Shown: positions 1-64,000 of the stretch, in pieces | Layout: the number at the start of each line of letters is the position of its first letter | How positions within the stretch are numbered: position 1 is the stretch's first letter | DNA from: a virus | IMG/VR virus record: IMGVR_UViG_3300006329_000001 | Coordinates: 32,001 to 96,000 of that record | Reading direction: 5' to 3' (one strand) | DNA length: 64,000 nt | Notes under the pieces: generated by a model | What the model saw: the letters and a program-made list of their open reading frames with translations, nothing else | The model's database searches: none | What the model was told of the DNA's origin: nothing | Program-made: the position numbers and the translations under genes

Positions 1-370
1 TAGTAGGTGCTCCTTTAGTAAGATAGAATATACCACTGAGATATGACATAGGATGACGATGAAAGTCATGTCTGTCTCCTGTGTTAGCATCAGATCTATT
101 AGCCCAAGACTTATTAACTACTAATCTATCAGTGTGCCACCTCTCCTTCTTATGAAGAGAGTCAATACACTCTTGAAACCACTTATGAATGGGGAGAAAC
201 TCCTTTCTATTCTGTATAGCACCACTTGTTCCGACACCAGCAGGTTCATTCTGTCTGGTGAATTGTAATTTCTTTACTTCCTCTAGTGTAATGGTAGTTA
301 GTTCTTCTGAAGCACGAAACTTGAAGAACCTCACAGGGAATGCAGGACATTCCTCATAATAAATTGTCAT
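1..370 (-). CDS. Putative 2OG-Fe(II) oxygenase (TIGR02466-like), 3' end truncated by window edge; not in the ORF track
   Basis: Manual translation from ATG at 370: MTIYYEECPAFPVRFFKF...KSWANRSDANTGDRHDFHRHPMSYLSGIFYLTKG. The SWxN...HxH-P-xSxLSGxFY pattern is typical of this cyanophage family. The frame is open to position 1. Confidence 0.75.
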   Translation of the reverse strand, partial: MTIYYEECPAFPVRFFKFRASEELTTITLEEVKKLQFTRQNEPAGVGTSGAIQNRKEFLPIHKWFQECIDSLHKKERWHTDRLVVNKSWANRSDANTGDRHDFHRHPMSYLSGIFYLTKGAPT

Positions 371-925
371 TTATTCCAACTGCTTATTACGTTTAGTGTC
401 TTCCTTAGATCTGATCTGATATGCAAGGTATCTGAATGATACAGTTGCCATAGCATACTCTGTACCATCTACTGTAGCATTAAATTCCAATGCATTCAAC
501 CCTATAGGTATAAGGTCTTCAAATACTACATCAAAGTTATGTTGGAAGTTACTATTCAACACCATTAAAGTAGCATCAGCATATAGATCGTTGTTACCAA
601 ACAACTGCTGCATCTTTAGCACAAAATCTTTTCTCTCAGTAGTACTATCAGGAGTACCTAGTGCACGGATCCAGTTGTGTAGTATCAAATAGTTTTCTAG
701 GTTTTCATCTACAAGAAATGACAAAGTTAATGGGTCATATTCAATGAAACCTTCCAATGGTAGTGATCTAAATGGTGTGGACTGCTGCTGAATACTAAGA
801 TTCATGCTAGGTATGTTAGCAGTCTGACAAAAGTAAGACACCTTTGGATATTTTGCGAGAGCAAACTTGAACCCTATCGGAGATAGGAAGTTTCTATTCT
901 CTATTTGCTTGTTCCAGGTTGTCAT
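371..925 (-). CDS. gp3: Tail completion / sheath stabilizer protein gp3
   Basis: NRNFLSPIGFKF, CQTANIP and LSFLVDENLENYxxLHNW motifs; position downstream of gp23. Confidence 0.85.
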   Translation of the reverse strand: MTTWNKQIENRNFLSPIGFKFALAKYPKVSYFCQTANIPSMNLSIQQQSTPFRSLPLEGFIEYDPLTLSFLVDENLENYLILHNWIRALGTPDSTTERKDFVLKMQQLFGNNDLYADATLMVLNSNFQHNFDVVFEDLIPIGLNALEFNATVDGTEYAMATVSFRYLAYQIRSKEDTKRNKQLE

Positions 926-1079
926 ATCTATACGTTAGTCGTTCCCAGATTCCTCTGGCATGATTGTTATGCTCAACTAATTTCTGAGCCCAAATCCTAT
1001 CTTCCAGACTGACTTCCCTGTTAAGTTTAGTTTTACAGGCAATGATTGTCAGTCTAAGTCTATAGTCCTTACTTAACAT
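894..1079 (-). CDS. Small cyanophage hypothetical protein
   Basis: 61-aa ORF packed directly after the upstream stop (TAAATATG), same strand as the block. Confidence 0.6.
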   Translation of the reverse strand: MLSKDYRLRLTIIACKTKLNREVSLEDRIWAQKLVEHNNHARGIWERLTYRYDNLEQANRE

Positions 1080-1081
1080 AT

Positions 1082-1408
1082 TTATATCCTTGGTATATAT
1101 CCTTTATACTTTTGCACTTGTGGTAAAATATCTTCCTCTACTCTCTCTACAATCTTATCTATTATATCAATATCAATGTGCATAAATGGTGGGATGATTC
1201 CTAACATTCTGAGTGTACCATCTAAGAATAAAGCAAGAGTAGTAAAACCTAAGATCATACTAATGATAGTTGCTTCCCTATTATGCTTACGCATCGACTC
1301 TTCATCAATTGCCCTTGCTTCTGCAACTGCAATCTCGACTGCCTGAGCAATCATCCTATCGACCTCCTCCTTTGTATAGGAGATCTTTTTGATCATTTCT
1401 TCGGTCAT
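1082..1408 (-). CDS. Hypothetical membrane protein (one predicted TM helix)
   Basis: Hydrophobic stretch ATIISMILGFTTLALFL; tight packing with neighbours. Confidence 0.65.
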   Translation of the reverse strand: MTEEMIKKISYTKEEVDRMIAQAVEIAVAEARAIDEESMRKHNREATIISMILGFTTLALFLDGTLRMLGIIPPFMHIDIDIIDKIVERVEEDILPQVQKYKGYIPRI

Positions 1409-1423
1409 AAACCCATTGTAGCA

Positions 1424-1588
1424 TTACATCCAATATTCGTCTAGTACGTCAAATGTTCTGTTTAGATAATCATTCGCACCTTTACACTCCCACTCACCCT
1501 TCTCTCCGATCTCACACTTGTAGTGCAATTCTCTTTTGAGTTGCATAAGTCTAGTGGTCATAGCAACTTTGTCCAATCTGCCGTTCAT
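1424..1588 (-). CDS. Small hypothetical protein (start moved to MNGRLDK)
   Basis: The track start at 1627 abuts the terminator U-tract. A TAAATA promoter at 1611-1616 lies about 23 nt upstream of ATG 1588. Confidence 0.6.
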   Translation of the reverse strand: MNGRLDKVAMTTRLMQLKRELHYKCEIGEKGEWECKGANDYLNRTFDVLDEYWM

Positions 1589-1610
1589 GGCTATACCTAT
1601 TCTACTTAAG

Positions 1611-1616
1611 TATTTA
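1611..1616 (-). promoter_or_regulatory. T4-type late promoter variant (CTAAATA)
   Basis: tattta on the + strand, just downstream of the gp23 terminator. Confidence 0.5.
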
Positions 1617-1628
1617 GGTAAATCCATA

Positions 1629-1654
1629 AAAAAAGAGACCCCGAAGGGTCTCTC
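1629..1654 (-). terminator. Intrinsic terminator after gp23
   Basis: Minus strand AGAGACCC-TTCG-GGGTCTCT followed by a T-run. The C(UUCG)G tetraloop is typical of T4-like phages. Confidence 0.9.
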
Positions 1655-1676
1655 TGTCTGTATATCGTAACGATAT

Positions 1677-3044
1677 TTACATTAGGTTTGTTACCTTAAC
1701 ACGTCTGTAATAACGGTTAGCGTTAGCAGTAAGAGCACCTTGACCTTGTGTAAGACCCTCAGCGAATGGGTTTGCAACCATTCCGTAACGAGTCTTAAAG
1801 CCAATTTTAGGTTGGAATGTATCCTGACCTACGGCTCTGACCATCTGTAGAGGCACATAAGGACAATAGAATAGTCCTGCGTCATATGCAGATGATCCCT
1901 TGTATCCAGAAACATAGAAGTGATTGTCACTTACGTTTGCTGAGTAAGGGTCAACGTATACCTTGATACGTCCGTTAAGGGTACCAACTAGAGTAGAAGA
2001 GTTGTCATCTACGTTTCCTAGAGGGTTAACTGCACTAGCTAATCCAGAAGAATAGTCAAGCACACCAGCCATAGAGAGAGCAGATGCCACATCAGCAGAG
2101 CAGATGAGGATGTTGCCCTTCCCACGACGAGTTTCATGCCCGATAGCATTCATGTCTCTTTCGATCTGGAAAAGAAGTCCCTTAAATTTTTCAACTGACC
2201 ATCTACCGTTTGAGTCAACATCTAAGTCGAATACTCCAGCAGTAGCTGTGTTGTTTTGTGCACCTGGGCGAGCGATCTTGTAAACAGTTCTAACAACTTC
2301 TCTGTTGATCTCAGCGAGAACTTCAGTAGAAAGAATGTTTGCAAGCTCAGACTCAGCGTCTAAACCGTGCACTGCTTTCAAGTCTTGAGCAAGCTCTAAA
2401 CTGTACTCTGCCTTTAGGGCTCTTGACTTAGCAGTAACAGTAACCTTCTCAATCGAGAATCCCATCTCGTTGAAGTGGTTAGTACTACCATCACCAAGTG
2501 CTTCAGACTGAGCAGTAGTCATACCTTGACCACCGATTGTGTACTGTCCAGCACCATCGGCAAGTAGACCTGGGTTAGATCCAGTCTGAGTATTAGATGC
2601 TAAACCATTAGCACTGTTCTCAGATGAATGCTCGGTATCAACTTCGTTGAAGAATGTTTCAACTGCACTGTTGTTGATATCTCTGTTTGTGCCTTTTGTG
2701 GATCTCATTGCAAAGATAAGTCCAGTAGGACCTGTCATTGGTTGAACTCCGCAAATGTCGTAAGCGATTAGCTTAGGCATACTACGACGAATTAATGAAA
2801 TTAGAACTGGGTCGAAACCTGCAACAGGACCTGTAGCGGTGCTACCACCTGAGTAACCAGTACCACCAAGTGAGTTGGTAGGTGCTGCTTCAGTAACGAG
2901 ACCACGCTCTTCTTTCAAAAACTTTTCTTGGTTTTCCAAGAGGACTGATGTAACCGCTTTTCTGTAGGTATCCTTAATAGGATCGAGCTCAGAGTGCTCA
3001 AGAATAGGGTTCCACTTCTCTTGGAGTGATTCTGCGTTAAACAT
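1677..3044 (-). CDS. gp23: Major capsid protein gp23
   Basis: GVQPMTGPTGLIFAMR, KSRALKAEYSLELAQDLKAVHGLDAE and FQPKIGFKTRYG motifs; likely processing site LVTE|AAP. Confidence 0.98.
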   Translation of the reverse strand: MFNAESLQEKWNPILEHSELDPIKDTYRKAVTSVLLENQEKFLKEERGLVTEAAPTNSLGGTGYSGGSTATGPVAGFDPVLISLIRRSMPKLIAYDICGVQPMTGPTGLIFAMRSTKGTNRDINNSAVETFFNEVDTEHSSENSANGLASNTQTGSNPGLLADGAGQYTIGGQGMTTAQSEALGDGSTNHFNEMGFSIEKVTVTAKSRALKAEYSLELAQDLKAVHGLDAESELANILSTEVLAEINREVVRTVYKIARPGAQNNTATAGVFDLDVDSNGRWSVEKFKGLLFQIERDMNAIGHETRRGKGNILICSADVASALSMAGVLDYSSGLASAVNPLGNVDDNSSTLVGTLNGRIKVYVDPYSANVSDNHFYVSGYKGSSAYDAGLFYCPYVPLQMVRAVGQDTFQPKIGFKTRYGMVANPFAEGLTQGQGALTANANRYYRRVKVTNLM

Positions 3045-3082
3045 TTTGTTAACTGACTCCGTTTAAGAATAGAAATTGTGGA

Positions 3083-4123
3083 TTATTTTGCCCAACGTGC
3101 AATTGCTTGTGAATATGCATCCATAGCACTGCCAGCTTCAGGGGCGTTCTCTACTTGGACATCCTCAGAGACCGTAGTCTTCTCAGGCTTCGTAGAGAAA
3201 TAGGATTCACGTAGTGTAGAAACCTTTGCTTTAAAGGATTCTTCATTTTCAAACTCAACAGCTTCTGCGAGGGAGACTAGTTTCTCCTTCTGAGAGAGAC
3301 TTAAGCCCTCTGCAATCTCTGTCACAATCCCATTCTTAATATAGCCGCCAACTTTCTTAGAAAGTCCAACGTTTTCTTCAATTGATTCGTTGAGTTTAGA
3401 CTCCATGTTATTGAGTTGCTCTTGTAGACCATCTACAAGGTCAACTTTCTCGTCGGGAAGGTCAATGTAATTCTCGACGAAAACTTTTTTAAGACCTGTT
3501 AATACAGACTCACCCATCTCAGCTTTAATACCACTCTCGATCTGTAGAGAATTCTTCTCCATCCACTGACCGACAGCATAAGATAGATAGTCGTCAACTT
3601 TCTCAGAAAGTTCTGTTTTAACTGTCTCAATTTCTTTGTCTAGTGCCTTTGCATAGTCTTCATGCATTCGCTCTAGCTCTTCGTTTAGCTTAGAAACTAC
3701 CGCAGCTTCAAAGATAGTCTTTGCTTTCTCTTTGAATTCTTCTGATAGGTCTTCACCTTCAGTAAGTGCAGCAACGTCAGCAGATAAATCTACTTCGATG
3801 ACGCTTTCTTCAGCAGGGGTTTCAGCAATCACGTCGCCTTCGGGCTCGTGTCCTGCTTTCACATCACCTTTATCAGCGAAAGTCTGAGTAGATGCGGAAG
3901 CATCACTTGGTTTCGTTGTAGGTGCTTGTGCGTTTCCACCAGCGATAGTTTTATACTTGTTACTATCATCTGTTGGTTTGGAATTAAAAGGTGTAGGTCC
4001 ACCTAAATCTTGTACACCACCGAGACTACTACCATCTGCTCCAAGTTTACCTTGGGGTTCTGCTGGCTTTGCTCCTGCGGTTACACTTGATTCATCCAGA
4101 GTTTTAGTATTCTCTTCTGACAT
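3083..4123 (-). CDS. gp22: Prohead core scaffold protein gp22
   Basis: Acidic coiled coil with LSEEFKEKAKTIFEAAV and KVDDYLSY; lies between gp21 and gp23. Confidence 0.92.
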   Translation of the reverse strand: MSEENTKTLDESSVTAGAKPAEPQGKLGADGSSLGGVQDLGGPTPFNSKPTDDSNKYKTIAGGNAQAPTTKPSDASASTQTFADKGDVKAGHEPEGDVIAETPAEESVIEVDLSADVAALTEGEDLSEEFKEKAKTIFEAAVVSKLNEELERMHEDYAKALDKEIETVKTELSEKVDDYLSYAVGQWMEKNSLQIESGIKAEMGESVLTGLKKVFVENYIDLPDEKVDLVDGLQEQLNNMESKLNESIEENVGLSKKVGGYIKNGIVTEIAEGLSLSQKEKLVSLAEAVEFENEESFKAKVSTLRESYFSTKPEKTTVSEDVQVENAPEAGSAMDAYSQAIARWAK

Positions 4124-4161
4124 TGTAGTCTCCGTTACGACAAATTGCGATTGCTATAGAT

Positions 4162-4167
4162 TATTTA
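4162..4167 (-). promoter_or_regulatory. Late promoter variant (CTAAATA) upstream of gp22
   Basis: tattta on the + strand in the intergenic gap. Confidence 0.55.
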
Positions 4168-4180
4168 GACAAGTTTGATA

Positions 4181-4828
4181 TTACAAACCTTGTAAATACT
4201 GTGAAAATGCGGAAAGTTTTACCTCTTCCATCTGATTTAGTGCAGCATTATCGATTCTTTTCTTAATCTGCTCCACTTTTTGCTCTTGAACTGACCCATT
4301 ATTATAGATCCATTCCTTTCCTTCCATGATTCCATTGACGAAAGCATCGGGTGCGGAAGGGTCTGCCACTATATCAGCAGCAGTTGCGAGCATAAAGTCA
4401 TCCATGACAACTTTAACACCGTCTCTTTCTCTTATAGTACCAAGTCCACGTGATGAAACACCTAACTTGACACCCTCATCAATGAGGTTTTTAGCAATGT
4501 TACCCATTGGTGTATCCAATAGTCTTGCTTTACCCACATAGTTATTACCCTCTTGCTTAAGAGAAGTAATTAGATGTGACACTCTATCTAGGTTGATAGT
4601 AGGACCATCTGGATGACCTAACTCACCAAGAGCACGTCCTTTTTCGATGTACTTCTTGTTGTAGTTAACCGCCTCACGTTGAAGAGTCGAAATGGGATAC
4701 ATCCGACCATTGCGGTTTTTGATTTCGCCCTGCAAAAATACACCCTCGATAAAATGGTTTTTCTTACCATTCTTACCTTCGGTGATTGTTACCTTAGCGG
4801 TTTCAATTTCCTCCCTGATCAGTTTCAT
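4181..4828 (-). CDS. gp21: Prohead core protease gp21 (start moved to MKLIREE)
   Basis: NRNGRMY, ALGELGHP, GVSSRGLG and DIVADPSAPDAF motifs. Confidence 0.95.
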   Translation of the reverse strand: MKLIREEIETAKVTITEGKNGKKNHFIEGVFLQGEIKNRNGRMYPISTLQREAVNYNKKYIEKGRALGELGHPDGPTINLDRVSHLITSLKQEGNNYVGKARLLDTPMGNIAKNLIDEGVKLGVSSRGLGTIRERDGVKVVMDDFMLATAADIVADPSAPDAFVNGIMEGKEWIYNNGSVQEQKVEQIKKRIDNAALNQMEEVKLSAFSQYLQGL

Positions 4829-5069
4829 CTTTTGGTTCCTCGGTTTCGGTTTCAGTTTCAGCAGATGCTTCGGGTGCTGCATCCTCAGGTTGCTCGGTGT
4901 TTTCAGGACCGTCTTCCTGTGGTTTGAACATGGTTTTACCCAACTCTTTCTTCTGTGTCTCTATGGCATCTAATGCTTTATCATTCATACCTTGGACAAC
5001 ATAATCAGAAAGATCTTTCTTACCCGCAAACAATGCGTTTACGATATCTCTTGCTACATCTGTTGGCAT
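4803..5069 (-). CDS. Small acidic prohead core protein (gp67/gp68 position)
   Basis: Acidic protein between gp20 and gp21; TAAATA at 5091-5096 upstream. Confidence 0.6.
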   Translation of the reverse strand: MPTDVARDIVNALFAGKKDLSDYVVQGMNDKALDAIETQKKELGKTMFKPQEDGPENTEQPEDAAPEASAETETETEEPKDETDQGGN

Positions 5070-5093
5070 AATGTTACTTATCAATATTACTAT

Positions 5094-6704
5094 TTAGATA
5101 TCTCCTTTTTTATAATCCGCAGGACTAATACCTAAGGTTGCGGGATCTGGTTCTGGAGGTTGTAATGCCATCTCCATCTGTTCTACTTCAAGTTTTTGAA
5201 GCTCAACAGGTGAAACTAACTTACCCTCTGCTATTTCTGCATCCATCTGTGCTTGAATCTCATTGAATTCAACCTCAGTCTGACGTAACACATGCCTACG
5301 CATGTATTCTATAGAGAAATATTTACCAGTTAGCGGATCCATTTGAGCGACTAGATTCATACGCTCATTCATGATCTCCTGCTCTTTCAACTCAGCAAAG
5401 TAGTTGTCAGCAATGAAATCAAACTGGATGTGCTCCTTAACTAAGTCCCACTCATCAAGAGTTAGGACACCTTTAAGACAAATTTGTGTCTTAAGTAGGT
5501 CAAGGAATAGGTCAGAGAATCTCTTACGAAGTCTGGTTACAAACTTTTGGAATTTAACTTCATCACGTGTGATTTCTGCACTACGTCCTACATTAAAGGA
5601 GCTGTCAGATTCTAAACGTGACTCAGGTACATTCAATGCACGGTAGAGTTTCTTCTGGAAGTACTTAATATCTTCTAATTCACCTAGGTTTTGTCCACCT
5701 GGTAAAGTAGAAATTTCTGTACCTCTTCCACCCTCACGTCTTGGTAGCCAGAAGTCTTCTAGCATAGACATGAATTTCTTATCGTCTCTTATTTCACCAG
5801 TGTCAGCATTATATACTAACTTATTCCTATAACGAGACATAACCTCACGGAGATATTGCTCCGCTTTTTGCTTCGGTAGGTTACCCACATCTATATAGAA
5901 GATTCTACGCTCTGGTGCACGAGACATACGGTAAATAACCAGTGAATCTTCAATCATTCTCAACTGGTTAGTTGCCTTAATAGCTTTATGTAGATGAGAT
6001 AGCACATAGTTACGCTGCATATCTAATTGTCCTGAGTGGACAAAGCATACTGCGTCAGGTGCAATTTTTATTCCGTGGTTCTCATACCCACGTAACCCCT
6101 TAGGTGAATAAATGAAGTACTCTACACTCTTTGGTATTAAAGTATTAACTTCTGGGTCTGCGGGGGAAACCCTGTCTTTTGGTTTATCATATTCAATCAC
6201 CTTTTTAATCTTTCTAGGGTCGATATACCTGAGCTCAGTCATACCTTCCTGAGGATTATCAGGATTAATCATCTTATGATAAAAAAGTCTTCCGTCGATG
6301 TACCACCTACGGAAGATATCATATGCTTTCCTATCAAAATCTAGTAGAGTTAATACATTTTCAAACTCTTCACGAATTCTTGTCTTAACTGAGTTACTAC
6401 CAGGAAAGTTTTCTAAATTAATTTCTATTGTTTTATCGTCTAAGTCACCTGCAATGGCTTCATTAACTATATCTCCGACTGCTTGATCTACCTCTGGATG
6501 TAAAGACATCTCACGGTATCTACCAATCAAATCTACATCACTTGCTTTATTAGCAGCATCACCTAGATCTACGTACTGTCCAAAATAACCACCAGCTACA
6601 ATGGGTTGTGCTGCGTCATCTGAATCTTTCGTTACGAAAGAAGGGCCTAAACCTTTAGACCCCTTCTTCTTTCGATCAAGTGAATAACCAAATAACTGTG
6701 CCAT
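5094..6704 (-). CDS. gp20: Portal protein gp20
   Basis: RAPERRIFYIDVGNLPK and EDFWLPRREGGRGTEISTLPGGQNLGE motifs. Confidence 0.98.
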   Translation of the reverse strand: MAQLFGYSLDRKKKGSKGLGPSFVTKDSDDAAQPIVAGGYFGQYVDLGDAANKASDVDLIGRYREMSLHPEVDQAVGDIVNEAIAGDLDDKTIEINLENFPGSNSVKTRIREEFENVLTLLDFDRKAYDIFRRWYIDGRLFYHKMINPDNPQEGMTELRYIDPRKIKKVIEYDKPKDRVSPADPEVNTLIPKSVEYFIYSPKGLRGYENHGIKIAPDAVCFVHSGQLDMQRNYVLSHLHKAIKATNQLRMIEDSLVIYRMSRAPERRIFYIDVGNLPKQKAEQYLREVMSRYRNKLVYNADTGEIRDDKKFMSMLEDFWLPRREGGRGTEISTLPGGQNLGELEDIKYFQKKLYRALNVPESRLESDSSFNVGRSAEITRDEVKFQKFVTRLRKRFSDLFLDLLKTQICLKGVLTLDEWDLVKEHIQFDFIADNYFAELKEQEIMNERMNLVAQMDPLTGKYFSIEYMRRHVLRQTEVEFNEIQAQMDAEIAEGKLVSPVELQKLEVEQMEMALQPPEPDPATLGISPADYKKGDI

Positions 6705-6726
6705 TCAACTTATCTCCATTTAATTA

Positions 6727-6734
6727 TATTTATA
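6727..6734 (-). promoter_or_regulatory. T4 late promoter TATAAATA upstream of gp20
   Basis: Perfect consensus (tatttata on +) about 23 nt upstream of the start. Confidence 0.8.
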
Positions 6735-6738
6735 GACC

Positions 6739-7431
6739 CTATCTTAAAGAGGTAGAATTACCTGTGTTTCTGTCAGAGTCGTATGTCCAGTACTGAACCT
6801 GGAACTCAACTGTATACTCTTCTGGAGTATCGTTACTATCCCATGCAAGATCAATTGCGGAAATAGTTGAAGGCCATATACCCTCAAACTTATAAGTCTT
6901 AATGACTTGTCCTTGTCTTCCTAATTGTCTTACCCAAGCATTAGTCTGATATTTTCTAATCTCATTTGTGGATTGCTTGTTCTGATGAAGTGCTTGAATC
7001 TTAGTAGACCATTCTTCAAACTTATTCCTAAGTGCAAAGTTTTGGTCGTTAAGGACAGTAATTGTCCAAGGTTCAAACGTCCTGTCTCCTGCAATCTTAA
7101 GTGTCCTACCTCTATAAGGAACTTCAATAACACCCACTGTTGCTGCGGGTATATTTGCTGCCTTAATCAAGAAACTTGCGAAACTTGATGAAGATGCATT
7201 AGTTCCAAGTGTAGATGCACCACTCTTAGACTCATTGTCTTGTGCAGTAGATCCAGGATCAGCACCAGGATCAGGCTTACCATCTGATGTTACCACATCA
7301 GGCCATCCTAAGTCAACCTGAAACAGGTTAGGACGGGCTAAATCGCCAATTTTGTCCCTAAAAGTAAGTATTGGTGTGGAAACTCTAGCATTGGTTTCCT
7401 GACCAGGGAGTTTTTCTACTTCATTTGCCAT
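6739..7431 (-). CDS. gp19: Tail tube protein gp19
   Basis: LARPNLF, GRTLKIAGDRTFEPWTITVLND and EEYTVEFQVQYW motifs. Confidence 0.95.
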   Translation of the reverse strand: MANEVEKLPGQETNARVSTPILTFRDKIGDLARPNLFQVDLGWPDVVTSDGKPDPGADPGSTAQDNESKSGASTLGTNASSSSFASFLIKAANIPAATVGVIEVPYRGRTLKIAGDRTFEPWTITVLNDQNFALRNKFEEWSTKIQALHQNKQSTNEIRKYQTNAWVRQLGRQGQVIKTYKFEGIWPSTISAIDLAWDSNDTPEEYTVEFQVQYWTYDSDRNTGNSTSLR

Positions 7432-7484
7432 TTTATTTGTCTCCTATTTGAGGTTGAGCACGAAGACGTGCCACGGTTTACTCA

Positions 7485-10256
7485 TTATGATACTAACTCA
7501 CTGAAGCTTGCTCCAGATCTTGTTGCTGTGAATGTCAATGTGATGAAGTTGATACTACGTGTTGGCTTCACGAAGATTTCAGCATAGAATTCACCACGGT
7601 CAATAGACTCGGCAGGGTTGTTAGTGCTGTCGCAGACTACTAAGAAGTCAACGATACCACGACGTGCTTGCACACTGCGTAGGAAAGGCTCAACTATGTT
7701 CTTGAATTGTGCACGAGTAAACTCGTCATTTAATTCAAAGAGTTGTGTCTTAGCAGCAGCAGAAATTGCTTCCTCTATGACTAAGAATAACCTTCTTACG
7801 TTAATTCTATCGAATGCAGACTGATAAGAAAGTGCAGTCTTATCTCCGAAGAGGACTAATCCTTCTCCAGGGAATGCTACGATTGGGTTAACTCTTGAAG
7901 CATAAAGTGTGTCTCTATGATCTTTAAGAGGTGAGTAAGCAAGTTTGATTGCATTAAGTAACTGTCCTCTGTTGAAACCAGCTGGTGAATACCAAGGTTC
8001 TTGGTTGATAGTTGTGCTTAATACAAGTCCTGCAACGTCTGCGTTACATGGGATGTAACGATAAACATCATTATACTTGTCGTAGATATACTTGTAGTTG
8101 TTATCAAATACAGCATATGATGAGCTTGATAACTGGTCGTAGTAGTTAACTGTTCTTGTTACGATATCAGAAACTCTAGGTTGACCAATAATATCACCAC
8201 GATAAGGAGATACGAAAGCAATACAATCTTTTCTAGCAGCAGCAATAGAAATTATGTGCTGTGCTTTAGCGATTGTATCATCAACACCACTCATTGATGG
8301 ACCCATTAGAATGTAGTCTACATCAACTGTCTCAGCATCGTTGAATAGATCGTATGCAGCGAGTGAGTTTGGCCTTGAAACTGTATATCCGTCTACACCA
8401 CCTTGTAGACTATACTTAAGTGTTGCTCTATGCTTTGTACCAAGTAGAGCGAGTGATAATGGATTTGTACCACTTGGGTCATCCATGTTATTCAAGGATG
8501 AATCTGATTTAATAAGGTCAAATTCCTTATTAATACCTGACACACCCCATGATCCAGCAGCGTTAGTATCTTTATCATATACCTGTGCTGTTTCGTGACT
8601 ACCCCAATAGAGATACTCAGAGAAATTCTTAATTACATCTTTGTAATAGATGTTATCGCCTTGAGGTGACTTAGCATCTGTTGCTTTAGAAACATTAAGA
8701 TGCTTCTCAATAACTGATCCAGGAACTCCTGTTACTGCTCCATCTCCATCGATGACTAAGATGTGCATTAAGTCATTGTGTCCACCACGGTCAGCAGTCC
8801 ATGCTGAAGTAGTAGGTCTTGCAGCTAAGTTAATCCACTTAGCATTTTCTCCGTAAATTCTTGACTCATAGTCAGACTCTACGTTAGCAACAGCGATTGT
8901 TGTAGTATTTTTATCAACAACTGTCTGGTTTGCTTGGAACTGAGGTGACCCTTGATTAAGAGCAACACGCAATTCACGAGTTACAGACTCAACAACTCCT
9001 GCATCACCAGTGGCAGAGCCAGGTGTGTTAGAGTTATTTGCTAACTCAGAAATTGTGTCTCCAACTTCAATGATGTCAGCAGATGTAGAGTCAACAGTTA
9101 TTTCTAACTTGCGATGCTCTTCATCATATCCAACAACACGTCCAGTAACACCACCACTAACAGCAGTGATATAGTTGTCTGTCTGGAATTTACCTATTAA
9201 AGTTGCAGCATCAGCGAAAGTAACAGTAACTGTGTATGAATATACACGACCATATACGTTAGCAGATGAATAGGAAACTTCAGCGTTATTATCGAATTCC
9301 CACTCAGCACTTGTTGGTTGAGCAAGATAAAGAATTTGGTCAGGACCAGCGTCTGTTACAAGAACTCTTAGTGAGTTACCGTAAATACCAGCTGTTTTAG
9401 CACCCCACTTCCAGTTGTTAGAAGCAGTCTCTACATTAGATTCGTAAGCATCAAGATTCTTAATGAGAGGTGAAGCAACACCAGTAGCAGTTTGCTCATT
9501 GATTGTTGTCTTCTGTGATGTAACATTCTGTAGGGTAACAGTAGATCCATCGGTATGAGATGTAGCAGTTGTGCCTAGCTGTGCTCTTACAACTGTCAAA
9601 TCATTACCTGCAACACCAGAAATTTGTAGGATTTCATCGTCAATTCTGATGTAACTGTTAGTACCACCACCTAGTGCAGCAGCAGATGTTACAGTCAGAG
9701 TTGTATCAGAATCAGTAAAGGTTGACCCTTCATTGATTGTAGAAGATGTACCAGCAGCTTCGATTAGAGTAATTGGTGCTGATGCAGCGTGACTAACAGC
9801 AGAAGTAGAAAGTTGACCTCGTAATACAACTACGTCGCTACCAGATACACTCTGGATAACTAATAATTCTGAGTCGATTAGTAGTACGTCTGCTACGTCG
9901 AAATCTGTTGATGAAGTAACAGTTAAAGTAGTGTCATTTGCACTAAAACTTGTTACTGTATACTGTGCAGTATCTATTGCGTTCTTTAAAGAATCGTTAG
10001 TTGCACGAACTATCTTAACGGTACCACCGTAAAGTAAGAACTGTGCTGCACTAAACCAATACTCGTAGTTATAGTCGGTAGGTTTACCAAATATGCTGAG
10101 AAGTTCCTTCTCGCTAGTTACATTTGTTATTTCCTCGACAGGACCTTTCTCAAACGCACCAACGATTGCAGCAATATTATCTACTGTTGCATTTGCGACG
10201 GTGGTCAGATCTCTCTCAAGAACAACAACTCCTGGTGAAAGCTGTGTCGAAGCCAT
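7485..10256 (-). CDS. gp18: Tail sheath protein gp18 with extra inserted domains
   Basis: SPGVVVLERDLT, WYSPAGFNRG, FDRINVRRLF and KPTRSINFITLTF motifs; 923 aa. Confidence 0.97.
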   Translation of the reverse strand: MASTQLSPGVVVLERDLTTVANATVDNIAAIVGAFEKGPVEEITNVTSEKELLSIFGKPTDYNYEYWFSAAQFLLYGGTVKIVRATNDSLKNAIDTAQYTVTSFSANDTTLTVTSSTDFDVADVLLIDSELLVIQSVSGSDVVVLRGQLSTSAVSHAASAPITLIEAAGTSSTINEGSTFTDSDTTLTVTSAAALGGGTNSYIRIDDEILQISGVAGNDLTVVRAQLGTTATSHTDGSTVTLQNVTSQKTTINEQTATGVASPLIKNLDAYESNVETASNNWKWGAKTAGIYGNSLRVLVTDAGPDQILYLAQPTSAEWEFDNNAEVSYSSANVYGRVYSYTVTVTFADAATLIGKFQTDNYITAVSGGVTGRVVGYDEEHRKLEITVDSTSADIIEVGDTISELANNSNTPGSATGDAGVVESVTRELRVALNQGSPQFQANQTVVDKNTTTIAVANVESDYESRIYGENAKWINLAARPTTSAWTADRGGHNDLMHILVIDGDGAVTGVPGSVIEKHLNVSKATDAKSPQGDNIYYKDVIKNFSEYLYWGSHETAQVYDKDTNAAGSWGVSGINKEFDLIKSDSSLNNMDDPSGTNPLSLALLGTKHRATLKYSLQGGVDGYTVSRPNSLAAYDLFNDAETVDVDYILMGPSMSGVDDTIAKAQHIISIAAARKDCIAFVSPYRGDIIGQPRVSDIVTRTVNYYDQLSSSSYAVFDNNYKYIYDKYNDVYRYIPCNADVAGLVLSTTINQEPWYSPAGFNRGQLLNAIKLAYSPLKDHRDTLYASRVNPIVAFPGEGLVLFGDKTALSYQSAFDRINVRRLFLVIEEAISAAAKTQLFELNDEFTRAQFKNIVEPFLRSVQARRGIVDFLVVCDSTNNPAESIDRGEFYAEIFVKPTRSINFITLTFTATRSGASFSELVS

Positions 10257-10296
10257 GTGTGATCTCCTGAATGAATTCCAATTCGGATGCTGAAAT

Positions 10297-10304
10297 TATT
10301 TATA
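10297..10304 (-). promoter_or_regulatory. T4 late promoter TATAAATA upstream of gp18
   Basis: Perfect consensus in the intergenic gap. Confidence 0.8.
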
Positions 10305-10315
10305 GAAATGTATAT

Positions 10316-11974
10316 TTACGAGAGGTAGTCCCACATATATGCCTTATCTCCGTACTCATCTGTCTTCCAAGTGTCGCCTTCCGCATCCGTGAAGGTCTCC
10401 TCGTACTGAACTCCGTCATCGATAAAACCAAACGGAGCCATGTCCGCTTCTATACCATCTTTTTGCTCCTGATACATGCGGAGACGTACGTCATCGTCAT
10501 GTAATTCTCTGAAGTAATCTGTGGTTGCTAACCATGCAAAAATAACTAAGCACATTGCTAAGTCATCGTTACATCCTTCCTCAGCTTCCCATGCTGGACC
10601 TCTCTGAATGAATGTAGTTAGCTCTGCCATAATATCATAGTCCTTAAAGATGAGTTTGTCATCTTCAATCAACTGTTTTAGGTTAGAGCAACCAGTCTTC
10701 TTGACTGTTGTGCTCATCTTAACCCCTAGTTGTACCTTGGTACCACTAAATCCTTGTCCTACTACCTGACCTGCCCTACCTCTCATGGCACACATGAGTA
10801 AATTCTCGTATTCTAGGTCAAATTGTATAATATCTGCTACCTGTCCACCAATATCATTAACTTCTATCATTATATACGCCTGGTTATATGCAGTGGCGAC
10901 CCTATGAATGATATCTGGGAATAATAATGGTTTAATCTTATTGTTTCTATACTTTGCTACCACCATATAGGGTATTTCTGTGGTATCTACCACTGTAAAT
11001 GCAGAATAATCCTTAGTTAGACCCCTAGCAACGTCAACACAGATGTGATATGAGTGTCCTTGCACTGGATCTTCATAGACTGACAGTCCTGCTTCCTTCT
11101 TAATAGGTTCTTCGTATATTAATGTCTTTAATTTAGTACTACTGATGAGAGTATTAACAGATCCTAGGAATTCACACTCAAATTCTTGGTTGAATTGCTC
11201 CTCTGATGTGTTTCGTATCGTCTCTTCTTTCCACTTTGCATCTCTACCTGGTACCTGTTGCCAGTGTACCTCTGTTGTGGTGTATTCATTCTGTCCTTTC
11301 TCTGCATCATGCCACAGTTTATAGAACATATTCATACCCTTGGGGGTAGATATGATTATAACTTTAGTGCTCTTACCAGAAGATATAGTAGGATAGACAG
11401 AACTAAAGAACTCGTCAGCAATATGCGTCGGAATAAAGGCGAATTCGTCCAGAAATATAATGTTAAAGGACATACCCCGAACAGCACTTGCAGAAGTAGA
11501 AGCAGCCAAGATCTTACTTCCATTCTCCAACTCCAAGGAGCCCCTGTTCCAGTTGACCACACCTTGTTGAAGCCATTTAGGGAGATTTTCGTAAGAAAGT
11601 TGTAACCTTCCCAACATTTCTCTTGCAGTGGCTGCTTTGTTTGCGAGGATTGCGATGTTGACATTATCATTAAAGATTGCGTACCACAGTAGATATGCAG
11701 TAACCACTGTAGATTTACCTGACTGACGTGGTAGCTTTGCTATATTGAATCTATTCTCATGGAATCGATTCACCATGTCTTCTTGGAAATCGTACAGATC
11801 AAAACCAACTATACCTTGATCGAGGTTAACGATCTTAATATAGTTGCGAATAAAATAAACAGGATCCTGACTACACTTTATAAACTCCTTCACCTGTTTA
11901 GGTGTGAAGTTAGTGTTAACGTTAGCCCGTTTGAGATTGGGGTTACCTAGATATATCTCCTGCTTTTCTGGCAT
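10316..11974 (-). CDS. gp17: Terminase large subunit gp17
   Basis: YLGNPNLK, Walker A RQSGKST, Walker B IIFLDEFAF, motif III STPKG, nuclease DVARG and NDDLAM. Confidence 0.98.
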   Translation of the reverse strand: MPEKQEIYLGNPNLKRANVNTNFTPKQVKEFIKCSQDPVYFIRNYIKIVNLDQGIVGFDLYDFQEDMVNRFHENRFNIAKLPRQSGKSTVVTAYLLWYAIFNDNVNIAILANKAATAREMLGRLQLSYENLPKWLQQGVVNWNRGSLELENGSKILAASTSASAVRGMSFNIIFLDEFAFIPTHIADEFFSSVYPTISSGKSTKVIIISTPKGMNMFYKLWHDAEKGQNEYTTTEVHWQQVPGRDAKWKEETIRNTSEEQFNQEFECEFLGSVNTLISSTKLKTLIYEEPIKKEAGLSVYEDPVQGHSYHICVDVARGLTKDYSAFTVVDTTEIPYMVVAKYRNNKIKPLLFPDIIHRVATAYNQAYIMIEVNDIGGQVADIIQFDLEYENLLMCAMRGRAGQVVGQGFSGTKVQLGVKMSTTVKKTGCSNLKQLIEDDKLIFKDYDIMAELTTFIQRGPAWEAEEGCNDDLAMCLVIFAWLATTDYFRELHDDDVRLRMYQEQKDGIEADMAPFGFIDDGVQYEETFTDAEGDTWKTDEYGDKAYMWDYLS

Positions 11975-12204
11975 TATAGTACCTGTACAACTCCTTTAAC
12001 ATCTGGAATATCTTCCATCAGTTTACGTTCAATACCTTGCTTCAAGGTCATAGTGCTCATAGCACATGTAGAACATGCACCACCTAATCTAACTTTAACA
12101 TATTTATCTTCTGTTTCAACATACTCTAAGAAACCACCATCAGCTTCGATGTATGGTGCTAATTCGCTGAGTACATTTATCACATTAGAATCATTAAGTT
12201 CCAT
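11974..12204 (-). CDS. NifU/NfuA-like Fe-S scaffold (NifU C-terminal domain)
   Basis: PYIEADGG...VKVRLGGACSTCAMSTMTLKQGIERKL with the CxxC motif; TAATG overlap with the gp17 start. Confidence 0.88.
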   Translation of the reverse strand: MELNDSNVINVLSELAPYIEADGGFLEYVETEDKYVKVRLGGACSTCAMSTMTLKQGIERKLMEDIPDVKGVVQVL

Positions 12205-12388
12205 TGGCTTCTTTTATTGCCTCTACGATAGTTCTCTTCAGTTGATTCTGTTTCTTTCTACCGATACCAACAGATGCATCTATCTTTACTTTAACCCAGT
12301 AAAGACCTATTATTACTAGAGTAAATGGAATAGCATCAGCCCAACTGATCTCATTCCATGCCTCTACGACATTTAACATTCCAAACAT
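12194..12388 (-). CDS. Small membrane protein
   Basis: One hydrophobic helix (AIPFTLVIIGLYWV) and a basic tail; overlaps neighbours. Confidence 0.6.
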   Translation of the reverse strand: MFGMLNVVEAWNEISWADAIPFTLVIIGLYWVKVKIDASVGIGRKKQNQLKRTIVEAIKEANGT

Positions 12389-12930
12389 TAGTATAATCCA
12401 GGTAAGTTTGCAGCAGTAGTAGACTGTAATCCGTCTCCTACTTCGGGTAAGGGATCACCCTCGTCAGGTGCTTCGGGTAAGGTACCTTGTGCTCTACGAA
12501 TCTCTCTTAACTCTCCGAAGTTTTTATTCTTCGTACCTCCATCATACTCCCAAGCATATCCCTCAGCAATCATTTGTTCGTTGAGTGATGTATCATCATC
12601 GCCAACGTATAACCAACCAAGAAGCCTACCATACTTACCCATGCCACCTTTAAGTTCAGTTCTGATAGTAAGTTCATTGTCTCCTTTAATTGTATCTTCT
12701 AACGTTCCTTTCATCCAGTTAGTAGCATCTATTCCCAGTGCCTTCTCTTCTAAATCTCTAGTCCTCTTCTCAGGAGTATCGATACCAGCTATTCTAACAC
12801 GTTCGTGCTTATAGATATCAAATCCTAAGTCTATTACCACGTCAATGGTATCTCCATCAACTACTTTTGTTACTTCCGTCACTCGGAAGTTGTAACAACT
12901 CTTCCGAGATGGTGGTGTCATCTTTCCCAT
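12388..12930 (-). CDS. Thermonuclease (staphylococcal nuclease-like) family protein
   Basis: VVDGDTIDV, RVRIAGIDTPE, KYGRLLG and LNEQMIAEGYAWEY motifs. The start is probably MGKMTPP (12930). Confidence 0.88.
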   Translation of the reverse strand: MGKMTPPSRKSCYNFRVTEVTKVVDGDTIDVVIDLGFDIYKHERVRIAGIDTPEKRTRDLEEKALGIDATNWMKGTLEDTIKGDNELTIRTELKGGMGKYGRLLGWLYVGDDDTSLNEQMIAEGYAWEYDGGTKNKNFGELREIRRAQGTLPEAPDEGDPLPEVGDGLQSTTAANLPGLY

Positions 12931-13027
12931 TTGGATACCAATCATCATACTTAAATATGTATACGATTACCACCCCTACCGCAATGAGTAGTATTGCGAT
13001 CATCCAGATAACACCCCAGACTACCAT
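12857..13027 (-). CDS. Small membrane protein, not in track (MVVWGVIWMIAILLIAVGVVIVYIFKYDD...)
   Basis: Manual translation; TAATG coupling to the upstream ORF; N-terminal TM helix. The C-terminus overlaps the nuclease start. Confidence 0.5.
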   Translation of the reverse strand: MVVWGVIWMIAILLIAVGVVIVYIFKYDDWYPNGKDDTTISEELLQLPSDGSNKSS

Positions 13028-13140
13028 TAAACGTATGCTTCTGCTGCTAGTCTAAATGCTAACCCTAGAGATGTGCCCATGATGGTGAGACGACTCATCC
13101 ACCACATTATCTCGTGCTTGTTTTTAGTGATGCGGCTCAT
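13027..13140 (-). CDS. 37-aa hydrophobic peptide, not in track (MSRITKNKHEIMWWMSRLTIMGTSLGLAFRLAAEAYV)
   Basis: ATGA overlap with the upstream ORF, GGAG just upstream, and TAATG overlap with the downstream ORF. Confidence 0.55.
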   Translation of the reverse strand: MSRITKNKHEIMWWMSRLTIMGTSLGLAFRLAAEAYV

Positions 13141-13304
13141 AGCTCCATCCCCATAGTGCAGTAGTCAATAAAATGAGGATGCTCCCTTAGACCAGGGACA
13201 TCCTCCTTGCTGTGCTGTATTGCTTCATATGCATCTGTGGCATACTCACAGATTTCATAGTGGTTGCGGCTTGTATCGTGGTAGCCAACCGTATAGTGGG
13301 ACAT
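13137..13304 (-). CDS. 55-aa His/Cys-rich hypothetical, not in track (MSHYTVGYHDTSRNHYEICEYA...)
   Basis: GGAG RBS and an ATAAATA promoter (13340-13346) upstream. Resembles small proteins I recall from cyanophages and picocyanobacteria. Confidence 0.65.
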   Translation of the reverse strand: MSHYTVGYHDTSRNHYEICEYATDAYEAIQHSKEDVPGLREHPHFIDYCTMGMEL

Positions 13305-13342
13305 GATAGTTTCAACTCCACTGTGTCAAACGACATAAGTAT

Positions 13343-13483
13343 TTATGCCTTTTTGGTATCAGATGCTTCCTTTTTTAAGGCTTTCCTAACCTGCTTTGCA
13401 TAGTATACTTCTGCTTTAGTATACTGCTCAGGATGTTCTTTAGATCTCTTAATTAATAATTTTGCTGCTTTTTTGTCCTTCAA
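13343..13483 (-). CDS. 46-aa basic hypothetical, TTG start, not in track (MKDKKAAKLLIKRSKEHPEQY...)
   Basis: TTGA overlap with the upstream stop; perfect TATAAATA at 13515-13522. Confidence 0.55.
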   Translation of the reverse strand: MKDKKAAKLLIKRSKEHPEQYTKAEVYYAKQVRKALKKEASDTKKA

Positions 13484-13716
13484 GAATTGAGTTGCGACGG
13501 TGCTTTGAAATACTTATTTATAACTTCTACTTGATCATGGTACCTTGAAATCTTATCTAACTCAACACCGATTGCTTCAGTGATGTCAGAGTGCTCTCCA
13601 ATACCTGCTGGATGTTCCAGATAAACTTCTACATTTGCTCGATGCTTTGCGATTTCACCTTGAGCATGTGCTAATACTGCACGTAATAATTGCTCTCTCA
13701 TGTGTAACATTCCCAT
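13480..13716 (-). CDS. Conserved phage hypothetical (HPAGIGEHSDI motif)
   Basis: Helical 78-aa ORF with ATAAATA at 13759-13765 upstream. Confidence 0.7.
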   Translation of the reverse strand: MGMLHMREQLLRAVLAHAQGEIAKHRANVEVYLEHPAGIGEHSDITEAIGVELDKISRYHDQVEVINKYFKAPSQLNS

Positions 13717-13757
13717 AGTTTACTTAATCCTAGATTAATTATAACACAAATGTCAAA

Positions 13758-13883
13758 CTATTTATCTTTGTTACGAAATGCACAACGCAGTTCATGCTTC
13801 TCTATCCATGTGTATGGACGTGCATGACCTATTGGTGCTGTCAGTCCACAATACTTGCAGACTTTTCTTCTTTCTTCAACCAT
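13758..13883 (-). CDS. 41-aa putative zinc-finger peptide (CxxC...HxxxC)
   Basis: MVEERRKVCKYCG...KHELRC; the start overlaps the stop region of the 633-aa ORF. Confidence 0.5.
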   Translation of the reverse strand: MVEERRKVCKYCGLTAPIGHARPYTWIEKHELRCAFRNKDK

Positions 13884-15777
13884 AGTGATAACTCGGTTTG
13901 TTGGTCTTCTTAGATAGATTCTTACTTCTGACCTTTGTGCCAGATGTCTCACCATATCCTTTAGGATGCTTACCAGGTTTTGTCTTACCTAACTTCTCAG
14001 AAGGTTTTGGCTTCTTCGATTCAGTGTCATGTAATCTTGCTGGCTTATCCTTATCTTTAGTTATAACACTTTCTTGTCCATGTTTGCGACCCAATCGTCG
14101 CATAACTTTACCAAAGCGACGCTTACTCATTCCCTTACCTGGAGAGGTTTGGTATGATACTTCACGTCCTTTAGATCCATCATCATATTTGTATTCACCG
14201 ACACCCTTCTTATATCCGATGCCTTTCTTCTTGAGGTCTTTTTCGAGCCCCTTGCGGGACTCTTTATTCTTTTTTGCGTCTGTACCTCTGTCTGCACTAA
14301 TGTTACCAGTCTGTTGTGACTTAGACTTTTGCATCATACGAGTAGTAGGGTTACCTTCCTTAAGGAAATCACTGAATCTCTTCAGTCCATCCTTCTCATG
14401 ATACTCCCAGTGACCTTCTTTCACATGGTCAGCAGCTTTGTATAGAGGTTTGCCTGTCTTGGCATTCTTCTTACCTGACTTGTATCCTTGCCATGCAGGT
14501 GTGTTACCTTTCTTGTCAGCATTAGTAACAGTATACTCTTCCTTTGTTTCTGTCTTTCTCTTAGCAGCAGATGCTTTGTATAGTCTTACTGCTTGAGCAT
14601 TCTTCTTCTTAGCACCTTCCTTATCACCAGCATGTGCTAGTTTACCACGCTTCTTATCTGCTTCCTTTGAAGCTGCTAGTGCAGTATCAGCAGAGATCTC
14701 ATGTAATGTTTCTTCATTCTTGCTCTTAGCATTTGAATGATGTGATGAATCACCGAATGCAGGATTATTTTTATATTCTGGTTTTTGTTTTTTCTTTTCG
14801 TCTGATAATTTCTTTGCTTTCTTATCAAGATAATCCTTCATCGCACCTTTAGGTTTACCATCTCCTTTATAGAGACCATAAGATGTGCCTTCGTTGGTAT
14901 CCTCTTCTTTAGGACCAGCAGCTTTTCTAACTCCTTTTTGCACATGGTCAACAGCAGCATCTTTGGCACCTTCCTTAGCAGCATTGCCCAGTCTCTGCCC
15001 AAAACCAGCAGTCTTAGTACTACTACCAGCAGTGGTACCAGCAACGGATGCTTTCTTAGCAGCAGCACCTCCGACAGCTTTGGTTGCTCCAGCAGCAGCA
15101 CCAGCACCTTTGACAGCAGCAGCACCTTTCCCAGCAGCAGCAGCACCTTTCGCAGCGACAGCACCAACTTTGGCAGCCTTAGCACCAACTACCGCAGCTT
15201 TTGTTGCGAGAACCGCAGCAGTTACTGCTTCTTCATCTACTACTTGCTTAAAAGATTTAAGGACAAATGATTCCTTTTTAGTACTCATAATAGCTCCCTT
15301 GCCATGTTTCTTTTCAATGTTTTTCTTAACAATATCAAGTGCGGTAACACCTTTACCGTGCTCTTTTTCAGCTTGCTTTTGGTAAACAGTTTTACCTTTG
15401 GTTTTCTTTCCACTACTTCCAGAAGATGATCCACCACCTCCTTTCCATGTGCCTCTCTCTAATTGCTTATCCCTCCAGTGATCATAACCCTCTTCACCAA
15501 AGACTTCTTCATTGGTGTGTGCAAATGCTTTTCTCATTTTACCAATAGCATCTCCTCTAAGATGAGGTGGATACTTTGAGTCATCCTTCTTCTTCTTTTT
15601 CTTAACAGCATCACCCAGTTTACTATGTTCAATCTCTGGTTGATACCCTTTACCTTCTGCAGCTAGACTTCCTTCACCATGTTGTCTGGTGTTAAGTCTA
15701 TCTATAGCAGGATTCTTCTTCTTGACGAAGGATCTATGAGCTGCGGATTTGCCTTTAGGGTTTGACACGTTAGCCAC
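13876..15777 (-). CDS. Basic modular protein; probable capsid-internal polyprotein with a C-terminal SAM-lyase-like domain
   Basis: Lys-rich modules separated by Glu motifs, two capsid-targeting-like motifs, and a C-terminal ISADRG...GEY...E.S...QESVI pattern (see findings). Confidence 0.6.
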   Translation of the reverse strand: MANVSNPKGKSAAHRSFVKKKNPAIDRLNTRQHGEGSLAAEGKGYQPEIEHSKLGDAVKKKKKKDDSKYPPHLRGDAIGKMRKAFAHTNEEVFGEEGYDHWRDKQLERGTWKGGGGSSSGSSGKKTKGKTVYQKQAEKEHGKGVTALDIVKKNIEKKHGKGAIMSTKKESFVLKSFKQVVDEEAVTAAVLATKAAVVGAKAAKVGAVAAKGAAAAGKGAAAVKGAGAAAGATKAVGGAAAKKASVAGTTAGSSTKTAGFGQRLGNAAKEGAKDAAVDHVQKGVRKAAGPKEEDTNEGTSYGLYKGDGKPKGAMKDYLDKKAKKLSDEKKKQKPEYKNNPAFGDSSHHSNAKSKNEETLHEISADTALAASKEADKKRGKLAHAGDKEGAKKKNAQAVRLYKASAAKRKTETKEEYTVTNADKKGNTPAWQGYKSGKKNAKTGKPLYKAADHVKEGHWEYHEKDGLKRFSDFLKEGNPTTRMMQKSKSQQTGNISADRGTDAKKNKESRKGLEKDLKKKGIGYKKGVGEYKYDDGSKGREVSYQTSPGKGMSKRRFGKVMRRLGRKHGQESVITKDKDKPARLHDTESKKPKPSEKLGKTKPGKHPKGYGETSGTKVRSKNLSKKTNKPSYHYG

Positions 15778-16303
15778 CTACGACTTGGACTTGCTCTACT
15801 ACTACATCAGCACTACCAGCAGTCAGTTTAACTGCTCTATTAACTAGAGGAGTTTGACCTAGGATTAATTGTGCATCAGCATTAGCATAGTTTCCACCTG
15901 CACTAGATGAATCTATGTTGGTAGTTATGGTACCATCAGTTGTTGAAGCAACTGCTTTCCCACTACCTACAGCAGAAACAAATGCAGCAGCGTAATTTGT
16001 GTCACCACCATTCTGAGTAGAGATATAGTCTCCAGTCACAAACTTATGACCAGGAGTACCACCACTTTCTACAGTGATAACTTGAGGATTAGCACCAGTT
16101 GCAGAAGCAATTCGTGCATTTGCAGGTTTGCCACATGAGATTAACTCAGGGACACCAGCAGCGAGGGTAATTGCAGGTCCAGCATTGACTTGTATTGAAG
16201 ACGCTGAAGTTGCAAGGACACGCAATACACCAGATTTAACTGTGATGTAGGCAGTACCCGAACCACTTACTGTTTGCGTATCAATAACATTTAATACTGA
16301 CAT
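15770..16303 (-). CDS. Putative virion structural protein (beta-rich, Gly/Ala/Thr)
   Basis: Composition; late promoter ATAAATA at 16328-16334; follows gp16. Confidence 0.6.
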   Translation of the reverse strand: MSVLNVIDTQTVSGSGTAYITVKSGVLRVLATSASSIQVNAGPAITLAAGVPELISCGKPANARIASATGANPQVITVESGGTPGHKFVTGDYISTQNGGDTNYAAAFVSAVGSGKAVASTTDGTITTNIDSSSAGGNYANADAQLILGQTPLVNRAVKLTAGSADVVVEQVQVVGG

Positions 16304-16326
16304 TTTTAAAGAATACCTTTACTAGA

Positions 16327-16755
16327 TTATTTATCTTGCTTTTGTTTTAAAAACTTAGCAAGTTCTGCTGTGCTACCAACAAACATGGTGTTGTTGGTGA
16401 CTTGTTTATCAGATGAAGATCCTTTCGGATTCTCTATCTCATTAACTTTTTTATGAAGGTCTGCAAGTTTATCAGCAACGTCACCGACATGTTTGATAAG
16501 TTGTCCTGCTACTTCATATGCTCTTGGTTGGTCTGACTCTTGTGCTAACTCAAGTATACCATCAACTGCTTCTTGACCTTTTTCTATTAGAGAATATAAA
16601 TTACCTCTTGTATAGTCATAGTCTTTCCTCAGTTGTTTTTTAGTATCTTGTGCGACCTCAAGTGCCTTATCACTGCGTTTAACGCAACCACCTTCATTTT
16701 CAACAATGGAAGTGTCCACGTTCATTGCATTTTCAATAGCTTCAAAATCACTCAT
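16327..16755 (-). CDS. gp16: Terminase small subunit gp16
   Basis: DYDYTRGNLY, ESDQPRAYEV and FVGSTAEL motifs. Confidence 0.93.
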   Translation of the reverse strand: MSDFEAIENAMNVDTSIVENEGGCVKRSDKALEVAQDTKKQLRKDYDYTRGNLYSLIEKGQEAVDGILELAQESDQPRAYEVAGQLIKHVGDVADKLADLHKKVNEIENPKGSSSDKQVTNNTMFVGSTAELAKFLKQKQDK

Positions 16756-17545
16756 CTTGTCCTGTCACTGGGTTATACTGTTTAGCATCTACAAACTCAC
16801 TGGTTAACTCATTGAATCCAAAATCATCATCTGCATCAGCAGTGACTGGATCAGGTGTTACCTGATATCTAATCTCACGTGGTGCATTAGGTGCATTCTT
16901 AGTATCAGCAGTGTAATCAACAATAGCCTTCTTGATAACCTCTCCAGACTTGTCTTGGACTGGACCGTATAAGTAAGTCTTAGCAACAAACTGTAAAGTA
17001 TATACCAGTGTCCTACGAGTATCGTAGTCACCTTCATATACATCCTGATAATCTATAGATGTTAATGTAATTGGATAGTCCTTCTTCTCATCCATAGTAG
17101 GCACAAGGTTTAGTGTGATACTAAAACTTGGTTGAAAGTAAGGTAATATCTGCTCAAGAATCTGAAGACCATCGTCTTGATTCTTTGCCATGATTGCCAA
17201 TTCAAAATTCAAATTATATGGTATTGGCATAAAGGATTTAAACTCTTTACCATCAGCTTGAGTAGACCTTAAATACTGAGTAGGAGATACCTTACGAGTA
17301 GCATCATAATTAAACCCTTGTATCTCAAAGGAGATACGAGGTAGAGTAATTTGAGTTGTAGTCTTATTAAGACCTACCTGTTGCAGACGTTGTAGAAATT
17401 TCTGACGAGGACCATATGCCAGAGGTACTTTCATAACTTCTGTTTTACCAGATGTTACCCTACGAAGTTCAATATTATTAAACAGTGTACCGAAACCGAC
17501 CACCGTCTTCTTAATAATTTCGTGATATGAATAAGTTCCTAACAT
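16748..17545 (-). CDS. gp15: Tail sheath stabilizer / completion protein gp15
   Basis: FGTLFNNI, KVPLAYGPRQKF, LPRISFE and QILEQILPYFQP motifs. Confidence 0.95.
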   Translation of the reverse strand: MLGTYSYHEIIKKTVVGFGTLFNNIELRRVTSGKTEVMKVPLAYGPRQKFLQRLQQVGLNKTTTQITLPRISFEIQGFNYDATRKVSPTQYLRSTQADGKEFKSFMPIPYNLNFELAIMAKNQDDGLQILEQILPYFQPSFSITLNLVPTMDEKKDYPITLTSIDYQDVYEGDYDTRRTLVYTLQFVAKTYLYGPVQDKSGEVIKKAIVDYTADTKNAPNAPREIRYQVTPDPVTADADDDFGFNELTSEFVDAKQYNPVTGQDE

Positions 17546-18420
17546 TAGATACTACTTCCTTTATTTCCAAACTCACCAAAGGGATTACCTTCAGTGAAAT
17601 CAATGATACCATCTGCCTGAGTCTCTATGACAAAGTTGGCTTGAGATTCGTCATTCACATTATTTAGTGTATTATATGTAGCACTTGTCCACGCAGCACT
17701 AGATGTATTACCAGTAAGAGTCTCAGGTATACTGAAGATTCCTGACCTATTGTATACAACTAACTGACGTGTAGCACTATTCCAAGACTTAACAGTAGCA
17801 GTGACATTAGAGTTACCACCTGTTACAATCTCCTCGGCAACGAAGTCTCCACTACCACCATCTGCAACGTTAACACTTATTGCATTGGCATAATTGACCT
17901 CCACTGCATCAACTTCTGTGATTCCTGTGTCGATATCTTCGTCGCTGTACTGGAAGAGTTCACATCGTAGTCCCCAAGTATATTGTTTACCCAACGTGAA
18001 AAATGGTACTTCATACTCGACAAACTGGATCTCAAAGATCTTATTTGCCATCGGGAAGTATACGAGATCGCCTTCATTTGGTCTGCCCTCCACTATTAAG
18101 GTTGCGTTATCATCTACCGCAGTAGTGAATCTTGTTCTTGAGATAACAAACGTTGCCTGATCAGCAATTTGGACTCCGAATTTGGAGAACATATCACCGT
18201 CTCCTCGGAATCCTGTGTTGTCTTCAATGTATGCTTCTATCTCAAATGCTCCCTCAAACTTCGACATTGTATCCTCACCGAATACACTATCAGTTTTAAC
18301 TAAAGTCCTTGGGATATAATAAACATTCTTACCGTACATCTTAATCTGCTCAATGACAAGACTTTCATGCATGTCTTGCTCACCTGTAGTTCCTTGAGTA
18401 AAATAAGGGTTAGTAGCCAT
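17545..18420 (-). CDS. gp14: Neck protein gp14
   Basis: YYIPR, FSKFG, RPNEGDLVYFP and DFTEGNPFG motifs. Confidence 0.93.
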   Translation of the reverse strand: MATNPYFTQGTTGEQDMHESLVIEQIKMYGKNVYYIPRTLVKTDSVFGEDTMSKFEGAFEIEAYIEDNTGFRGDGDMFSKFGVQIADQATFVISRTRFTTAVDDNATLIVEGRPNEGDLVYFPMANKIFEIQFVEYEVPFFTLGKQYTWGLRCELFQYSDEDIDTGITEVDAVEVNYANAISVNVADGGSGDFVAEEIVTGGNSNVTATVKSWNSATRQLVVYNRSGIFSIPETLTGNTSSAAWTSATYNTLNNVNDESQANFVIETQADGIIDFTEGNPFGEFGNKGSSI

Positions 18421-18421
18421 G

Positions 18422-19228
18422 TTATCCTATCATGTCTAATGGTGGAGTTTCCCACTGTTGTCTGAGTTGCTCATCCAAATCTTTTAACTCTTGGACTGCA
18501 TCATTATAAATCATCTCACCGTTAAGGGTAACACCACCAGGCATCTGGACGTTTTGGAATTTTGTCATATTACTACCCCACTGCTTCTTAATCTTAGCAG
18601 AAACATAATCTTTGACCCACATGTTGTCATATATCTCTGTCCATGTGAGAGGATCCAATGCTCTCCAACATTTAATAACAAAATACTGATCTAATAATAC
18701 ATCTGCTTGCCAATCCATATCAAGATATAATCTATTCTGAGTAGCAATATAACGAGTAGGTTTGATTCCTTCTAATAGAAAATCAATTGTACCCAAGTGT
18801 TGCTGAATCATATAGTAATGATAGAACTGTGTAGATGTAAAATCATACAAGTCATTCAAACGCATTTGATATCTAATATCAAACATGTTTGCAGTACCCT
18901 TATCAGTGAAAGAGAATAGTCCTTCAACAGATAGTATATGTTGTGGTATTTCTATGTAAGCATTCCTTTCACGCCACTCAGAATTACCAGCAGATGATGT
19001 AGTTAAAGTGTCCTGTGCAGTTTCAGCTCTATCAATATCTGCCTGAGTTATCTTATGCTTTAGGTAGACTCTCTCAGCACCATCATAATGGAACTGTTGA
19101 AACTTCTGTATCGTATAATCAATAGCATCATCGCACTGATCATCAGAGACATTGATCTCTAGTACAGGTTTACCTAACCTGCGTAAAGCATATTCTTTTA
19201 ATTCAGATTTAGATGTTGGTTTTGCCAT
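18422..19228 (-). CDS. gp13: Neck protein gp13
   Basis: LRRLGKPVLEINV and KKQWGSNMTKF..MPGGVTLNG motifs. Confidence 0.93.
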   Translation of the reverse strand: MAKPTSKSELKEYALRRLGKPVLEINVSDDQCDDAIDYTIQKFQQFHYDGAERVYLKHKITQADIDRAETAQDTLTTSSAGNSEWRERNAYIEIPQHILSVEGLFSFTDKGTANMFDIRYQMRLNDLYDFTSTQFYHYYMIQQHLGTIDFLLEGIKPTRYIATQNRLYLDMDWQADVLLDQYFVIKCWRALDPLTWTEIYDNMWVKDYVSAKIKKQWGSNMTKFQNVQMPGGVTLNGEMIYNDAVQELKDLDEQLRQQWETPPLDMIG

Positions 19229-22200
19229 TATGCTACAAGTACGTAGGTGTTAGAAGTGGTATTGAAATACATCTCTCCAGATGCAAGACCAGAGCCAGCA
19301 TCGTTAGCTGCTGATACAATACCAAGAGCAGTGCGAAGCAATGCAGCAGTTAAGTTAGACTGTACAAATGCTGTGGTAGCAACTTGAGTTGTGTTAGTTG
19401 CTTGAGCTGCAGTTGGAGCTGTTGGAGTTCCAGTTAATCCAGGAGATGCTAATGGTGCTGCGTTAGTAGCAAGTGTACCTTGTGCAGCAGTGGCGAAATC
19501 ACCTGTAGCAGCTGCAGCAGCAGTTCCTAGAGTAGGTTTGTTGCTTAGGTCATCATAGTCTCCACTGGTAGCTACAGTTGACAAGTCGCCTGGTTGTGTA
19601 GCAGAATCAGCAAGTGTACCTTGTGCAGCAGTTGCATATGCAGTTGCAGCAGTGGTAGCAACAGTGCCAAGTCCAAGAGTGGTTCTGGCAGCAGCAGCGT
19701 CTGCGTCATCAATTAGAGTTCCACCGAAGGTGCTAACAGCAGAAGCATCAAGTTTTCCAGTGATACCTGCTGTTACACGAGCATCAGCACGAGCGTTAGT
19801 GAAGTATAGATTGGTTGATCCTTCAGATAGATCATCGGTATCCGCAGCAGCGATTCTTGCATCTGCAAGAGTATTAACCTCAGCATCAGTTCTCTCAGTA
19901 AAGGAGATAACACCTGTGCCACTATTGTATGCTAGGTCTCCACCAACAGAGATGTGTCCTCTAGTGCGAGCAGCAGTTGTGAATAGATTTGTAGATCCTT
20001 CAGTTACATTGTCTGTATCAATATCAGATTGAGTAACAGAAAGAGTTCCACTACTGTGTGTAATACCAGTTCCGTATGTGAAGTGAGTTCTAGTTCTAGC
20101 AGCAGTTGTAAAGAGGTTAGATGAACCTTCAGTTACATTGTCTGTGTCAATGTCTGCCTGTGTGACAGATAGAGTACCACCAGAGTGAGTGATACCTGTG
20201 CCATATGTAAAGTGTGTTCTTGTTCTGGCAGCAGTAGTAAAGAGATTAGTTGATCCCTCAGTTACATTGTCAGAATTAATATCTACCTGAGTAACAGATA
20301 ATGTATATGTGTTAGCAGCGTCATCATAGACCTTAGTAACACCAGTACCTGCAACGATAACAGCATTTAATCTATCATCAACTCTCTCATCAGTATAATA
20401 CTTGTTGGTTGATCCTTCTGCTACATCATCTGTATCATGGTTAGATAGAGATGCAATAGTAGTTGGAGTTGTGTATGAGAATACACCAGTAGAAGCATTA
20501 TATGCTAGTGATCCAGTTGCACTGAATGATGCACGACCTCTAGCGTCTGTATAGAAGAGGTTGGTTGATCCTTCAGTTACGTTGTCTGTGTCTATATCTG
20601 CTTGGGTTACAGAAAGAGTTCCACCACTGTGTGTGATACCAGTTCCATAAGTGAAGTGTGTCCTTGTGCGTGCAGCAGTTGTGAATAGATTTGTAGATCC
20701 TTCAGTGATGTTGTCAGTATTGATGTCTGCCTGAGTAGCACTCAAGGTCAACATATTACCTGCGTCATCATAAGTTGCAGTAATACCTGTACCACCTGTG
20801 ATTAGAGCATTAACTCTATCATCAACTCTTTCTTCAGTGTAGTATAGATTGGTTGTGCCTTCTGATAATGCATCAGTGTCATGGTTCGCAATACTACCAA
20901 CCTGTGACTGGTTGTACTGAATGTTACCAGTAATAGTTAAGTTACCCTGAACTGTAAAGTCAGTTGTTGAGGTAAAGTTATTAACTGTTAAGGTGTTTGT
21001 ACTTGGGTTGTATGTAAGGTTACTTGAGTCAGTTCTGATTTCAGTGTTTCCAGTAGTTGCAGAAACGAAAGTAGGATAGTAAGTAAGGTTAGAAGATCCA
21101 GTCTCAGTAATATTAACTAGAGTTGCAGTGTCTGCATTACCTGTCAACGCACCAGTTACGTTACCAGTGATCTGTCCCGTTACACCGAGTGTGCCACCGA
21201 TAGTAGTGTTACTTGTTACGTCAAGAGTATTTGTTGTTGTTAATCCTGCGAATGTTGCAGCACCAGAAGTAGAGTTAAGAGTAATCTTATCTGTGCCAGA
21301 TCCATTCTGAAGTTTTAATGTCTTAGTAGATCCTCTTAATACAATATTATCTTTAAAGAGTGATGTACTGTTCTGTGTGATAGTTCCACTGAAGGTTGAG
21401 TTACCATCTACATTCAGAGTAGTATCAAAATCAACTGCACCTGTTACAGTAAGATTGTCAGTGATATTTGTAGCACCGTTGACATCCAATGTACCGTCAA
21501 CAGCAGTGTTACCAGTAGCACCTGCAACTGTAAATTTGTTGGTGTTGATGATTAGAGAACCATCCATTGTGACACCTGCAGAAGTTGTCAAACTTGTAGC
21601 AGAGATCGTTGTTAATGTTGTCTGTCCAGTAACATCTAATGTTCCACCAAAAGCACCATTACCAGTAGCACCGTTTAAGGTGATCGTAGTACCTGCGTTA
21701 GGACCAATGAATAGATCAGAACCAACATATACATCTTCATCAACAGTCAAACCACCCTGAGTAACCATCAAAGCAGCGTTGGCAGATAGAGATGTTGGGT
21801 TAGTATTATTTGTAAGAGATGTAAGTCCTGTTACTCCTAATGTGTTGGTGACATTTGTTGCCCCGTTAACATCAAGAGTTCCTTGTATATCTGTATTACC
21901 AGTTGCTGATTGGACTGTAAACTTGTCAGTGCCATCATCTAACTGTATTGCAAATTCTTTATTATCAGCGTTTAATACTACATTGTTTTGGAAAGTAGCA
22001 ACACCATCAACATTTAGAGTGCCATCTAGATCAGTTGCCTGAGTGACATTAAATGTATCGTCAATAGTTGTCGCACCCTCTACATTAAGAGTACCCTGTA
22101 TATCAGTGTTACCGTTGTCAGTATCAACACTGAAGATAGTAGCAGCAGATCCAGTCTGTACAGAGAATAATTTATTGTCTGCCTTAACTGTTAGAGCATC

Positions 22201-25200
22201 AGTAACCGTTGTTAACGCATCAACATCCAATGTTCCGTTGACGGTTAAGTTATCATCAATGATAGTCTCACCAGTATTAGAATCTAAGGTAAGAGAACCA
22301 GAGGTTGTATCAATCTCAGATGAAGCAGCAACACCAATTCTGATGTTGTCAGCAGTAATATCTGTAGAAGTGATTGCCTGATTAAATGTTACAGTACCAG
22401 TGAATTCATGTTGATCACCAGAGTTGTCACCGATAGTAGCATTGCCATCTACCTGTAGAGTTCCATCTATCTCAGCATTATCTGTGATATGAACCTTACC
22501 ACCATCAGAATCTAATATTAGATTTCCAGAAGTAGTACTAATTTCATTAGCAGCATCAACACCGATCTTAATATCATCAGCAGTGATGTCTGTAGATGTG
22601 ATTGCTTGGTTAAACTGAACTGTACCAGTAACAGAGTGTGAATCTCCAGATGCGTTACCAATAGTTGTGTTACCATCAACTGTTAATGTTCCATCTACCT
22701 TAGTATTTCCATCAACATTAAGGTTAAGATCAACATCTAAATCATCAGTTACATTAACTGTACCACCCGCAGAATCAAGAATTAAGTTACCAGAAGTTGT
22801 ATCAATTTCTGTTGCACCAGATACACCGATCTGAATGTTATCAGCAGTGATATCTGTAGAAGTTATTGCTTGGTTAAAGAGGACTGTACCTGTAATAGTA
22901 TGCTGATCTCCTGATGCATTACCTATAGTAGCATTACCATCTACCTGAACAGTTCCCTGAATGATTGTGTTACCAGTTCCTGCATCAACAGTAAATTTAG
23001 ATGTGTTGACAGCTAAGTCATCAGTTACATCAAAGGTTCCTGTAACTTCTAAATTACCACCAATAGCAGCATCATCAACAACCTGAAGATCATCTCCAAC
23101 CCAAAGGTCTAGACCAATACCTGCACCACCACCAACGATTAAAGTACCTGTAGATGAGTTTGTAGCATTAGTTGTATCAAATAGTTTTAGGCTACCTGCA
23201 TCAATACCAGATCTTGTTCCTGAAAATACTTCTGAAGAATTAGTAGCATCGTCATATAATGCAAATCTACTTACATCATTATCCCAACCAAACCATCCTA
23301 GTTTAGCAGAACCACTATAATATCTGAACTCTACACCACGATCCTTACCATCATCAGAACCAGGAGCAGTGTCGCCACCCAATGTAATGATCGGATCATC
23401 TAAAGTAACTACTGTAGAATTAACTGTAGTTGTAGTTCCATGAACTGTGAGGTTTCCATCAACGATTGCGTTACCAGTAACTTGGAAGTTATTAGTACCT
23501 GCGATTGTTACATCTGCATTAAATGTTGACTCAGAGTTGACAGTTAATGTATCTGTGTTAGCATCACCTATAGTGGTGTTTCCATCGACTGTCAAGTCAC
23601 GGTTAAGTAGAGTGTCACCGTGAACTGTAAGGAGACCTACTGCATCAGTACCTAGACCTGCTCTACCTATGACAGTGTTACCATTGTCAGAATCGATAGA
23701 GAATTGGGTCTGGGCACTAGCGTTATTAATATTAAATACTTCGTTATCAGACTGAATAATTACTGAATCATAGATTGTAGTTTGTCCATCTATAACTACA
23801 GTGCTATTAAAGTCTGCTTGACCATCTACATTAAGTGTAGTGTCGAAATCAACTGTACCATTGACTGTGATATTATCGGTGAATGTTGTGACTGAATTAA
23901 CAGTAAACACATCAGTATTTGCATTACCGATAGTAGTGTTATTTCCGTTCGCATTAAAGTTATTTTCGAATATGACTGCAGAACCTACATCTAAGGTTCC
24001 TCTTATATCTGTATCACCATTAGTTGATAGTACTGTGAACTTATCATCAGATCCATTAGTGATCTTAAAGTACTTCCCAGTAGTATCAAGAGTGATGTCA
24101 TCATGAAATGTAGCATCTAAATCAACATCAAGAATGTCATTGAGGGTAGTAGCACCGTCAACATCCAATGTATTGTTTAGAGTTGTTCCACCATCTACAT
24201 CAAGAGTACCATCTGCGTGAGTGTTTCCGTTGTCAGTATCTACATCAAATACACTGACACCTGCAGCAGTTTGGATATCAAATTTCTTATTATCTGCTTT
24301 TATAATAAGGTTATCTGTGATTTCAGTTTCTAACTGAATATCAACTGTACCTTGTATTACTGTATTACCATTATCATAGTCAACAGTAAACTTATCTGCT
24401 CCTGCGTTATTTTGTATATTAAATGACTTATTGTCTGCTCTGAAGATTACATTATTATTAACTTCTGACTGTCCTGCAATAGTAACAGTTCCACCAATAT
24501 GTGCGTTCTCAGAAAGACCTAATCCCCCCGTGACCACCAACGTGCCCGTCGTGGTTGAGGTTGATCCTGTGTTGGTTGTGAGCCTGAGGTTACCAACAAT
24601 GAGAGGAGCGTCAGTACCAGAGAAAACTTCAGAGGTGTTAGTGGCGTTGTAGAGGAGCCTATACCCGCCAGTGCCAGACCATATGTTAGAGTCTGCATAA
24701 TCCTCGTCCCACCCGAAGAACCCGATCCTTGCTTGTGTGTCATAATATCTAAATTCTATACCACGGTCTTTATTATCGTCTGAACCTGGAGCAGTATCAC
24801 CACCCAGTGTGAATATAGGATCATCAATGGTAACAACAGTAGAATTTACCGTGGTCGTTGTACCATCTACCTGTAAGTCTCCACGAATCTGAACCTTACC
24901 TGTTACAGCGTCATCATCGTTAGGATCCAAGATCATTGTAGCAGCAGTGCTACTTAAAGTATCATCTTGGAATTGGAATCCTTCTACATTAACTCTATTA
25001 CTTACGTTACTAGCAGATATTGTAATATCATTTTCAGCAGTAATAGTAATGTTAGCATCTCCACCACCTGCATTGGTAGAAAGAATACTTAGATTTCTAG
25101 CAGCAGCATTGTTCTGTGTTAGTTGGAATGTTAAGTTACCATCACCTGTTTTATCAAGTATTTGTGCAACTGATCCATCTAATGTAATATCAGGGTCACT

Positions 25201-26550
25201 AAAGTATGACCTTACATTAATATCAATTTCTCCACTGCCAGAGTCGCCAGTATTATTAGCACCGAATAAAAGATTCCCTGAAGTATTGTTAATTTTAACA
25301 TAGTTTAAATAATTAAATCCTCTGTATCCTGTAGTAGCAGTTAATTCTTGATCAAGATCAAAGTTCTCTACTGTATTACCATCAGCAAAACCTATACGAG
25401 AGTTCTGTAATTGATCATTGTCAACACCTGCTTGAGCAATGGTTACAAAACCACCCTCATAGTTACTACCTGCATCCCATTGTGATACATCAAAATCTTC
25501 TTGATTAAATGATGCTAAACCTTTCTGAGGTGCTAGAGCAGATCCGAGATATCTCCAAGATCCTGTATCACTGGTGTCCGTGTGTGTAGGCTCACCGCCC
25601 CCAGAGTTAATAGGAAGGATAGCCTGATACAACTTATCAGACGTATTCTTAACCTTGTCATTTCGTACATAGTTTGTTCCATTGTTATATGCTGCTATCT
25701 CACTACCTTGTGTTGCAGTGGCAATAGCGGATGTGCTTGCAGCAGTCAGACGACCATATCTGTCAACCGTAAAGTTAGTTGTGTTAACAGTTTCATCACC
25801 TGTCGTTACAGATACTAATGGTGTGTCTAGGTTGCCTACAGGGTTGTAAGAACCAACAACAACAGGAGTATCAGCAAGGTCTAGTAATGGGTTACCATTA
25901 ACTCCAGTACCATTAGATACTAAAAGTCTACCTGCAGATACAGCGATCTGTCTGTTTGCTAAGGTACCAGCTCCAGTACGAGAGACGAGACCAAAACCTG
26001 TCATGTCTGCTAATGCTTGTAGCTCTGCATCAGCAGGCTGAGCATCAGCAATACCATAAGCAGCAAGAGTCGTGGGGTTGTCACCAGTAGTAACACGACC
26101 ACGAGAGTCAATAGTTAGACGAGTGTATTGTGCAGTGGCAGTTAGATTATTAGGATCGTAGTGTGGAAGACCTGGTTGATAGTTTAGTTCAGCAGTGATG
26201 TTAATGTTTGCAGATCCGTCAAAGGTTGCAGATCCTGACATGTCACCTGTTAGGGTGAATGATCTAGCGTTGGCAAGTCTTGTAGCAGTAGCAGCGTTAC
26301 CGATAATTGACGCAGTAATGGCACCTGCCTCAAAGTTACCGTCAGCATCACGCTTTACAAGAGTATTTGCAGTATTACTTTCTGTTTCTAGTGGACGTTC
26401 GTACTTAAGTGAGTTCCATGGAGTTACACCATCTCCTATCTTGATTCGTGAGGTATCAAGTTCGATACCCAACTCACCCTGAGCGAGAATGGGATTGATG
26501 TTTGCCCACTGTTGAGCACCATCACGTCGTAATTGTAATCTATTTGCCAT
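19228..26550 (-). CDS. Long fibre protein (2,440 aa) with an Mtd-N-like N-terminus, in the wac/fibritin position
   Basis: QLRR...NPILAQGELGIELDTSRIKIGDG N-domain, beta-repeat shaft, and C-terminal SPGLTGTPTAPT...QVATTAFV fibre repeat. Confidence 0.8.
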   Translation of the reverse strand: MANRLQLRRDGAQQWANINPILAQGELGIELDTSRIKIGDGVTPWNSLKYERPLETESNTANTLVKRDADGNFEAGAITASIIGNAATATRLANARSFTLTGDMSGSATFDGSANINITAELNYQPGLPHYDPNNLTATAQYTRLTIDSRGRVTTGDNPTTLAAYGIADAQPADAELQALADMTGFGLVSRTGAGTLANRQIAVSAGRLLVSNGTGVNGNPLLDLADTPVVVGSYNPVGNLDTPLVSVTTGDETVNTTNFTVDRYGRLTAASTSAIATATQGSEIAAYNNGTNYVRNDKVKNTSDKLYQAILPINSGGGEPTHTDTSDTGSWRYLGSALAPQKGLASFNQEDFDVSQWDAGSNYEGGFVTIAQAGVDNDQLQNSRIGFADGNTVENFDLDQELTATTGYRGFNYLNYVKINNTSGNLLFGANNTGDSGSGEIDINVRSYFSDPDITLDGSVAQILDKTGDGNLTFQLTQNNAAARNLSILSTNAGGGDANITITAENDITISASNVSNRVNVEGFQFQDDTLSSTAATMILDPNDDDAVTGKVQIRGDLQVDGTTTTVNSTVVTIDDPIFTLGGDTAPGSDDNKDRGIEFRYYDTQARIGFFGWDEDYADSNIWSGTGGYRLLYNATNTSEVFSGTDAPLIVGNLRLTTNTGSTSTTTGTLVVTGGLGLSENAHIGGTVTIAGQSEVNNNVIFRADNKSFNIQNNAGADKFTVDYDNGNTVIQGTVDIQLETEITDNLIIKADNKKFDIQTAAGVSVFDVDTDNGNTHADGTLDVDGGTTLNNTLDVDGATTLNDILDVDLDATFHDDITLDTTGKYFKITNGSDDKFTVLSTNGDTDIRGTLDVGSAVIFENNFNANGNNTTIGNANTDVFTVNSVTTFTDNITVNGTVDFDTTLNVDGQADFNSTVVIDGQTTIYDSVIIQSDNEVFNINNASAQTQFSIDSDNGNTVIGRAGLGTDAVGLLTVHGDTLLNRDLTVDGNTTIGDANTDTLTVNSESTFNADVTIAGTNNFQVTGNAIVDGNLTVHGTTTTVNSTVVTLDDPIITLGGDTAPGSDDGKDRGVEFRYYSGSAKLGWFGWDNDVSRFALYDDATNSSEVFSGTRSGIDAGSLKLFDTTNATNSSTGTLIVGGGAGIGLDLWVGDDLQVVDDAAIGGNLEVTGTFDVTDDLAVNTSKFTVDAGTGNTIIQGTVQVDGNATIGNASGDQHTITGTVLFNQAITSTDITADNIQIGVSGATEIDTTSGNLILDSAGGTVNVTDDLDVDLNLNVDGNTKVDGTLTVDGNTTIGNASGDSHSVTGTVQFNQAITSTDITADDIKIGVDAANEISTTSGNLILDSDGGKVHITDNAEIDGTLQVDGNATIGDNSGDQHEFTGTVTFNQAITSTDITADNIRIGVAASSEIDTTSGSLTLDSNTGETIIDDNLTVNGTLDVDALTTVTDALTVKADNKLFSVQTGSAATIFSVDTDNGNTDIQGTLNVEGATTIDDTFNVTQATDLDGTLNVDGVATFQNNVVLNADNKEFAIQLDDGTDKFTVQSATGNTDIQGTLDVNGATNVTNTLGVTGLTSLTNNTNPTSLSANAALMVTQGGLTVDEDVYVGSDLFIGPNAGTTITLNGATGNGAFGGTLDVTGQTTLTTISATSLTTSAGVTMDGSLIINTNKFTVAGATGNTAVDGTLDVNGATNITDNLTVTGAVDFDTTLNVDGNSTFSGTITQNSTSLFKDNIVLRGSTKTLKLQNGSGTDKITLNSTSGAATFAGLTTTNTLDVTSNTTIGGTLGVTGQITGNVTGALTGNADTATLVNITETGSSNLTYYPTFVSATTGNTEIRTDSSNLTYNPSTNTLTVNNFTSTTDFTVQGNLTITGNIQYNQSQVGSIANHDTDALSEGTTNLYYTEERVDDRVNALITGGTGITATYDDAGNMLTLSATQADINTDNITEGSTNLFTTAARTRTHFTYGTGITHSGGTLSVTQADIDTDNVTEGSTNLFYTDARGRASFSATGSLAYNASTGVFSYTTPTTIASLSNHDTDDVAEGSTNKYYTDERVDDRLNAVIVAGTGVTKVYDDAANTYTLSVTQVDINSDNVTEGSTNLFTTAARTRTHFTYGTGITHSGGTLSVTQADIDTDNVTEGSSNLFTTAARTRTHFTYGTGITHSSGTLSVTQSDIDTDNVTEGSTNLFTTAARTRGHISVGGDLAYNSGTGVISFTERTDAEVNTLADARIAAADTDDLSEGSTNLYFTNARADARVTAGITGKLDASAVSTFGGTLIDDADAAAARTTLGLGTVATTAATAYATAAQGTLADSATQPGDLSTVATSGDYDDLSNKPTLGTAAAAATGDFATAAQGTLATNAAPLASPGLTGTPTAPTAAQATNTTQVATTAFVQSNLTAALLRTALGIVSAANDAGSGLASGEMYFNTTSNTYVLVA
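19790..20890 (-). repeat. Eight tandem TDxxxEGSTNLxxT repeats (about 43-50 aa) in the fibre
   Basis: Visible at protein level and at DNA level (e.g. ccttcagttacattgtctgt). Confidence 0.9.
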
Positions 26551-26583
26551 TTTCTAATAAGACATACACTGCGGTCTCTTGTT

Positions 26584-26590
26584 TATTTAT
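26584..26590 (-). promoter_or_regulatory. Late promoter ATAAATA upstream of the fibre gene
   Basis: tatttat on +, immediately after the terminator. Confidence 0.7.
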
Positions 26591-26594
26591 GCAC

Positions 26595-26619
26595 AAAAAA
26601 GAGACCCCAGAGGGTCTCT
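26595..26619 (-). terminator. Intrinsic terminator
   Basis: Minus strand AGAGACCC-TCTG-GGGTCTCT followed by a T-run. Confidence 0.85.
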
Positions 26620-26624
26620 AGGTT

Positions 26625-26834
26625 TTATTCGGCTGGTACCTCTGCAGGTTCTGCAGGAGGTGGGTTAAGATATTCCAGAGTTTCTATGGCACCCAAGAGT
26701 TTAAGTGCGGTAGATTCATTCTCTCTAATCTTTGCTTGGAGTTGATTAGTTTCTCCTTGTATTTTTTGGTATCGATCCTTAAATTCTTGCAGAAGTACTG
26801 CAGGATCTTTATTTTCGGTCACATCAGCTGGCAT
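26625..26834 (-). CDS. Small coiled-coil protein (possible fibre chaperone)
   Basis: Heptad pattern ending KLLGAIETLEYL; start probably MPADVTE. Confidence 0.65.
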   Translation of the reverse strand: MPADVTENKDPAVLLQEFKDRYQKIQGETNQLQAKIRENESTALKLLGAIETLEYLNPPPAEPAEVPAE

Positions 26835-27087
26835 CAGTTTTCTCCTTAACAAGTTGCAATAGTAGACTTTTAATGTCGGTTACATCAGATTTTAATGCAT
26901 TTACCTGATTTTGTAAAGAGGTAAATTCAGTTTTCTTACGTTGCCTTTCATTATAAGACTGCATGTATTTAGAATATTCATCGCCATCGGTCATTACGAT
27001 AGCGTTGGATTCTGTATCTCTATAGAATCCTTTGTTTTCATCCCCTTCTACAGGGATAAATCTCTTTCCAGTAAAATTATAGTCCAT
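26824..27087 (-). CDS. Small coiled-coil virion-associated hypothetical
   Basis: FYRDTESNAIV...LKSDVTDIKSLLLQL; coupled to the VrlC-like gene by TAATG. Confidence 0.7.
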   Translation of the reverse strand: MDYNFTGKRFIPVEGDENKGFYRDTESNAIVMTDGDEYSKYMQSYNERQRKKTEFTSLQNQVNALKSDVTDIKSLLLQLVKEKTDAS

Positions 27088-30000
27088 TATGAAGCAAATG
27101 CAATAGCTCGCATATCCTTAACAAGAGGTACCTTCGCTTGGTTAGTACCTGTCATGACAATTTTGATCTGGAATGCTTGGAATTCCTCACCTGTAACAGT
27201 GTATTCGAAGTCTTCCCATTCTTCCTCACCTACATTGGTAGCACCAATTTCGGGAAGTGGAATAGAAACCCAACCAATCTCATCCATTACTTTATCAGAT
27301 CCTGGTTTCTGTATTCTGTAGTAAAGTTTGATATTGGAATCTCCAAATCTCATCATTGCTATCATAATACGAATAGATCGTGATAAGTTAGACAGTCTAG
27401 CAGTCTTAGTGATGTAGACTGCTTCGTTCTGATCACCTGAAGGTAATAGTGAAACATCAGCAGTGGTATCAATATCAGCTTGTAGTCCTAGGACTTGCTG
27501 ACCACCTGGCCATCTGTTGATTCTATTACTTGTTGTGATAGCAGAAACCCTATCAAGGTCAACAACAGGAGTCAGATTATCTTTCTCCGTTGACATGTCA
27601 ATACGCATGGTAAATGACTTGTTACCTTCTAGTTTATTGTCCTCATTAATCTGAGAACATATAATTCTAGGATTATTAAAGTAGTTCTCTTCATTAATCT
27701 GAATTATATCATAGGTACCATTGTTAACAAAGGATGCTTGGTCAACAATAGTTCCACTGGTACCGATAGAAGTACCAGAAGTAGTATTGATAGATGCTAC
27801 TATATCAGTTTCCTTAAAGTTCATTACCTGTATTGTTGGAGTAATGAGTTCGAAAGGAACGTTCTGGGTTGCGGTCACGCCTGGACCACCAGTACGGATA
27901 CCCACACTAGCAGTGGATGTTGTTGGTAGAGTGTATGAATCTAATGTTGGATCATCAATAGCAGTATGTGTCTTATTGATTTCTGTTAGTGGTATACCAT
28001 CAAGGTTATAACACTCAACAATAGATCCTGCTGGCCATTCTCTTGCAACAGTTCCTGCTGCTGCTCTACCAGAAGTTGCTACAGTAATAGTAGTACCAGT
28101 AGAGTTAATTGCACTATAAGCAACTATCTCATGTACTGGATCCCAACCTGCCCATGCTTCAGTTGCTTCATCTTCACCAGGTATAGATCCTACAGCAGAA
28201 GGGAATTCTGCAGCATAGATCTTAAGATACCCTTGGTTGGTATTACTAATAGATTGTCCATTTATAATCTTATGGAATGTACCTGCTTCCTGTACTGCTA
28301 TAGATGTTGCAGTGGAAGATAGGGTTGTGTTAAGAACAGTAGATGGAATCTCTGATCTTACACCTGTAATTGTTACGTTGTTTGAGCGATTATGCATTCC
28401 ATGATTAGGATGGAAGACATGTAATTTCTTATCAACTGCCCTAGCAGTGGGTGTTAAAGCTGGATAGGCGGTATAGCTGTCACCACTGTAGGAAGCACTA
28501 GACATAGTACCAGAAACTCCGCCAGGCTCTGATAAGGTGTCGTTCGATACATCAAACTGACTGTCAACATAATTCGCTGTAATAGTGGTTGTTCCTGCAT
28601 TGTAATCCGTTACTACTGCTGTTGCTCCTGAACTAGATCCAGTAATTACATCCCCTGCTGAGAATGTACCGTTGTTCACTGTGGACATCACAATAGTCAC
28701 TGAGGACTGTGATGACTTAAGTGCTTGGAATGGATCTCCATTACCATCGATGAAACCTTGAGCAAACGTTCCGACTATATCGGTAACGGTAAGGATCTCT
28801 GGGTTTGCAACAGAATCAAATTCTACCACAGTTCCTTCTGCATTGGAAGGGGTCTGTTTGACTCTTGCACCAACTGTAAAGTTATAATTGTTACCAGTTG
28901 GTAAGGTAATTTGTTGTTGAGGTTTAATTGTTGTTACAGGATTATTTACCAAACTTAATATTCCATCGTTGGCAAGACCTAATTTCGTATTGTTAAATAC
29001 TGCTCTTCCTGTAACTCCTGTGTCAAATGTTGCACGATATAATGTGAATTTAAGGTCTTCGTATTGGTCTGCAGTCCATGTAGATGCGTTCTGTGATTTA
29101 AAGAGAACACCTGCATATGGCTGCTCTGATATAGTTCTAGTTCCTGTGACATCAATGTCACCCATTCTTGAGATCCATACTTTATATTCGTTAGAGTCAG
29201 AGAATAGAACAAAGCAATGTTCTTCTGAAGCAGGAATATAAACTGGTGCAGGGAATGTGAACCTAGTTGCGATAGATGCATTCTCAGATACCTCAACACC
29301 TGATGGTTCTATAGTAACATCAGAGAAAGGTAAAATGTCTTTAGTTGGATATCCATTCTCCATAGGACGTATCTGCATAGAGATAGGAATATTAGTGTCC
29401 TTAGTACCGAAGAAGATATCTACAGCAGTAACAAATGTACCACCTTGCTGTTCTAACAAGAATGATTGAGCAAGTGGATCCCACCAACCAACCTGTCTTG
29501 TATTAGTTCTAGTAGAACGAACTGTCCTTCTATCAGTAACAGTATCACGAACAACTGAAGCATTTCTAACAGCAAGAATATTTTCCTGAACTGTATTTAA
29601 TGTACCCCTAGCTGTATATTCTGCCTCAGCAGCTGAATCAACTGCACCAGGGAGTCTGCTATCGGTCTCTGAGGATGATAATCTGAATACTCTGGAACCA
29701 GTTGCCCAACGTGGATTGGAACTATTCTGAGGGTTAGGTATAAAGAATACACCCTTCATGTTTCCAATCAAGTCAGATATTAATCTACGATCTTTAACAA
29801 CGGCCCGTGCACCTGAAGTTTGACCGACGAGAATTTCTCCAATTCTTGCGTTACCATAGTAGTCAGGTGAAATGGTTTGTGCCATTACAACTGTGTCTAT
29901 GTTTAGAATTGCAGTCTGTGATGCATAAGAGTCTGGGAGGTTAGCATTAGTCTGACTATATGGGTCAGTTGCTAAACCATCATTAGGTGCTGCAACTCTA

Positions 30001-33000
30001 AATCTTGATCCAGATTGTGCACCAATTACAGTCTCACCAATAACAAATGGTGTCTCATTAGTTCTAGCATCTTCAGATGAGTTCTTAACGATCTCAATCA
30101 ACTTAGGTGTAATGTAAGTCATTATATTATCACCATCAAAGAATGCGTACATTCTGGTCTTAGGTTTGATACGTTGTACATCAAATCCAACGTTCCTAGA
30201 CCTGATCCATGGTATAAATGTACTATCAATAACACTGTCTCCTAGAGATCTTCTATCAATCCTAGGTACAACACGAGTTCTAATACCACTTCTTACCTGA
30301 CGACGTGTAGTGGTAATAGTCTGAGTCGCCATGATTCTTCTAGGCACACCACGAGAGAATGAATGTTCTCTCCATCTTCTTGTGTTAGTTCTTCTAGTAC
30401 CTGTCCAAGTAGTTCTCCATGCTCTCCATTGTATAGGAGCAAAACCTTGTTGGTTTACACGCAATCTTCTACGAGTTGCTTGGAAGTTACCTTCTATATT
30501 TGTAATTCTTGCAGGAGCACGACGTGTGTCAGTCCAGTCATCAGATGCAGGTGTAAGATCAATACGACCAATGAATGTGAAGACGTTAAATGGGTTAACG
30601 TTCTCCATTCTAGAAGCATATGGTTGTATGATTAACGCATCAGATGTGTATGGAAGAGTGATTAAGTTAGCAACTGCTTTCTGTACATTAGTAGAAGAAG
30701 TTGAGTTCCACTGTAATGCTACGTTAGTAGTATAATGCTGTGGACGTAGATTACCTTCTGTGAAGTCTAATGAACACTTATAGTCTAAGTTCTCTGTAGC
30801 AGAAGTTCCATGAGATGTAAAGTCATCAACCATGAATCCATTCTTAAGACGATCAAATCCATCATCATCATATGCTTTAACATTTCTAGCATCACTCTCA
30901 AGAAGAGATAGAGAAGTATAGTACTCAACGTCTTGTAAACGTCTGTCCATGTTACCTATGTCTTCCATAGTGTAACGACGTTGTTGGTGTAGAGTAATAA
31001 TTACATCTTCATCTACATCATAAACATATGGTTGGTAGCTAATCTTGGCAAGTAACATTGCATTGTCAAGATCATCTGCTTCAGGAGGATCTTCTGAAGG
31101 TATACCTTCAGATAATTTTAGATCACCATCATGTGTCATGAATAGTTTATCACGACGTGGTAGATAGTATTCGTAGTCAGCACGGAATTCTTCTTCTACC
31201 TTAGGTACGTTAAAGATAGTAGAACCACCTGCACCACCAGTGCTTGTGAATACTCTTGAGTCAAAGTCTAAACTTACACAGTTTGTGTAGTATGGTTGCT
31301 CAACTGTACCAGATCCAGATGCTAGTTCTCCAACAGCAGGTCTGAAGTCTACAGTATCAGTTAAGTACTTACTATTGTTATTACCTCTCCATCTAGGAAT
31401 TTCAGAGAAGTCAATACCAGAGTAAGATTGGTTAGCAAAGTAGTCACCTGACGCTTCATGAATGAAGTAGTCAAATACAACTGCTAATTTTCTACGAGGT
31501 TCAGCAGTTCCACCTTTTCTAAGAAGTTTGGAAACACTATAGTAGTAGGAATTTAAGCTAGCGTCTAAGTCGAAGTTCGCTGTGATGTTTTTTGATCCTC
31601 TTTCGAGTGATCCATCAGCATCATCAACGACACCAACCAAAGCATTAAGATCGTCATCAAAGCCATCGATGGTCTCTCCTGAATTAAAGAATTCTGAACT
31701 TGTAGGTACAAGATATAATCTAAGATTGTTAGAGTTAAATGATACAACTCTTGCACGAGCACCACTTGTTCTACCAACAACAATAGATCCTGGATCGAAG
31801 AATACATTCTCCGTTAGAATCACATAAGGTACTTGAGCATCACCATCATCTTCTGATTCATATACAGCATGTAGTTTGTATACATCATTCAGTGCGAATG
31901 AAATCTCTTCATCCTCAATACGAGTACCATATAAGTTACCGTATGTTAAACCGTAGTTCTGTACATCAGTATTGTTTCTAGTACGAACAACTTTCATCAC
32001 TCGCATCTTAGCAGCAGTCTTAATCTTCTTAGATACTGTATTGACAGAAACTGCAGCAGTTAGAGTTACCTCAGTAATATTAGAAGCACCACCACTACCT
32101 TGGTTCATACCAGTGACCTGTAGTGACTGTCTATTAGCACCAAAGGTTACACCGATAGTAGGTGAGTTCTTAGTAGATTCATTCTCAATATCAATGTTAG
32201 TACCTACATTCCAACCATATCCTGTATGACTGTTAGCACCTTGTGTAACTGTAAGAATATAGTTCTCACTATCAAGAGTAGTAAACTGTTCGTTCTCTGG
32301 TAGTGTGAATGTAACGTCACCAGATGATAACTGTTTGTTAGCGAAGGTTTTTATTACAACAAATGATTCATCAGAGATTGACTTAATGGCATGTTTAGGC
32401 ATGTCAATAACCAATTCTCCATCCTGTACAGTCTTCGTTGCAAATCTAGGACGTAATCTAACAACCTGTGCTGAAGGATATTCAGCATCAGGAACAGTAC
32501 CTTTAGTTAAACCTGTGTCTAATGCAGCATGTTGGTTAGTGAAATCAAATACAACAGCAGTACCAGGATCATTCCTGTTTGCAGTAGTAAATCCAATAGC
32601 AGTTTGATCTATTCTCTTAACTCGAATAGAGTTCTGTGCTTTAAAATCTGTATTAGTTGCAGTTATAACTTCACCTGCACGAATATCACTTTCGAATCTT
32701 GTACCGAAACCTTCTATTCTATCGTTACCACCTGTTGCATCAATATTAATAGTTGTACCTGGAATAGCCTCTCTAAGGTTAAGTGCTAATGAAGCAGTAA
32801 AGATAACAGTAGCACCATCTTTACCTACAACTTGACGAACATCAGATTGCTCATAAGCATATACAGCATCCAATGTATCTAATACTCTACCATCTCTAGT
32901 GATAACTTCACCGATTTGGAAATCTCCTGAAACTTGATGTACTAAACAAGAAGCACCTGAACCACTGTAAACAAATGCAGTAGCACCTGACTGACGACCT

Positions 33001-34454
33001 TTTAATACTTCACCAGAGTTAACTGTCTGACTGTTTGCAAAGTTCAGAGCAGTAAACATCTGTATATCAAACATAAACAGATTGTATCTACTAGAATCTC
33101 TTTCTAATTGTAGAGTTCTTGCTTTACCAATTAGTGCACCCTGAACACTGTTAGATGCTCCTGTACCAGACCAATTGTCTCTTAGTTCTAATACCTGATA
33201 ACAGTTAGTTACACCCTCTCCAGAGATCTCTGGCCAACCCCAGATGTCATATACCTCACATGACTGTGATAAGTCAATAGGAATAATCTGGTTGTTACGT
33301 CCAACAAAGGTACGAGGTTTTGGTGCGTCAACATAGTTAGCAGCAAGTAGTTCTGTTCTAAAACCTTTTACATATGCTTTACCCTTACCAACCTCTAATG
33401 CCATGTAGTTGCTAGAAGCAACGTTACCATCTGCAGAATTTTGTCCTGCATTGTAAACACCATTATTAAAGAAATCATTTAGATGTTCTCTAGGACGTAC
33501 ATCAAATGAATCAACAACATAATCTCCATGCGTTTCATAAGTACGACGAGCAATAGATTTCTCAATCTCGTTATACTCAGTACGATCAACGAAGTTTTCT
33601 ACAATAGAATTCTTAAGACGTAAGAGTTCTATAAAGTTCTTATCAGTATCATCAGTTATTGGTTTCTTAACCAATGTACATTTGATTCTGAATCTATGAG
33701 AACCTGGTGCAGAATAGTTCGATGAACCAATCGCATTGTCTGTTAGGGCTGGGTCGTCTTCTGGAGTGATGATCGACTCTGATACTTCGAATCCGACTCT
33801 GTAGGAAGGATTATTGGTATACTGATCCAGGATAATGTAAGCAGAAGAAATGTCAACGAAATGCCCACGGATGAAATAAACTCCTTCATTGATATACGCT
33901 GTAGAACCTATTTGTGCTGCATCAACTGGTAATAGTTGAGCGAATGGTGATCCAACTTCGATTAAAGTATTACCGAATGTTAGTTCATTTTCACATATTA
34001 ACTGTTCGTTGTTCTGGAATACCTTTGTGTTTACATCAGATGTAGTATCACCAGACTCAACATACTTAAGATAGAAACTTATATAACCACGAGTTGATTC
34101 AGTAGCAGGGATAGAGAATAGGATCTTAGCTTTAATGCCAGTAGTAAGACCTTCTACAATCTTTCCATGTAACTGTTCCCTATAAGTCTCAACGTCAACT
34201 CCCAAAAACGCTTGCTGAATAAGGATGTTATGTACAGATAGGTCATATCCAATTTGTCCAGGAATGACCATAGCACCTTCTTTAAAGAGGTGCGTTCCCA
34301 TGTTCTCGATCTGATTCTGCAGAATCGATTGCATAGTGGTAAGTTCTCTTGCCTGGATTGGGAATCCTGGTCTAAAGAGTACTCTATAAAAATTATTGTC
34401 TTTGCTGAAATCGTCGAAATACGGAGCGATATTCAGATTGGTATTCTGTGGCAT
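27087..34454 (-). CDS. Large virion structural protein, VrlC-like / DUF4815-type
   Basis: NLNIAPYFDDF...VLFRPGFPIQARELTTMQSILQNQ N-terminus; DPLAQSF and SQNASTWTADQYEDLKF motifs. Confidence 0.8.
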   Translation of the reverse strand: MPQNTNLNIAPYFDDFSKDNNFYRVLFRPGFPIQARELTTMQSILQNQIENMGTHLFKEGAMVIPGQIGYDLSVHNILIQQAFLGVDVETYREQLHGKIVEGLTTGIKAKILFSIPATESTRGYISFYLKYVESGDTTSDVNTKVFQNNEQLICENELTFGNTLIEVGSPFAQLLPVDAAQIGSTAYINEGVYFIRGHFVDISSAYIILDQYTNNPSYRVGFEVSESIITPEDDPALTDNAIGSSNYSAPGSHRFRIKCTLVKKPITDDTDKNFIELLRLKNSIVENFVDRTEYNEIEKSIARRTYETHGDYVVDSFDVRPREHLNDFFNNGVYNAGQNSADGNVASSNYMALEVGKGKAYVKGFRTELLAANYVDAPKPRTFVGRNNQIIPIDLSQSCEVYDIWGWPEISGEGVTNCYQVLELRDNWSGTGASNSVQGALIGKARTLQLERDSSRYNLFMFDIQMFTALNFANSQTVNSGEVLKGRQSGATAFVYSGSGASCLVHQVSGDFQIGEVITRDGRVLDTLDAVYAYEQSDVRQVVGKDGATVIFTASLALNLREAIPGTTINIDATGGNDRIEGFGTRFESDIRAGEVITATNTDFKAQNSIRVKRIDQTAIGFTTANRNDPGTAVVFDFTNQHAALDTGLTKGTVPDAEYPSAQVVRLRPRFATKTVQDGELVIDMPKHAIKSISDESFVVIKTFANKQLSSGDVTFTLPENEQFTTLDSENYILTVTQGANSHTGYGWNVGTNIDIENESTKNSPTIGVTFGANRQSLQVTGMNQGSGGASNITEVTLTAAVSVNTVSKKIKTAAKMRVMKVVRTRNNTDVQNYGLTYGNLYGTRIEDEEISFALNDVYKLHAVYESEDDGDAQVPYVILTENVFFDPGSIVVGRTSGARARVVSFNSNNLRLYLVPTSSEFFNSGETIDGFDDDLNALVGVVDDADGSLERGSKNITANFDLDASLNSYYYSVSKLLRKGGTAEPRRKLAVVFDYFIHEASGDYFANQSYSGIDFSEIPRWRGNNNSKYLTDTVDFRPAVGELASGSGTVEQPYYTNCVSLDFDSRVFTSTGGAGGSTIFNVPKVEEEFRADYEYYLPRRDKLFMTHDGDLKLSEGIPSEDPPEADDLDNAMLLAKISYQPYVYDVDEDVIITLHQQRRYTMEDIGNMDRRLQDVEYYTSLSLLESDARNVKAYDDDGFDRLKNGFMVDDFTSHGTSATENLDYKCSLDFTEGNLRPQHYTTNVALQWNSTSSTNVQKAVANLITLPYTSDALIIQPYASRMENVNPFNVFTFIGRIDLTPASDDWTDTRRAPARITNIEGNFQATRRRLRVNQQGFAPIQWRAWRTTWTGTRRTNTRRWREHSFSRGVPRRIMATQTITTTRRQVRSGIRTRVVPRIDRRSLGDSVIDSTFIPWIRSRNVGFDVQRIKPKTRMYAFFDGDNIMTYITPKLIEIVKNSSEDARTNETPFVIGETVIGAQSGSRFRVAAPNDGLATDPYSQTNANLPDSYASQTAILNIDTVVMAQTISPDYYGNARIGEILVGQTSGARAVVKDRRLISDLIGNMKGVFFIPNPQNSSNPRWATGSRVFRLSSSETDSRLPGAVDSAAEAEYTARGTLNTVQENILAVRNASVVRDTVTDRRTVRSTRTNTRQVGWWDPLAQSFLLEQQGGTFVTAVDIFFGTKDTNIPISMQIRPMENGYPTKDILPFSDVTIEPSGVEVSENASIATRFTFPAPVYIPASEEHCFVLFSDSNEYKVWISRMGDIDVTGTRTISEQPYAGVLFKSQNASTWTADQYEDLKFTLYRATFDTGVTGRAVFNNTKLGLANDGILSLVNNPVTTIKPQQQITLPTGNNYNFTVGARVKQTPSNAEGTVVEFDSVANPEILTVTDIVGTFAQGFIDGNGDPFQALKSSQSSVTIVMSTVNNGTFSAGDVITGSSSGATAVVTDYNAGTTTITANYVDSQFDVSNDTLSEPGGVSGTMSSASYSGDSYTAYPALTPTARAVDKKLHVFHPNHGMHNRSNNVTITGVRSEIPSTVLNTTLSSTATSIAVQEAGTFHKIINGQSISNTNQGYLKIYAAEFPSAVGSIPGEDEATEAWAGWDPVHEIVAYSAINSTGTTITVATSGRAAAGTVAREWPAGSIVECYNLDGIPLTEINKTHTAIDDPTLDSYTLPTTSTASVGIRTGGPGVTATQNVPFELITPTIQVMNFKETDIVASINTTSGTSIGTSGTIVDQASFVNNGTYDIIQINEENYFNNPRIICSQINEDNKLEGNKSFTMRIDMSTEKDNLTPVVDLDRVSAITTSNRINRWPGGQQVLGLQADIDTTADVSLLPSGDQNEAVYITKTARLSNLSRSIRIMIAMMRFGDSNIKLYYRIQKPGSDKVMDEIGWVSIPLPEIGATNVGEEEWEDFEYTVTGEEFQAFQIKIVMTGTNQAKVPLVKDMRAIAFAS

Positions 34455-34458
34455 TGAT

Positions 34459-35994
34459 TTAGAATTCTACTACGATCTTGATATCTTCGATTTGGTCACC
34501 TGCACGAGAAATCGCACCTCTATTATCTATGTAAATAATCTCACCAGAGTTTGGCTCGATCTCAGGTTTAGCATATCCGTTGGTGAACGACATACCTAAA
34601 TCATATTCTGTGTTGTTAATAATACGAGTGGATGAACCAGAAACAATTGGGAAGTTGATGTCTGGGTCAGCAGAGGTACCTGATGTAGCACCTACCACAG
34701 GGTTACCACCCTCAAAGTCAGTTAGGTTACCAGTAATTTCTGGGAACACACCGTCAATTCTATTTTGATAGAATTTCAGGACTTTAGTGGTATCATTCCA
34801 TGAAATAACCCGACCTCTAGCAGTCACCTGTTGACCACCGACAGTTCGGGATTGTGTTATTATCTCATCAGTTTGGAACTGACCTGTAAAGGTTGGTGAG
34901 AATATAACCGCTTGAGTAGCAGATAATGTAATAGCAGATGTTAGAGCTGTAGTTCCGTACTGCTTGGGATTAATAACCAAACCAATACGACGATAGTCGT
35001 TATCAGTTGGGAAGTCACCTGATCCCTCAGCGTATGTAAATTTGGTGTTGATCATTACACGATATCCACCTAACTCAGAGTCTGGTTCAGCACCATGTCC
35101 TGTCTCAGGAGGAATGATAACGTCAATAGCAGCACCAGTACCAGTTCCTGCACCAATACCATTGACTTCATCAATAACGATCTTACCGAAGTTGTATCCA
35201 GATCCACCAGATGTCACAGTAGCGTTAACTATACGTCCACCATCAACAACCAGTGATACTCTTCCACCAACTCCATCACCTTTAATAGGAACGTTTTCAT
35301 ACGTTCCGTTGTTGTATCCAGTACCTGATGCTTGGATAACAACAGTATCAATCTCTCCACCAACAGCATCACCTGTAACAGCAACGTCTGCAAGTACAGG
35401 CATATAATCGTTAGAGAAGAATTTTAAGACTTGACCAACAGGTATAGTATAAAGATACTTCCAACGATAGCCGTCACTGGTAGTGATAATACTTGTGGAA
35501 GTACCAGTAGGCTCAACCGTGGATGGTTTGCCATTTGGGTCTGAAGGAGACGTGCCATTGTAGATACATTTATAAGTTTGATATTGTGAGTTAACTACAT
35601 AAAAATCAGCATCATACAACTTAGTTGCACCAGAAGACGCAGTTTTAGTAGAACTATAATCATGACGGTACATGTCATAGACATAACCTAATCCACCAGT
35701 AGTTTGTTCTGGTGGTGTCCAGTCAATTCGCCTTACAACCTGGATTGTATCGTTAGCAAGAACCCTCTTAAGAGAGATCATGTCAGCGAATGTGTCTGAA
35801 AACTCTTGGAAAGAATCGACAGGGGTAGGAGGAGCATTCTCATTGTCCCACTCTTGTGGTCTTCCAATGAAAACATACAACCTGTCCCTCGACGTTCCCG
35901 CCTCAAGGTCTGACTGCGATGGGTCGGCACCCTCTAGAGCTTTAATAAATCTCTCCGCAGTGAAAATTCTAAATTGATCGGTGAGTAGTGCCAT
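34459..35994 (-). CDS. gp8: Baseplate wedge protein gp8
   Basis: YDMYRHDY, FYVVNSQYQTYKCI, DGYRWKYLY and IIYIDNR...QIEDIKIVVEF motifs. Promoter ATAAATA at 36017-36023. Confidence 0.9.
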   Translation of the reverse strand: MALLTDQFRIFTAERFIKALEGADPSQSDLEAGTSRDRLYVFIGRPQEWDNENAPPTPVDSFQEFSDTFADMISLKRVLANDTIQVVRRIDWTPPEQTTGGLGYVYDMYRHDYSSTKTASSGATKLYDADFYVVNSQYQTYKCIYNGTSPSDPNGKPSTVEPTGTSTSIITTSDGYRWKYLYTIPVGQVLKFFSNDYMPVLADVAVTGDAVGGEIDTVVIQASGTGYNNGTYENVPIKGDGVGGRVSLVVDGGRIVNATVTSGGSGYNFGKIVIDEVNGIGAGTGTGAAIDVIIPPETGHGAEPDSELGGYRVMINTKFTYAEGSGDFPTDNDYRRIGLVINPKQYGTTALTSAITLSATQAVIFSPTFTGQFQTDEIITQSRTVGGQQVTARGRVISWNDTTKVLKFYQNRIDGVFPEITGNLTDFEGGNPVVGATSGTSADPDINFPIVSGSSTRIINNTEYDLGMSFTNGYAKPEIEPNSGEIIYIDNRGAISRAGDQIEDIKIVVEF

Positions 35995-36028
35995 CTTAGC
36001 AGTTTAACCTTCCTTTTATTTATGTGAC

Positions 36029-37879
36029 TTATTCAGGTTCGTTTCTGACGAGGTTTGTGAACTCCTCTTTCCAGAAAGTTGATGTTGCACCAGAGCTACC
36101 ACCTGTTAAGGTATCACTGGTTGTAAATTGATATGTATTACCGTTATTTGTTATATCTTCTAACGTTATTTCTACATATCCTGTAGCATAAGCATTGTTA
36201 AATGAGACAACTTTAGCAGTAACCCCAGTGCTTCCACCAGTTACTATCTCTCCAACGATGTAATTTACATTATTCCAAGATTTAGCAACTACTTTAGAAG
36301 TTGCACTATGTGCTAATCCATCACCAAGTGCACCTGCAACAGATACAGTTGATACTAGAGGAACTAAACTGGAATCATATAACTCATCACCTTGTTGGAA
36401 TAAGGTTGTGTTTTGACCACCAACGGTCTCCTCAATACCATAGAGTGATGATGCAACACCACCATCTAGGCTGATCTCATTCTCATAGTCTGTATCAGTA
36501 TTTACCAGGTCAGGGATTCCATCACCTGCACCATCTAGTTCATCATCATCTTCGAAGGTGAAATTCTCTAATAATCCTAGTGGTGAAGTGAATAGTACGA
36601 TGTTACTATTCTGTTGCTCAATTAAGACGTGTGGTGCTTCTCCAGTTTCTGTAGAACTAGCAACACCCCCAATAAACTGGATAACAGCAGTCTTTTCGTT
36701 AGAACGACCACCATCAATAAATGCCAATTCATCAACTTCGAAGATTAAGAATAACTCTCTAGTTGCCTTATTCCAGTCATATACAACAGCAACCTTATTA
36801 GTTTTATCTTCTTCTACTCTTCTAATTCTATCCGAAACAGTGAAGTTATATCCTGATAATCCAGTATCAACATTATTTGCTAAAGCATCTAAGACAATTC
36901 TCTGGTCATATCTAAAGTTAAGACCTCTAGTACATCCAGTAAAACTAATAGTAGTCTTACCAGTATATCTTACAATTTCTGTCCCTATCTGGAATTTACC
37001 AGAACCAGGATATGCATCAGTAGTCTGAACATATAAGACAGTATCTGCTGCAGCAGCATTTCTTAATAGTGCAGTTACATTATATAAATCACTCTCTAAT
37101 GATGTTCTATTTCTTTGCGTTCTTATTAAGTTAGTATCTCTAGTAAAGATAACCTGAGGAGGAGCAACATAACTACCACCTGGATTGAGGATATTGATCT
37201 CGGTTATAGCACCAAGATTAATCTTTGCCTCTGCAGTAGCACCGCTACCACCACCACCAATTAGCTGTATAATCGGAGGAGTCTCAAAAAACTCACCTGG
37301 GTTACTGATGTTAATTCCAGTAACAGAGCCGAACTGATTAACCTCAGCAATACCCGTTGCTCCGTCTCCACCACCACCTGATATAACAAGAGTAATATCG
37401 TTGAGATCGTAGTTCCTACCTTTACCTTCGATAGCAAGACCAGTTACACCACCCGTGATAGGAACAAGTTCAGCACCTGATCCTCCACCACCTTTTATCT
37501 CAGCATCAGCAGTAAAATATCCATCACCAGGCTGGGTGACTTGGACTGTTTGTATTCCACCAGTACCATCAGTCTTCAGTACAAGATTAGCATCTGCTTC
37601 TACAACACCAGAATCAGGACTTTCTACTTCCAATCTTAATGGATCATATCCTTCACCTGGATCTACCACATCAACAGAAAGAAGATCTCCATTGACACCA
37701 ATATTTGCACGCAAAACAGCATCCCTAATAGGAGTACCACAATTACCAACTACCAATCTTGGAGGATCAGAAACACTATAACCAGAACCAGGATTGGTCA
37801 CGATTACGTCTCTAACACCGAATACGCTATTAAAGACTGGTTCTATTGTTGCACCTGATCCTGGAACTGTTCTTGCCAT
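36029..37879 (-). CDS. Baseplate-associated structural protein with gp7-type GxGY/GGGxGA repeats
   Basis: Repeated NPGSGY and [11 protein letters not shown] units. Confidence 0.7.
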   Translation of the reverse strand: MARTVPGSGATIEPVFNSVFGVRDVIVTNPGSGYSVSDPPRLVVGNCGTPIRDAVLRANIGVNGDLLSVDVVDPGEGYDPLRLEVESPDSGVVEADANLVLKTDGTGGIQTVQVTQPGDGYFTADAEIKGGGGSGAELVPITGGVTGLAIEGKGRNYDLNDITLVISGGGGDGATGIAEVNQFGSVTGINISNPGEFFETPPIIQLIGGGGSGATAEAKINLGAITEINILNPGGSYVAPPQVIFTRDTNLIRTQRNRTSLESDLYNVTALLRNAAAADTVLYVQTTDAYPGSGKFQIGTEIVRYTGKTTISFTGCTRGLNFRYDQRIVLDALANNVDTGLSGYNFTVSDRIRRVEEDKTNKVAVVYDWNKATRELFLIFEVDELAFIDGGRSNEKTAVIQFIGGVASSTETGEAPHVLIEQQNSNIVLFTSPLGLLENFTFEDDDELDGAGDGIPDLVNTDTDYENEISLDGGVASSLYGIEETVGGQNTTLFQQGDELYDSSLVPLVSTVSVAGALGDGLAHSATSKVVAKSWNNVNYIVGEIVTGGSTGVTAKVVSFNNAYATGYVEITLEDITNNGNTYQFTTSDTLTGGSSGATSTFWKEEFTNLVRNEPE

Positions 37880-37880
37880 G

Positions 37881-39383
37881 TTATACCACCACGATGTCTC
37901 CGATCATACCACCATGCTCAGTGCACTGATACTTGTAATTTGTACCAGCTGCAAGTGTCATAGGCACGGTGTATGTTGTTGTTCCTGTTGCTGAACCACT
38001 GACTCCTAAAGTAACTGCAGAACCACCATCTGAAACTCTGATCTCAAATGGATGTGTACTACCAGTTGTATTGTGGAACTTATAAGTAAATCCTCTATAC
38101 ACATAGAATGCAGGATCATCAGCAGTATCAGCTACACCTGGTCCTGTAAATCTATATGCAGAAGTACCATTTGATGATACTGAATACCATAATGTAGGAG
38201 AAGCACCACTTACAACAGCAAAATTCTCATCGAAATGGAATGAATGACCTTTATTAGAAACATCTCCAACTGGGAGATTCTCGTCCACATTAACAGTCAG
38301 TGTATTGCCAGCCATAGCAGTTGTACAACCAGTACCACCAGCTATAGTTAATGTAGTAGTAGCTGCTGCAGCTGCAGTAGATCCTGAATCCCCCGCAACT
38401 GTTTGGAATAAGTTCTGAACGATATTTGGAGCATCGTTAGTGATAGTAATAGCACCTGCGTTGAGGTTAGTGCTAATACCAGTACCACCTAAGAAGTTAA
38501 GACTATCAGTAGTTACAGTAGCTGAAGTTTGTCCATTATCTGCACCGAATGTCTCAAAGAGATTCTGATCAGGATCTCCAAGAGCTCCTGTCATATTGAT
38601 TGTTAAAGTGTCTCCAACCAATGCAGTACCAATGTTTGTACCACCAACAATATTAAAAGTGTCGTTAGGAGCAGATGCAGTGGTTGTACCAGTATCACCA
38701 GTAAATGTCTCGAATAAGTTTTGTGTCGTTCCACCGCTACCACCTGTCCCTTCCTCATCATTAGCAGGTGACCACTTCTGGGTTGATGCAACCCACTTAA
38801 GAACTTGTCCGTCTGAAGGACCACCACTCACAGTGGTATCAACATCACTTAATAATGAAATACTACTGTTTTCTGAGATAAGAGGTACCCAAGCAGCAGC
38901 ATGAGCGAAATATCCTTTACCTGTATCATGTGCATGAGCAAACATACCATGATGATCTGTGGCATTTGGTAATCCTGCTTCAGTGGCGTATGGTGCATAC
39001 CATTTAAAGTATCCATCATCACCATCAACATATGTGTATGCAGATCCAGATCCACCTGCCCAAAGTTTAATATCTCCTGTCCCAGTTTGCTTGATTACTA
39101 TGTCATCAGTACCGTCACAAACGATCTGATTAGCATTTGTATCAAGATTAGAACTTAAAATATTATAGTCACCTGCTCTAAAAGCACCACTGGGACTAGA
39201 AGTCCACTTTAAAACCTGTCCATCAGTCGGTGCTCCACTGATGTCCACTTGGATTGTAGTATCGTTACCTAATGCTGTGTAAAGCTCATCAAAGTTGGCA
39301 TTTACCTTGATGGCACCATCACGCAAAGTATCACCAGTGCCATCATTTGCAGAAGATCCAATACCAACTGATTGTTTAGCCAT
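37881..39383 (-). CDS. gp9/gp10-family baseplate-fibre connector with a C-terminal cupredoxin-like domain
   Basis: N-terminal NDGTGDTLRDGAIKVNANFDELY, three QNLF repeats, and C-terminal HPF...YQCTEHGGMIG. Promoter ATAAATA at 39406-39412. Confidence 0.75.
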   Translation of the reverse strand: MAKQSVGIGSSANDGTGDTLRDGAIKVNANFDELYTALGNDTTIQVDISGAPTDGQVLKWTSSPSGAFRAGDYNILSSNLDTNANQIVCDGTDDIVIKQTGTGDIKLWAGGSGSAYTYVDGDDGYFKWYAPYATEAGLPNATDHHGMFAHAHDTGKGYFAHAAAWVPLISENSSISLLSDVDTTVSGGPSDGQVLKWVASTQKWSPANDEEGTGGSGGTTQNLFETFTGDTGTTTASAPNDTFNIVGGTNIGTALVGDTLTINMTGALGDPDQNLFETFGADNGQTSATVTTDSLNFLGGTGISTNLNAGAITITNDAPNIVQNLFQTVAGDSGSTAAAAATTTLTIAGGTGCTTAMAGNTLTVNVDENLPVGDVSNKGHSFHFDENFAVVSGASPTLWYSVSSNGTSAYRFTGPGVADTADDPAFYVYRGFTYKFHNTTGSTHPFEIRVSDGGSAVTLGVSGSATGTTTYTVPMTLAAGTNYKYQCTEHGGMIGDIVVV

Positions 39384-39408
39384 GTTTTTACAGTTTGTAC
39401 AGTTTTAT

Positions 39409-41004
39409 TTATGTGGCATCGAACGAGATACCAGTAGTATCCAACGATACGTTGGTACTTGAGAAGTCCTCAGCAGTTTGACCGCCACCAACACCTGTCA
39501 CAGTGAGAGTTGCAACGTCAGTTGTTAGAGGAGAGTTAGTTGCAGGGGTTGCACCCACAGGTCCTGTGATAACACATCTGTATTTGTATCCAGACATGTA
39601 TGACAGAGCAGTGAATGTAAGACTATTAGCAGTAGATCCTGTGATAACAGCAAATGAATATCCACCATCTGTAGATCTGAACCATTGATAAGTCTTAGGA
39701 CCATCCTCAGGACTAATAGATGCAGTAACAGTAAATGTAACTGATGAAGCAACTTCCACTGTAGCACTCTGAGGTTGTGCACCAAGCAATATAGTAGCTG
39801 GTGGTGCCTCACCGCCACCTGCAGGAGGTGCAGGAGGTGTAGCAGCACCATCATTATCTGGTTTCTGCAATACTTCTCTAGTAGTTAATCCAATAAGATA
39901 TGGAAACTGAGGAACTAAATTCTGTTCAGAATCTAATTGAGTAGATAAGAAATATGCATAAGTTCCATTAGGAAATTCAGGTGTTACTGCAAATCTACCA
40001 TTATGGTAATCAAGTGTTCCTAATCCTTCTTGGTATTCCCAATCTTGTATAAGTGATCCTGCAGGTGGATTCTGCTGAGTAGTACCATAAGTAGGTCTTC
40101 CATCTGCTTCCTCTGATTTAACTCTATATGAACTACTTGCTACTGCAATATCAGAACTATTATTCCATGGACTACTATAGATGTAAGGACCATAAACAGG
40201 GAATCCATCAAAAGCAATTCCAACCATTTTAGAATGTCCATCAGGATGTCTTAGATTGTCACCGTTATACTGACTGGAACCATAATAATCATTATATCCT
40301 GCCATTACAGAATTTGCCTTCCAACAAGAAAGGAAATCTGTATCATGATAATGATATTGACCTGTATTTTCAGGATGTCCACCACATGTATCATCACCAA
40401 AATCTACAACAGCATCTTCGAAATGTGCGTTCCAGTTAAATCCAGTAGGAGGGTTACCACCTGCACCTGCACTAGGATTAAAGAAGACGACACCGTTAGA
40501 TGCAACACCAATAGCACCTAAAGGTACTGCAGCTCTTGCATTTCTTTGATCAAAATATTGATAAGTTCCACTATATGTCTCTCTAGTATAATCAACAATC
40601 AACTCAAGATTGGTTGATGTTGCTCTCCAAAATTCTCCAGAAGCAACTGTCTGTTGAGTACCAGTATACTTAAATACTTGCTTCTTTTCATTAGCAGTTC
40701 CTTCATCCAATATGAAAAGGATTCTATCTCCAACTTGTATCGAACTTCCTAATAAAGCATTATCTGCAACAGATATAGGGATACTAATTACAAATCCATT
40801 TTGTGAAAAATTAGCATCATCAAAAGTTCTACTAATACCAAACGTACCACCCCTATAATACCAAGAATGCTCAAAGTCTTGCTCTGTTACATTGTTGGGA
40901 TTATTTACATTAGGAAAGGTACCAAAAGTAACGGGGTTGGGGAGTCCATCCCCGTCCACCGTTATTACTTTGGTTCCTTGATTATATGTTGATGTAGCAG
41001 CCAT
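39409..41004 (-). CDS. YHYH-domain virion protein with a C-terminal Ig-like domain
   Basis: GAIGVASNGV, CGGHP..GQYHYH, HSKMVGIAFDGFPVYGP and YAYF motifs; Ig-like YQW...YRCVI. Confidence 0.85.
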   Translation of the reverse strand: MAATSTYNQGTKVITVDGDGLPNPVTFGTFPNVNNPNNVTEQDFEHSWYYRGGTFGISRTFDDANFSQNGFVISIPISVADNALLGSSIQVGDRILFILDEGTANEKKQVFKYTGTQQTVASGEFWRATSTNLELIVDYTRETYSGTYQYFDQRNARAAVPLGAIGVASNGVVFFNPSAGAGGNPPTGFNWNAHFEDAVVDFGDDTCGGHPENTGQYHYHDTDFLSCWKANSVMAGYNDYYGSSQYNGDNLRHPDGHSKMVGIAFDGFPVYGPYIYSSPWNNSSDIAVASSSYRVKSEEADGRPTYGTTQQNPPAGSLIQDWEYQEGLGTLDYHNGRFAVTPEFPNGTYAYFLSTQLDSEQNLVPQFPYLIGLTTREVLQKPDNDGAATPPAPPAGGGEAPPATILLGAQPQSATVEVASSVTFTVTASISPEDGPKTYQWFRSTDGGYSFAVITGSTANSLTFTALSYMSGYKYRCVITGPVGATPATNSPLTTDVATLTVTGVGGGQTAEDFSSTNVSLDTTGISFDAT

Positions 41005-41011
41005 GTTCTAT

Positions 41012-44000
41012 TTATTGGAAGATCTGAGTAGGTAAGAAGTTAGAGATGATTGTCGCACCAGTCTGAACTGTGAGGATCACAGAGTTGGAATATACAGGTG
41101 AAGCACCTGCAGCAGTTATCGCAACACGGAACTCATCACCATCATCTGCCTGTGCGGCTGAAGGTGTACTGTAAACAGAACTGGTTGCTCCAGTAATGTT
41201 AGCCCATGCAGTCTCACCATACTGCTTACGCTGCCACTGATAGTTAAGTGGAGTAGTTCCAACTGTACCATCAGAAGACTTGATGAATGCACCGAGAACA
41301 GTAAATCCTGCAGTCTGACCTTGGTTAACTGTTACGTTAACTGGTTGTGCTGTGATCTGAATGTAGCCAGGAACAATAACGATTGGGTTACCTTCGTTGT
41401 CAGTTCCTTCACCTGCGTAGGTATCAAATCCTTGGTTAACAGCAGGTCCTACTGGTGGAGTCCAGTCATCAGGAACTTCAGTCTCGACTGTAACTTCAGG
41501 ACTAGAGTATCCAACACCTGCAGTCTTAACATCAATTCTTAAAAGACCCATTAGTGCACGAACACGACCATCAAATCCAGAGGAAGATACAACATCAACG
41601 TTTGGACGTGATGTATATCCATCACCAGGAGAGGTGATTATTGCAGTATTAATTTCACCTGTTGTGATAGAAGCAAGTGCTTCTGCGTTACGTCCCTTAA
41701 CAGTTCCTGTGTATTCGAAAGTAATCAAGGAGTTGGAAGATTCGATCAACGCAACTTCACGATTCTCATTCTCACCCTCGATTTGTAGTAAGTCACCTGC
41801 CTCAATAGGAGGTACGACTGTAGCAGCAATAACGTCAGCATCAGAACCAATGTATGAGAAAGCAACGAATGTTGATCCCGCACGAGGAACTTCAGCAAAA
41901 ATTATTCTAGAACCAACAAGTTCGTAACCTACGCCTGGTTCCTGAATAACACCATTCAGTGAACAAATGATATTGTTCTCAGGAAGTATGGTACTAGAGC
42001 TAACACCTTCAGTTAGAGTTAGTGAGTAGAATCCACCTGCGTAACGTAAGTTAAAGGAAGATCTTAATGAATCAAACTCGAAGGAGATATCATCTAACTG
42101 ACGTAATTTACCAACGTAGTATCCGATGAATTCTGATCCAACTGTAGGAGGTTCAGTAAACTGAATCTGATCAGAGAATGCAGTGTATGCAAAGTTTGCA
42201 CCAGGTGGTTGTAGGATACCATTAACGAATGTTAATAGGTGACCTGCAGGATCTGGGAAGTAAGATTCACCGTTATTTACAGTTAACTTAAATGTAGTTT
42301 GCTCACCATCAAATCCTCTGAAGAATCTGTTACAACGTCCGACTAGACCCTTAGATTGTGTTACACCTGCAGACCAATCAGCATCAGAAATAATTGTTAA
42401 GTCAGATGGGAAATCACCAACTACATCTTCTAACCAAAGTCTACCAGTTGTACCGATAACACTCTTACCAGAAACCCTACCATAACCACTTACAGCATTT
42501 TCAGTAACACCATTTGCTTCTGCAAGGATAATTGGGAAGTTATTAAGGTTCTCAAATTTACCTAGTGCAGTACCACCACCAACTAACCAGTTAGAATCAG
42601 GAGTTACAATTTCACCATTGGAGTCAGTTCCATATGGTTGTAAGTTTGCAATCCACATCTTATGTGGTACTGGAGGAGTTGCTTCAGCATCAGGTGCTTG
42701 GTACTTAGTAACAACAGCAGTGAATCCTGGTTCCTTAATAATTGTACCTTGTAGTAAGTAAACTAAATCACCTGCGTTAAAGTCACCACTGTAACCACCA
42801 TCACGAACAATACTAGCAATATCTAATTCTATTGTAGAAACAGCATGTACATACTGATTAAGTTCTAATGGTTCGAAACCATCAGCACGAATATCTGCAA
42901 TGTCAAGAATCTTATCTGTGATAGATCCGTAAATTATATCACCATCTTTAAAGTCTTCTTGGATTGATTCGATATCGATTGTGATACGTCCACCAGTATT
43001 ACCAACTAGAGCACCTTCAGAATTTTCATAAGAAACGATATCTGCTTGAGCAGCATTTGTCTTGTTAAAGACTTTTTCACCAGTAGCAAAATTACCTCTA
43101 TCGGTGTTGATCAACATACGAGTAACACCTGCTCCATTGATAGAAGCAGTCTGTCCACTTGTTGCACCTTCGATAACATCATTATCAGAGAATGTTCCAG
43201 TTAGAGATTCTACATAAACGTAACCCTCATCACTCTGGTCACCTGTTAGAGGTGAAGTCTGAATAACTACTGCATTGTTAGCACCTGCACCTTGTTTCTG
43301 TACAGTCTCACCATTTGTAAATCTAGCAGTAGCAGCATCAATATTAAACTTGTAGTATAGTTTAACAATACTTGCTTCGTTATTTCTAATTCTAGTAACT
43401 TCAGCAAGTGCGTTAGATGTAGCACCAATTAGAATGTCAGCAACGTTAAATCCTGCACTAATTGGTTGTTCCAAATCACGCATTGGATATTGTGCAGCAG
43501 GTAAAGAAATACCAGAACGTACAACTGTTTGTAATCTTTGTTGACCAGTTAGAGATTTGTTTAACTGGAATAATCTATATCTTGCATCATGCTTAATTTC
43601 ACGAGCAATTTCGAACCAATCTGCAGTTGCGTTAAGAACATAGTAGTATGTCTGATCCTGTAAACTTTGTTCGATCTGACCAGATGCAGGAACATAAGCA
43701 ACAATATCACCACGGAAGAAGAAGTTAGGACGTGTAATCCTTACAACACTTTCTCTTCTTTCGAATCCAACTTCGATAGTTGGAGTCAATAGAATCAATT
43801 CTGGATCAGTGTTATAATCTTCACCCTCATCATATAGATTTTGTAAGTTAGTAACATGAGTACTATTGATATAATTAACTAAGTTGTTAGAAGGAGGTTG
43901 AGATCTGTTTAAACCATGGTACGCAAGGTTTAGAGAACTATCAATTCTAAACTCTGTACTTTCCCAATCGTACTCAAATCTATCAGGGATAGCAGCACTA

Positions 44001-47000
44001 TTTGTAGTATCTTTGTAGATATCATATCCAGACCACTGAGAAGTATTATTCTGATCATACAATGTACGTTTTACATACTCACGAATTCTAGTTGTGTAGA
44101 ATAGTAAGTGCTGTCTAACAACAGTTGGGAATGCGATAAAGTTACCTTCACCATCAAACCAAGTGTTAACCAACTTAAGCATACCTTGGTTACCACCTGT
44201 ATTCATGTCATACAATAATGCATGAATCATATCATCAGCAAATTGCTTGTCTGCACCAGTACCAGGATATTGGTTAACAGTTCTATCGTATGCCTTGTTA
44301 ACAATTGCGTGCTTATTAAAGAGAAGATGTCTTGCACACTTCTTATCAGACTTAGATCCACCACCAAGTGTATTGAGTAATACATCGAATAATGTATCAG
44401 TTGCAGACGTTACATTATAACAAGTAAATGTCTGATAGTTTTGGTTAAATCTGAATGGTGGAATCTTCTCGATAGCATCCAAGTGACTTCCACCACCACC
44501 TTTAGCAAGATAGATTGTGTCAATGATGATTTGCATCAAAGATTCTATATTTGCTGCAGCAGTTGGACATGTTGTATTCCAATCTCCTGCATCAGCACCA
44601 TCAGTATGGAATGTGATTGATACATCACGTTCTGCCATTTCAGGAGCGTACTTAACTGGCCAAATCATTGGTAGAGATTTAGTAATCGTACCATCAGTTA
44701 GAGCTGCAGGTGTGTTAATTGCAGTAGTATAGATTGCCATCGAAGTTGTGATAGCAGATGCAACATCAGCACACTTAGGATTATTAGTGTCAGCAGTAAT
44801 TACATAGTTACTTGCACTATATGGTTTAAAGTCAAGATCATTGTAGAATGATTGCTTATACTTGTGTCCACTTCTAGGATATGTCTTCTGTGCAGTATTA
44901 CCATCTCTTGAGCATGTGAATGTCAAGGAGTTAGGTGCTAACTTAACAGATGTTCCAGTGAATAGATCATGTGAACCAATTGTTAATGCTAAGTATCCAG
45001 TTGCAGGATCGTAAGTAGCATTAGTTGGTGTGTAAGTGACGATTGGTGATTGACCAACATCAACAGTAATTGTGTTACCTGACTTAGCAACGATAGGCAT
45101 TGGTCTATCGAAAGCAGGATCCTTAGCACGAGGATATGTATGATTAGTTGTGTAATCATCTTGTGCACAAGTGAATGTTAATGAATCAGTTCTGATCTTA
45201 ACGTTTGCACCTGCTCTAACAACACCACCAGAAGTTGCAGATACAAATGAATGAGTTGTAGTGTTAGTAGAAGGAATATTTTCTAGAACTTGTACATCAA
45301 ATGTATTTGTTCCTACGTTAGAAATAGTCAACCAGTTTCCACTTGCAGGGTCACTTGATCTTGGATAAGAATGATTACCTGAACCTTGTGTACATGTGAA
45401 GGTTAATGAATTATCAGCAATGTTAACTTTGTCTCCATTGTTCCATCCATGACCATTAATAGTTAAGGTCATTACACCTGTATTTGGATCATATGCAGCA
45501 CCAGTAACTGTCTTCGCTGCACTTGGTCCTTCTAGTGTGTTTGATCCAATATCTAATACTAAGTGTCCAGTACCTGCATCATATGTTGCGTTAGAAACAT
45601 TAAAGTCTACAAACGGTGTTGAGGTTACGTTAACAGTTATTGAGGTTGATGTGTATGCAGTTATGGATAATGTTTGACCAGATGCATAATCAGTAGATCT
45701 TGGATATCCATGAACTGTGGAGTTACCATCAAAATCACAAGTGAAGTTTAATCCATTATCATCAATCGTGATTGTGTTGGAATTAGTTAAGTTGTGAGCA
45801 GAAGCAAAGGTAAGAATTAATTCACCAGTAGTACCATCATATGTTGCTCCATTAGGTGTCAACTCAGTAGGTGCACCACCAACATTGACACAGTTAGTTG
45901 CAGCACTTACAAATGTATGATCGTATGCACCACCAGTCATTACTGCACCAGGTAGAGCACTTACAAATTGATGCTGATAATTACCACCAGTGATTAGAGC
46001 ACCAGTTTGAGCACTTACAAATGCGTGAGTGTACTGATCGTTAGGACCAGAAGCACCAACTTGTAATGTAACTACACCTGAAGGATTCTGTCTTGTAATA
46101 CCATTGGTTGTAGCTGATACAAACTGATGAGTGTAATCACCACCAGTGTGGATAGCACCTGCAGTTGCAGATTTAAAGGTATGCTGATAATTACCACCAC
46201 TAATTACAGCACCAGAAACTGCATACTGGAAGTAATGAGTTGTGAGGTTGGAGATAGCACCAGATCCATCATTTACATCTAATGTAATTGTTCCATCTTG
46301 CTTATGAAGACCATTAGCAGCGAATGATTGGAATTGATGTGTGTACTGATCATTAGGACCAGAGATACCAACTTGTATACTGAAGTTATTGTTATCAACG
46401 AATGTTACTGGTAACCACTCATCATATACTGGGTCAGTTGTTCTTGGATATGAGTGATCGCTAGAATTACCATCTTTATTACATCTAAATGTAACTGCAT
46501 TAGGAGCAATCTTAACCATGTCACCTGCATAAGTTACTCCATTAGGAGAAGCAGTTACAAAATTATGAGTTGTAGTATCAGAAGATATACCAACATTAAC
46601 TTCGAATGTATCGTTAGTTACGTTAGTAACTTGTAGCCACTTATCGAATGGATAATCAGATCCACCAGGAGCAGCAGAACCATACTGTCTAGGATATGAT
46701 TTAACAGCACTGTTACCATCTAATCCACATGTGAATGAAATTGAGTTAGCAGCAATCTTAATTCTATCGTTATTCGCAAAACCATGATTAGTGATAGTAA
46801 CAACCATCTTACCATCAGCAGGTGTGTAGGTTGCACTTTCGATAGTATGTGTTGTATGACCCGCTAAACCATGGTTGTTCATGGTTAGTGTCATTACACC
46901 AGTAGATGAGTTGTATGCAGCACTTGTTGGTGTATGTGTTGTATGTCCAACAGCATCAATATTAATTGCTGTATTCCATGCAGGGTCAGGACCATTAGGT

Positions 47001-50000
47001 GCTGAAGCACGAGGATAAACGTGATTTGTTGCTTGACTATCTTCGTCACACTTAAAGACTAAAGAACTTGTTGCTATCTTAATGCTCTCTCCAGTTCTAA
47101 ATTCATGAGCACCAATTGATAGAACGATGTTACCAGTATTAGGTGTAAAGACTGCATTGTGTACATCATAATTCTTAATAACAGATGCACCAACATTAAC
47201 TGTGATTGTAGTCTCAGTAGTACCGATAATCTGAACTGGTTCACCACTAACAGGATCAGTTGTTCTTGGGTAAGTTTTAGTTGAGTTATTTCCATCCATC
47301 ACACAAGTAAAGGATAGAGAATTATCAGCAATCTTAATATTAGTTCCTTGACTTAATGTATGGTTACCGATAGTTAAGATTAAGTTACCAGTATTAGGTT
47401 CGTAAACTACGTTAGTAGGAGTAAACTTCTTAATCTTAGAAGTACCAACATTAACTGTAAATGTATCATTAGTCTTAGAAATAATAGGTAACCATTGTCC
47501 ACTTACAGGATCAGTTGATCTTGGATATGTGTGGTTACTGTAGAAATTATCCATTGAGCAAGTTAATGTCAATGAATTATCAGCAACGTTAATCTTGTCT
47601 CCTACACCAAATCCATGTCCTGAAACTGTTAGAGTTAATAGACCTGTACCTGCATCATAAGCAGCATTAGTTGCAGTATGAGTTGTAGATGCAACATCAA
47701 CAATATCAATAGCAGTATCGAATGAAGGATCAGCACCATAGTTAAGTGCTAGAGATTCATTTCTCATTACCTGAATCGCTAGATCTCTTGCATAGTTACA
47801 TATCCAGATTGCTTCAGTAGCATGAGTTAGACCTTCATTAACATAGTATTCAGCAGCACGAACAATCTTGTTGTTACCACCATGACGTAGGTTCCAAACC
47901 ATAGCGTCAAGGAAGTCACTTAAGTCATGTACACAGTTGATATTTCCACCAGGAATATTAAGTGAAGGATATTGTACTTTAGCAGCAGCAATAGTTTCTT
48001 CAGCAATAACACGGATATTTCTTTCGATTACATCAGCAGCGTTAATGAATCTATCTTTAACAGCATTACGTTCGTAAGTAGAAACGTCAACGTTGTCAAA
48101 GGACTCACTACCGCCACCAGTTATACCATCGTCATCTCCTGTATCTGCATCTGGGTTATAGATGTAAAGGTTCTCACGACCAAATCCATTACGGATAGTC
48201 ATAATTGCAATTTCAGTTGCAATCTTAAGAACACTAATACCTGCTTCATCTTCACCAGGAGCAACTCCAACATTACATGTAATTTGACCAGTCTGTCTCT
48301 TAAGTCCATCTGTGGTAAATGATACAAATGAATGAGCAGAAGTATTAGTAGAAGGAACAGTTGTTAATACCTGAACACTGAAAGTATTAGCATCAACATA
48401 AGTTACAGGTAACCATGCTTTGTATGCAGGATCTTGAGGTCTTGGATATTGCTTAGTCTGTGAATTACACTGTAATGAAAGAGCATTTTCAGTTATCATT
48501 ACATAATCATTTGCCTTCGTAATACCATTAGAAGTTGCAGACTTAAATGTATGTGCAGTTACGTTAGTAGAAGGAATCTCTGCTAGAACCTGAACATCAA
48601 AAGTATTATTAGTTACGTTAAGAATAGGTAACCATGAATTTGAGGCAGGGTCAGTAGAACGAGGATATGTATGATCAGATACGTTGTTGTCTAACATACA
48701 TGTAAATGTTAATGAGTTATCAGCAATCTTTACACTATCACCAACACTAAATCCATGGTTAGTGCAGGTCAATGTCATGATACCTGTCTCTGGATTATAA
48801 GTAGCAGTTTCTACAGTATCCTGTGACTGACCAGTAAACGGATGACCATTTAATGTAAATGCTACAACACCTGTATTAGGATCATAAGTAGCACCTGTTG
48901 GTGTATGAGATGTTTGTGATACCTCAGTAATTTCTACAGATGTATTATAAACAGGATCTGTATCACGAGGATATGAATGCTCAGTTATATAATCATCTCT
49001 ATCACATGTAAATGTTAATGCTTCTTTCTTAAATCTGAAACTCTGTCCAGTAACTAATTGGTGTGCACCAATAGTCATTTGTAATGCACCTGATACAGGG
49101 TTGTAATCAGCAGCAGATACGTTGTAGTAAACTAAAGGAGTTGTACCAACATTAACTGTAATTGTTGATAATGTATATGCAGTAATAGCAAGAGACTTAC
49201 CATATGCAGGATCACCTTTACGAGGATAAGTATGATTGTCCTCATTCTGGTTCATTTCACAAGTGAAGGTTAAACCATCTTCTGCAATCTCAATAGTATT
49301 AGAAGAAGTTAATCCGTGACTTGGAATTGTTAAAATTAAGTTACCAGTAGAAGGTTGATAAACTACGTTTTGTGGAGTATGTTGTCCACCACCATTATCA
49401 GTAACAGCATTAGTTGCAGCAGTTACAAATGTATGTCCATAGTTACCACCTGCTTCGATAGCATTTAGAGATGCTCTAACGAATTGGTGTGTATGCTGAC
49501 GACCATTTAACTGAATAAGATTATCAGTCTCAGGATCAAGATATAATGCAGCAGCTTCATATGTCTTACTGTTACCACCCTTTCTAAGGTCATGTGCAAC
49601 AGCCTTTAATATATCAAGAACATCATCTACACAATTCTGAGCACCATCAGGAACAGTGAAGTTAAGGAACTTAGAAAGATCGTTCATTGTATGAACTGCT
49701 TCCCAAGCAATTACATTAGCGTTCTTCTCAATCAAGTGAGCAGCATCTAATACTCTGTTATTAGAATCATAAGCATCAGGATTATAACCCTCTGGGTCAA
49801 TAGTGATTGTTGGATCTCTATAAACTGCAAGGTCTGTGTACTGCATTGGATAGTAGTCATCCTGATATACAGTTGGAATATCTTCTCCAAGACCTGCAGC
49901 AGTTTGACCTTGAGGTAAGAGAGTGTTGTTGATACACTTCTTACATAACATTCTTACATATTCATATACATCCAATACAGCACTTAGTTCATTGTCAACC

Positions 50001-53000
50001 GAATAAAGTTCGTTATTAGCGTTGAGGAACTTACTGGTGTTGTACTGGATAGCATTAGTTCCACCTGTAACCAAGTCAGCAATAATAGCAGGAAGAATAT
50101 AAGTCTTGATTTCGAAAGTGCACTTATTAGGATTAGCGTTAGGGTTTTGATAGAAGTCATAAGTTGTACTATTAATATTTGCTTGGTAGGTTGCTTCTAA
50201 CCAACCAACTGCTTCAGCAGCGATTGCATCACGGTTCTGCCAAATTAGATCACCTGCATCTCTGAATCTCTGACCTGTAGGTCCAAGAACATCTCCAATA
50301 TCATCACATAATTTAACAATAGCATCCTGAATCTCTTGTGAAGCAGGAGATGAGAAGTTGTTAGGTATACGAAGTATATCAGTATACTGAGTACCACCAT
50401 AAGTCTTAAGATCTGAACTTGTAGTTGTAATTACATAATTACAAATTGGTGCTAATTCTCTATAGGTGTAAATTGACTGAAGAATCTCATTAGCGATATG
50501 CTCTAATCCTTCGTATGCAGTTAAGTAGTTTCTAGCAGCAAGTGTACTGTTATAGTTACCACCATAACGTAAATCTTGGATAACACCTTTAAGAATAAAC
50601 TCTTTAGTATCTCTTAAACAGAAACTTGTACCCTGTTGAGGACCAACTCCATCAGCAGTATCACCAGGCATCACCAAATCAGGGAATTTTGCCTTCATCT
50701 TCCAGACTGCAGTTTCAGCAATCCATGCTCTGTTAAGTTCTAAAATATCTGCTGCTTGACGGAAAGCATCTCTTGATATATCAACTTCCTCAACAATAAC
50801 TTCACGAGTATCATAATCAACTTTAGTTGCTTGAGAAGCAGAATTAGTAGTACCAGTTAGAGTTGCATATGCTTCATTATTACTCATAATGATAGGCAAC
50901 TCATTACTCATTGAGAAGGTAATACCAGTTGTAGATGTTGGGAATAGAGTAGAAGGTGTAAAGGATGAAGTATACTTAGACTCTCCACCATAGAATACAA
51001 CGTTATCAATATATCCAACATAGTTGTTACCACCGTTCCACTCAGCACCAATAGTCATCTTACGTTCACGGTAAGTATTAGTGTCTGTGTAATCAGTACC
51101 AACTTGTGAACCATTAACCCAAAGTTTGAGTATTTGACTGGTTCTAGTCATGGCAATGTGATACCATGTATTAGCACTCATACCATGAGCACCACTAATC
51201 ACATCAGAACCATTAATCTTATACTTCAGGTTACCTGAATCAAAGTAAAGACTTGGAGAATTAACTTCTGAAGCACCACTTGTACGCATATCAAGTAGGT
51301 ACTTAGTAGTGTTCATTGCAGTTGTAGGACGTACCCACATCTCAATGGTAAAGTCTGATGTGCCAAATGCAGGTATAGTGGATAATGCATATGAGAGGTA
51401 TGCTCCTGAATCAAGTTTCAGGGACTTCGTTCCACTACGTTTTTCTATAGCTGTTAGTCTTGCTGAAGCAGGATATATGGTAGTAGCATTAGTAACTGCA
51501 CTCTGGAATGTATGTGCATAACTACCACCAACTTCTACAGCATCTGCGATTGCTCTTACAAATGTATGTGGAGTAGTATTAGAAGAAGGAGCAGAACTTA
51601 ATACGTTAATAGTAATAGTTCCATCTTGTCTAGTAATGTTGTTAGAACCAGAAGTTACATATGTGTGAACATATTGCTCATCTGCAGGAGATTCACCAAC
51701 CTGAACACCAATATTATTATCATCGATTACAGTAACATCTAACCACTGATTATCGACTGGATCAGTGCTTCTTGGATATGTGTGATTACTACCATTACCA
51801 TCTTTAGTGCAACTGAATGTTAATGAATCGGTAGCAATCTTGATTCTGTTACCAGTCTGCATTCCATGGTTAACAATACTAAGTTTAAGAGTACCGTTAG
51901 AAGGTTCATAAACTGCATCAGATGAAGTAAATGTTGCTTGTACACCAATAGAGGTTACATTAATCTTAGTATTGTATACAGGGTCTTGTCCACCTGAAGG
52001 GTTACCTGAACCTGCAACTCTAGGATAAGAGTGCTCTGTAGCATCACTATCTTGAGTACAAGTAAAGATCAATGAATTTGGTTTTAATCTAATACTGTCA
52101 CCAACATTAAGATTATGGTTACCAACATTAAGAACAGTAGAACCTGTGATTGGATCATAATCTGCACCAGTTACTTGTAAGTATGTCTTAGGAGTAGCAC
52201 CAACATTAACTGTAAATGTATTAGTTGTAGTTTTTAAAATCTGAAGTTGTTGTCCTTGTCCAACTGGATCATCAGCACGAGGATAGTCATGGTTGGATGC
52301 ATTACCATCCATTGCACAACTAAATCTCAATGCATTAACAGCAAACGATACTTTATTACCTACAGAATAACCATGGTTATTAAGAGTAAGAGTTAACTGT
52401 CCAGTATCAGGATCATATGTTGCTCCTGTAGGAGTTATATTAACGTTAGATCCACCAGGATTATTAGTAATCTTAGTATTGGTGACATACTCTTTAAGTT
52501 TAAAGATACCAGTAACAGTTTGAGCATACAACCATCTTAAACCAGAGTTTGCACCCTTAAGTGGGAATGATGCACCAGTAGTTGCTCCTATAATTGTGTC
52601 ACCAGGAACGAAGAATCCAGTACCACCTCTATCCTTATAAGCAAACTTGTAAACACGAATGTTCTCATTCTCTTGATAAGTACCATCTGAGATAACTGAG
52701 AGTGCATTGATATTATCAAGGTTACCACCTGCCTTAACGGAATTAGCAATAGCAGATACAAATGTATGTGTGTAGTTACCACCAGAAATTACAGCACCTG
52801 CAGTTGCAGATACAAATGTATGAGCATCAGTATTAGAGATAGCACCCTGTCCACCGTTCACATTAACTGTGATTGTGGTTCCTGTTTTAGAAATGATAGG
52901 AAGTGCAGTGTCATACGCATAGTCAGCACCACTAGATGTGTTAGCACCATTAGCACGAGGATATAATCCTTCACCACCACCGTTGTAAGCACACTGGAAT

Positions 53001-56000
53001 CTTAATGATTCAGTGGCAAGTTTAATACTTGTACCAACTTCTAAAGTGTGTGCACCAATAGTTAATTGCAAATCACCAGAAGTTATATTGTAATTTGCAG
53101 CAGTAACATCATGGTTAACGAGAGGAGTTGTACCAACGTTAATTGTAATTGTTGTATTTCCACCACCAACAGCAGTAATAGGGATCTGCTTTTCATACCA
53201 TGGGTCAGTAGGACGTGGGTATGTCTTTTGAGCAGTATTACCATCCATACCACAAGTAAATGTTAATCCATAAGGATCAATTCTTACAGTGTCAGATGTT
53301 GTTAAAGTATGTGATCCAATGGTAAGAACCATGTCACCAGTTGTGGCATTATAAGTTGCACCTGAAGGAGTGAACTGATCACCACTAAATGCAGTAGTAG
53401 CAAGATTTGCTAAAGTATCAATAGAAGATGCTACGTTTGCACAGTTTGTTTCATTCTGGTTAGATCCTGAAGCATAATCTGGATCATAGTAATGTGCAAC
53501 ACTAGAACTCTCTAGATATGGAGCAGAGTATGTTGTAGGATCATTAAGGTTATAACCAGTTTCACTAAGAGACTGACTGTAGAGCAAGTTTCTCATTGCT
53601 CTCTTACATAATTCTTTTGCTTTATTAAATGCAGTTATCGCTTCTTCTGTTTCTGGAAGACCATTGTTAATTGGAATTCCATTTGAGTCAAAGAACTTCT
53701 TAGTAAAGGTTACAATTGCATAATTACCATCACTTTCTAGGTCATCTGCAATAGCATCAATAAAGTATCCTGTATCTCTATTACACTTGATCTCTTTAGG
53801 AGTATAACCTGCATCAGGTGTAGTAAGATCAATAAGATCACTTAGTGACGCTGCTTCGAGGACTTCCTTAACATTGGTCCAAAGAGTTGTAAGAGCAGCC
53901 TGAACGTCAGCACAATTGTCAGCACCGTTGTTAGTAGTATTGGTACCTGCTGATCCATAATTACCGCCAGGATTAGGGTCAGCAGTAATACCAGTATTGT
54001 TATTAGGTCCACTAGATTGCTCATTGTATTTTGTATAAACGACAGCATCAATAGTTTCAGATCCACTTAAAGTGTTCTGAATAGCATCCTGCATATAATC
54101 TACACATCTCTGGAATCCCCAAACAGTTTCAGTTTCTTCACCAAGAAGATATGCTAATGATGTGCCATCAGGGAAGTACTTTTGTAAGAACTTACGAGTA
54201 TAAACTGTACCACCCCATCCTGTATCTCTTGAGAGAGCATCGATGAGATATCTCATATCTCTCTTACATTTAGTAGCACTAGGAATTGTAGAACTAGGAT
54301 ACTGAACAATCATGTCCTGATATGCCTTAGCAATAATCCATTCGCTATTTTTTTGTATTAAACGATATCCATCTTTAAATCTACCATACTGAGTAGTTTC
54401 TGTTTCTCCAGTGTAGTAGAAATCTGGATAGTCGATTGCAATCTGAGAGGTTGCAAAATCGATAATTTCTTGTCTATTATTTCTAATGCTTCTAGCAGCA
54501 TCTTTATATCTGTTAATAGCGTCAGTTTCAGCATTACCGTAACTAACATTGATAGAACGAATCTTATCATTATTAGTGATTGTACCACCAGATAAGTTGT
54601 TATATTCGATCTCAGTAGAACGTACTGACTCATAATCAAGGAAGTCAGCGTTAATACGATCTGCAGCGTCAGTTAATGTAGTAGGAGTAATAGTTGTCTC
54701 AGAGATATTATCAAGAATAATATTCTGGTTAGATAGAGATATAAGTCTCTCAAATACTAATCCGAAGAATGTAGAACCTTTGTTAATGATAAGAGTATCT
54801 ACAACGTCACCTAACTTGATATCACCTGAAACAGTAGCATTTAACGATCCAGCAGTAATTGTTTCACCATCAACAAAATTAGCAACAGATTTAGCTACAA
54901 AGTACAATACAGGTGGTTGTGCTTCAGCATCTACTCTAACAACTTCAGCAAGAGCACCTGAAATTCCACCAGTTAGTTGATCTCCTTCTTCGAAGGCTAC
55001 TGCAGTTGCAAGGTTGATAGAACTGATAGGATCTCTATATGGAGAAATTCCAACTACTTTAGCAGCAATATTTGATGCTGAAGAGTATATAAAGTCATTT
55101 AAGAAAATAGCATAAGCACCAGTCTCATATTCGGCAGTACCAGAAGTCTTAGAAAGAACTAAGAAGGAATCAGTATTACCATCAAGGTCTAAGTTAGTTT
55201 CTTCGACTTTAGCGGTTTCTCCACTTAAAGCAACCTTAGTAACGATTTCTTCGAACTCAAAGATAGTTTCTTGACTTAAAACATCAATGGAACCAATTAA
55301 AGCACTAAATCCAGTTCTAGAAACGTCAATTCTTTCATTGAGTTGATAAGGACCAGATGTGATGTCAATAACATCAATACTTGCTGCACCAGTAGCAACA
55401 ACTCTAGAATTGGCATTAGAAGTGAATCCAGAAACAAAATCACCGATTTGTGGGAAAATACCACCAATAGTGTTTAGATTAAGTCTAGTAATCTGTAATA
55501 TCTGTATTTCTACGTTTCTGTAAACAACCTTAGAATCTGGTCTTGGTGGTTCAGCAAATACGATCTGATTACCAACAATTTGATATGCAGTACCAGGTGA
55601 CTGGATAACACCGTTTAAGGTGACCAACATCTGATTTTCTTTAATTATTACCTGTTCACCTTCTACACTAAGTGGGAATCCTTTAGTAGAACCATCAAAC
55701 TGATCTGAGATGTTATCTAACTTCTTAACGATAGATGTTAAGATTTCCTCAGAGTTTGTTAGTCTTTTCTTTCTGAATAGAACTTCAGAGTTGTTAAATG
55801 TAGAATATATTGGTTGAGCAGCACCAAATGATGTAATTTGGTTAACATTGGTATATTCGTTAATATTAACCTGTTTTGTAAACTCAGTACCAATCTTACG
55901 TCCAGAAACGTCCTTACCACCAGTCAGTTCTAACTGACCGAACATATTAAATCCTGCAGGGTGATTATTCTCTAATACCTGCTTCTTCCAACGGTTAATT

Positions 56001-59000
56001 GGAATTTGTGACTTAATAACATATGAGAAGTTCTGATAGAAGTAAGAGTCCTGAATCTTTTGTACGATCTCAGAAGGTTTACCAACGTCATCAATAAATC
56101 TACCAGATGTTCTTGTAAGAGCATCAATATTAAGAATACCTCTTGCAATGTTAACATTGTCAATAATACCAGATGCACGAGATATAACACCTTGTACTTT
56201 ACCACCTACAACAAATTCACCACTTGGATTAACAATCTTAAGAATTTTAGGACCAATTTGCCAACCGTCATTAATAGAAACAGTACCGAAGGCATTTGCT
56301 AATTCATAAGATTCACCTTGGAATACTTCTTCAGATTCTAAGAATCTTGAGGTTTCTACAACAGCAGTTGCTTGACCACCGAATACCTCAGTAAGAAGAA
56401 CCTGTCTTCCATCACCTTGTGTTAAGAAGGTAATAAAGTTACCAGAATCAGCATCAGCAGGTGTTAACGCAAATCTAAGTTGATCAGATTCTAGTGAGTT
56501 AGCATCACCTGCAATAGCATAGTAAGTCTGTGTAGATGACAATGAAGTCAAACCAACTGAACTTGGTTTTGGTAGTTCACCAATTGTAGTACCGATATCT
56601 TCTGCACGGAACTGTACAGCAGCACCAGTTGTAATACCATGTGGGAAGTTAAACTGTAGATAGTTAAGGTCTAAGTTAACAACGTATGTAAATTCTGATT
56701 TTAGAGTAACAACTGGTTCTGAACTATATCCTGCACCTGGATCTTTAACGATGATCTCAGACAGTCTGTTGTTTTTAACAACTGCCTCAGCATTAGCACC
56801 AGTTCCACCACCACCTTCGATTACAACAACAGGAGCAGATGTATAGCCAGCACCTGGATTGGTTATCTTGATCTGTGATAGTATTGAGGTATTAAAGAGT
56901 TGTAAGTTAACTGGGAATGCAATCTCAGGACGTAGAGTATAGTCATGAGAGTAACCATAACCAAATTCATTGTTCTTAAGAGTTTTAATCTTACCAATCT
57001 GTGTACCAGTTAAGAATATAGAAGCACCTGTACCTTCAGCAGGTATAACAACAGTTAATTCTGCACCAGAACCAGAAAGTGTAGGTCCAAGAATTCCTGG
57101 TATACCATCTACATCGATAACACCAGTTGTGTATCCAGAACCAGGATCAATAAGAGCAACATCACTGATTGTTCCTGAATCAGTCTCAGCATCAATAGTA
57201 ACTGTGATGTTAGCTAGACCACCTTCACCATCACCTATAATAGGAACCTGTGTATATACGCCAGGTGCATATTCAGTACCACCGTTAGTAATTCTTATCT
57301 TCTCAATCTTACGATCAGATGCAACCTCTGAAATAATTGGTAGTTTCTTATAGAATCCACCTGGAGAGATCAACTTAATTGTGTTAATAGGTCCAATCGC
57401 TTTCTTAGAAGTTGTGGAATAGTATGAATTAGGTTTATCCTGATCATCCAATCCAATCATTGCAGTATTAAATTCTGGTTCATGCTCTAATGGGAATCTG
57501 AACTCAGTATCACTAATAATCGCAGCAATATTAAATGTACCATCATAAGGAGTCTTAATAACATCAATAAAGGACTCAGAACCAACTGGAGAGTTAGTAG
57601 ATAGTGTTCTACTAGGATCAAAGTAGTATGTGATGTTAGTTACTTCACCACCAACTGTAAACTTAACTATAGGAACTTCGGTAGAAGAAGATTGACCAGG
57701 AATTCCTTCACGTTCGATAACGTTAAATGAGTATTCTAGTTTAAACTGGTTATCTTGAGAGAATGATAAGTAGTAGTCTTGGTTAGAAGCATCACTCATA
57801 TCAAAGATATAAGAGTGGTTTCTTACCAACATTAGAGTTGGGTGCTTAGATGATATCTTAACACTAGCAATAGCAGAATTATCAAATAAAGGATCAGATA
57901 AAGCAGTTGCCCTCATTCTATAAGTAAAGTCTCTTGATGAGAAGACTTCTTCTACGAAGAATGATCCATCAAACTGTGTGCCCTGGAATCCCTCAACAAA
58001 GAGGATATCTCCTGCACTAAATCTATGTGCACTAAGAGCATTACAGTATATAAGATCAGTCCTAGTCTCTCCTGTGCGAATAATATCCTTATTAAGAGTA
58101 ACTACTAATTCTATTTTCTTAACTGTAGTTACGCCATTAATTTGACCAATTTTAGGAAAATCTGTCTTTGGCCCTGCCGTTACACTACCACCAAGCGAAA
58201 TTACATCACCAACTATGAAATCAGATCCAGGATATACCTCAAGAATCTTAACTCTATAATCACCAGGATCATAAGGTCTGAACCTAGCATATTGTGATAA
58301 TGCATCATACTGTTGCTGCCATGTCCAAACTACAGTACCATCAGTTGCAGTACCAGAAGTATGTGTAGGTGCAACAGTACTAGAAACACCTGCAGTAGTA
58401 CACTTATATCTCTGTCTTCCCCAGTAGACTTCATCATTTAATGAGAATGACTTACTAGGACTCCATAAAGGTATAGTTGGTTTTGGCCAAGCATGTTCTA
58501 TTAGATCAACTTCTATAGGACCAGCAACACTAATAAACTGCCATAAAACACCACCATCGGTTACTATACCAATCTCATGAGTAGGTGCAGTAACACCAGA
58601 TGTAGCATTGTTAGTTGCTTTGTATATCTTACCTGCGTTGTAAACCTGTGTATCAACTGTATATGCTTTACTTGTTACCCACTGATCTTGTGTTCTTGCT
58701 TGTTCGAATACAACATCATCAATAGTATTCTCCTCACCAATATCATTTTGATATAGATCAGTAGTATCATTACTAAATGTACCATATATCTTACCAACCT
58801 TATACTTATTACCAACACCAGGTGTGTCTATTGTACCAGTTGGAACCTCAACAATAGTACCAAATCCCTGAACAATACCATTCTCATTTGTCTGCTGTAG
58901 AATTGTTCCTTTAGTAAATTTAATATCTTGGTTAAATGTAAATTCCTTAACTAAGTCAATCTTCTGGAATCCTGCATCTCTGACGTAGAACTTCGCCATA

Positions 59001-62000
59001 GGAACTGCAGTTACCTTAACTTTTCTACCAAGTGGTGAAGGTATTGTAGAAGTCTTAGATGCAAATGTATGACTAGCACTTGTAAAGTTGTAACTACCTG
59101 GTGCAAGTTGTGATATAACATCAGAGTAGTCAAGAATCTGTAAACCAGATGAACCTTGAGTCCATACTGTTACAACAGGATTACTTAAAGTATTAATGTT
59201 AATCCCTGATGTTTCTGTAAACTTAAGTGCTTTAGTATGAGTAGTTTCAGAGAATGCACTATAGTCACCTCTCTTATCATGCTGACGATCAAACTTAATA
59301 ATGTTAACTCTAGAGTCAGTAGAAGTGATTCTATAACGTTCAGTAGGAAGAGTAAATGTTCCACTCCATACTGAATTAGGATCAATAACAAAATCATCAA
59401 TAGTACCCAATAAGCAGTTACCTGTAGCAGGTGTTGTCTTATTAGCACCAACATATACATCATTAAGACCAATATTTGTTACTACAGTTGCAGTACAAAC
59501 CTGTGCACCATCAAAGTAAACAGAATACTTATATGAACCTAAGGTTGGTTCTTCCTTAACTATTGCCCAATGATGGAATGAAGATGACCCCATCGCAGTC
59601 CAATATGTACTACCAACTGATGCAGTAGTAGATCCACCACCACCCTGAGGTGCAATGGTCATCTCAATCTTACCTAGATTAGGACTAGAAGCATTACCAT
59701 CAACAGTAACAACAAGACTATTGCCAGTTGCATCATCAATAGTAAACATCTCAACCTTCGGATTGTTCGAAGCATGAGATGGTTCCATGTAAGACCATGA
59801 AGATACAGTCCAATTAGTTGTTATTCCAGCTCCTGCTGCCTTCATATAAGCAGGACCACCAGAGAACTTCAGAGCACCTGCACCAAACTTAAATTCTGAG
59901 GTATTATGAATAGCATATGCAGCATTTGAGAAACTTGTAGTTACAAGTGCTTGTTTTGTGCTATCTTCATCTAAATCATTCTCATTCTCAAAACGAGCAA
60001 CATATGTCTGTACTGGAAGTTGCTTATTACATGGAATAATAACATCACCAGAGTTATCTACTTGGTGACTCCATGCTGACATACCAATATCATCAGTATC
60101 TTCGATATTAGTACTCTTAAGAAGACTTCCATCATACTTAAAGTTCATTGCAACGATTTGACGATCATTATCCCAATATTTCAGATCAGCAACGACACTT
60201 ACATTACCAAAGACATCTAAATTGATACCTGCATGTTTAACTGCTTCGAAATTGCCACTAGGAGCAATAATCTTAGAAAACTCGTATGTTGGACCTGCTG
60301 CAGGATTGGTAGAAAGTTGATCAATAGGTATCTTAAAGAATGCTATACCATAATTCTTAGTTCCATTCCACATATCACATATGAAGAATAGATCGTTCCA
60401 CTCATCAAGAATGAACTGTGGTCTCTGTACACTACCACCTGCTATAGCAAGTCTCTTAGTATAGTTAAGTTCGATGTTTGCACCATCGTACTCCATTTCA
60501 CCGAATAATAAGTCATTATTATCAGCATCAACACCAGTCCAAAGCATTTTATTGTTTCCAATGAACTTAAGTTGGTTCATTGACTCACCTTCGTCATCAG
60601 AAGCAAATTTACGCTTCTCTACAACGTCACCTAGGTTATTAAGTTGCATAACCCAGATATCGTTAGGATCTGGAGAGTTAGTATCAGTCCAACCGCAAAT
60701 ATAGACTCTTTGCTCATCATCTAGGTGAATATCACCTGCATAGTCTCTTCTAGCAGATCCAGAGACACCTGCGATCTCTTTTTGCCATCTGACAATACCT
60801 TCAGGTGCATTTGCATTATTAAACCCAGATTCGTACTTAGCAACTAAAATATCGGGATTATAAGTCGCAGTTGTCTGAGATTCGGTTTCACCGATAATAT
60901 AGATCAATTCATTCTCTTCAGAAGTCTCATCAAGGTACATTGACTTCCAACGAGCAACTTTATTGGATGCAGAAGGTAAAAGTGTTCTATCCCAAACTAA
61001 AACACCCAAATCAGTAAATTTAGCAAGGAATGCAGAAGAATCACCATTAACTTGAGTTAATTCACCACAAATGTAGATATAACGGTCTGTGGTTATCTGA
61101 GAATCGAATATTTGGATTTTATCGGTATCTTCGTAATATTCAGATAACCAATAGTAAGTTTTCTTGTATTGTTGTGGATGAGAGACTCTAATCTGTGGAG
61201 GAGCGTCTACATCGTATCCAAAACCACTATTAACGATATTAACGCTTCCAACCTTACCAGTTGTCTCATCTAGAACAATATTAAAGTTAACGTCTTGTCC
61301 AGAAGAGGTAATGATCTCATAAGTCGGTGGAATCTGTGTATTGTAACCAATACCCGATTGTGTTACTGTAATAGTCTCAATACCAGTAACAACTGACATA
61401 TAGTAACGCTTGTTAGTATTATCAGTAATAACTCGACTGTTAACAATAATTTCGTCTTGTGCGATAAGTTCATGGTCTGTAGCAGTGGTGATTTTACCGT
61501 ATGGGATGTCATTAATGACTTCCTTTGTATATGCAGCAATGTCTCGGCCCTGGACCGACTCAATAATGGCAGAAGCTCCGAACCCGTCTGTACCTGTGTT
61601 ATCGAAGAATAAAGTGTCATCAACCTGATAAGAAACACCTGCGTTCTCAACAACGAATCCATCAATCTGTGCAGACTCGAATTTAGTGGTTGTATCAACC
61701 TCAATATCAACTCTTGACTCTGCTGATACTCTAGGGAAGTAATCATAGATCTGTAGTGCTGCTTCTTCTGTTATTGCTTGTTCTGTTGCAATTTCAGCAG
61801 GAGATATGATTGCATCACCATCTAAGTCCTCAATTTCGAAGATAAGAAGATCACCTTCTCTTTCAGTCACAAATGAGTCTGCCTGTTGGTTTGGTTGACG
61901 CTCAATATCAATATCAACGTTTACATATGGATCTCTGAATCTTGCAACGTCTTGAGGGATGTTTTCTTGTGTTGCAGTTTGTGATAAGTTCCATGTATCA

Positions 62001-64000
62001 ACAACTGAGTTAAAACTAGGACCAATGATGTATGGGAAGACTGGTAAACCTGCATCTGACTCATCAATGGTTATAAAGTATGCATATGTACCTGCAGGAT
62101 AGTCTGGAGTCTTACAGAAACGTCCATTATAAGCATCTAGGTCACCTTGTTGGAATGTGTACTTATAATCGTTTACAAAGTATCCTGCAGGGTATGTGTC
62201 TAGTGAAGGACCATCAATACGAGCAGGATTTGGGTTTGTATCCTCATCTTCTACAATTTCTGTCTTTAAAGTGTAAGAAGAACGCATTCTTCTAATACCA
62301 CTGTTCTGATCAGTAGGATCAATGTATCCATAAGGACCATAGATGGGATTACCATCAAATGCCCATCCAATGATAGGAGAGTGACTAATGTTAGAAGGAA
62401 CTTCTTGGAAACGGTTAGTTTCTGGATTTAAGAAGACGTTATCACCAATTACATAACGTAATTCCTTAGGATCGGAAACGTGAGCATATTCACCACCATA
62501 TTGGTTATTAAAACCAGTAAAGACGTATCCTCTTGCTATATCATACTTTCTCTTAAGAGATCCATCAGTATTTTGTGCTGTAGGGTTAGCAGGATCAGGA
62601 TCTAACTGATATTCTATATTTTTGTTCCACTGGAAGACATCTGCAGTAAATGTTGCTAATTGACCAACTGCTTCTAATCTAACAGTTGTCATTCCTTGTG
62701 TATATCCAACACCCTTGTTAGTAATCGATACTGAGATAACTTTACCCTTATCTTCTCCTAAAGTACCAATAACAGCAGTTGCTTGAGCACCAAATCCATC
62801 ACCATTGACATAAACCTTAGGTGCTGATGTATAAGCATCACCAGAGTTAATAATAGCGATAGATACGATTCTACCGTTAATAACGATAGGTTGTGCTAGT
62901 GCTCCTTCACCAGAATTAAGTTTTATAGTTGGTGTAGAAGTATATCCGACACCTGGGTTAGATAATGTAACTGCACTGATTGCACCTCTTACAGAAGCAG
63001 TTGCAAGTGCTCCAGAACCTTTTCCACCAGTAATTGATATAGTTGGTTGTGAGGTATATCCAGTTCCTGGGTTTTCTACAAGAATTCTTGTTACTCTACC
63101 ATTAGTAACAACCGCTTGAGCAGTTGCACCGCTACCACCACCTCCAACGATAGAAATTAGTGGTTGTTCTGTATATCCACTACCTTCTGCAGTAACTTCG
63201 ACTGAATCTAGTGATCCATTAACAGTTACAGTCGCTGCAGCACCTGTACCGCCACCACCAGTGATTTCTAAGGTAGGTCTTGATCCTGCATCATAATCTA
63301 CACCTTCATTAGTGATATTAACAGTAGTTAAAGGACCAAAGGTAACAAATTCACTAGATTTGTAAGACCAAGCAGAAACACCGTTAACCCAAGCACCAAT
63401 TGGATAGTTTGCACCAACTTCTGTTCTTGTAGAGATAGTTTCGACAATTCTAGGGAAACGAAGTAGTTTTCTTTGGTTTCCTGGAATCATTGCAGACCCT
63501 TGGAAAGGACCTACCTTATAGTTGGGCAATCCAGACGCTGCAACGTAAACGTAGTTAGTATTAAAGAATGCGTTCTGTATATTAGAGGTAAATAACGAAA
63601 TTACTTCATCAATAGTGGTTTCAGTTGACTTTCCTCTATTAAGGTCAACAGAAAGAAGTATATTACCCTGTGGAACAATGTCCATTGGGGTAGGAATGCT
63701 GTATGAGAAGGTAAAGTCGTCTAAACGAGAAGTAACCTCAAAAGTACCATTATAAACAGCAGGGTTTGCACCATAAATGGTAACTTGATCTTCTACAAGC
63801 AAACCATGTGGGTTAGAGCAGACAACAGTAGCAGTTTGGTTGTTAAGACCACCAGGATTGATGGAAGTAACGCTAATTAGCTTCTTAACGTTGTATAGCC
63901 ATGATTGGAGTCTCTCATCTTCACCAGATGAACCTAGAGCAGCAACATTTAACTTATCTCCAGGCAAATAGTAAGATCCACTGTCTTCTAATTCAGTAGT
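41012..64000 (-). CDS. gp7: Giant gp7-like baseplate wedge initiator / multidomain structural protein, 5'-truncated (>7,660 aa)
   Basis: The frame stays open to 64000 ([15 protein letters not shown]...). Conserved [17 protein letters not shown]...HPAGF near 55950-56065, GxGY repeats, and position upstream of gp8. Confidence 0.75.
44050..54520 (-). repeat. About 7 helical repeats with phycobiliprotein-like motifs
   Basis: Pattern RFxDAxxLIxxNxxxIAxEA...[YF]P...CxRD...DLxxGG[NT] (see findings). Confidence 0.7.
44870..53380 (-). repeat. 18 copies of an ~100-aa beta domain (ATYDPxTG...LTFTC...YPRxxDP...HTFVSA) in four blocks
   Basis: I counted 18 YPR motifs and 18 HxF-type closing strands in the translation. 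Confidence 0.85.

Follow-up and report, generated by a model that had tools for sequence, protein, structure and literature searches.

SAM lyases have been described in phage T3, whose SAMase is gp0.3 (PDB 7OCK and 8BB1), and in an environmental phage as Svi3-3 (PDB 6ZM9 and 6ZNB). Enzymes of this family form homotrimers whose active sites lie at the subunit interfaces. According to Guo et al., a Gly, a Glu and a Gln are strictly conserved in them; in Svi3-3 the conserved residues are G56, E69 and Q104, and Tyr58 sits on the sulfonium (PMC7877911). The SAM-AMP lyases (type III CRISPR, CorA-associated; PDB 9GAB and 9GAD) and the SAM lyases have the catalytic Glu and Gln in common. The internal proteins IPI, IPII and IPIII of T4 combine a ten-residue leader ending in [L/I]-x-E, the gp21 protease and a cargo that is basic; IPI* is known to act against restriction. 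In the T4 experiments the leader was N-terminal, and its functionally mapped positions are 4 and 7 (targeting) and 8 and 10 (processing) (PMC9026906). A virion-borne SAM-degrading enzyme has already been published for S-CREM2, which is likewise a T4-like cyanophage, and the idea is less new than was first assumed: mass spectrometry of purified virions gave 19 peptides of gp6, named "S-adenosyl-L-methionine hydrolase (virion protein)", and the authors proposed that it enters with the DNA and counters restriction (PMC10665884). The term "internal protein" was not found in the S-CREM2 paper (PMC10665884). What is new in the locus described here is a fused variant, not a new kind of system.

The window (the whole stretch of 64,000 nucleotides analysed, to which all coordinates refer) comes from a T4-like cyanomyovirus, the closest relatives of which were P-TIM40, P-SSM7 and further Kyanoviridae in tblastn comparisons. 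A 633-aa ORF is flanked there by gp16 and gp17, and the same arrangement was found in P-SSM4, P-TIM40 and S-SZBM1. The features of this region are the following.

10,316-11,974, minus strand: gp17, large terminase (552-aa ORF), downstream boundary of the gp16-gp17 accessory island
13,876-15,777, minus strand: 633-aa ORF; its GTG start codon overlaps the stop codon of the gene preceding it
15,770-16,303, minus strand: 177-aa gene, phrog_682 (T4-GC 403 in P-SSM4)
16,327-16,755, minus strand: gp16, small terminase, upstream boundary of the island

We take the 552-aa ORF to be gp17, judging from its sequence and from synteny, since gp17 is annotated at the corresponding place in P-SSM4 and P-TIM40; used as a query, it showed about 70% identity to T4-like contigs. 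The 633-aa ORF is very basic (pI 10.0) and is composed of several short modules, the SAM lyase being the C-terminal one; homologues of the same fused build are P-TIM40_113 (769 aa), S-SZBM1_194 (707 aa) and P0128. The corresponding cluster, T4-GC 110, is annotated as hypothetical in all isolate records examined (P-SSM2, P-SSM4, P-TIM40, S-SZBM1 and the other tblastn matches at the locus), and the present analysis proposes a concrete, testable function for it. The 177-aa gene lies directly upstream of the 633-aa ORF and is translationally coupled to it. The exact T4-type late promoter TATAAATA occurred four times in the window, which is the chance level, and not immediately upstream of the 633-aa ORF, while GATAAATA, with one mismatch to the T4 late promoter, is the sole such site preceding the 177-aa gene. 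From the gene position and the coupling to the upstream gene, we infer that the 633-aa ORF is expressed late. The T3 SAMase has its own gene and is the first early protein, whereas the lyase here closes a protein of 633 aa encoded in the late structural region.

In a preliminary description made from the letters alone, a SAM-lyase-like domain had been placed at 14,030-14,385. The translation quoted for that interval, which runs from LKRFSDFLKE|GNPTT at 14,356-14,385 to ...KPARL, is exact on the minus strand, the T3 gp0.3 strings quoted for comparison are correct against the T3 record, and those of Svi3-3 are compatible, at the level of residue numbers, with the published G56, Y58, E69, Q104, E105 and S106. 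The domain is real, but its end at 14,030 was wrong, since it extends to the stop codon and the fold match covers 13,879-14,331.

13,879-14,355, minus strand: SAM lyase module in its predicted mature form (159 aa, 17.7 kDa; residues 475-633)
13,879-14,331, minus strand: core superposing on the T3 SAM lyase (ORF residues 483-633, model residues 19-169)
14,191-14,199, minus strand: G527-E528-Y529, the G-x-Y motif, corresponding to Svi3-3 G56 and Y58
14,161-14,163, minus strand: E539, the invariant Glu, aligning with the T3 E67/E68 pair and with Svi3-3 E69
14,068-14,076, minus strand: Q568-E569-S570, the Q-E-S motif (Q104-E105-S106 in Svi3-3, Q-D-C in T3)

Residues 465-633 (169 aa) matched the Pfam family PF23780 (S-AdoMet_lyase) with 30.4 bits (E 4.1e-7) against a curated gathering cut-off of 28 bits. 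The 118-aa piece encoded at 14,030-14,385 scored 23.1 bits (E 7.6e-5), under the cut-off, and the full 633-aa protein gave no Pfam match at all. The same family was matched by 26 of 29 homologues, and the distant homologues collected with a family-profile search were strong members of it (51-84 bits). The module has about 15% identity to the T3 SAMase, and when a profile of its homologues was compared with that enzyme, hhalign gave an E-value of 1.4e-5 and aligned the columns ISAxRG, N, G-x-Y, E and Q-E/D-S/C-V. The close family shows no variation at the positions of G-x-Y (Y529 included), Glu and Q-E-S/T. This invariance, PF23780 and the hhalign result place the motif match (GxY, Glu and Q-E-S) on which the preliminary description had relied beyond chance. 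When the module or the family profile was searched directly against PDB chains, it retrieved no SAM lyase, only chance matches to G-alpha and a GTPase, so that the link to the lyases needed Pfam, hhalign and structure; no NCBIfam model matched the module, its homologues or the T3 SAMase itself.

The AlphaFold monomer of the module (pLDDT 82.3, pTM 0.77) presents a predicted PII-like ferredoxin fold. Its best Foldseek matches were the T3 SAM lyase and Svi3-3. It has the PII-like ferredoxin core in common with the latter, as well as the residues that bind the ligand, namely Gly, Tyr, Glu and Gln-Glu-Ser. These results support the assignment, from sequence and model, of the C-terminal module to the SAM lyase family, with catalysis as a predicted property.

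The composition of the module could suggest a different role, namely that of a structural, DNA-condensing internal head protein which kept the SAM-lyase fold and lost catalysis. With a pI of 10.3 and 28% Lys+Arg, it is far more basic than the T3 SAMase (8.2 and 12.5%) and exceeds T4 IPII and IPIII in this respect; the very high Lys/Arg content, the low-complexity context and a Pfam score that barely exceeds the cut-off would all suit a protein of that kind. However, in 71 diverse sequences with a mean column identity of 20%, the only invariant columns are G527, E539 and Q568, the ligand-binding Gly, Glu and Gln, a pattern that a pure packing protein would not retain, and we consider this the least probable of the explanations examined. 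We also regard as very unlikely that the module is packaged but acts on another S-adenosyl substrate, such as the type III CRISPR signal SAM-AMP, or that it mainly binds and inactivates the host SAM synthetase, as the T3 SAMase does too. The catalytic Glu and Gln common to both classes of lyase would be compatible with the former and, for the latter, the T3 SAMase is reported to form heteropolymers with MetK (PMC8406200; complexes 7ock and 8bb1).

Directly in front of the module there is a segment resembling the T4 leader, and a second, weaker one was found nearer the N-terminus.

14,356-14,385, minus strand: LKRFSDFLKE, capsid-targeting-like decamer (residues 465-474); gp21 is predicted to cleave behind E474 (L-K-E|G)
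15,229-15,261, minus strand: LKSFKQVVDEE, weaker leader-like segment (residues 173-183), comparable to the start MKSFKQFIAE of the stand-alone protein P0061

T4 IPII and IPIII do start with MKTYQEFIAE, the leader cited in the preliminary description, and the residues at the mapped T4 positions 4, 7, 8 and 10 are F, F, L and E in LKRFSDFLKE, all of them kept. Unlike in the T4 internal proteins, the cargo is an enzyme of another family, and the leader is internal in a multi-module protein instead of N-terminal on a small one: it begins at residue 465 with a CTG codon and no start codon, and the N-terminus proper of the 633-aa ORF carries no leader. The N-terminal position is found in stand-alone homologues, P-SSM2 gene 114 among them, which open with MKT[FY]QEF... 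followed by [LIVM]-x-E. Internal initiation at an in-frame GTG at residue 452, where a 182-aa database entry begins, was considered and its use was unsupported. In the source phage, leader-like decamers occur inside the 633-aa ORF only, and no other ORF starts with the leader pattern in the window or in the 162.7-kb genome. The 633-aa ORF contains two [L/I]-x-E motifs, no excess over its composition, and the leader argument therefore stands on conservation and not on their count.

A loss of the start codon and an internal leader, together with the leaderless N-terminus, are what one would expect if the decamer were a relic of gene fusion and the lyase an active but unpackaged enzyme, made late and acting in the producing cell, for example by blocking methylation of progeny DNA or by shutting down SAM-consuming host metabolism. 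Yet the decamer and its Glu are kept in both fused and free homologues, and the linkers preceding the other modules likewise end in Glu, matching the leader-bearing stand-alone forms. The extreme basicity, moreover, suits a DNA-associated head protein. LKRFSDFLKE as a T4-type capsid-targeting signal, with predicted packaging and cleavage, is supported by this conservation in sequence.

The enzyme expected to cleave behind the leader and its reference site were both found in the window.

4,181-4,882, minus strand: gp21-type prohead protease (phrog_207, E 7.9e-83; 38% identity to T4 gp21, E 1e-28)
2,889-2,897, minus strand: V-T-E of the major capsid protein, aligning with the L-T-E|A maturation site of T4 gp23

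T4 gp23 is cleaved after Glu65 during maturation; the conserved V-T-E|A site would point to Glu specificity in the gp21 of the window. The likeness to a capsid-targeting sequence claimed in the preliminary description is thus borne out by the leader on stand-alone homologues and in 25 other clusters (see below), by the presence of gp21 and the gp23 site, and by the detection of S-CREM2 gp6 in virions. Overall, its observation was confirmed and its interpretation is largely supported.

Virion data are available for relatives. S-CREM2 gp6 was 33% identical to the module across the whole 169 aa, leader included (E 4e-14), and its presence in virions argues against an unpackaged lyase. The two proteins differ in build, gp6, a 414-aa protein, opening with a truly N-terminal leader and the lyase whereas here the lyase is C-terminal and the leader internal, and also in setting, as the gp6 gene stands among early-type genes and the 633-aa ORF between gp16 and gp17. 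On the other hand, the fused homologue S-SZBM1_194 is missing from the virion proteome of S-SZBM1 (30 proteins), as would be expected of an unpackaged enzyme. Only seven tryptic peptides of at least 7 residues can be obtained from the module, so its detection in virions would be hard. The virion proteomes of S-SM1, S-PM2 and Syn9 were left out because those phages were absent from the tblastn matches. Weighing this evidence with that on the leader, we consider it unlikely that the lyase acts unpackaged.

We favour, with moderate confidence, the explanation that this T4-like cyanomyovirus carries the product of the 633-aa ORF inside its head and that the C-terminal T3-type SAM lyase of this protein is packaged, cleaved and ejected and serves in anti-defence. 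The ORF would be transcribed late with the neck and terminase genes, as its position and coupling suggest, and its product would enter the prohead core through T4-type capsid-targeting leader elements, a step consistent with the portability of the leader and with the virion homologue. The gp21 protease would cut after the Glu of [L/I/V]-x-E, including L-K-E|G at 474, to release a very basic lyase of 159 aa starting with GNPTT, which would be stored beside the packed DNA and ejected along with it. In the new cell the lyase, with the fold and substrate-binding residues described above, would form a trimer and convert SAM into methylthioadenosine and homoserine lactone, which would starve type I restriction, BREX and other SAM-dependent defences ahead of phage gene expression. 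We believe that the lyase is probably injected with the DNA and blunts host restriction in this manner, although for many marine picocyanobacteria no defence system has been recognised, which counts against an anti-defence role. T3 can afford the SAMase as its first gene product, and a T4-like phage presumably brings in its entire genome rapidly. Co-injection would solve the resulting timing problem, because restriction would reach a T4-like genome earlier than any enzyme made after entry could take effect. The SAM-destroying anti-restriction enzyme of T3 and the head-targeting leader of T4 would thus be combined in an enzyme that is carried in and not made on arrival. A picocyanobacterial cell, assumed to have a volume of about 0.2 fL and about 0.2 mM SAM, holds about 20,000 SAM molecules. 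With such a pool, the turnover of Svi3-3 (about 10 per second) and the 20-200 copies per head at which T4 leader fusions are packed (PMC9026906), the SAM pool could drop in tens of seconds, as an order-of-magnitude estimate.

The leader is not confined to the lyases. In IMG/VR, 115 ORFs of at least 60 aa carried it, grouped in 26 clusters of which the lyase is just one, and [LIVM]-x-E was present inside residues 6-24 in 122 of 125 leader ORFs. A signal found in front of at least 25 unrelated families of proteins in viral metagenomes is a portable one. It is possible, and we put this forward tentatively at somewhat under even chances, that the T4 leader, conserved among T4-like phages of the sea, marks a large set of proteins that enter with the DNA, most of them without annotation, the 633-aa ORF being a protease-segmented polyprotein that delivers several effectors with the SAM lyase as the sole recognisable member. 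If so, a leader search would be a direct route to further ocean-virus proteins, new to science, that counter host defences or take over the host, and the leader may serve as a practical handle for injected effectors among unannotated marine viral families. One leader-bearing family of about 150 aa was suspected to be an ADP-ribosyltransferase from an H-G-T-S ... S-T-N pattern and was set aside (model pLDDT 48). The leader genes stand in T4-like structural regions, and several of the leader-bearing clusters are located between gp16 and gp17 in T4-like phages.

The C-terminal 169 aa (residues 465-633) of the 633-aa ORF are predicted by sequence and model to be a T3-type SAM lyase, a reading on which five independent lines agree. 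The source genome is that of a 162.7-kb T4-like cyanomyovirus whose closest sequenced relatives are P-TIM40, P-SSM7, P-RSM1, S-SSM5 and other Kyanoviridae. All genes discussed in the window lie on the minus strand, in the order gp13, gp14, gp15, gp16, the 177-aa gene, the 633-aa ORF, several small genes, an SNase-like nuclease, a NifU-like gene, gp17, gp18, gp19, gp20, gp21, gp22 and gp23. Features of the gp16-gp17 island include:

15770-16303, minus strand: 177-aa gene (phrog_682, T4-GC 403), upstream of the 633-aa ORF and putatively coupled to it
13876-15777, minus strand: 633-aa ORF, between the 177-aa gene and several small genes
12388-12948, minus strand: staphylococcal-nuclease-like endonuclease (phrog_452), without a leader

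The ORF starts at a GTG inside GGTGGCTAA (15770-15777). This start and the stop of the 177-aa gene overlap, which suggests translational coupling of the two, and a near-identical metagenomic homologue has a Met start at the matching position. From gene position, late expression is predicted. The T4-GC 403 gene of P-SSM4 is annotated 'similar to S-SM1 protein', a note that known virion proteins of that phage also carry. S-SZBM1 gene 195 (87 aa), a counterpart of the 177-aa gene by position, with no homology implied, ranks third by emPAI among the virion proteins of that phage.

The preliminary description had placed a SAM-lyase-like domain at 14030-14385, headed by the decamer LKRFSDFLKE (14356-14385). 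These coordinates, and the residues quoted with them, proved exact: the decamer is residues 465-474, and 14030 lies in the codon for the final Leu in ...KPARL. The 118-aa piece so delimited matched the Pfam family PF23780 (S-AdoMet_lyase) with an E-value of 7.6e-5, under the curated cut-off of 28 bits, and the full 169 aa exceeded it with 30.4 bits. A homologue search returned 178 sequences of 64-207 aa, the majority with a precomputed PF23780 match; on scanning, the family was matched by 26 of 29 aligned members (best E-value 6.9e-10). With a family profile, 322 relatives were found among 1.8 billion representative proteins, and all ten distant ones scanned were strong PF23780 members (51-84 bits). 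Alignment of a 71-sequence profile with T3 gp0.3 by hhalign (E-value 1.4e-5) set the family motifs ISAxRG, G-x-Y and Q-E-S-V against VSAFRS, G-C-Y and Q-D-C-V of T3; the Asn was also aligned, and the Glu fell on the E67/E68 pair. The AlphaFold model built on the 71-sequence alignment had a mean pLDDT of 82.3 and a pTM of 0.77, and its best PDB matches by Foldseek were the two enzymes that the preliminary description had named for comparison, the T3 SAM lyase (8bb1, 7ock) and Svi3-3 (6zm9, 6znb). Since the match to the former covers model residues 19-169, the domain continues past 14030 to the final residue of the ORF (13879).

Among active SAM lyases, only Gly56, Glu69 and Gln104 (Svi3-3 numbering), all SAM-binding, are strictly conserved (Guo et al., PMC7877911); in Svi3-3 the sulfonium has Tyr58 packed on it, and the carboxylate is held by Glu105 and Ser106 (PMC7877911). 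Across 71 diverse homologues with a mean column identity of 20%, the only invariant columns were G63, E75 and Q104 of the module (G527, E539 and Q568 of the ORF). Y529, E569 and V571 were additionally invariant in the close family, where position 570 was Ser or Thr. Conservation of this kind speaks strongly for a functional SAM-binding site; lyase activity is predicted. Because SAM-AMP lyases have the catalytic Glu and Gln in common with SAM lyases, the preferred substrate may be either SAM or SAM-AMP, although the modelled fold is far nearer to the T3 SAM lyase.

The likeness of the decamer to the T4 sequence MKTYQEFIAE, with which both IPII and IPIII were verified to begin, was also upheld: F, F, L and E occupy mapped positions 4, 7, 8 and 10, and Gly follows. 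In T4, head targeting needs no more than the first ten residues of IPIII; of these, positions 4 and 7 serve targeting and 8 and 10 processing, and gp21, the prohead protease, cleaves after Glu in L/I-x-E (PMC9026906). Stand-alone lyase homologues carry the leader at their true N-terminus (MKTYQEFM...L-D-E↓GG, MKSFKQFIAE↓GN and MKTFQEFM...V-V-E↓GN, with ↓ after the Glu), as does gene 114 of the isolate P-SSM2 (MRTFQEFLQLCE↓GG). In the window, by comparison, the leader is internal to the protein, and targeting by it is putative; the ORF itself begins without a leader.

To distinguish a feature of the enzyme family from a portable signal, IMG/VR was scanned for DNA encoding MKT[FY]QEF[IM]. The scan gave 125 ORFs (122 with [LIVM]-x-E within residues 6-24), and the 115 of at least 60 aa formed 26 clusters after removal of the first 12 residues. 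The lyase was one of these (n=33); the other 25, among them the small internal proteins known from T-even phages, were unrelated to it and to one another, so the leader is a T4-type portable signal. Where the flanks permitted a call, leader genes lay in T4-like structural regions. Only one of nine non-lyase clusters scanned had a Pfam match (DUF5661). In the literature searched, we found no publication linking the T4 leader to cyanophage proteins. Loci L007-L126 of IMG/VR (e.g. L009, L025, L096, L101 and L114) hold at least 25 leader-headed clusters unrelated to the lyase. In T4-like marine contigs, one leader family of 356-438 aa, starting MKTFQEFILEASCN..., lies between gp16 and gp17, the slot that the 633-aa ORF occupies in the window. 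Another, of about 150-180 aa (L060:5389-5838, L076, L049, L064 and L081), has an H-G-T-S ... S-T-N pattern reminiscent of ADP-ribosyltransferase motifs, had no Pfam match, and gave an AlphaFold model (pLDDT 48) too poor to judge that idea; T4 Alt is a packaged ADP-ribosyltransferase.

The window encodes gp21 (phrog_207, E-value 7.9e-83; 38% identity to T4 gp21). In its major capsid protein gp23, V-T-E↓A (2889-2897) aligned with the L-T-E↓A maturation site of T4, which is thus conserved; the cyanophage propeptide is shorter, with a predicted cut after residue 52 as against Glu65 in T4.

Packaging of the lyase family is supported by the T4-like cyanophage S-CREM2, whose gp6, a 414-aa 'SAM hydrolase', gave 19 peptides in purified virions and was suggested by its authors to enter the cell at infection, shielding the DNA from restriction (PMC10665884); the idea of a virion-borne SAM-degrading enzyme is therefore not new. 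Searches of that paper did not find the term 'internal protein'. The GenBank note for gp6 reads 'virion protein', its N-terminus is MKDFDSFLEE...L-E-E↓SSLSR, and its alignment with the module spans all 169 of the module's residues and takes in the leader (33% identity, E-value 4e-14). The fused homologue of S-SZBM1 was not among the 30 proteins detected in the virion of that phage; the window module would yield only seven short tryptic peptides and would easily be missed in virion proteomics.

In the window the lyase is part of a longer protein and not a separate gene: the first codon of the leader is CTG, and the frame is open for 464 codons upstream of the decamer. The fused build is also found in P-TIM40 (769 aa), S-SZBM1 (707 aa) and many metagenomic proteins of 400-760 aa, whose upstream parts are mosaics of short modules recurring in varied order. 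In one relative the lyase leads, and the YGLYKGDGKPKG module and a Gly/Ala-rich zipper come after it; in another the PEIEHSKLGD...KAFAHTNEEV module immediately precedes the lyase. At least one upstream module also occurs as a small leader-bearing stand-alone protein, its junction I-A-E↓GMTMKDFK corresponding to L-E-E↓GMSLKDFK within the long protein. The pattern fits a polyprotein with Glu-ending linkers at which gp21 would cut. The predicted mature lyase (159 aa, 17.7 kDa, pI 10.3, 28% Lys+Arg) is more basic than the T3 SAMase (pI 8.2, 12.5% Lys+Arg) and than T4 IPII and IPIII (pI 9.3-9.5).

The observation holds, and the data support its reading as to fold, family, conserved binding site and type of leader; that the fused form is cleaved, packaged and active against restriction is a plausible prediction. 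The ORF is a new form in which two known kinds are combined, a T3-type SAM lyase and a T4 capsid-targeted internal protein. Some marine Synechococcus strains have type I R-M and others have no recognised defence systems; the biological target of the window lyase is putative.

The upstream 464 residues comprise PEIEHSKLGD...KAFAHTNEEV, GYDxxRDxxLERGTWKGGG, a Gly/Ala/Lys zipper and YGLYKGDGKPKG, modules of 13876-15777 that are shuffled in other phages, usually with Glu-ending linkers between them (proteins P0176, P0189, P0134 and P0138). Two giant proteins among the relatives found by profile, P0203 (1591 aa) and P0239 (1496 aa), have two PF23780 stretches each according to Pfam. Both also have a poly(A) polymerase/CCA-type nucleotidyltransferase head domain, of which P0239 has a truncated form, and P0203 has an additional GNAT acetyltransferase domain.

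Follow-up and report, generated by a model that had tools for sequence, protein, structure and literature searches.

Phycobiliprotein-superfamily domains with a bilin-site motif as predicted modules of a giant cyanophage baseplate protein

Introduction

The X-Y helical hairpin of phycobiliproteins mediates alpha-beta pairing, and the core-membrane linker ApcE attaches its bilin without a lyase. Paralogues of phycobiliproteins also occur outside photosynthesis as the BBAGs of heterotrophic bacteria, some of which carry a CXRD motif and which bind bilins free of a lyase (Rockwell et al. 2023, PMC10151467). The CXRD residues are bilin ligands, and BBAGs bearing them attach bilins by themselves (PMC10151467). 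On the viral side, the role of cyanophage cpeT “remains unresolved” (PMC3037559), and hemO and FDBR genes carried by phages with presumed non-phototrophic hosts are “still enigmatic” (PMC11480375).

Here we analyse a 64,000-nucleotide stretch of viral DNA (the window), for which the original prediction proposed phycobiliprotein-like repeats in a giant baseplate protein and a pigmented, light-sensing virion. That interpretation is partly supported: the repeats can be placed in the phycobiliprotein superfamily, and bilin binding is what we infer from their retained site. Full-text literature searches retrieved no published description of the domain.

Results

A giant gene in gp7 position

The repeats lie in one open reading frame of a Prochlorococcus virus, which extends to 8576 aa in the full record:

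41012..64000, (-) strand: giant ORF, predicted virion/baseplate protein in gp7 position, 5' end outside the window (ORF list)

The P-RSM6 orthologue CPXG_00128 is situated between gp25/gp6 and gp8, in the order gp25-like gene, baseplate wedge subunit, giant gene, ..., baseplate wedge. Downstream of the giant gene, the window holds a gp9-like connector gene (37881-39383) and a gp8-like gene (34459-35994). The giant protein matches phrog_2885 (E 1.4e-222), phrog_708 (E 6e-68) and phrog_701 (virion structural protein), and its PHROGs annotations are virion structural protein, baseplate wedge subunit and tail fibre. The P-HM2 homologue is annotated as gp7 and the relatives in Syn19, S-RIM8 and P-RSM1 as “virion structural protein”, the location in the virion being taken from annotation only. 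Both a position between gp6 and gp8 homologues and similarity to baseplate wedge families, as in T4 gp7-type genes, were found. Judged from its sequence and neighbours, this is a baseplate-wedge (gp7-position) virion protein, of which the domains are internal modules.

Seven full repeats and one partial copy

About seven helical repeats had been proposed, and this observation is confirmed. A self-built HMM and two independent family HMMs delimit seven full copies (E-values 1e-30 to 2.9e-9 with the family HMMs) and one N-terminal partial copy in the giant ORF:

54404..54514, (-) strand: R0, partial, first two helices only (ORF residues 3163-3199; iE 1e-6 to 7e-6)
54050..54385, (-) strand: R1, intact K-C-K-R-D, Cys 54266-54268 (residues 3206-3317; family HMM iE 1e-30)
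53561..53902, (-) strand: R2, intact K-C-N-R-D, Cys 53783-53785 (residues 3367-3480; family HMM iE 6e-20 and 4e-23)
50399..50773, (-) strand: R3, intact F-C-L-R-D, Cys 50618-50620 (residues 4410-4534; family HMM iE 1.8e-24)
49904..50272, (-) strand: R4, degenerate K-C-T-F-E, Cys 50120-50122 (residues 4577-4699; family HMMs)
49496..49762, (-) strand: R5, first part with helices A-F, N-C-V-D-D, Cys 49631-49633 (residues 4747-4837; family HMMs)
48158..48241, (-) strand: R5, last helix, beyond an insertion of ~410 aa of YPR blocks
47747..48058, (-) strand: R6, site N-C-V-H-D, Cys 47933-47935 (residues 5315-5420; family HMM iE 8e-25)
44039..44347, (-) strand: R7, divergent, Cys-less K-Q-F-A-D (residues 6552-6654; family HMM iE 2.9e-9, positions 5-112)

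The peptides quoted in the original prediction and the Cys codons of R1 to R6 are all where it had placed them, and the Cys-less copy it suspected near 44240 is real and corresponds to R7. R0 spans positions 3-40 of the family HMM profile, with a PF00502 stretch of 33-68, and R2 was also recovered in a search of its own genome. The reading of the YPR blocks as insertions is correct for R5, which in the orthologue alignment is split by them before its last helix; orthologues without the insertion have an R5 that is uninterrupted through that helix.

The full C-x-R-D is kept only in R1, R2 and R3, that is, in three of the seven window copies. The site is partly lost in R4 (CTFE), R5 (CVDD) and R6 (CVHD), and the Cys is gone in R7. 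In the orthologue alignment the C, R and D of R3 are invariant across 17 orthologues, and the R4 site reads C-[LEVQ]-R-D in more distant ones. The degenerate copies R4-R7 are retained in both window and orthologues, probably as structural spacers that have lost parts of the site.

Homology to phycobiliproteins and predicted fold

PF00502 (gathering cut-off 22.2) was passed with 31.7 bits by the half-protein containing R3 and with 23.8 bits by the R0/R1 segment, the coverage being profile positions ~25-95 of 155 only. R3 itself matches at E 1.8e-7 and R6, in which a P-G-G-N loop precedes the Cys site as in phycobiliproteins, at E 0.038. PF00502 was also the sole match for 20 of 150 canonical units. 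Searched against PDB sequences, the seven-repeat profile gave 133 matches at E<=10 (best E 1e-7), the best 60 of which comprise only phycobiliproteins and their fluorescent-protein derivatives; two independent profiles reached E 1e-7 and 1e-4, with phycobiliproteins only among the matches listed. The seven-repeat profile puts the repeat Cys opposite the KCARD of phycobiliproteins, in line with the proposal that it is the equivalent of the alpha84/beta82 Cys. The register K-C-x-R-D-x-G-Y is shared, as is the termination of helix E at G-G/D.

The canonical unit of ~108 aa comprises five helices (A, B, E, F, G), equivalent to allophycocyanin residues 33-142; it has neither the X-Y hairpin nor helix H, as seen in the fold alignment and in tandem units down to 108 aa. 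Its AF2 model has a pLDDT of 92, and the best 50 Foldseek matches are all phycobiliproteins (TM 0.78-0.80), at weak E-values of 0.08-0.15, which are usual for small helical domains. A Foldseek-independent search placed allophycocyanin first (Z 11.8, rmsd 2.2 Å over 101 residues), followed by the bilin domains of ApcE (Z 11.0) and of a photocobilin (Z 10.8); colicin pore domains reach Z 9-10. For the window module, modelled at a pLDDT of only 64, phycobiliproteins again come out on top, with TM to target of 0.54-0.70. The AlphaFold and Foldseek check suggested with the original prediction thus returned phycobiliproteins as best match for both models.

The resemblance to phycobiliproteins is, on these profile scores, far beyond chance. 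Since PF00502, the PDB-sequence profiles, the predicted models and the fold searches agree, we regard the repeats as true members of the phycobiliprotein/bilin-binding-globin superfamily that have retained the bilin-site motif, as had been proposed for homology and fold.

Conservation across the family

The repeat family comprises 1279 representative proteins. A single protein may hold as many as 34 copies, in tandem beads-on-a-string arrays with a spacing of 100-180 aa. Among 1501 copies from 150 proteins, the most conserved positions of the canonical unit are Cys (97%), Arg (93%) and Asp (99%), and this C-x-R-D aligns with the bilin site Cys84/Arg86/Asp87 of phycobiliproteins. The claimed bilin-site motif therefore stands family-wide and in R1-R3, but for the window as a whole it holds in only three of seven copies. 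Further conserved polar residues are N16, E23, K43, D53, D58, N64 and Y74; these 1501 copies show no conserved His that could ligate haem.

Only one Cys per unit is conserved in the same set. A helix starting at a second Cys had been taken for a recurring feature; the strings exist (53891-53917, 53420-53446 and 44750-44776, the first being the opening helix of R2), but a second bilin Cys like that of beta-155 shows no conservation across the 1501 copies.

Distribution and association with bilin genes

Related loci in genomes were sought by a degenerate DNA motif scan. The domain is virus-only, with ~10 matches in 596 Gb of cellular genomes vs >120 in IMG/VR. Among 50,697 cultured phage records it is confined to cyanophages, and ~990 gp23-positive cultured records are non-cyanophages without it. 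Outside cyanophages it was found in one lineage, jumbo phages of ~360 kb that lack psbA and hli and encode an HO-FDBR cassette (haem oxygenase and bilin reductase). Restriction to cyanophages, which the original prediction had asked about, thus holds for cultured phages and breaks down with this lineage. All six records of >=100 kb picked solely by the jumbo-lineage FDBR carry the domain; in jumbo phage G001, ~80 kb separate the cassette from the closest domain gene. The jumbo lineage was also considered as pmoC phages, but no pmoC match was obtained in a search whose control gave no match either.

A search for bilin genes elsewhere in the genome had been suggested; the genome encodes two bilin reductases (FDBRs), ~45 kb from the giant gene, and a CpeT-like gene. 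Thirteen of 16 reference cyanomyoviruses have both CpeT and the domain and three have neither (Fisher p 0.0018, treating phages as independent points). Because the three double-negative phages form one clade in the gp23 tree, the association amounts to a single evolutionary event, and we rejected the table as independent statistics; two rows of this tree, Syn9 and Syn19, show aberrant branch lengths, probably through faulty extraction. In Syn1 and S-PM2, cpeT lies 0.7-1.5 kb upstream of a domain-bearing giant (fibre) gene. A universal rule that the domain occurs only with CpeT is broken by G001, G031 and G002, which have the domain without CpeT or CpeS, and the converse rule, that bilin genes imply the domain, is contradicted by P-SSM2, S-SSM7 and Pelagibacter phage Mosig, which have FDBR/HO genes but no domain. 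These three phages also qualify the idea of the domain as virion substrate of phage bilin genes: it may be one, but not their sole purpose. An S/U-type lyase was found in none of the phages tested.

Light-dependent adsorption had been cited with the original prediction. P-HM1, P-HM2 and S-PM2 require light for adsorption and P-SSM2 and P-SSP7 adsorb in the dark (PMC6628666). Domain presence matches this phenotype, with 5, 5 and 12 copies in the former and none in either of the latter, a correlation of n=5 phages that is effectively 2 vs 2.

Discussion

A possible bilin-bearing virion

We consider it somewhat probable that these superfamily members in the gp7-position protein take up bilin at their intact C-x-R-D units and that the virion carries chromophores. 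During infection, a bilin supplied by the host or by the phage's own reductases would be bound through a thioether linkage by those units whose site is intact (R1-R3 here, and most units in relatives). Attachment could proceed autocatalytically, following the example of ApcE and BBAGs, or with the aid of phage CpeT, and virions would then be released with a few dozen chromophores at the baseplate or fibres. A more speculative step is that absorbed light might shift the conformation of fibre or baseplate and so gate adsorption. The broader proposal, that many cyanomyoviruses and the jumbo lineage release virions with covalently bound bilin as a photoreceptor that gates adsorption, and that the orphan lyase CpeT and the hemO-pcyA/X cassettes serve to chromophorylate virion proteins, is one we advance only tentatively. 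Pigmented cyanophage particles have, to our knowledge, not been reported; a virion pigment would be easy to overlook, as the absorbance estimated by arithmetic (6 gp7 copies x 3-7 sites, 1e12 virions/ml) is only ~0.003-0.007.

Several observations were counted against bilin binding. Four of the seven window copies lack R and/or D, or the Cys, and the canonical unit is without helix H and the X-Y hairpin. The CpeT association is that of one clade, G001, G031 and G002 are without CpeT, and bilin genes also occur without the domain.

Alternatively, the domain may be a bilin-globin descendant without a chromophore, serving as an adhesin or as a compact helical bead by which fibres are made longer or stiffer, with Cys, Arg and Asp maintaining the fold or inter-domain packing together with D58, Y74 and N16. 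The long tandem arrays (up to 34 copies at 100-180 aa spacing) would suit such a role, as would the persistence of degenerate R4-R7 in window and orthologues, the loose coupling of domain and bilin genes, the reduction of the CpeT association to one clade and the lack of reported pigmented virions. A plain building block does not predict, however, that conservation peaks at precisely the three bilin-ligand residues, that ~990 cultured T4-like phages of non-cyanobacteria lack the domain, that the sole other lineage brings its own HO-FDBR or that cpeT adjoins a fibre gene, and a lone, invariant, unpaired Cys is unusual in a structural extracellular domain. We see this as a possible, though doubtful, account.

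A binding or reaction partner other than a bilin for the Cys-Arg-Asp site is improbable; candidates would be a metal, a different tetrapyrrole, a ligand on the host surface or, through a cross-link formed after lysis, a neighbouring chain. A single invariant Cys amid many conserved polar residues (N16, E23, K43, D53, D58, N64, Y74) would be compatible with such a partner, haem is bound by globin-fold relatives, and in photocobilins bilin is combined with B12; but within the phycobiliprotein/BBAG clade CXRD is specifically a bilin site (PMC10151467), there is no conserved His for haem ligation and the distribution tracks bilin availability. Chance or convergence between unrelated helical repeats, to which the 12-20% identity to phycobiliproteins, the weak Foldseek E-values (0.08-0.15, usual for such domains) and the colicin Z-scores of 9-10 might point, is very unlikely given the profile E-values of 1e-7 and 1e-4 with phycobiliproteins only among the PDB matches listed, the passed Pfam gathering score, the agreement of motif register and helix E end, and a Foldseek-independent fold search headed by bilin-binding proteins.

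The intact bilin-attachment sites in a virion protein provide a testable candidate for the questions surrounding cpeT and hemO-FDBR, and whether virus particles carry bile pigments can now be tested. Should bilins be bound, no earlier pigment-bearing bacteriophage particle would be known to us, and the phycobiliprotein fold would have gained a new use; if none is bound, this would still be a clear recruitment of a host-type light-harvesting fold as a building block of phage fibres. Designers of fluorescent proteins might also find the compact, 108-aa predicted bilin-binding unit of interest.

Comparison with known bilin-binding systems

Phycobiliproteins (CpcA/B, ApcA/B, CpeA/B; PF00502) share with the phage domains helices A, B, E, F and G, the K-C-x-R-D-x-G-Y register on helix E, a conserved Asn on helix B and, in some phage copies, the P-G-G-N loop before the Cys. 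Whereas phycobiliproteins are free subunits of 17-20 kDa, the phage domains are 108-170 aa units inside virion proteins of 2-8.5 kaa, are virus-encoded only and have 12-20% identity to them. Their canonical unit lacks the X-Y hairpin and helix H, both present in phycobiliproteins, and nothing points to alpha-beta pairing or to assembly into discs; as internal modules of an 8576-aa virion protein they are not free subunits of an (alpha-beta)3 disc.

The photocobilin bilin-binding domain (8j2y, 8j2w; Z 10.8 and 9.0) resembles the phage domain in being helical, globin-like and fused to other modules, but it occurs together with a B12 domain in a photoreceptor of cells and has no detectable sequence match to the phage domain. 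Like BBAGs, the phage domain is a phycobiliprotein-clade globin with CXRD in some copies, and in the jumbo-phage lineage, as for BBAGs, there is a genome-level link to HO/FDBR genes. BBAGs, encoded in pre-PcyA gene clusters, are small proteins of cells, whereas the phage domains are modules of virion proteins that co-occur with such genes at the level of the genome only, with no clustering with HO/pre-PcyA genes in the own genome (~45 kb) or in G001 (~80 kb).

ApcE, whose structural match (Z 11.0) comprises 4xxi and three phycobilisome entries, likewise holds a phycobiliprotein-type domain within a large multidomain protein and tolerates a large loop insertion. It differs from the phage protein in the nested insertion of R5, ~410 aa of beta-rich YPR blocks, and in having a single such domain in the phycobilisome core, where the phage baseplate and fibre proteins carry 7 to 34 copies.

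The giant protein and its repeats

The window forms bases 32001-96000 of a 162.7-kb IMG/VR record (87% complete), a T4-like cyanomyovirus that shares ~91% DNA identity with Prochlorococcus phage P-RSM6.

Features of the window
41012-64000, minus: giant ORF containing the region 44050-54520 and continuing past the window end; 8576-aa frame in the full record
62063-62503, minus: YHYH domain of the giant protein, within its N-terminal half (PF14240, E 1.6e-28)
50987-51385, minus: Laminin_G_3/concanavalin-like lectin domain (PF13385, E 6.8e-18), directly upstream of repeat R3
44400-49480 and 51500-53420, minus: 18 "YPR" blocks of ~85 aa each, L-T-F-T-C-x-x-D-G-...-H-x-Y-P-R
19228-26550 and 27087-34454, minus: two more giant ORFs, 2440 aa and 2455 aa long; both lie downstream of the baseplate genes

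The P-RSM6 orthologue of the giant protein (8573 aa) is preceded by gp25-like and gp6-like genes and followed by a gp8-type wedge gene, which places the giant gene in the gp7 position. PHROGs families assigned to the protein are "virion structural protein", "baseplate wedge subunit" and "tail fiber protein", and the genes downstream of the ORF were identified as a gp9-like connector and gp8. The Laminin_G_3 domain is a plausible candidate for a carbohydrate-binding module of this baseplate protein.

Three HMMs were used to locate the repeats: one grown from a single repeat, and two that represent the family and derive from unrelated metagenomic proteins. Seven full copies (R1-R7) and one partial copy (R0) were found, in agreement with the roughly seven helical repeats of the original prediction, whose quoted peptides and Cys codons are all present where it had placed them. 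A family profile search did not find the domain in the 2440-aa and 2455-aa ORFs. The C-x-R-D site is intact in R1 (KCKRD), R2 (KCNRD) and R3 (FCLRD) and reads KCTFE, NCVDD and NCVHD in R4, R5 and R6; R7 (KQFAD) is the Cys-less copy that had been noticed earlier. Across 17 orthologues (45-93% identity), the Cys is invariant in R3, R4 and R5, and R4 has C-x-R-D in orthologues beyond the window's own sublineage. Judging from these sequences, putative bilin sites are plausible in the window only in R1-R3, and R4-R7 look like decayed copies retained as structure.

The YPR blocks alternate with "H-T-F-V-S-A...G-G-N-Y" motifs and match phrog_1276 and phrog_5342 (tail fibre), with no match to a Pfam family. 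Each has a conserved Cys of its own, and one array is nested within R5, where the orthologue alignment bears out the proposed insertion: ~410 aa of these blocks split the repeat ahead of its last helix.

Homology to phycobiliproteins

Homology of the repeats to phycobiliproteins, in sequence and in fold, is settled. The proposed comparison with PF00502 gave the sole consistent Pfam match (31.7 bits, cut-off 22.2), and repeats taken one at a time matched it with E from 5e-5 to 0.2. The seven-repeat profile was also run on the full set of PDB sequences and had 133 matches at E<=10 (best E 1e-7); every one of the best 60 is a phycobiliprotein or a fluorescent protein of phycobiliprotein origin, and the repeat Cys aligned to K-C-A-R-D of CpcA. 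When 150 canonical units of other viruses were made into a profile, 55 of its 57 PDB hits were phycobiliproteins (best E 1.2e-4); singly, 20 of the 150 matched PF00502, and no other family recurred.

The AF2 model of the canonical unit has five helices (pLDDT 92.3), and its top 50 Foldseek matches are all phycobiliproteins (TM 0.78-0.80, rmsd 2.7 A). An all-against-representatives search independent of Foldseek put a far-red allophycocyanin at the head of its ranking (Z 11.8, with 101 residues superposed at 2.2 A), followed by the bilin domains of ApcE (Z 11.0) and a photocobilin (10.8) and then phycoerythrin; colicin pore domains reached Z 9-10 and sensor globins ~8. The model of R3-R5 from the window is weaker (pLDDT 64), and its best match is still to phycobiliproteins.

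A viral domain family

At E<=1e-3, the seven-repeat profile matches 1279 representative proteins. The best 150 have 730-7903 aa (mostly >1500 aa) and up to 34 copies each; the shortest tandem units are 108 aa. In 1501 copies, the site is conserved at Cys (97%), Arg (93%) and Asp (99%), together with D58 (98%), Y74 (98%) and N16 (93%). A second Cys, which the original prediction had pointed out in several repeats, is not conserved in these copies.

IMG/VR and cellular genomes were scanned with a degenerate DNA motif encoding K-C-x-R-D-x-G-[YF]-I-x-D-A. At least 120 stretches were found in IMG/VR, with the domain present in all matches listed. Bacterial and archaeal genomes totalling 596 Gb yielded just 10, each of them on a MAG contig, where chance alone would give ~1.6 by our own calculation. 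This indicates that the family is viral. Full-text literature searches found no publication describing it.

Distribution among phages

By tblastn against 50,697 cultured-phage records, 343 were matched by the window's module and 127 by the canonical module, all of them Synechococcus or Prochlorococcus phages apart from one marine single-cell virus; ~990 of the 1457 gp23-positive records in this collection infect bacteria other than cyanobacteria. Restriction to cyanophages thus holds among cultured phages and fails in a ~360 kb jumbo lineage outside them. The domain is present in three giant ORFs of its representative G001 (363,943 bp, 100% complete), which also has an overlapping haem oxygenase-FDBR (bilin reductase) gene pair and CsgG/CsgF homologues; psbA and hli were looked for there and not found. 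In its capsid protein, G001 shares 70-73% identity with jumbo phages of Vibrio, Sinorhizobium, Pseudomonas and Erwinia. Of 40 IMG/VR records picked solely because they encode a related FDBR, six measure >=100 kb; each of the six has the domain, and psbA is absent from those tested for it. Neither FDBR nor the domain was found in cultured relatives of the lineage.

Each domain-bearing phage seen in these two groups therefore has a bilin-rich host or its own bilin genes. The converse fails, as Pelagibacter phage Mosig, P-SSM2 and S-SSM7 have bilin genes without the domain (with Table 3 of PMC3037559).

At G001 280000-296000 (positions 3586-11264 of the locus), the haem oxygenase-bilin reductase pair is adjoined by homologues of CsgG and CsgF (curli secretion), ClpS, HSP20 and HSP70. 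Three 2OG-Fe(II) oxygenases adjoin hemO-pcyX in Mosig.

Association with cpeT

In the 16 cyanomyoviruses of Sullivan et al. 2010, the putative lyase CpeT and the domain occur together in 13 and are both missing from three (P-SSM2, S-SM2 and S-SSM7). These three fall into one clade of the gp23 tree, with the genome G002, and the association is thus a single event rather than a statistic. CpeT and CpeS were looked for and absent in three domain-bearing genomes (G001, G031 and G002). Gene order gives independent support for the link: in Syn1 and S-PM2, the gene for a domain-bearing protein of 3.8-4.0 kaa follows cpeT on the same strand, 0.7-1.5 kb downstream of it, with gp12 next, and in G003 CpeT is 3 kb from a domain-bearing gene. 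The Syn1 gene is full-length (Syn1_028, NC_015288.1 19938-20477, PF06206 E 1.5e-35), contrary to the "-" in Table 3 of Sullivan et al. 2010 (PMC3037559).

A 2OG-Fe(II) oxygenase gene (T4-GC 104) lies between cpeT and the giant fibre gene, directly upstream of the latter, in Syn1 and S-PM2. In the S-PM2 record (AJ630128.1 165928-177267), 16 tRNA features are annotated within the coding sequence of giant protein S-PM2p218, probably because the record gives them displaced coordinates.

Light and proposed bilin binding

Darkness prevents the adsorption of P-HM1 and P-HM2 but not that of P-SSM2 and P-SSP7 (PMC6628666); S-PM2 adsorption is described as light-dependent and photosynthesis-independent, possibly involving tail fibres (Jia et al. 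2010, as cited in PMC6628666). P-HM1, P-HM2 and S-PM2 have 5, 5 and 12 domain copies against none in P-SSM2 and P-SSP7, which is suggestive, in a small sample of five phages, of domain presence tracking the need for light.

The main rival to bilin binding is that the domain is an apo-globin serving as a structural module, which we regard as rather unlikely. Putative bilin binding appears, from sequence and analogy, to be the best explanation, and we lean slightly towards it: the most constrained positions are ligand residues, the distribution of the domain tracks bilin supply, and cpeT is linked to a fibre gene. It is also favoured by the CXRD globins of the phycobiliprotein clade, which, where tested, bind bilins, some without lyases (PMC10151467). 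The canonical unit itself corresponds to phycobiliprotein residues 33-142.
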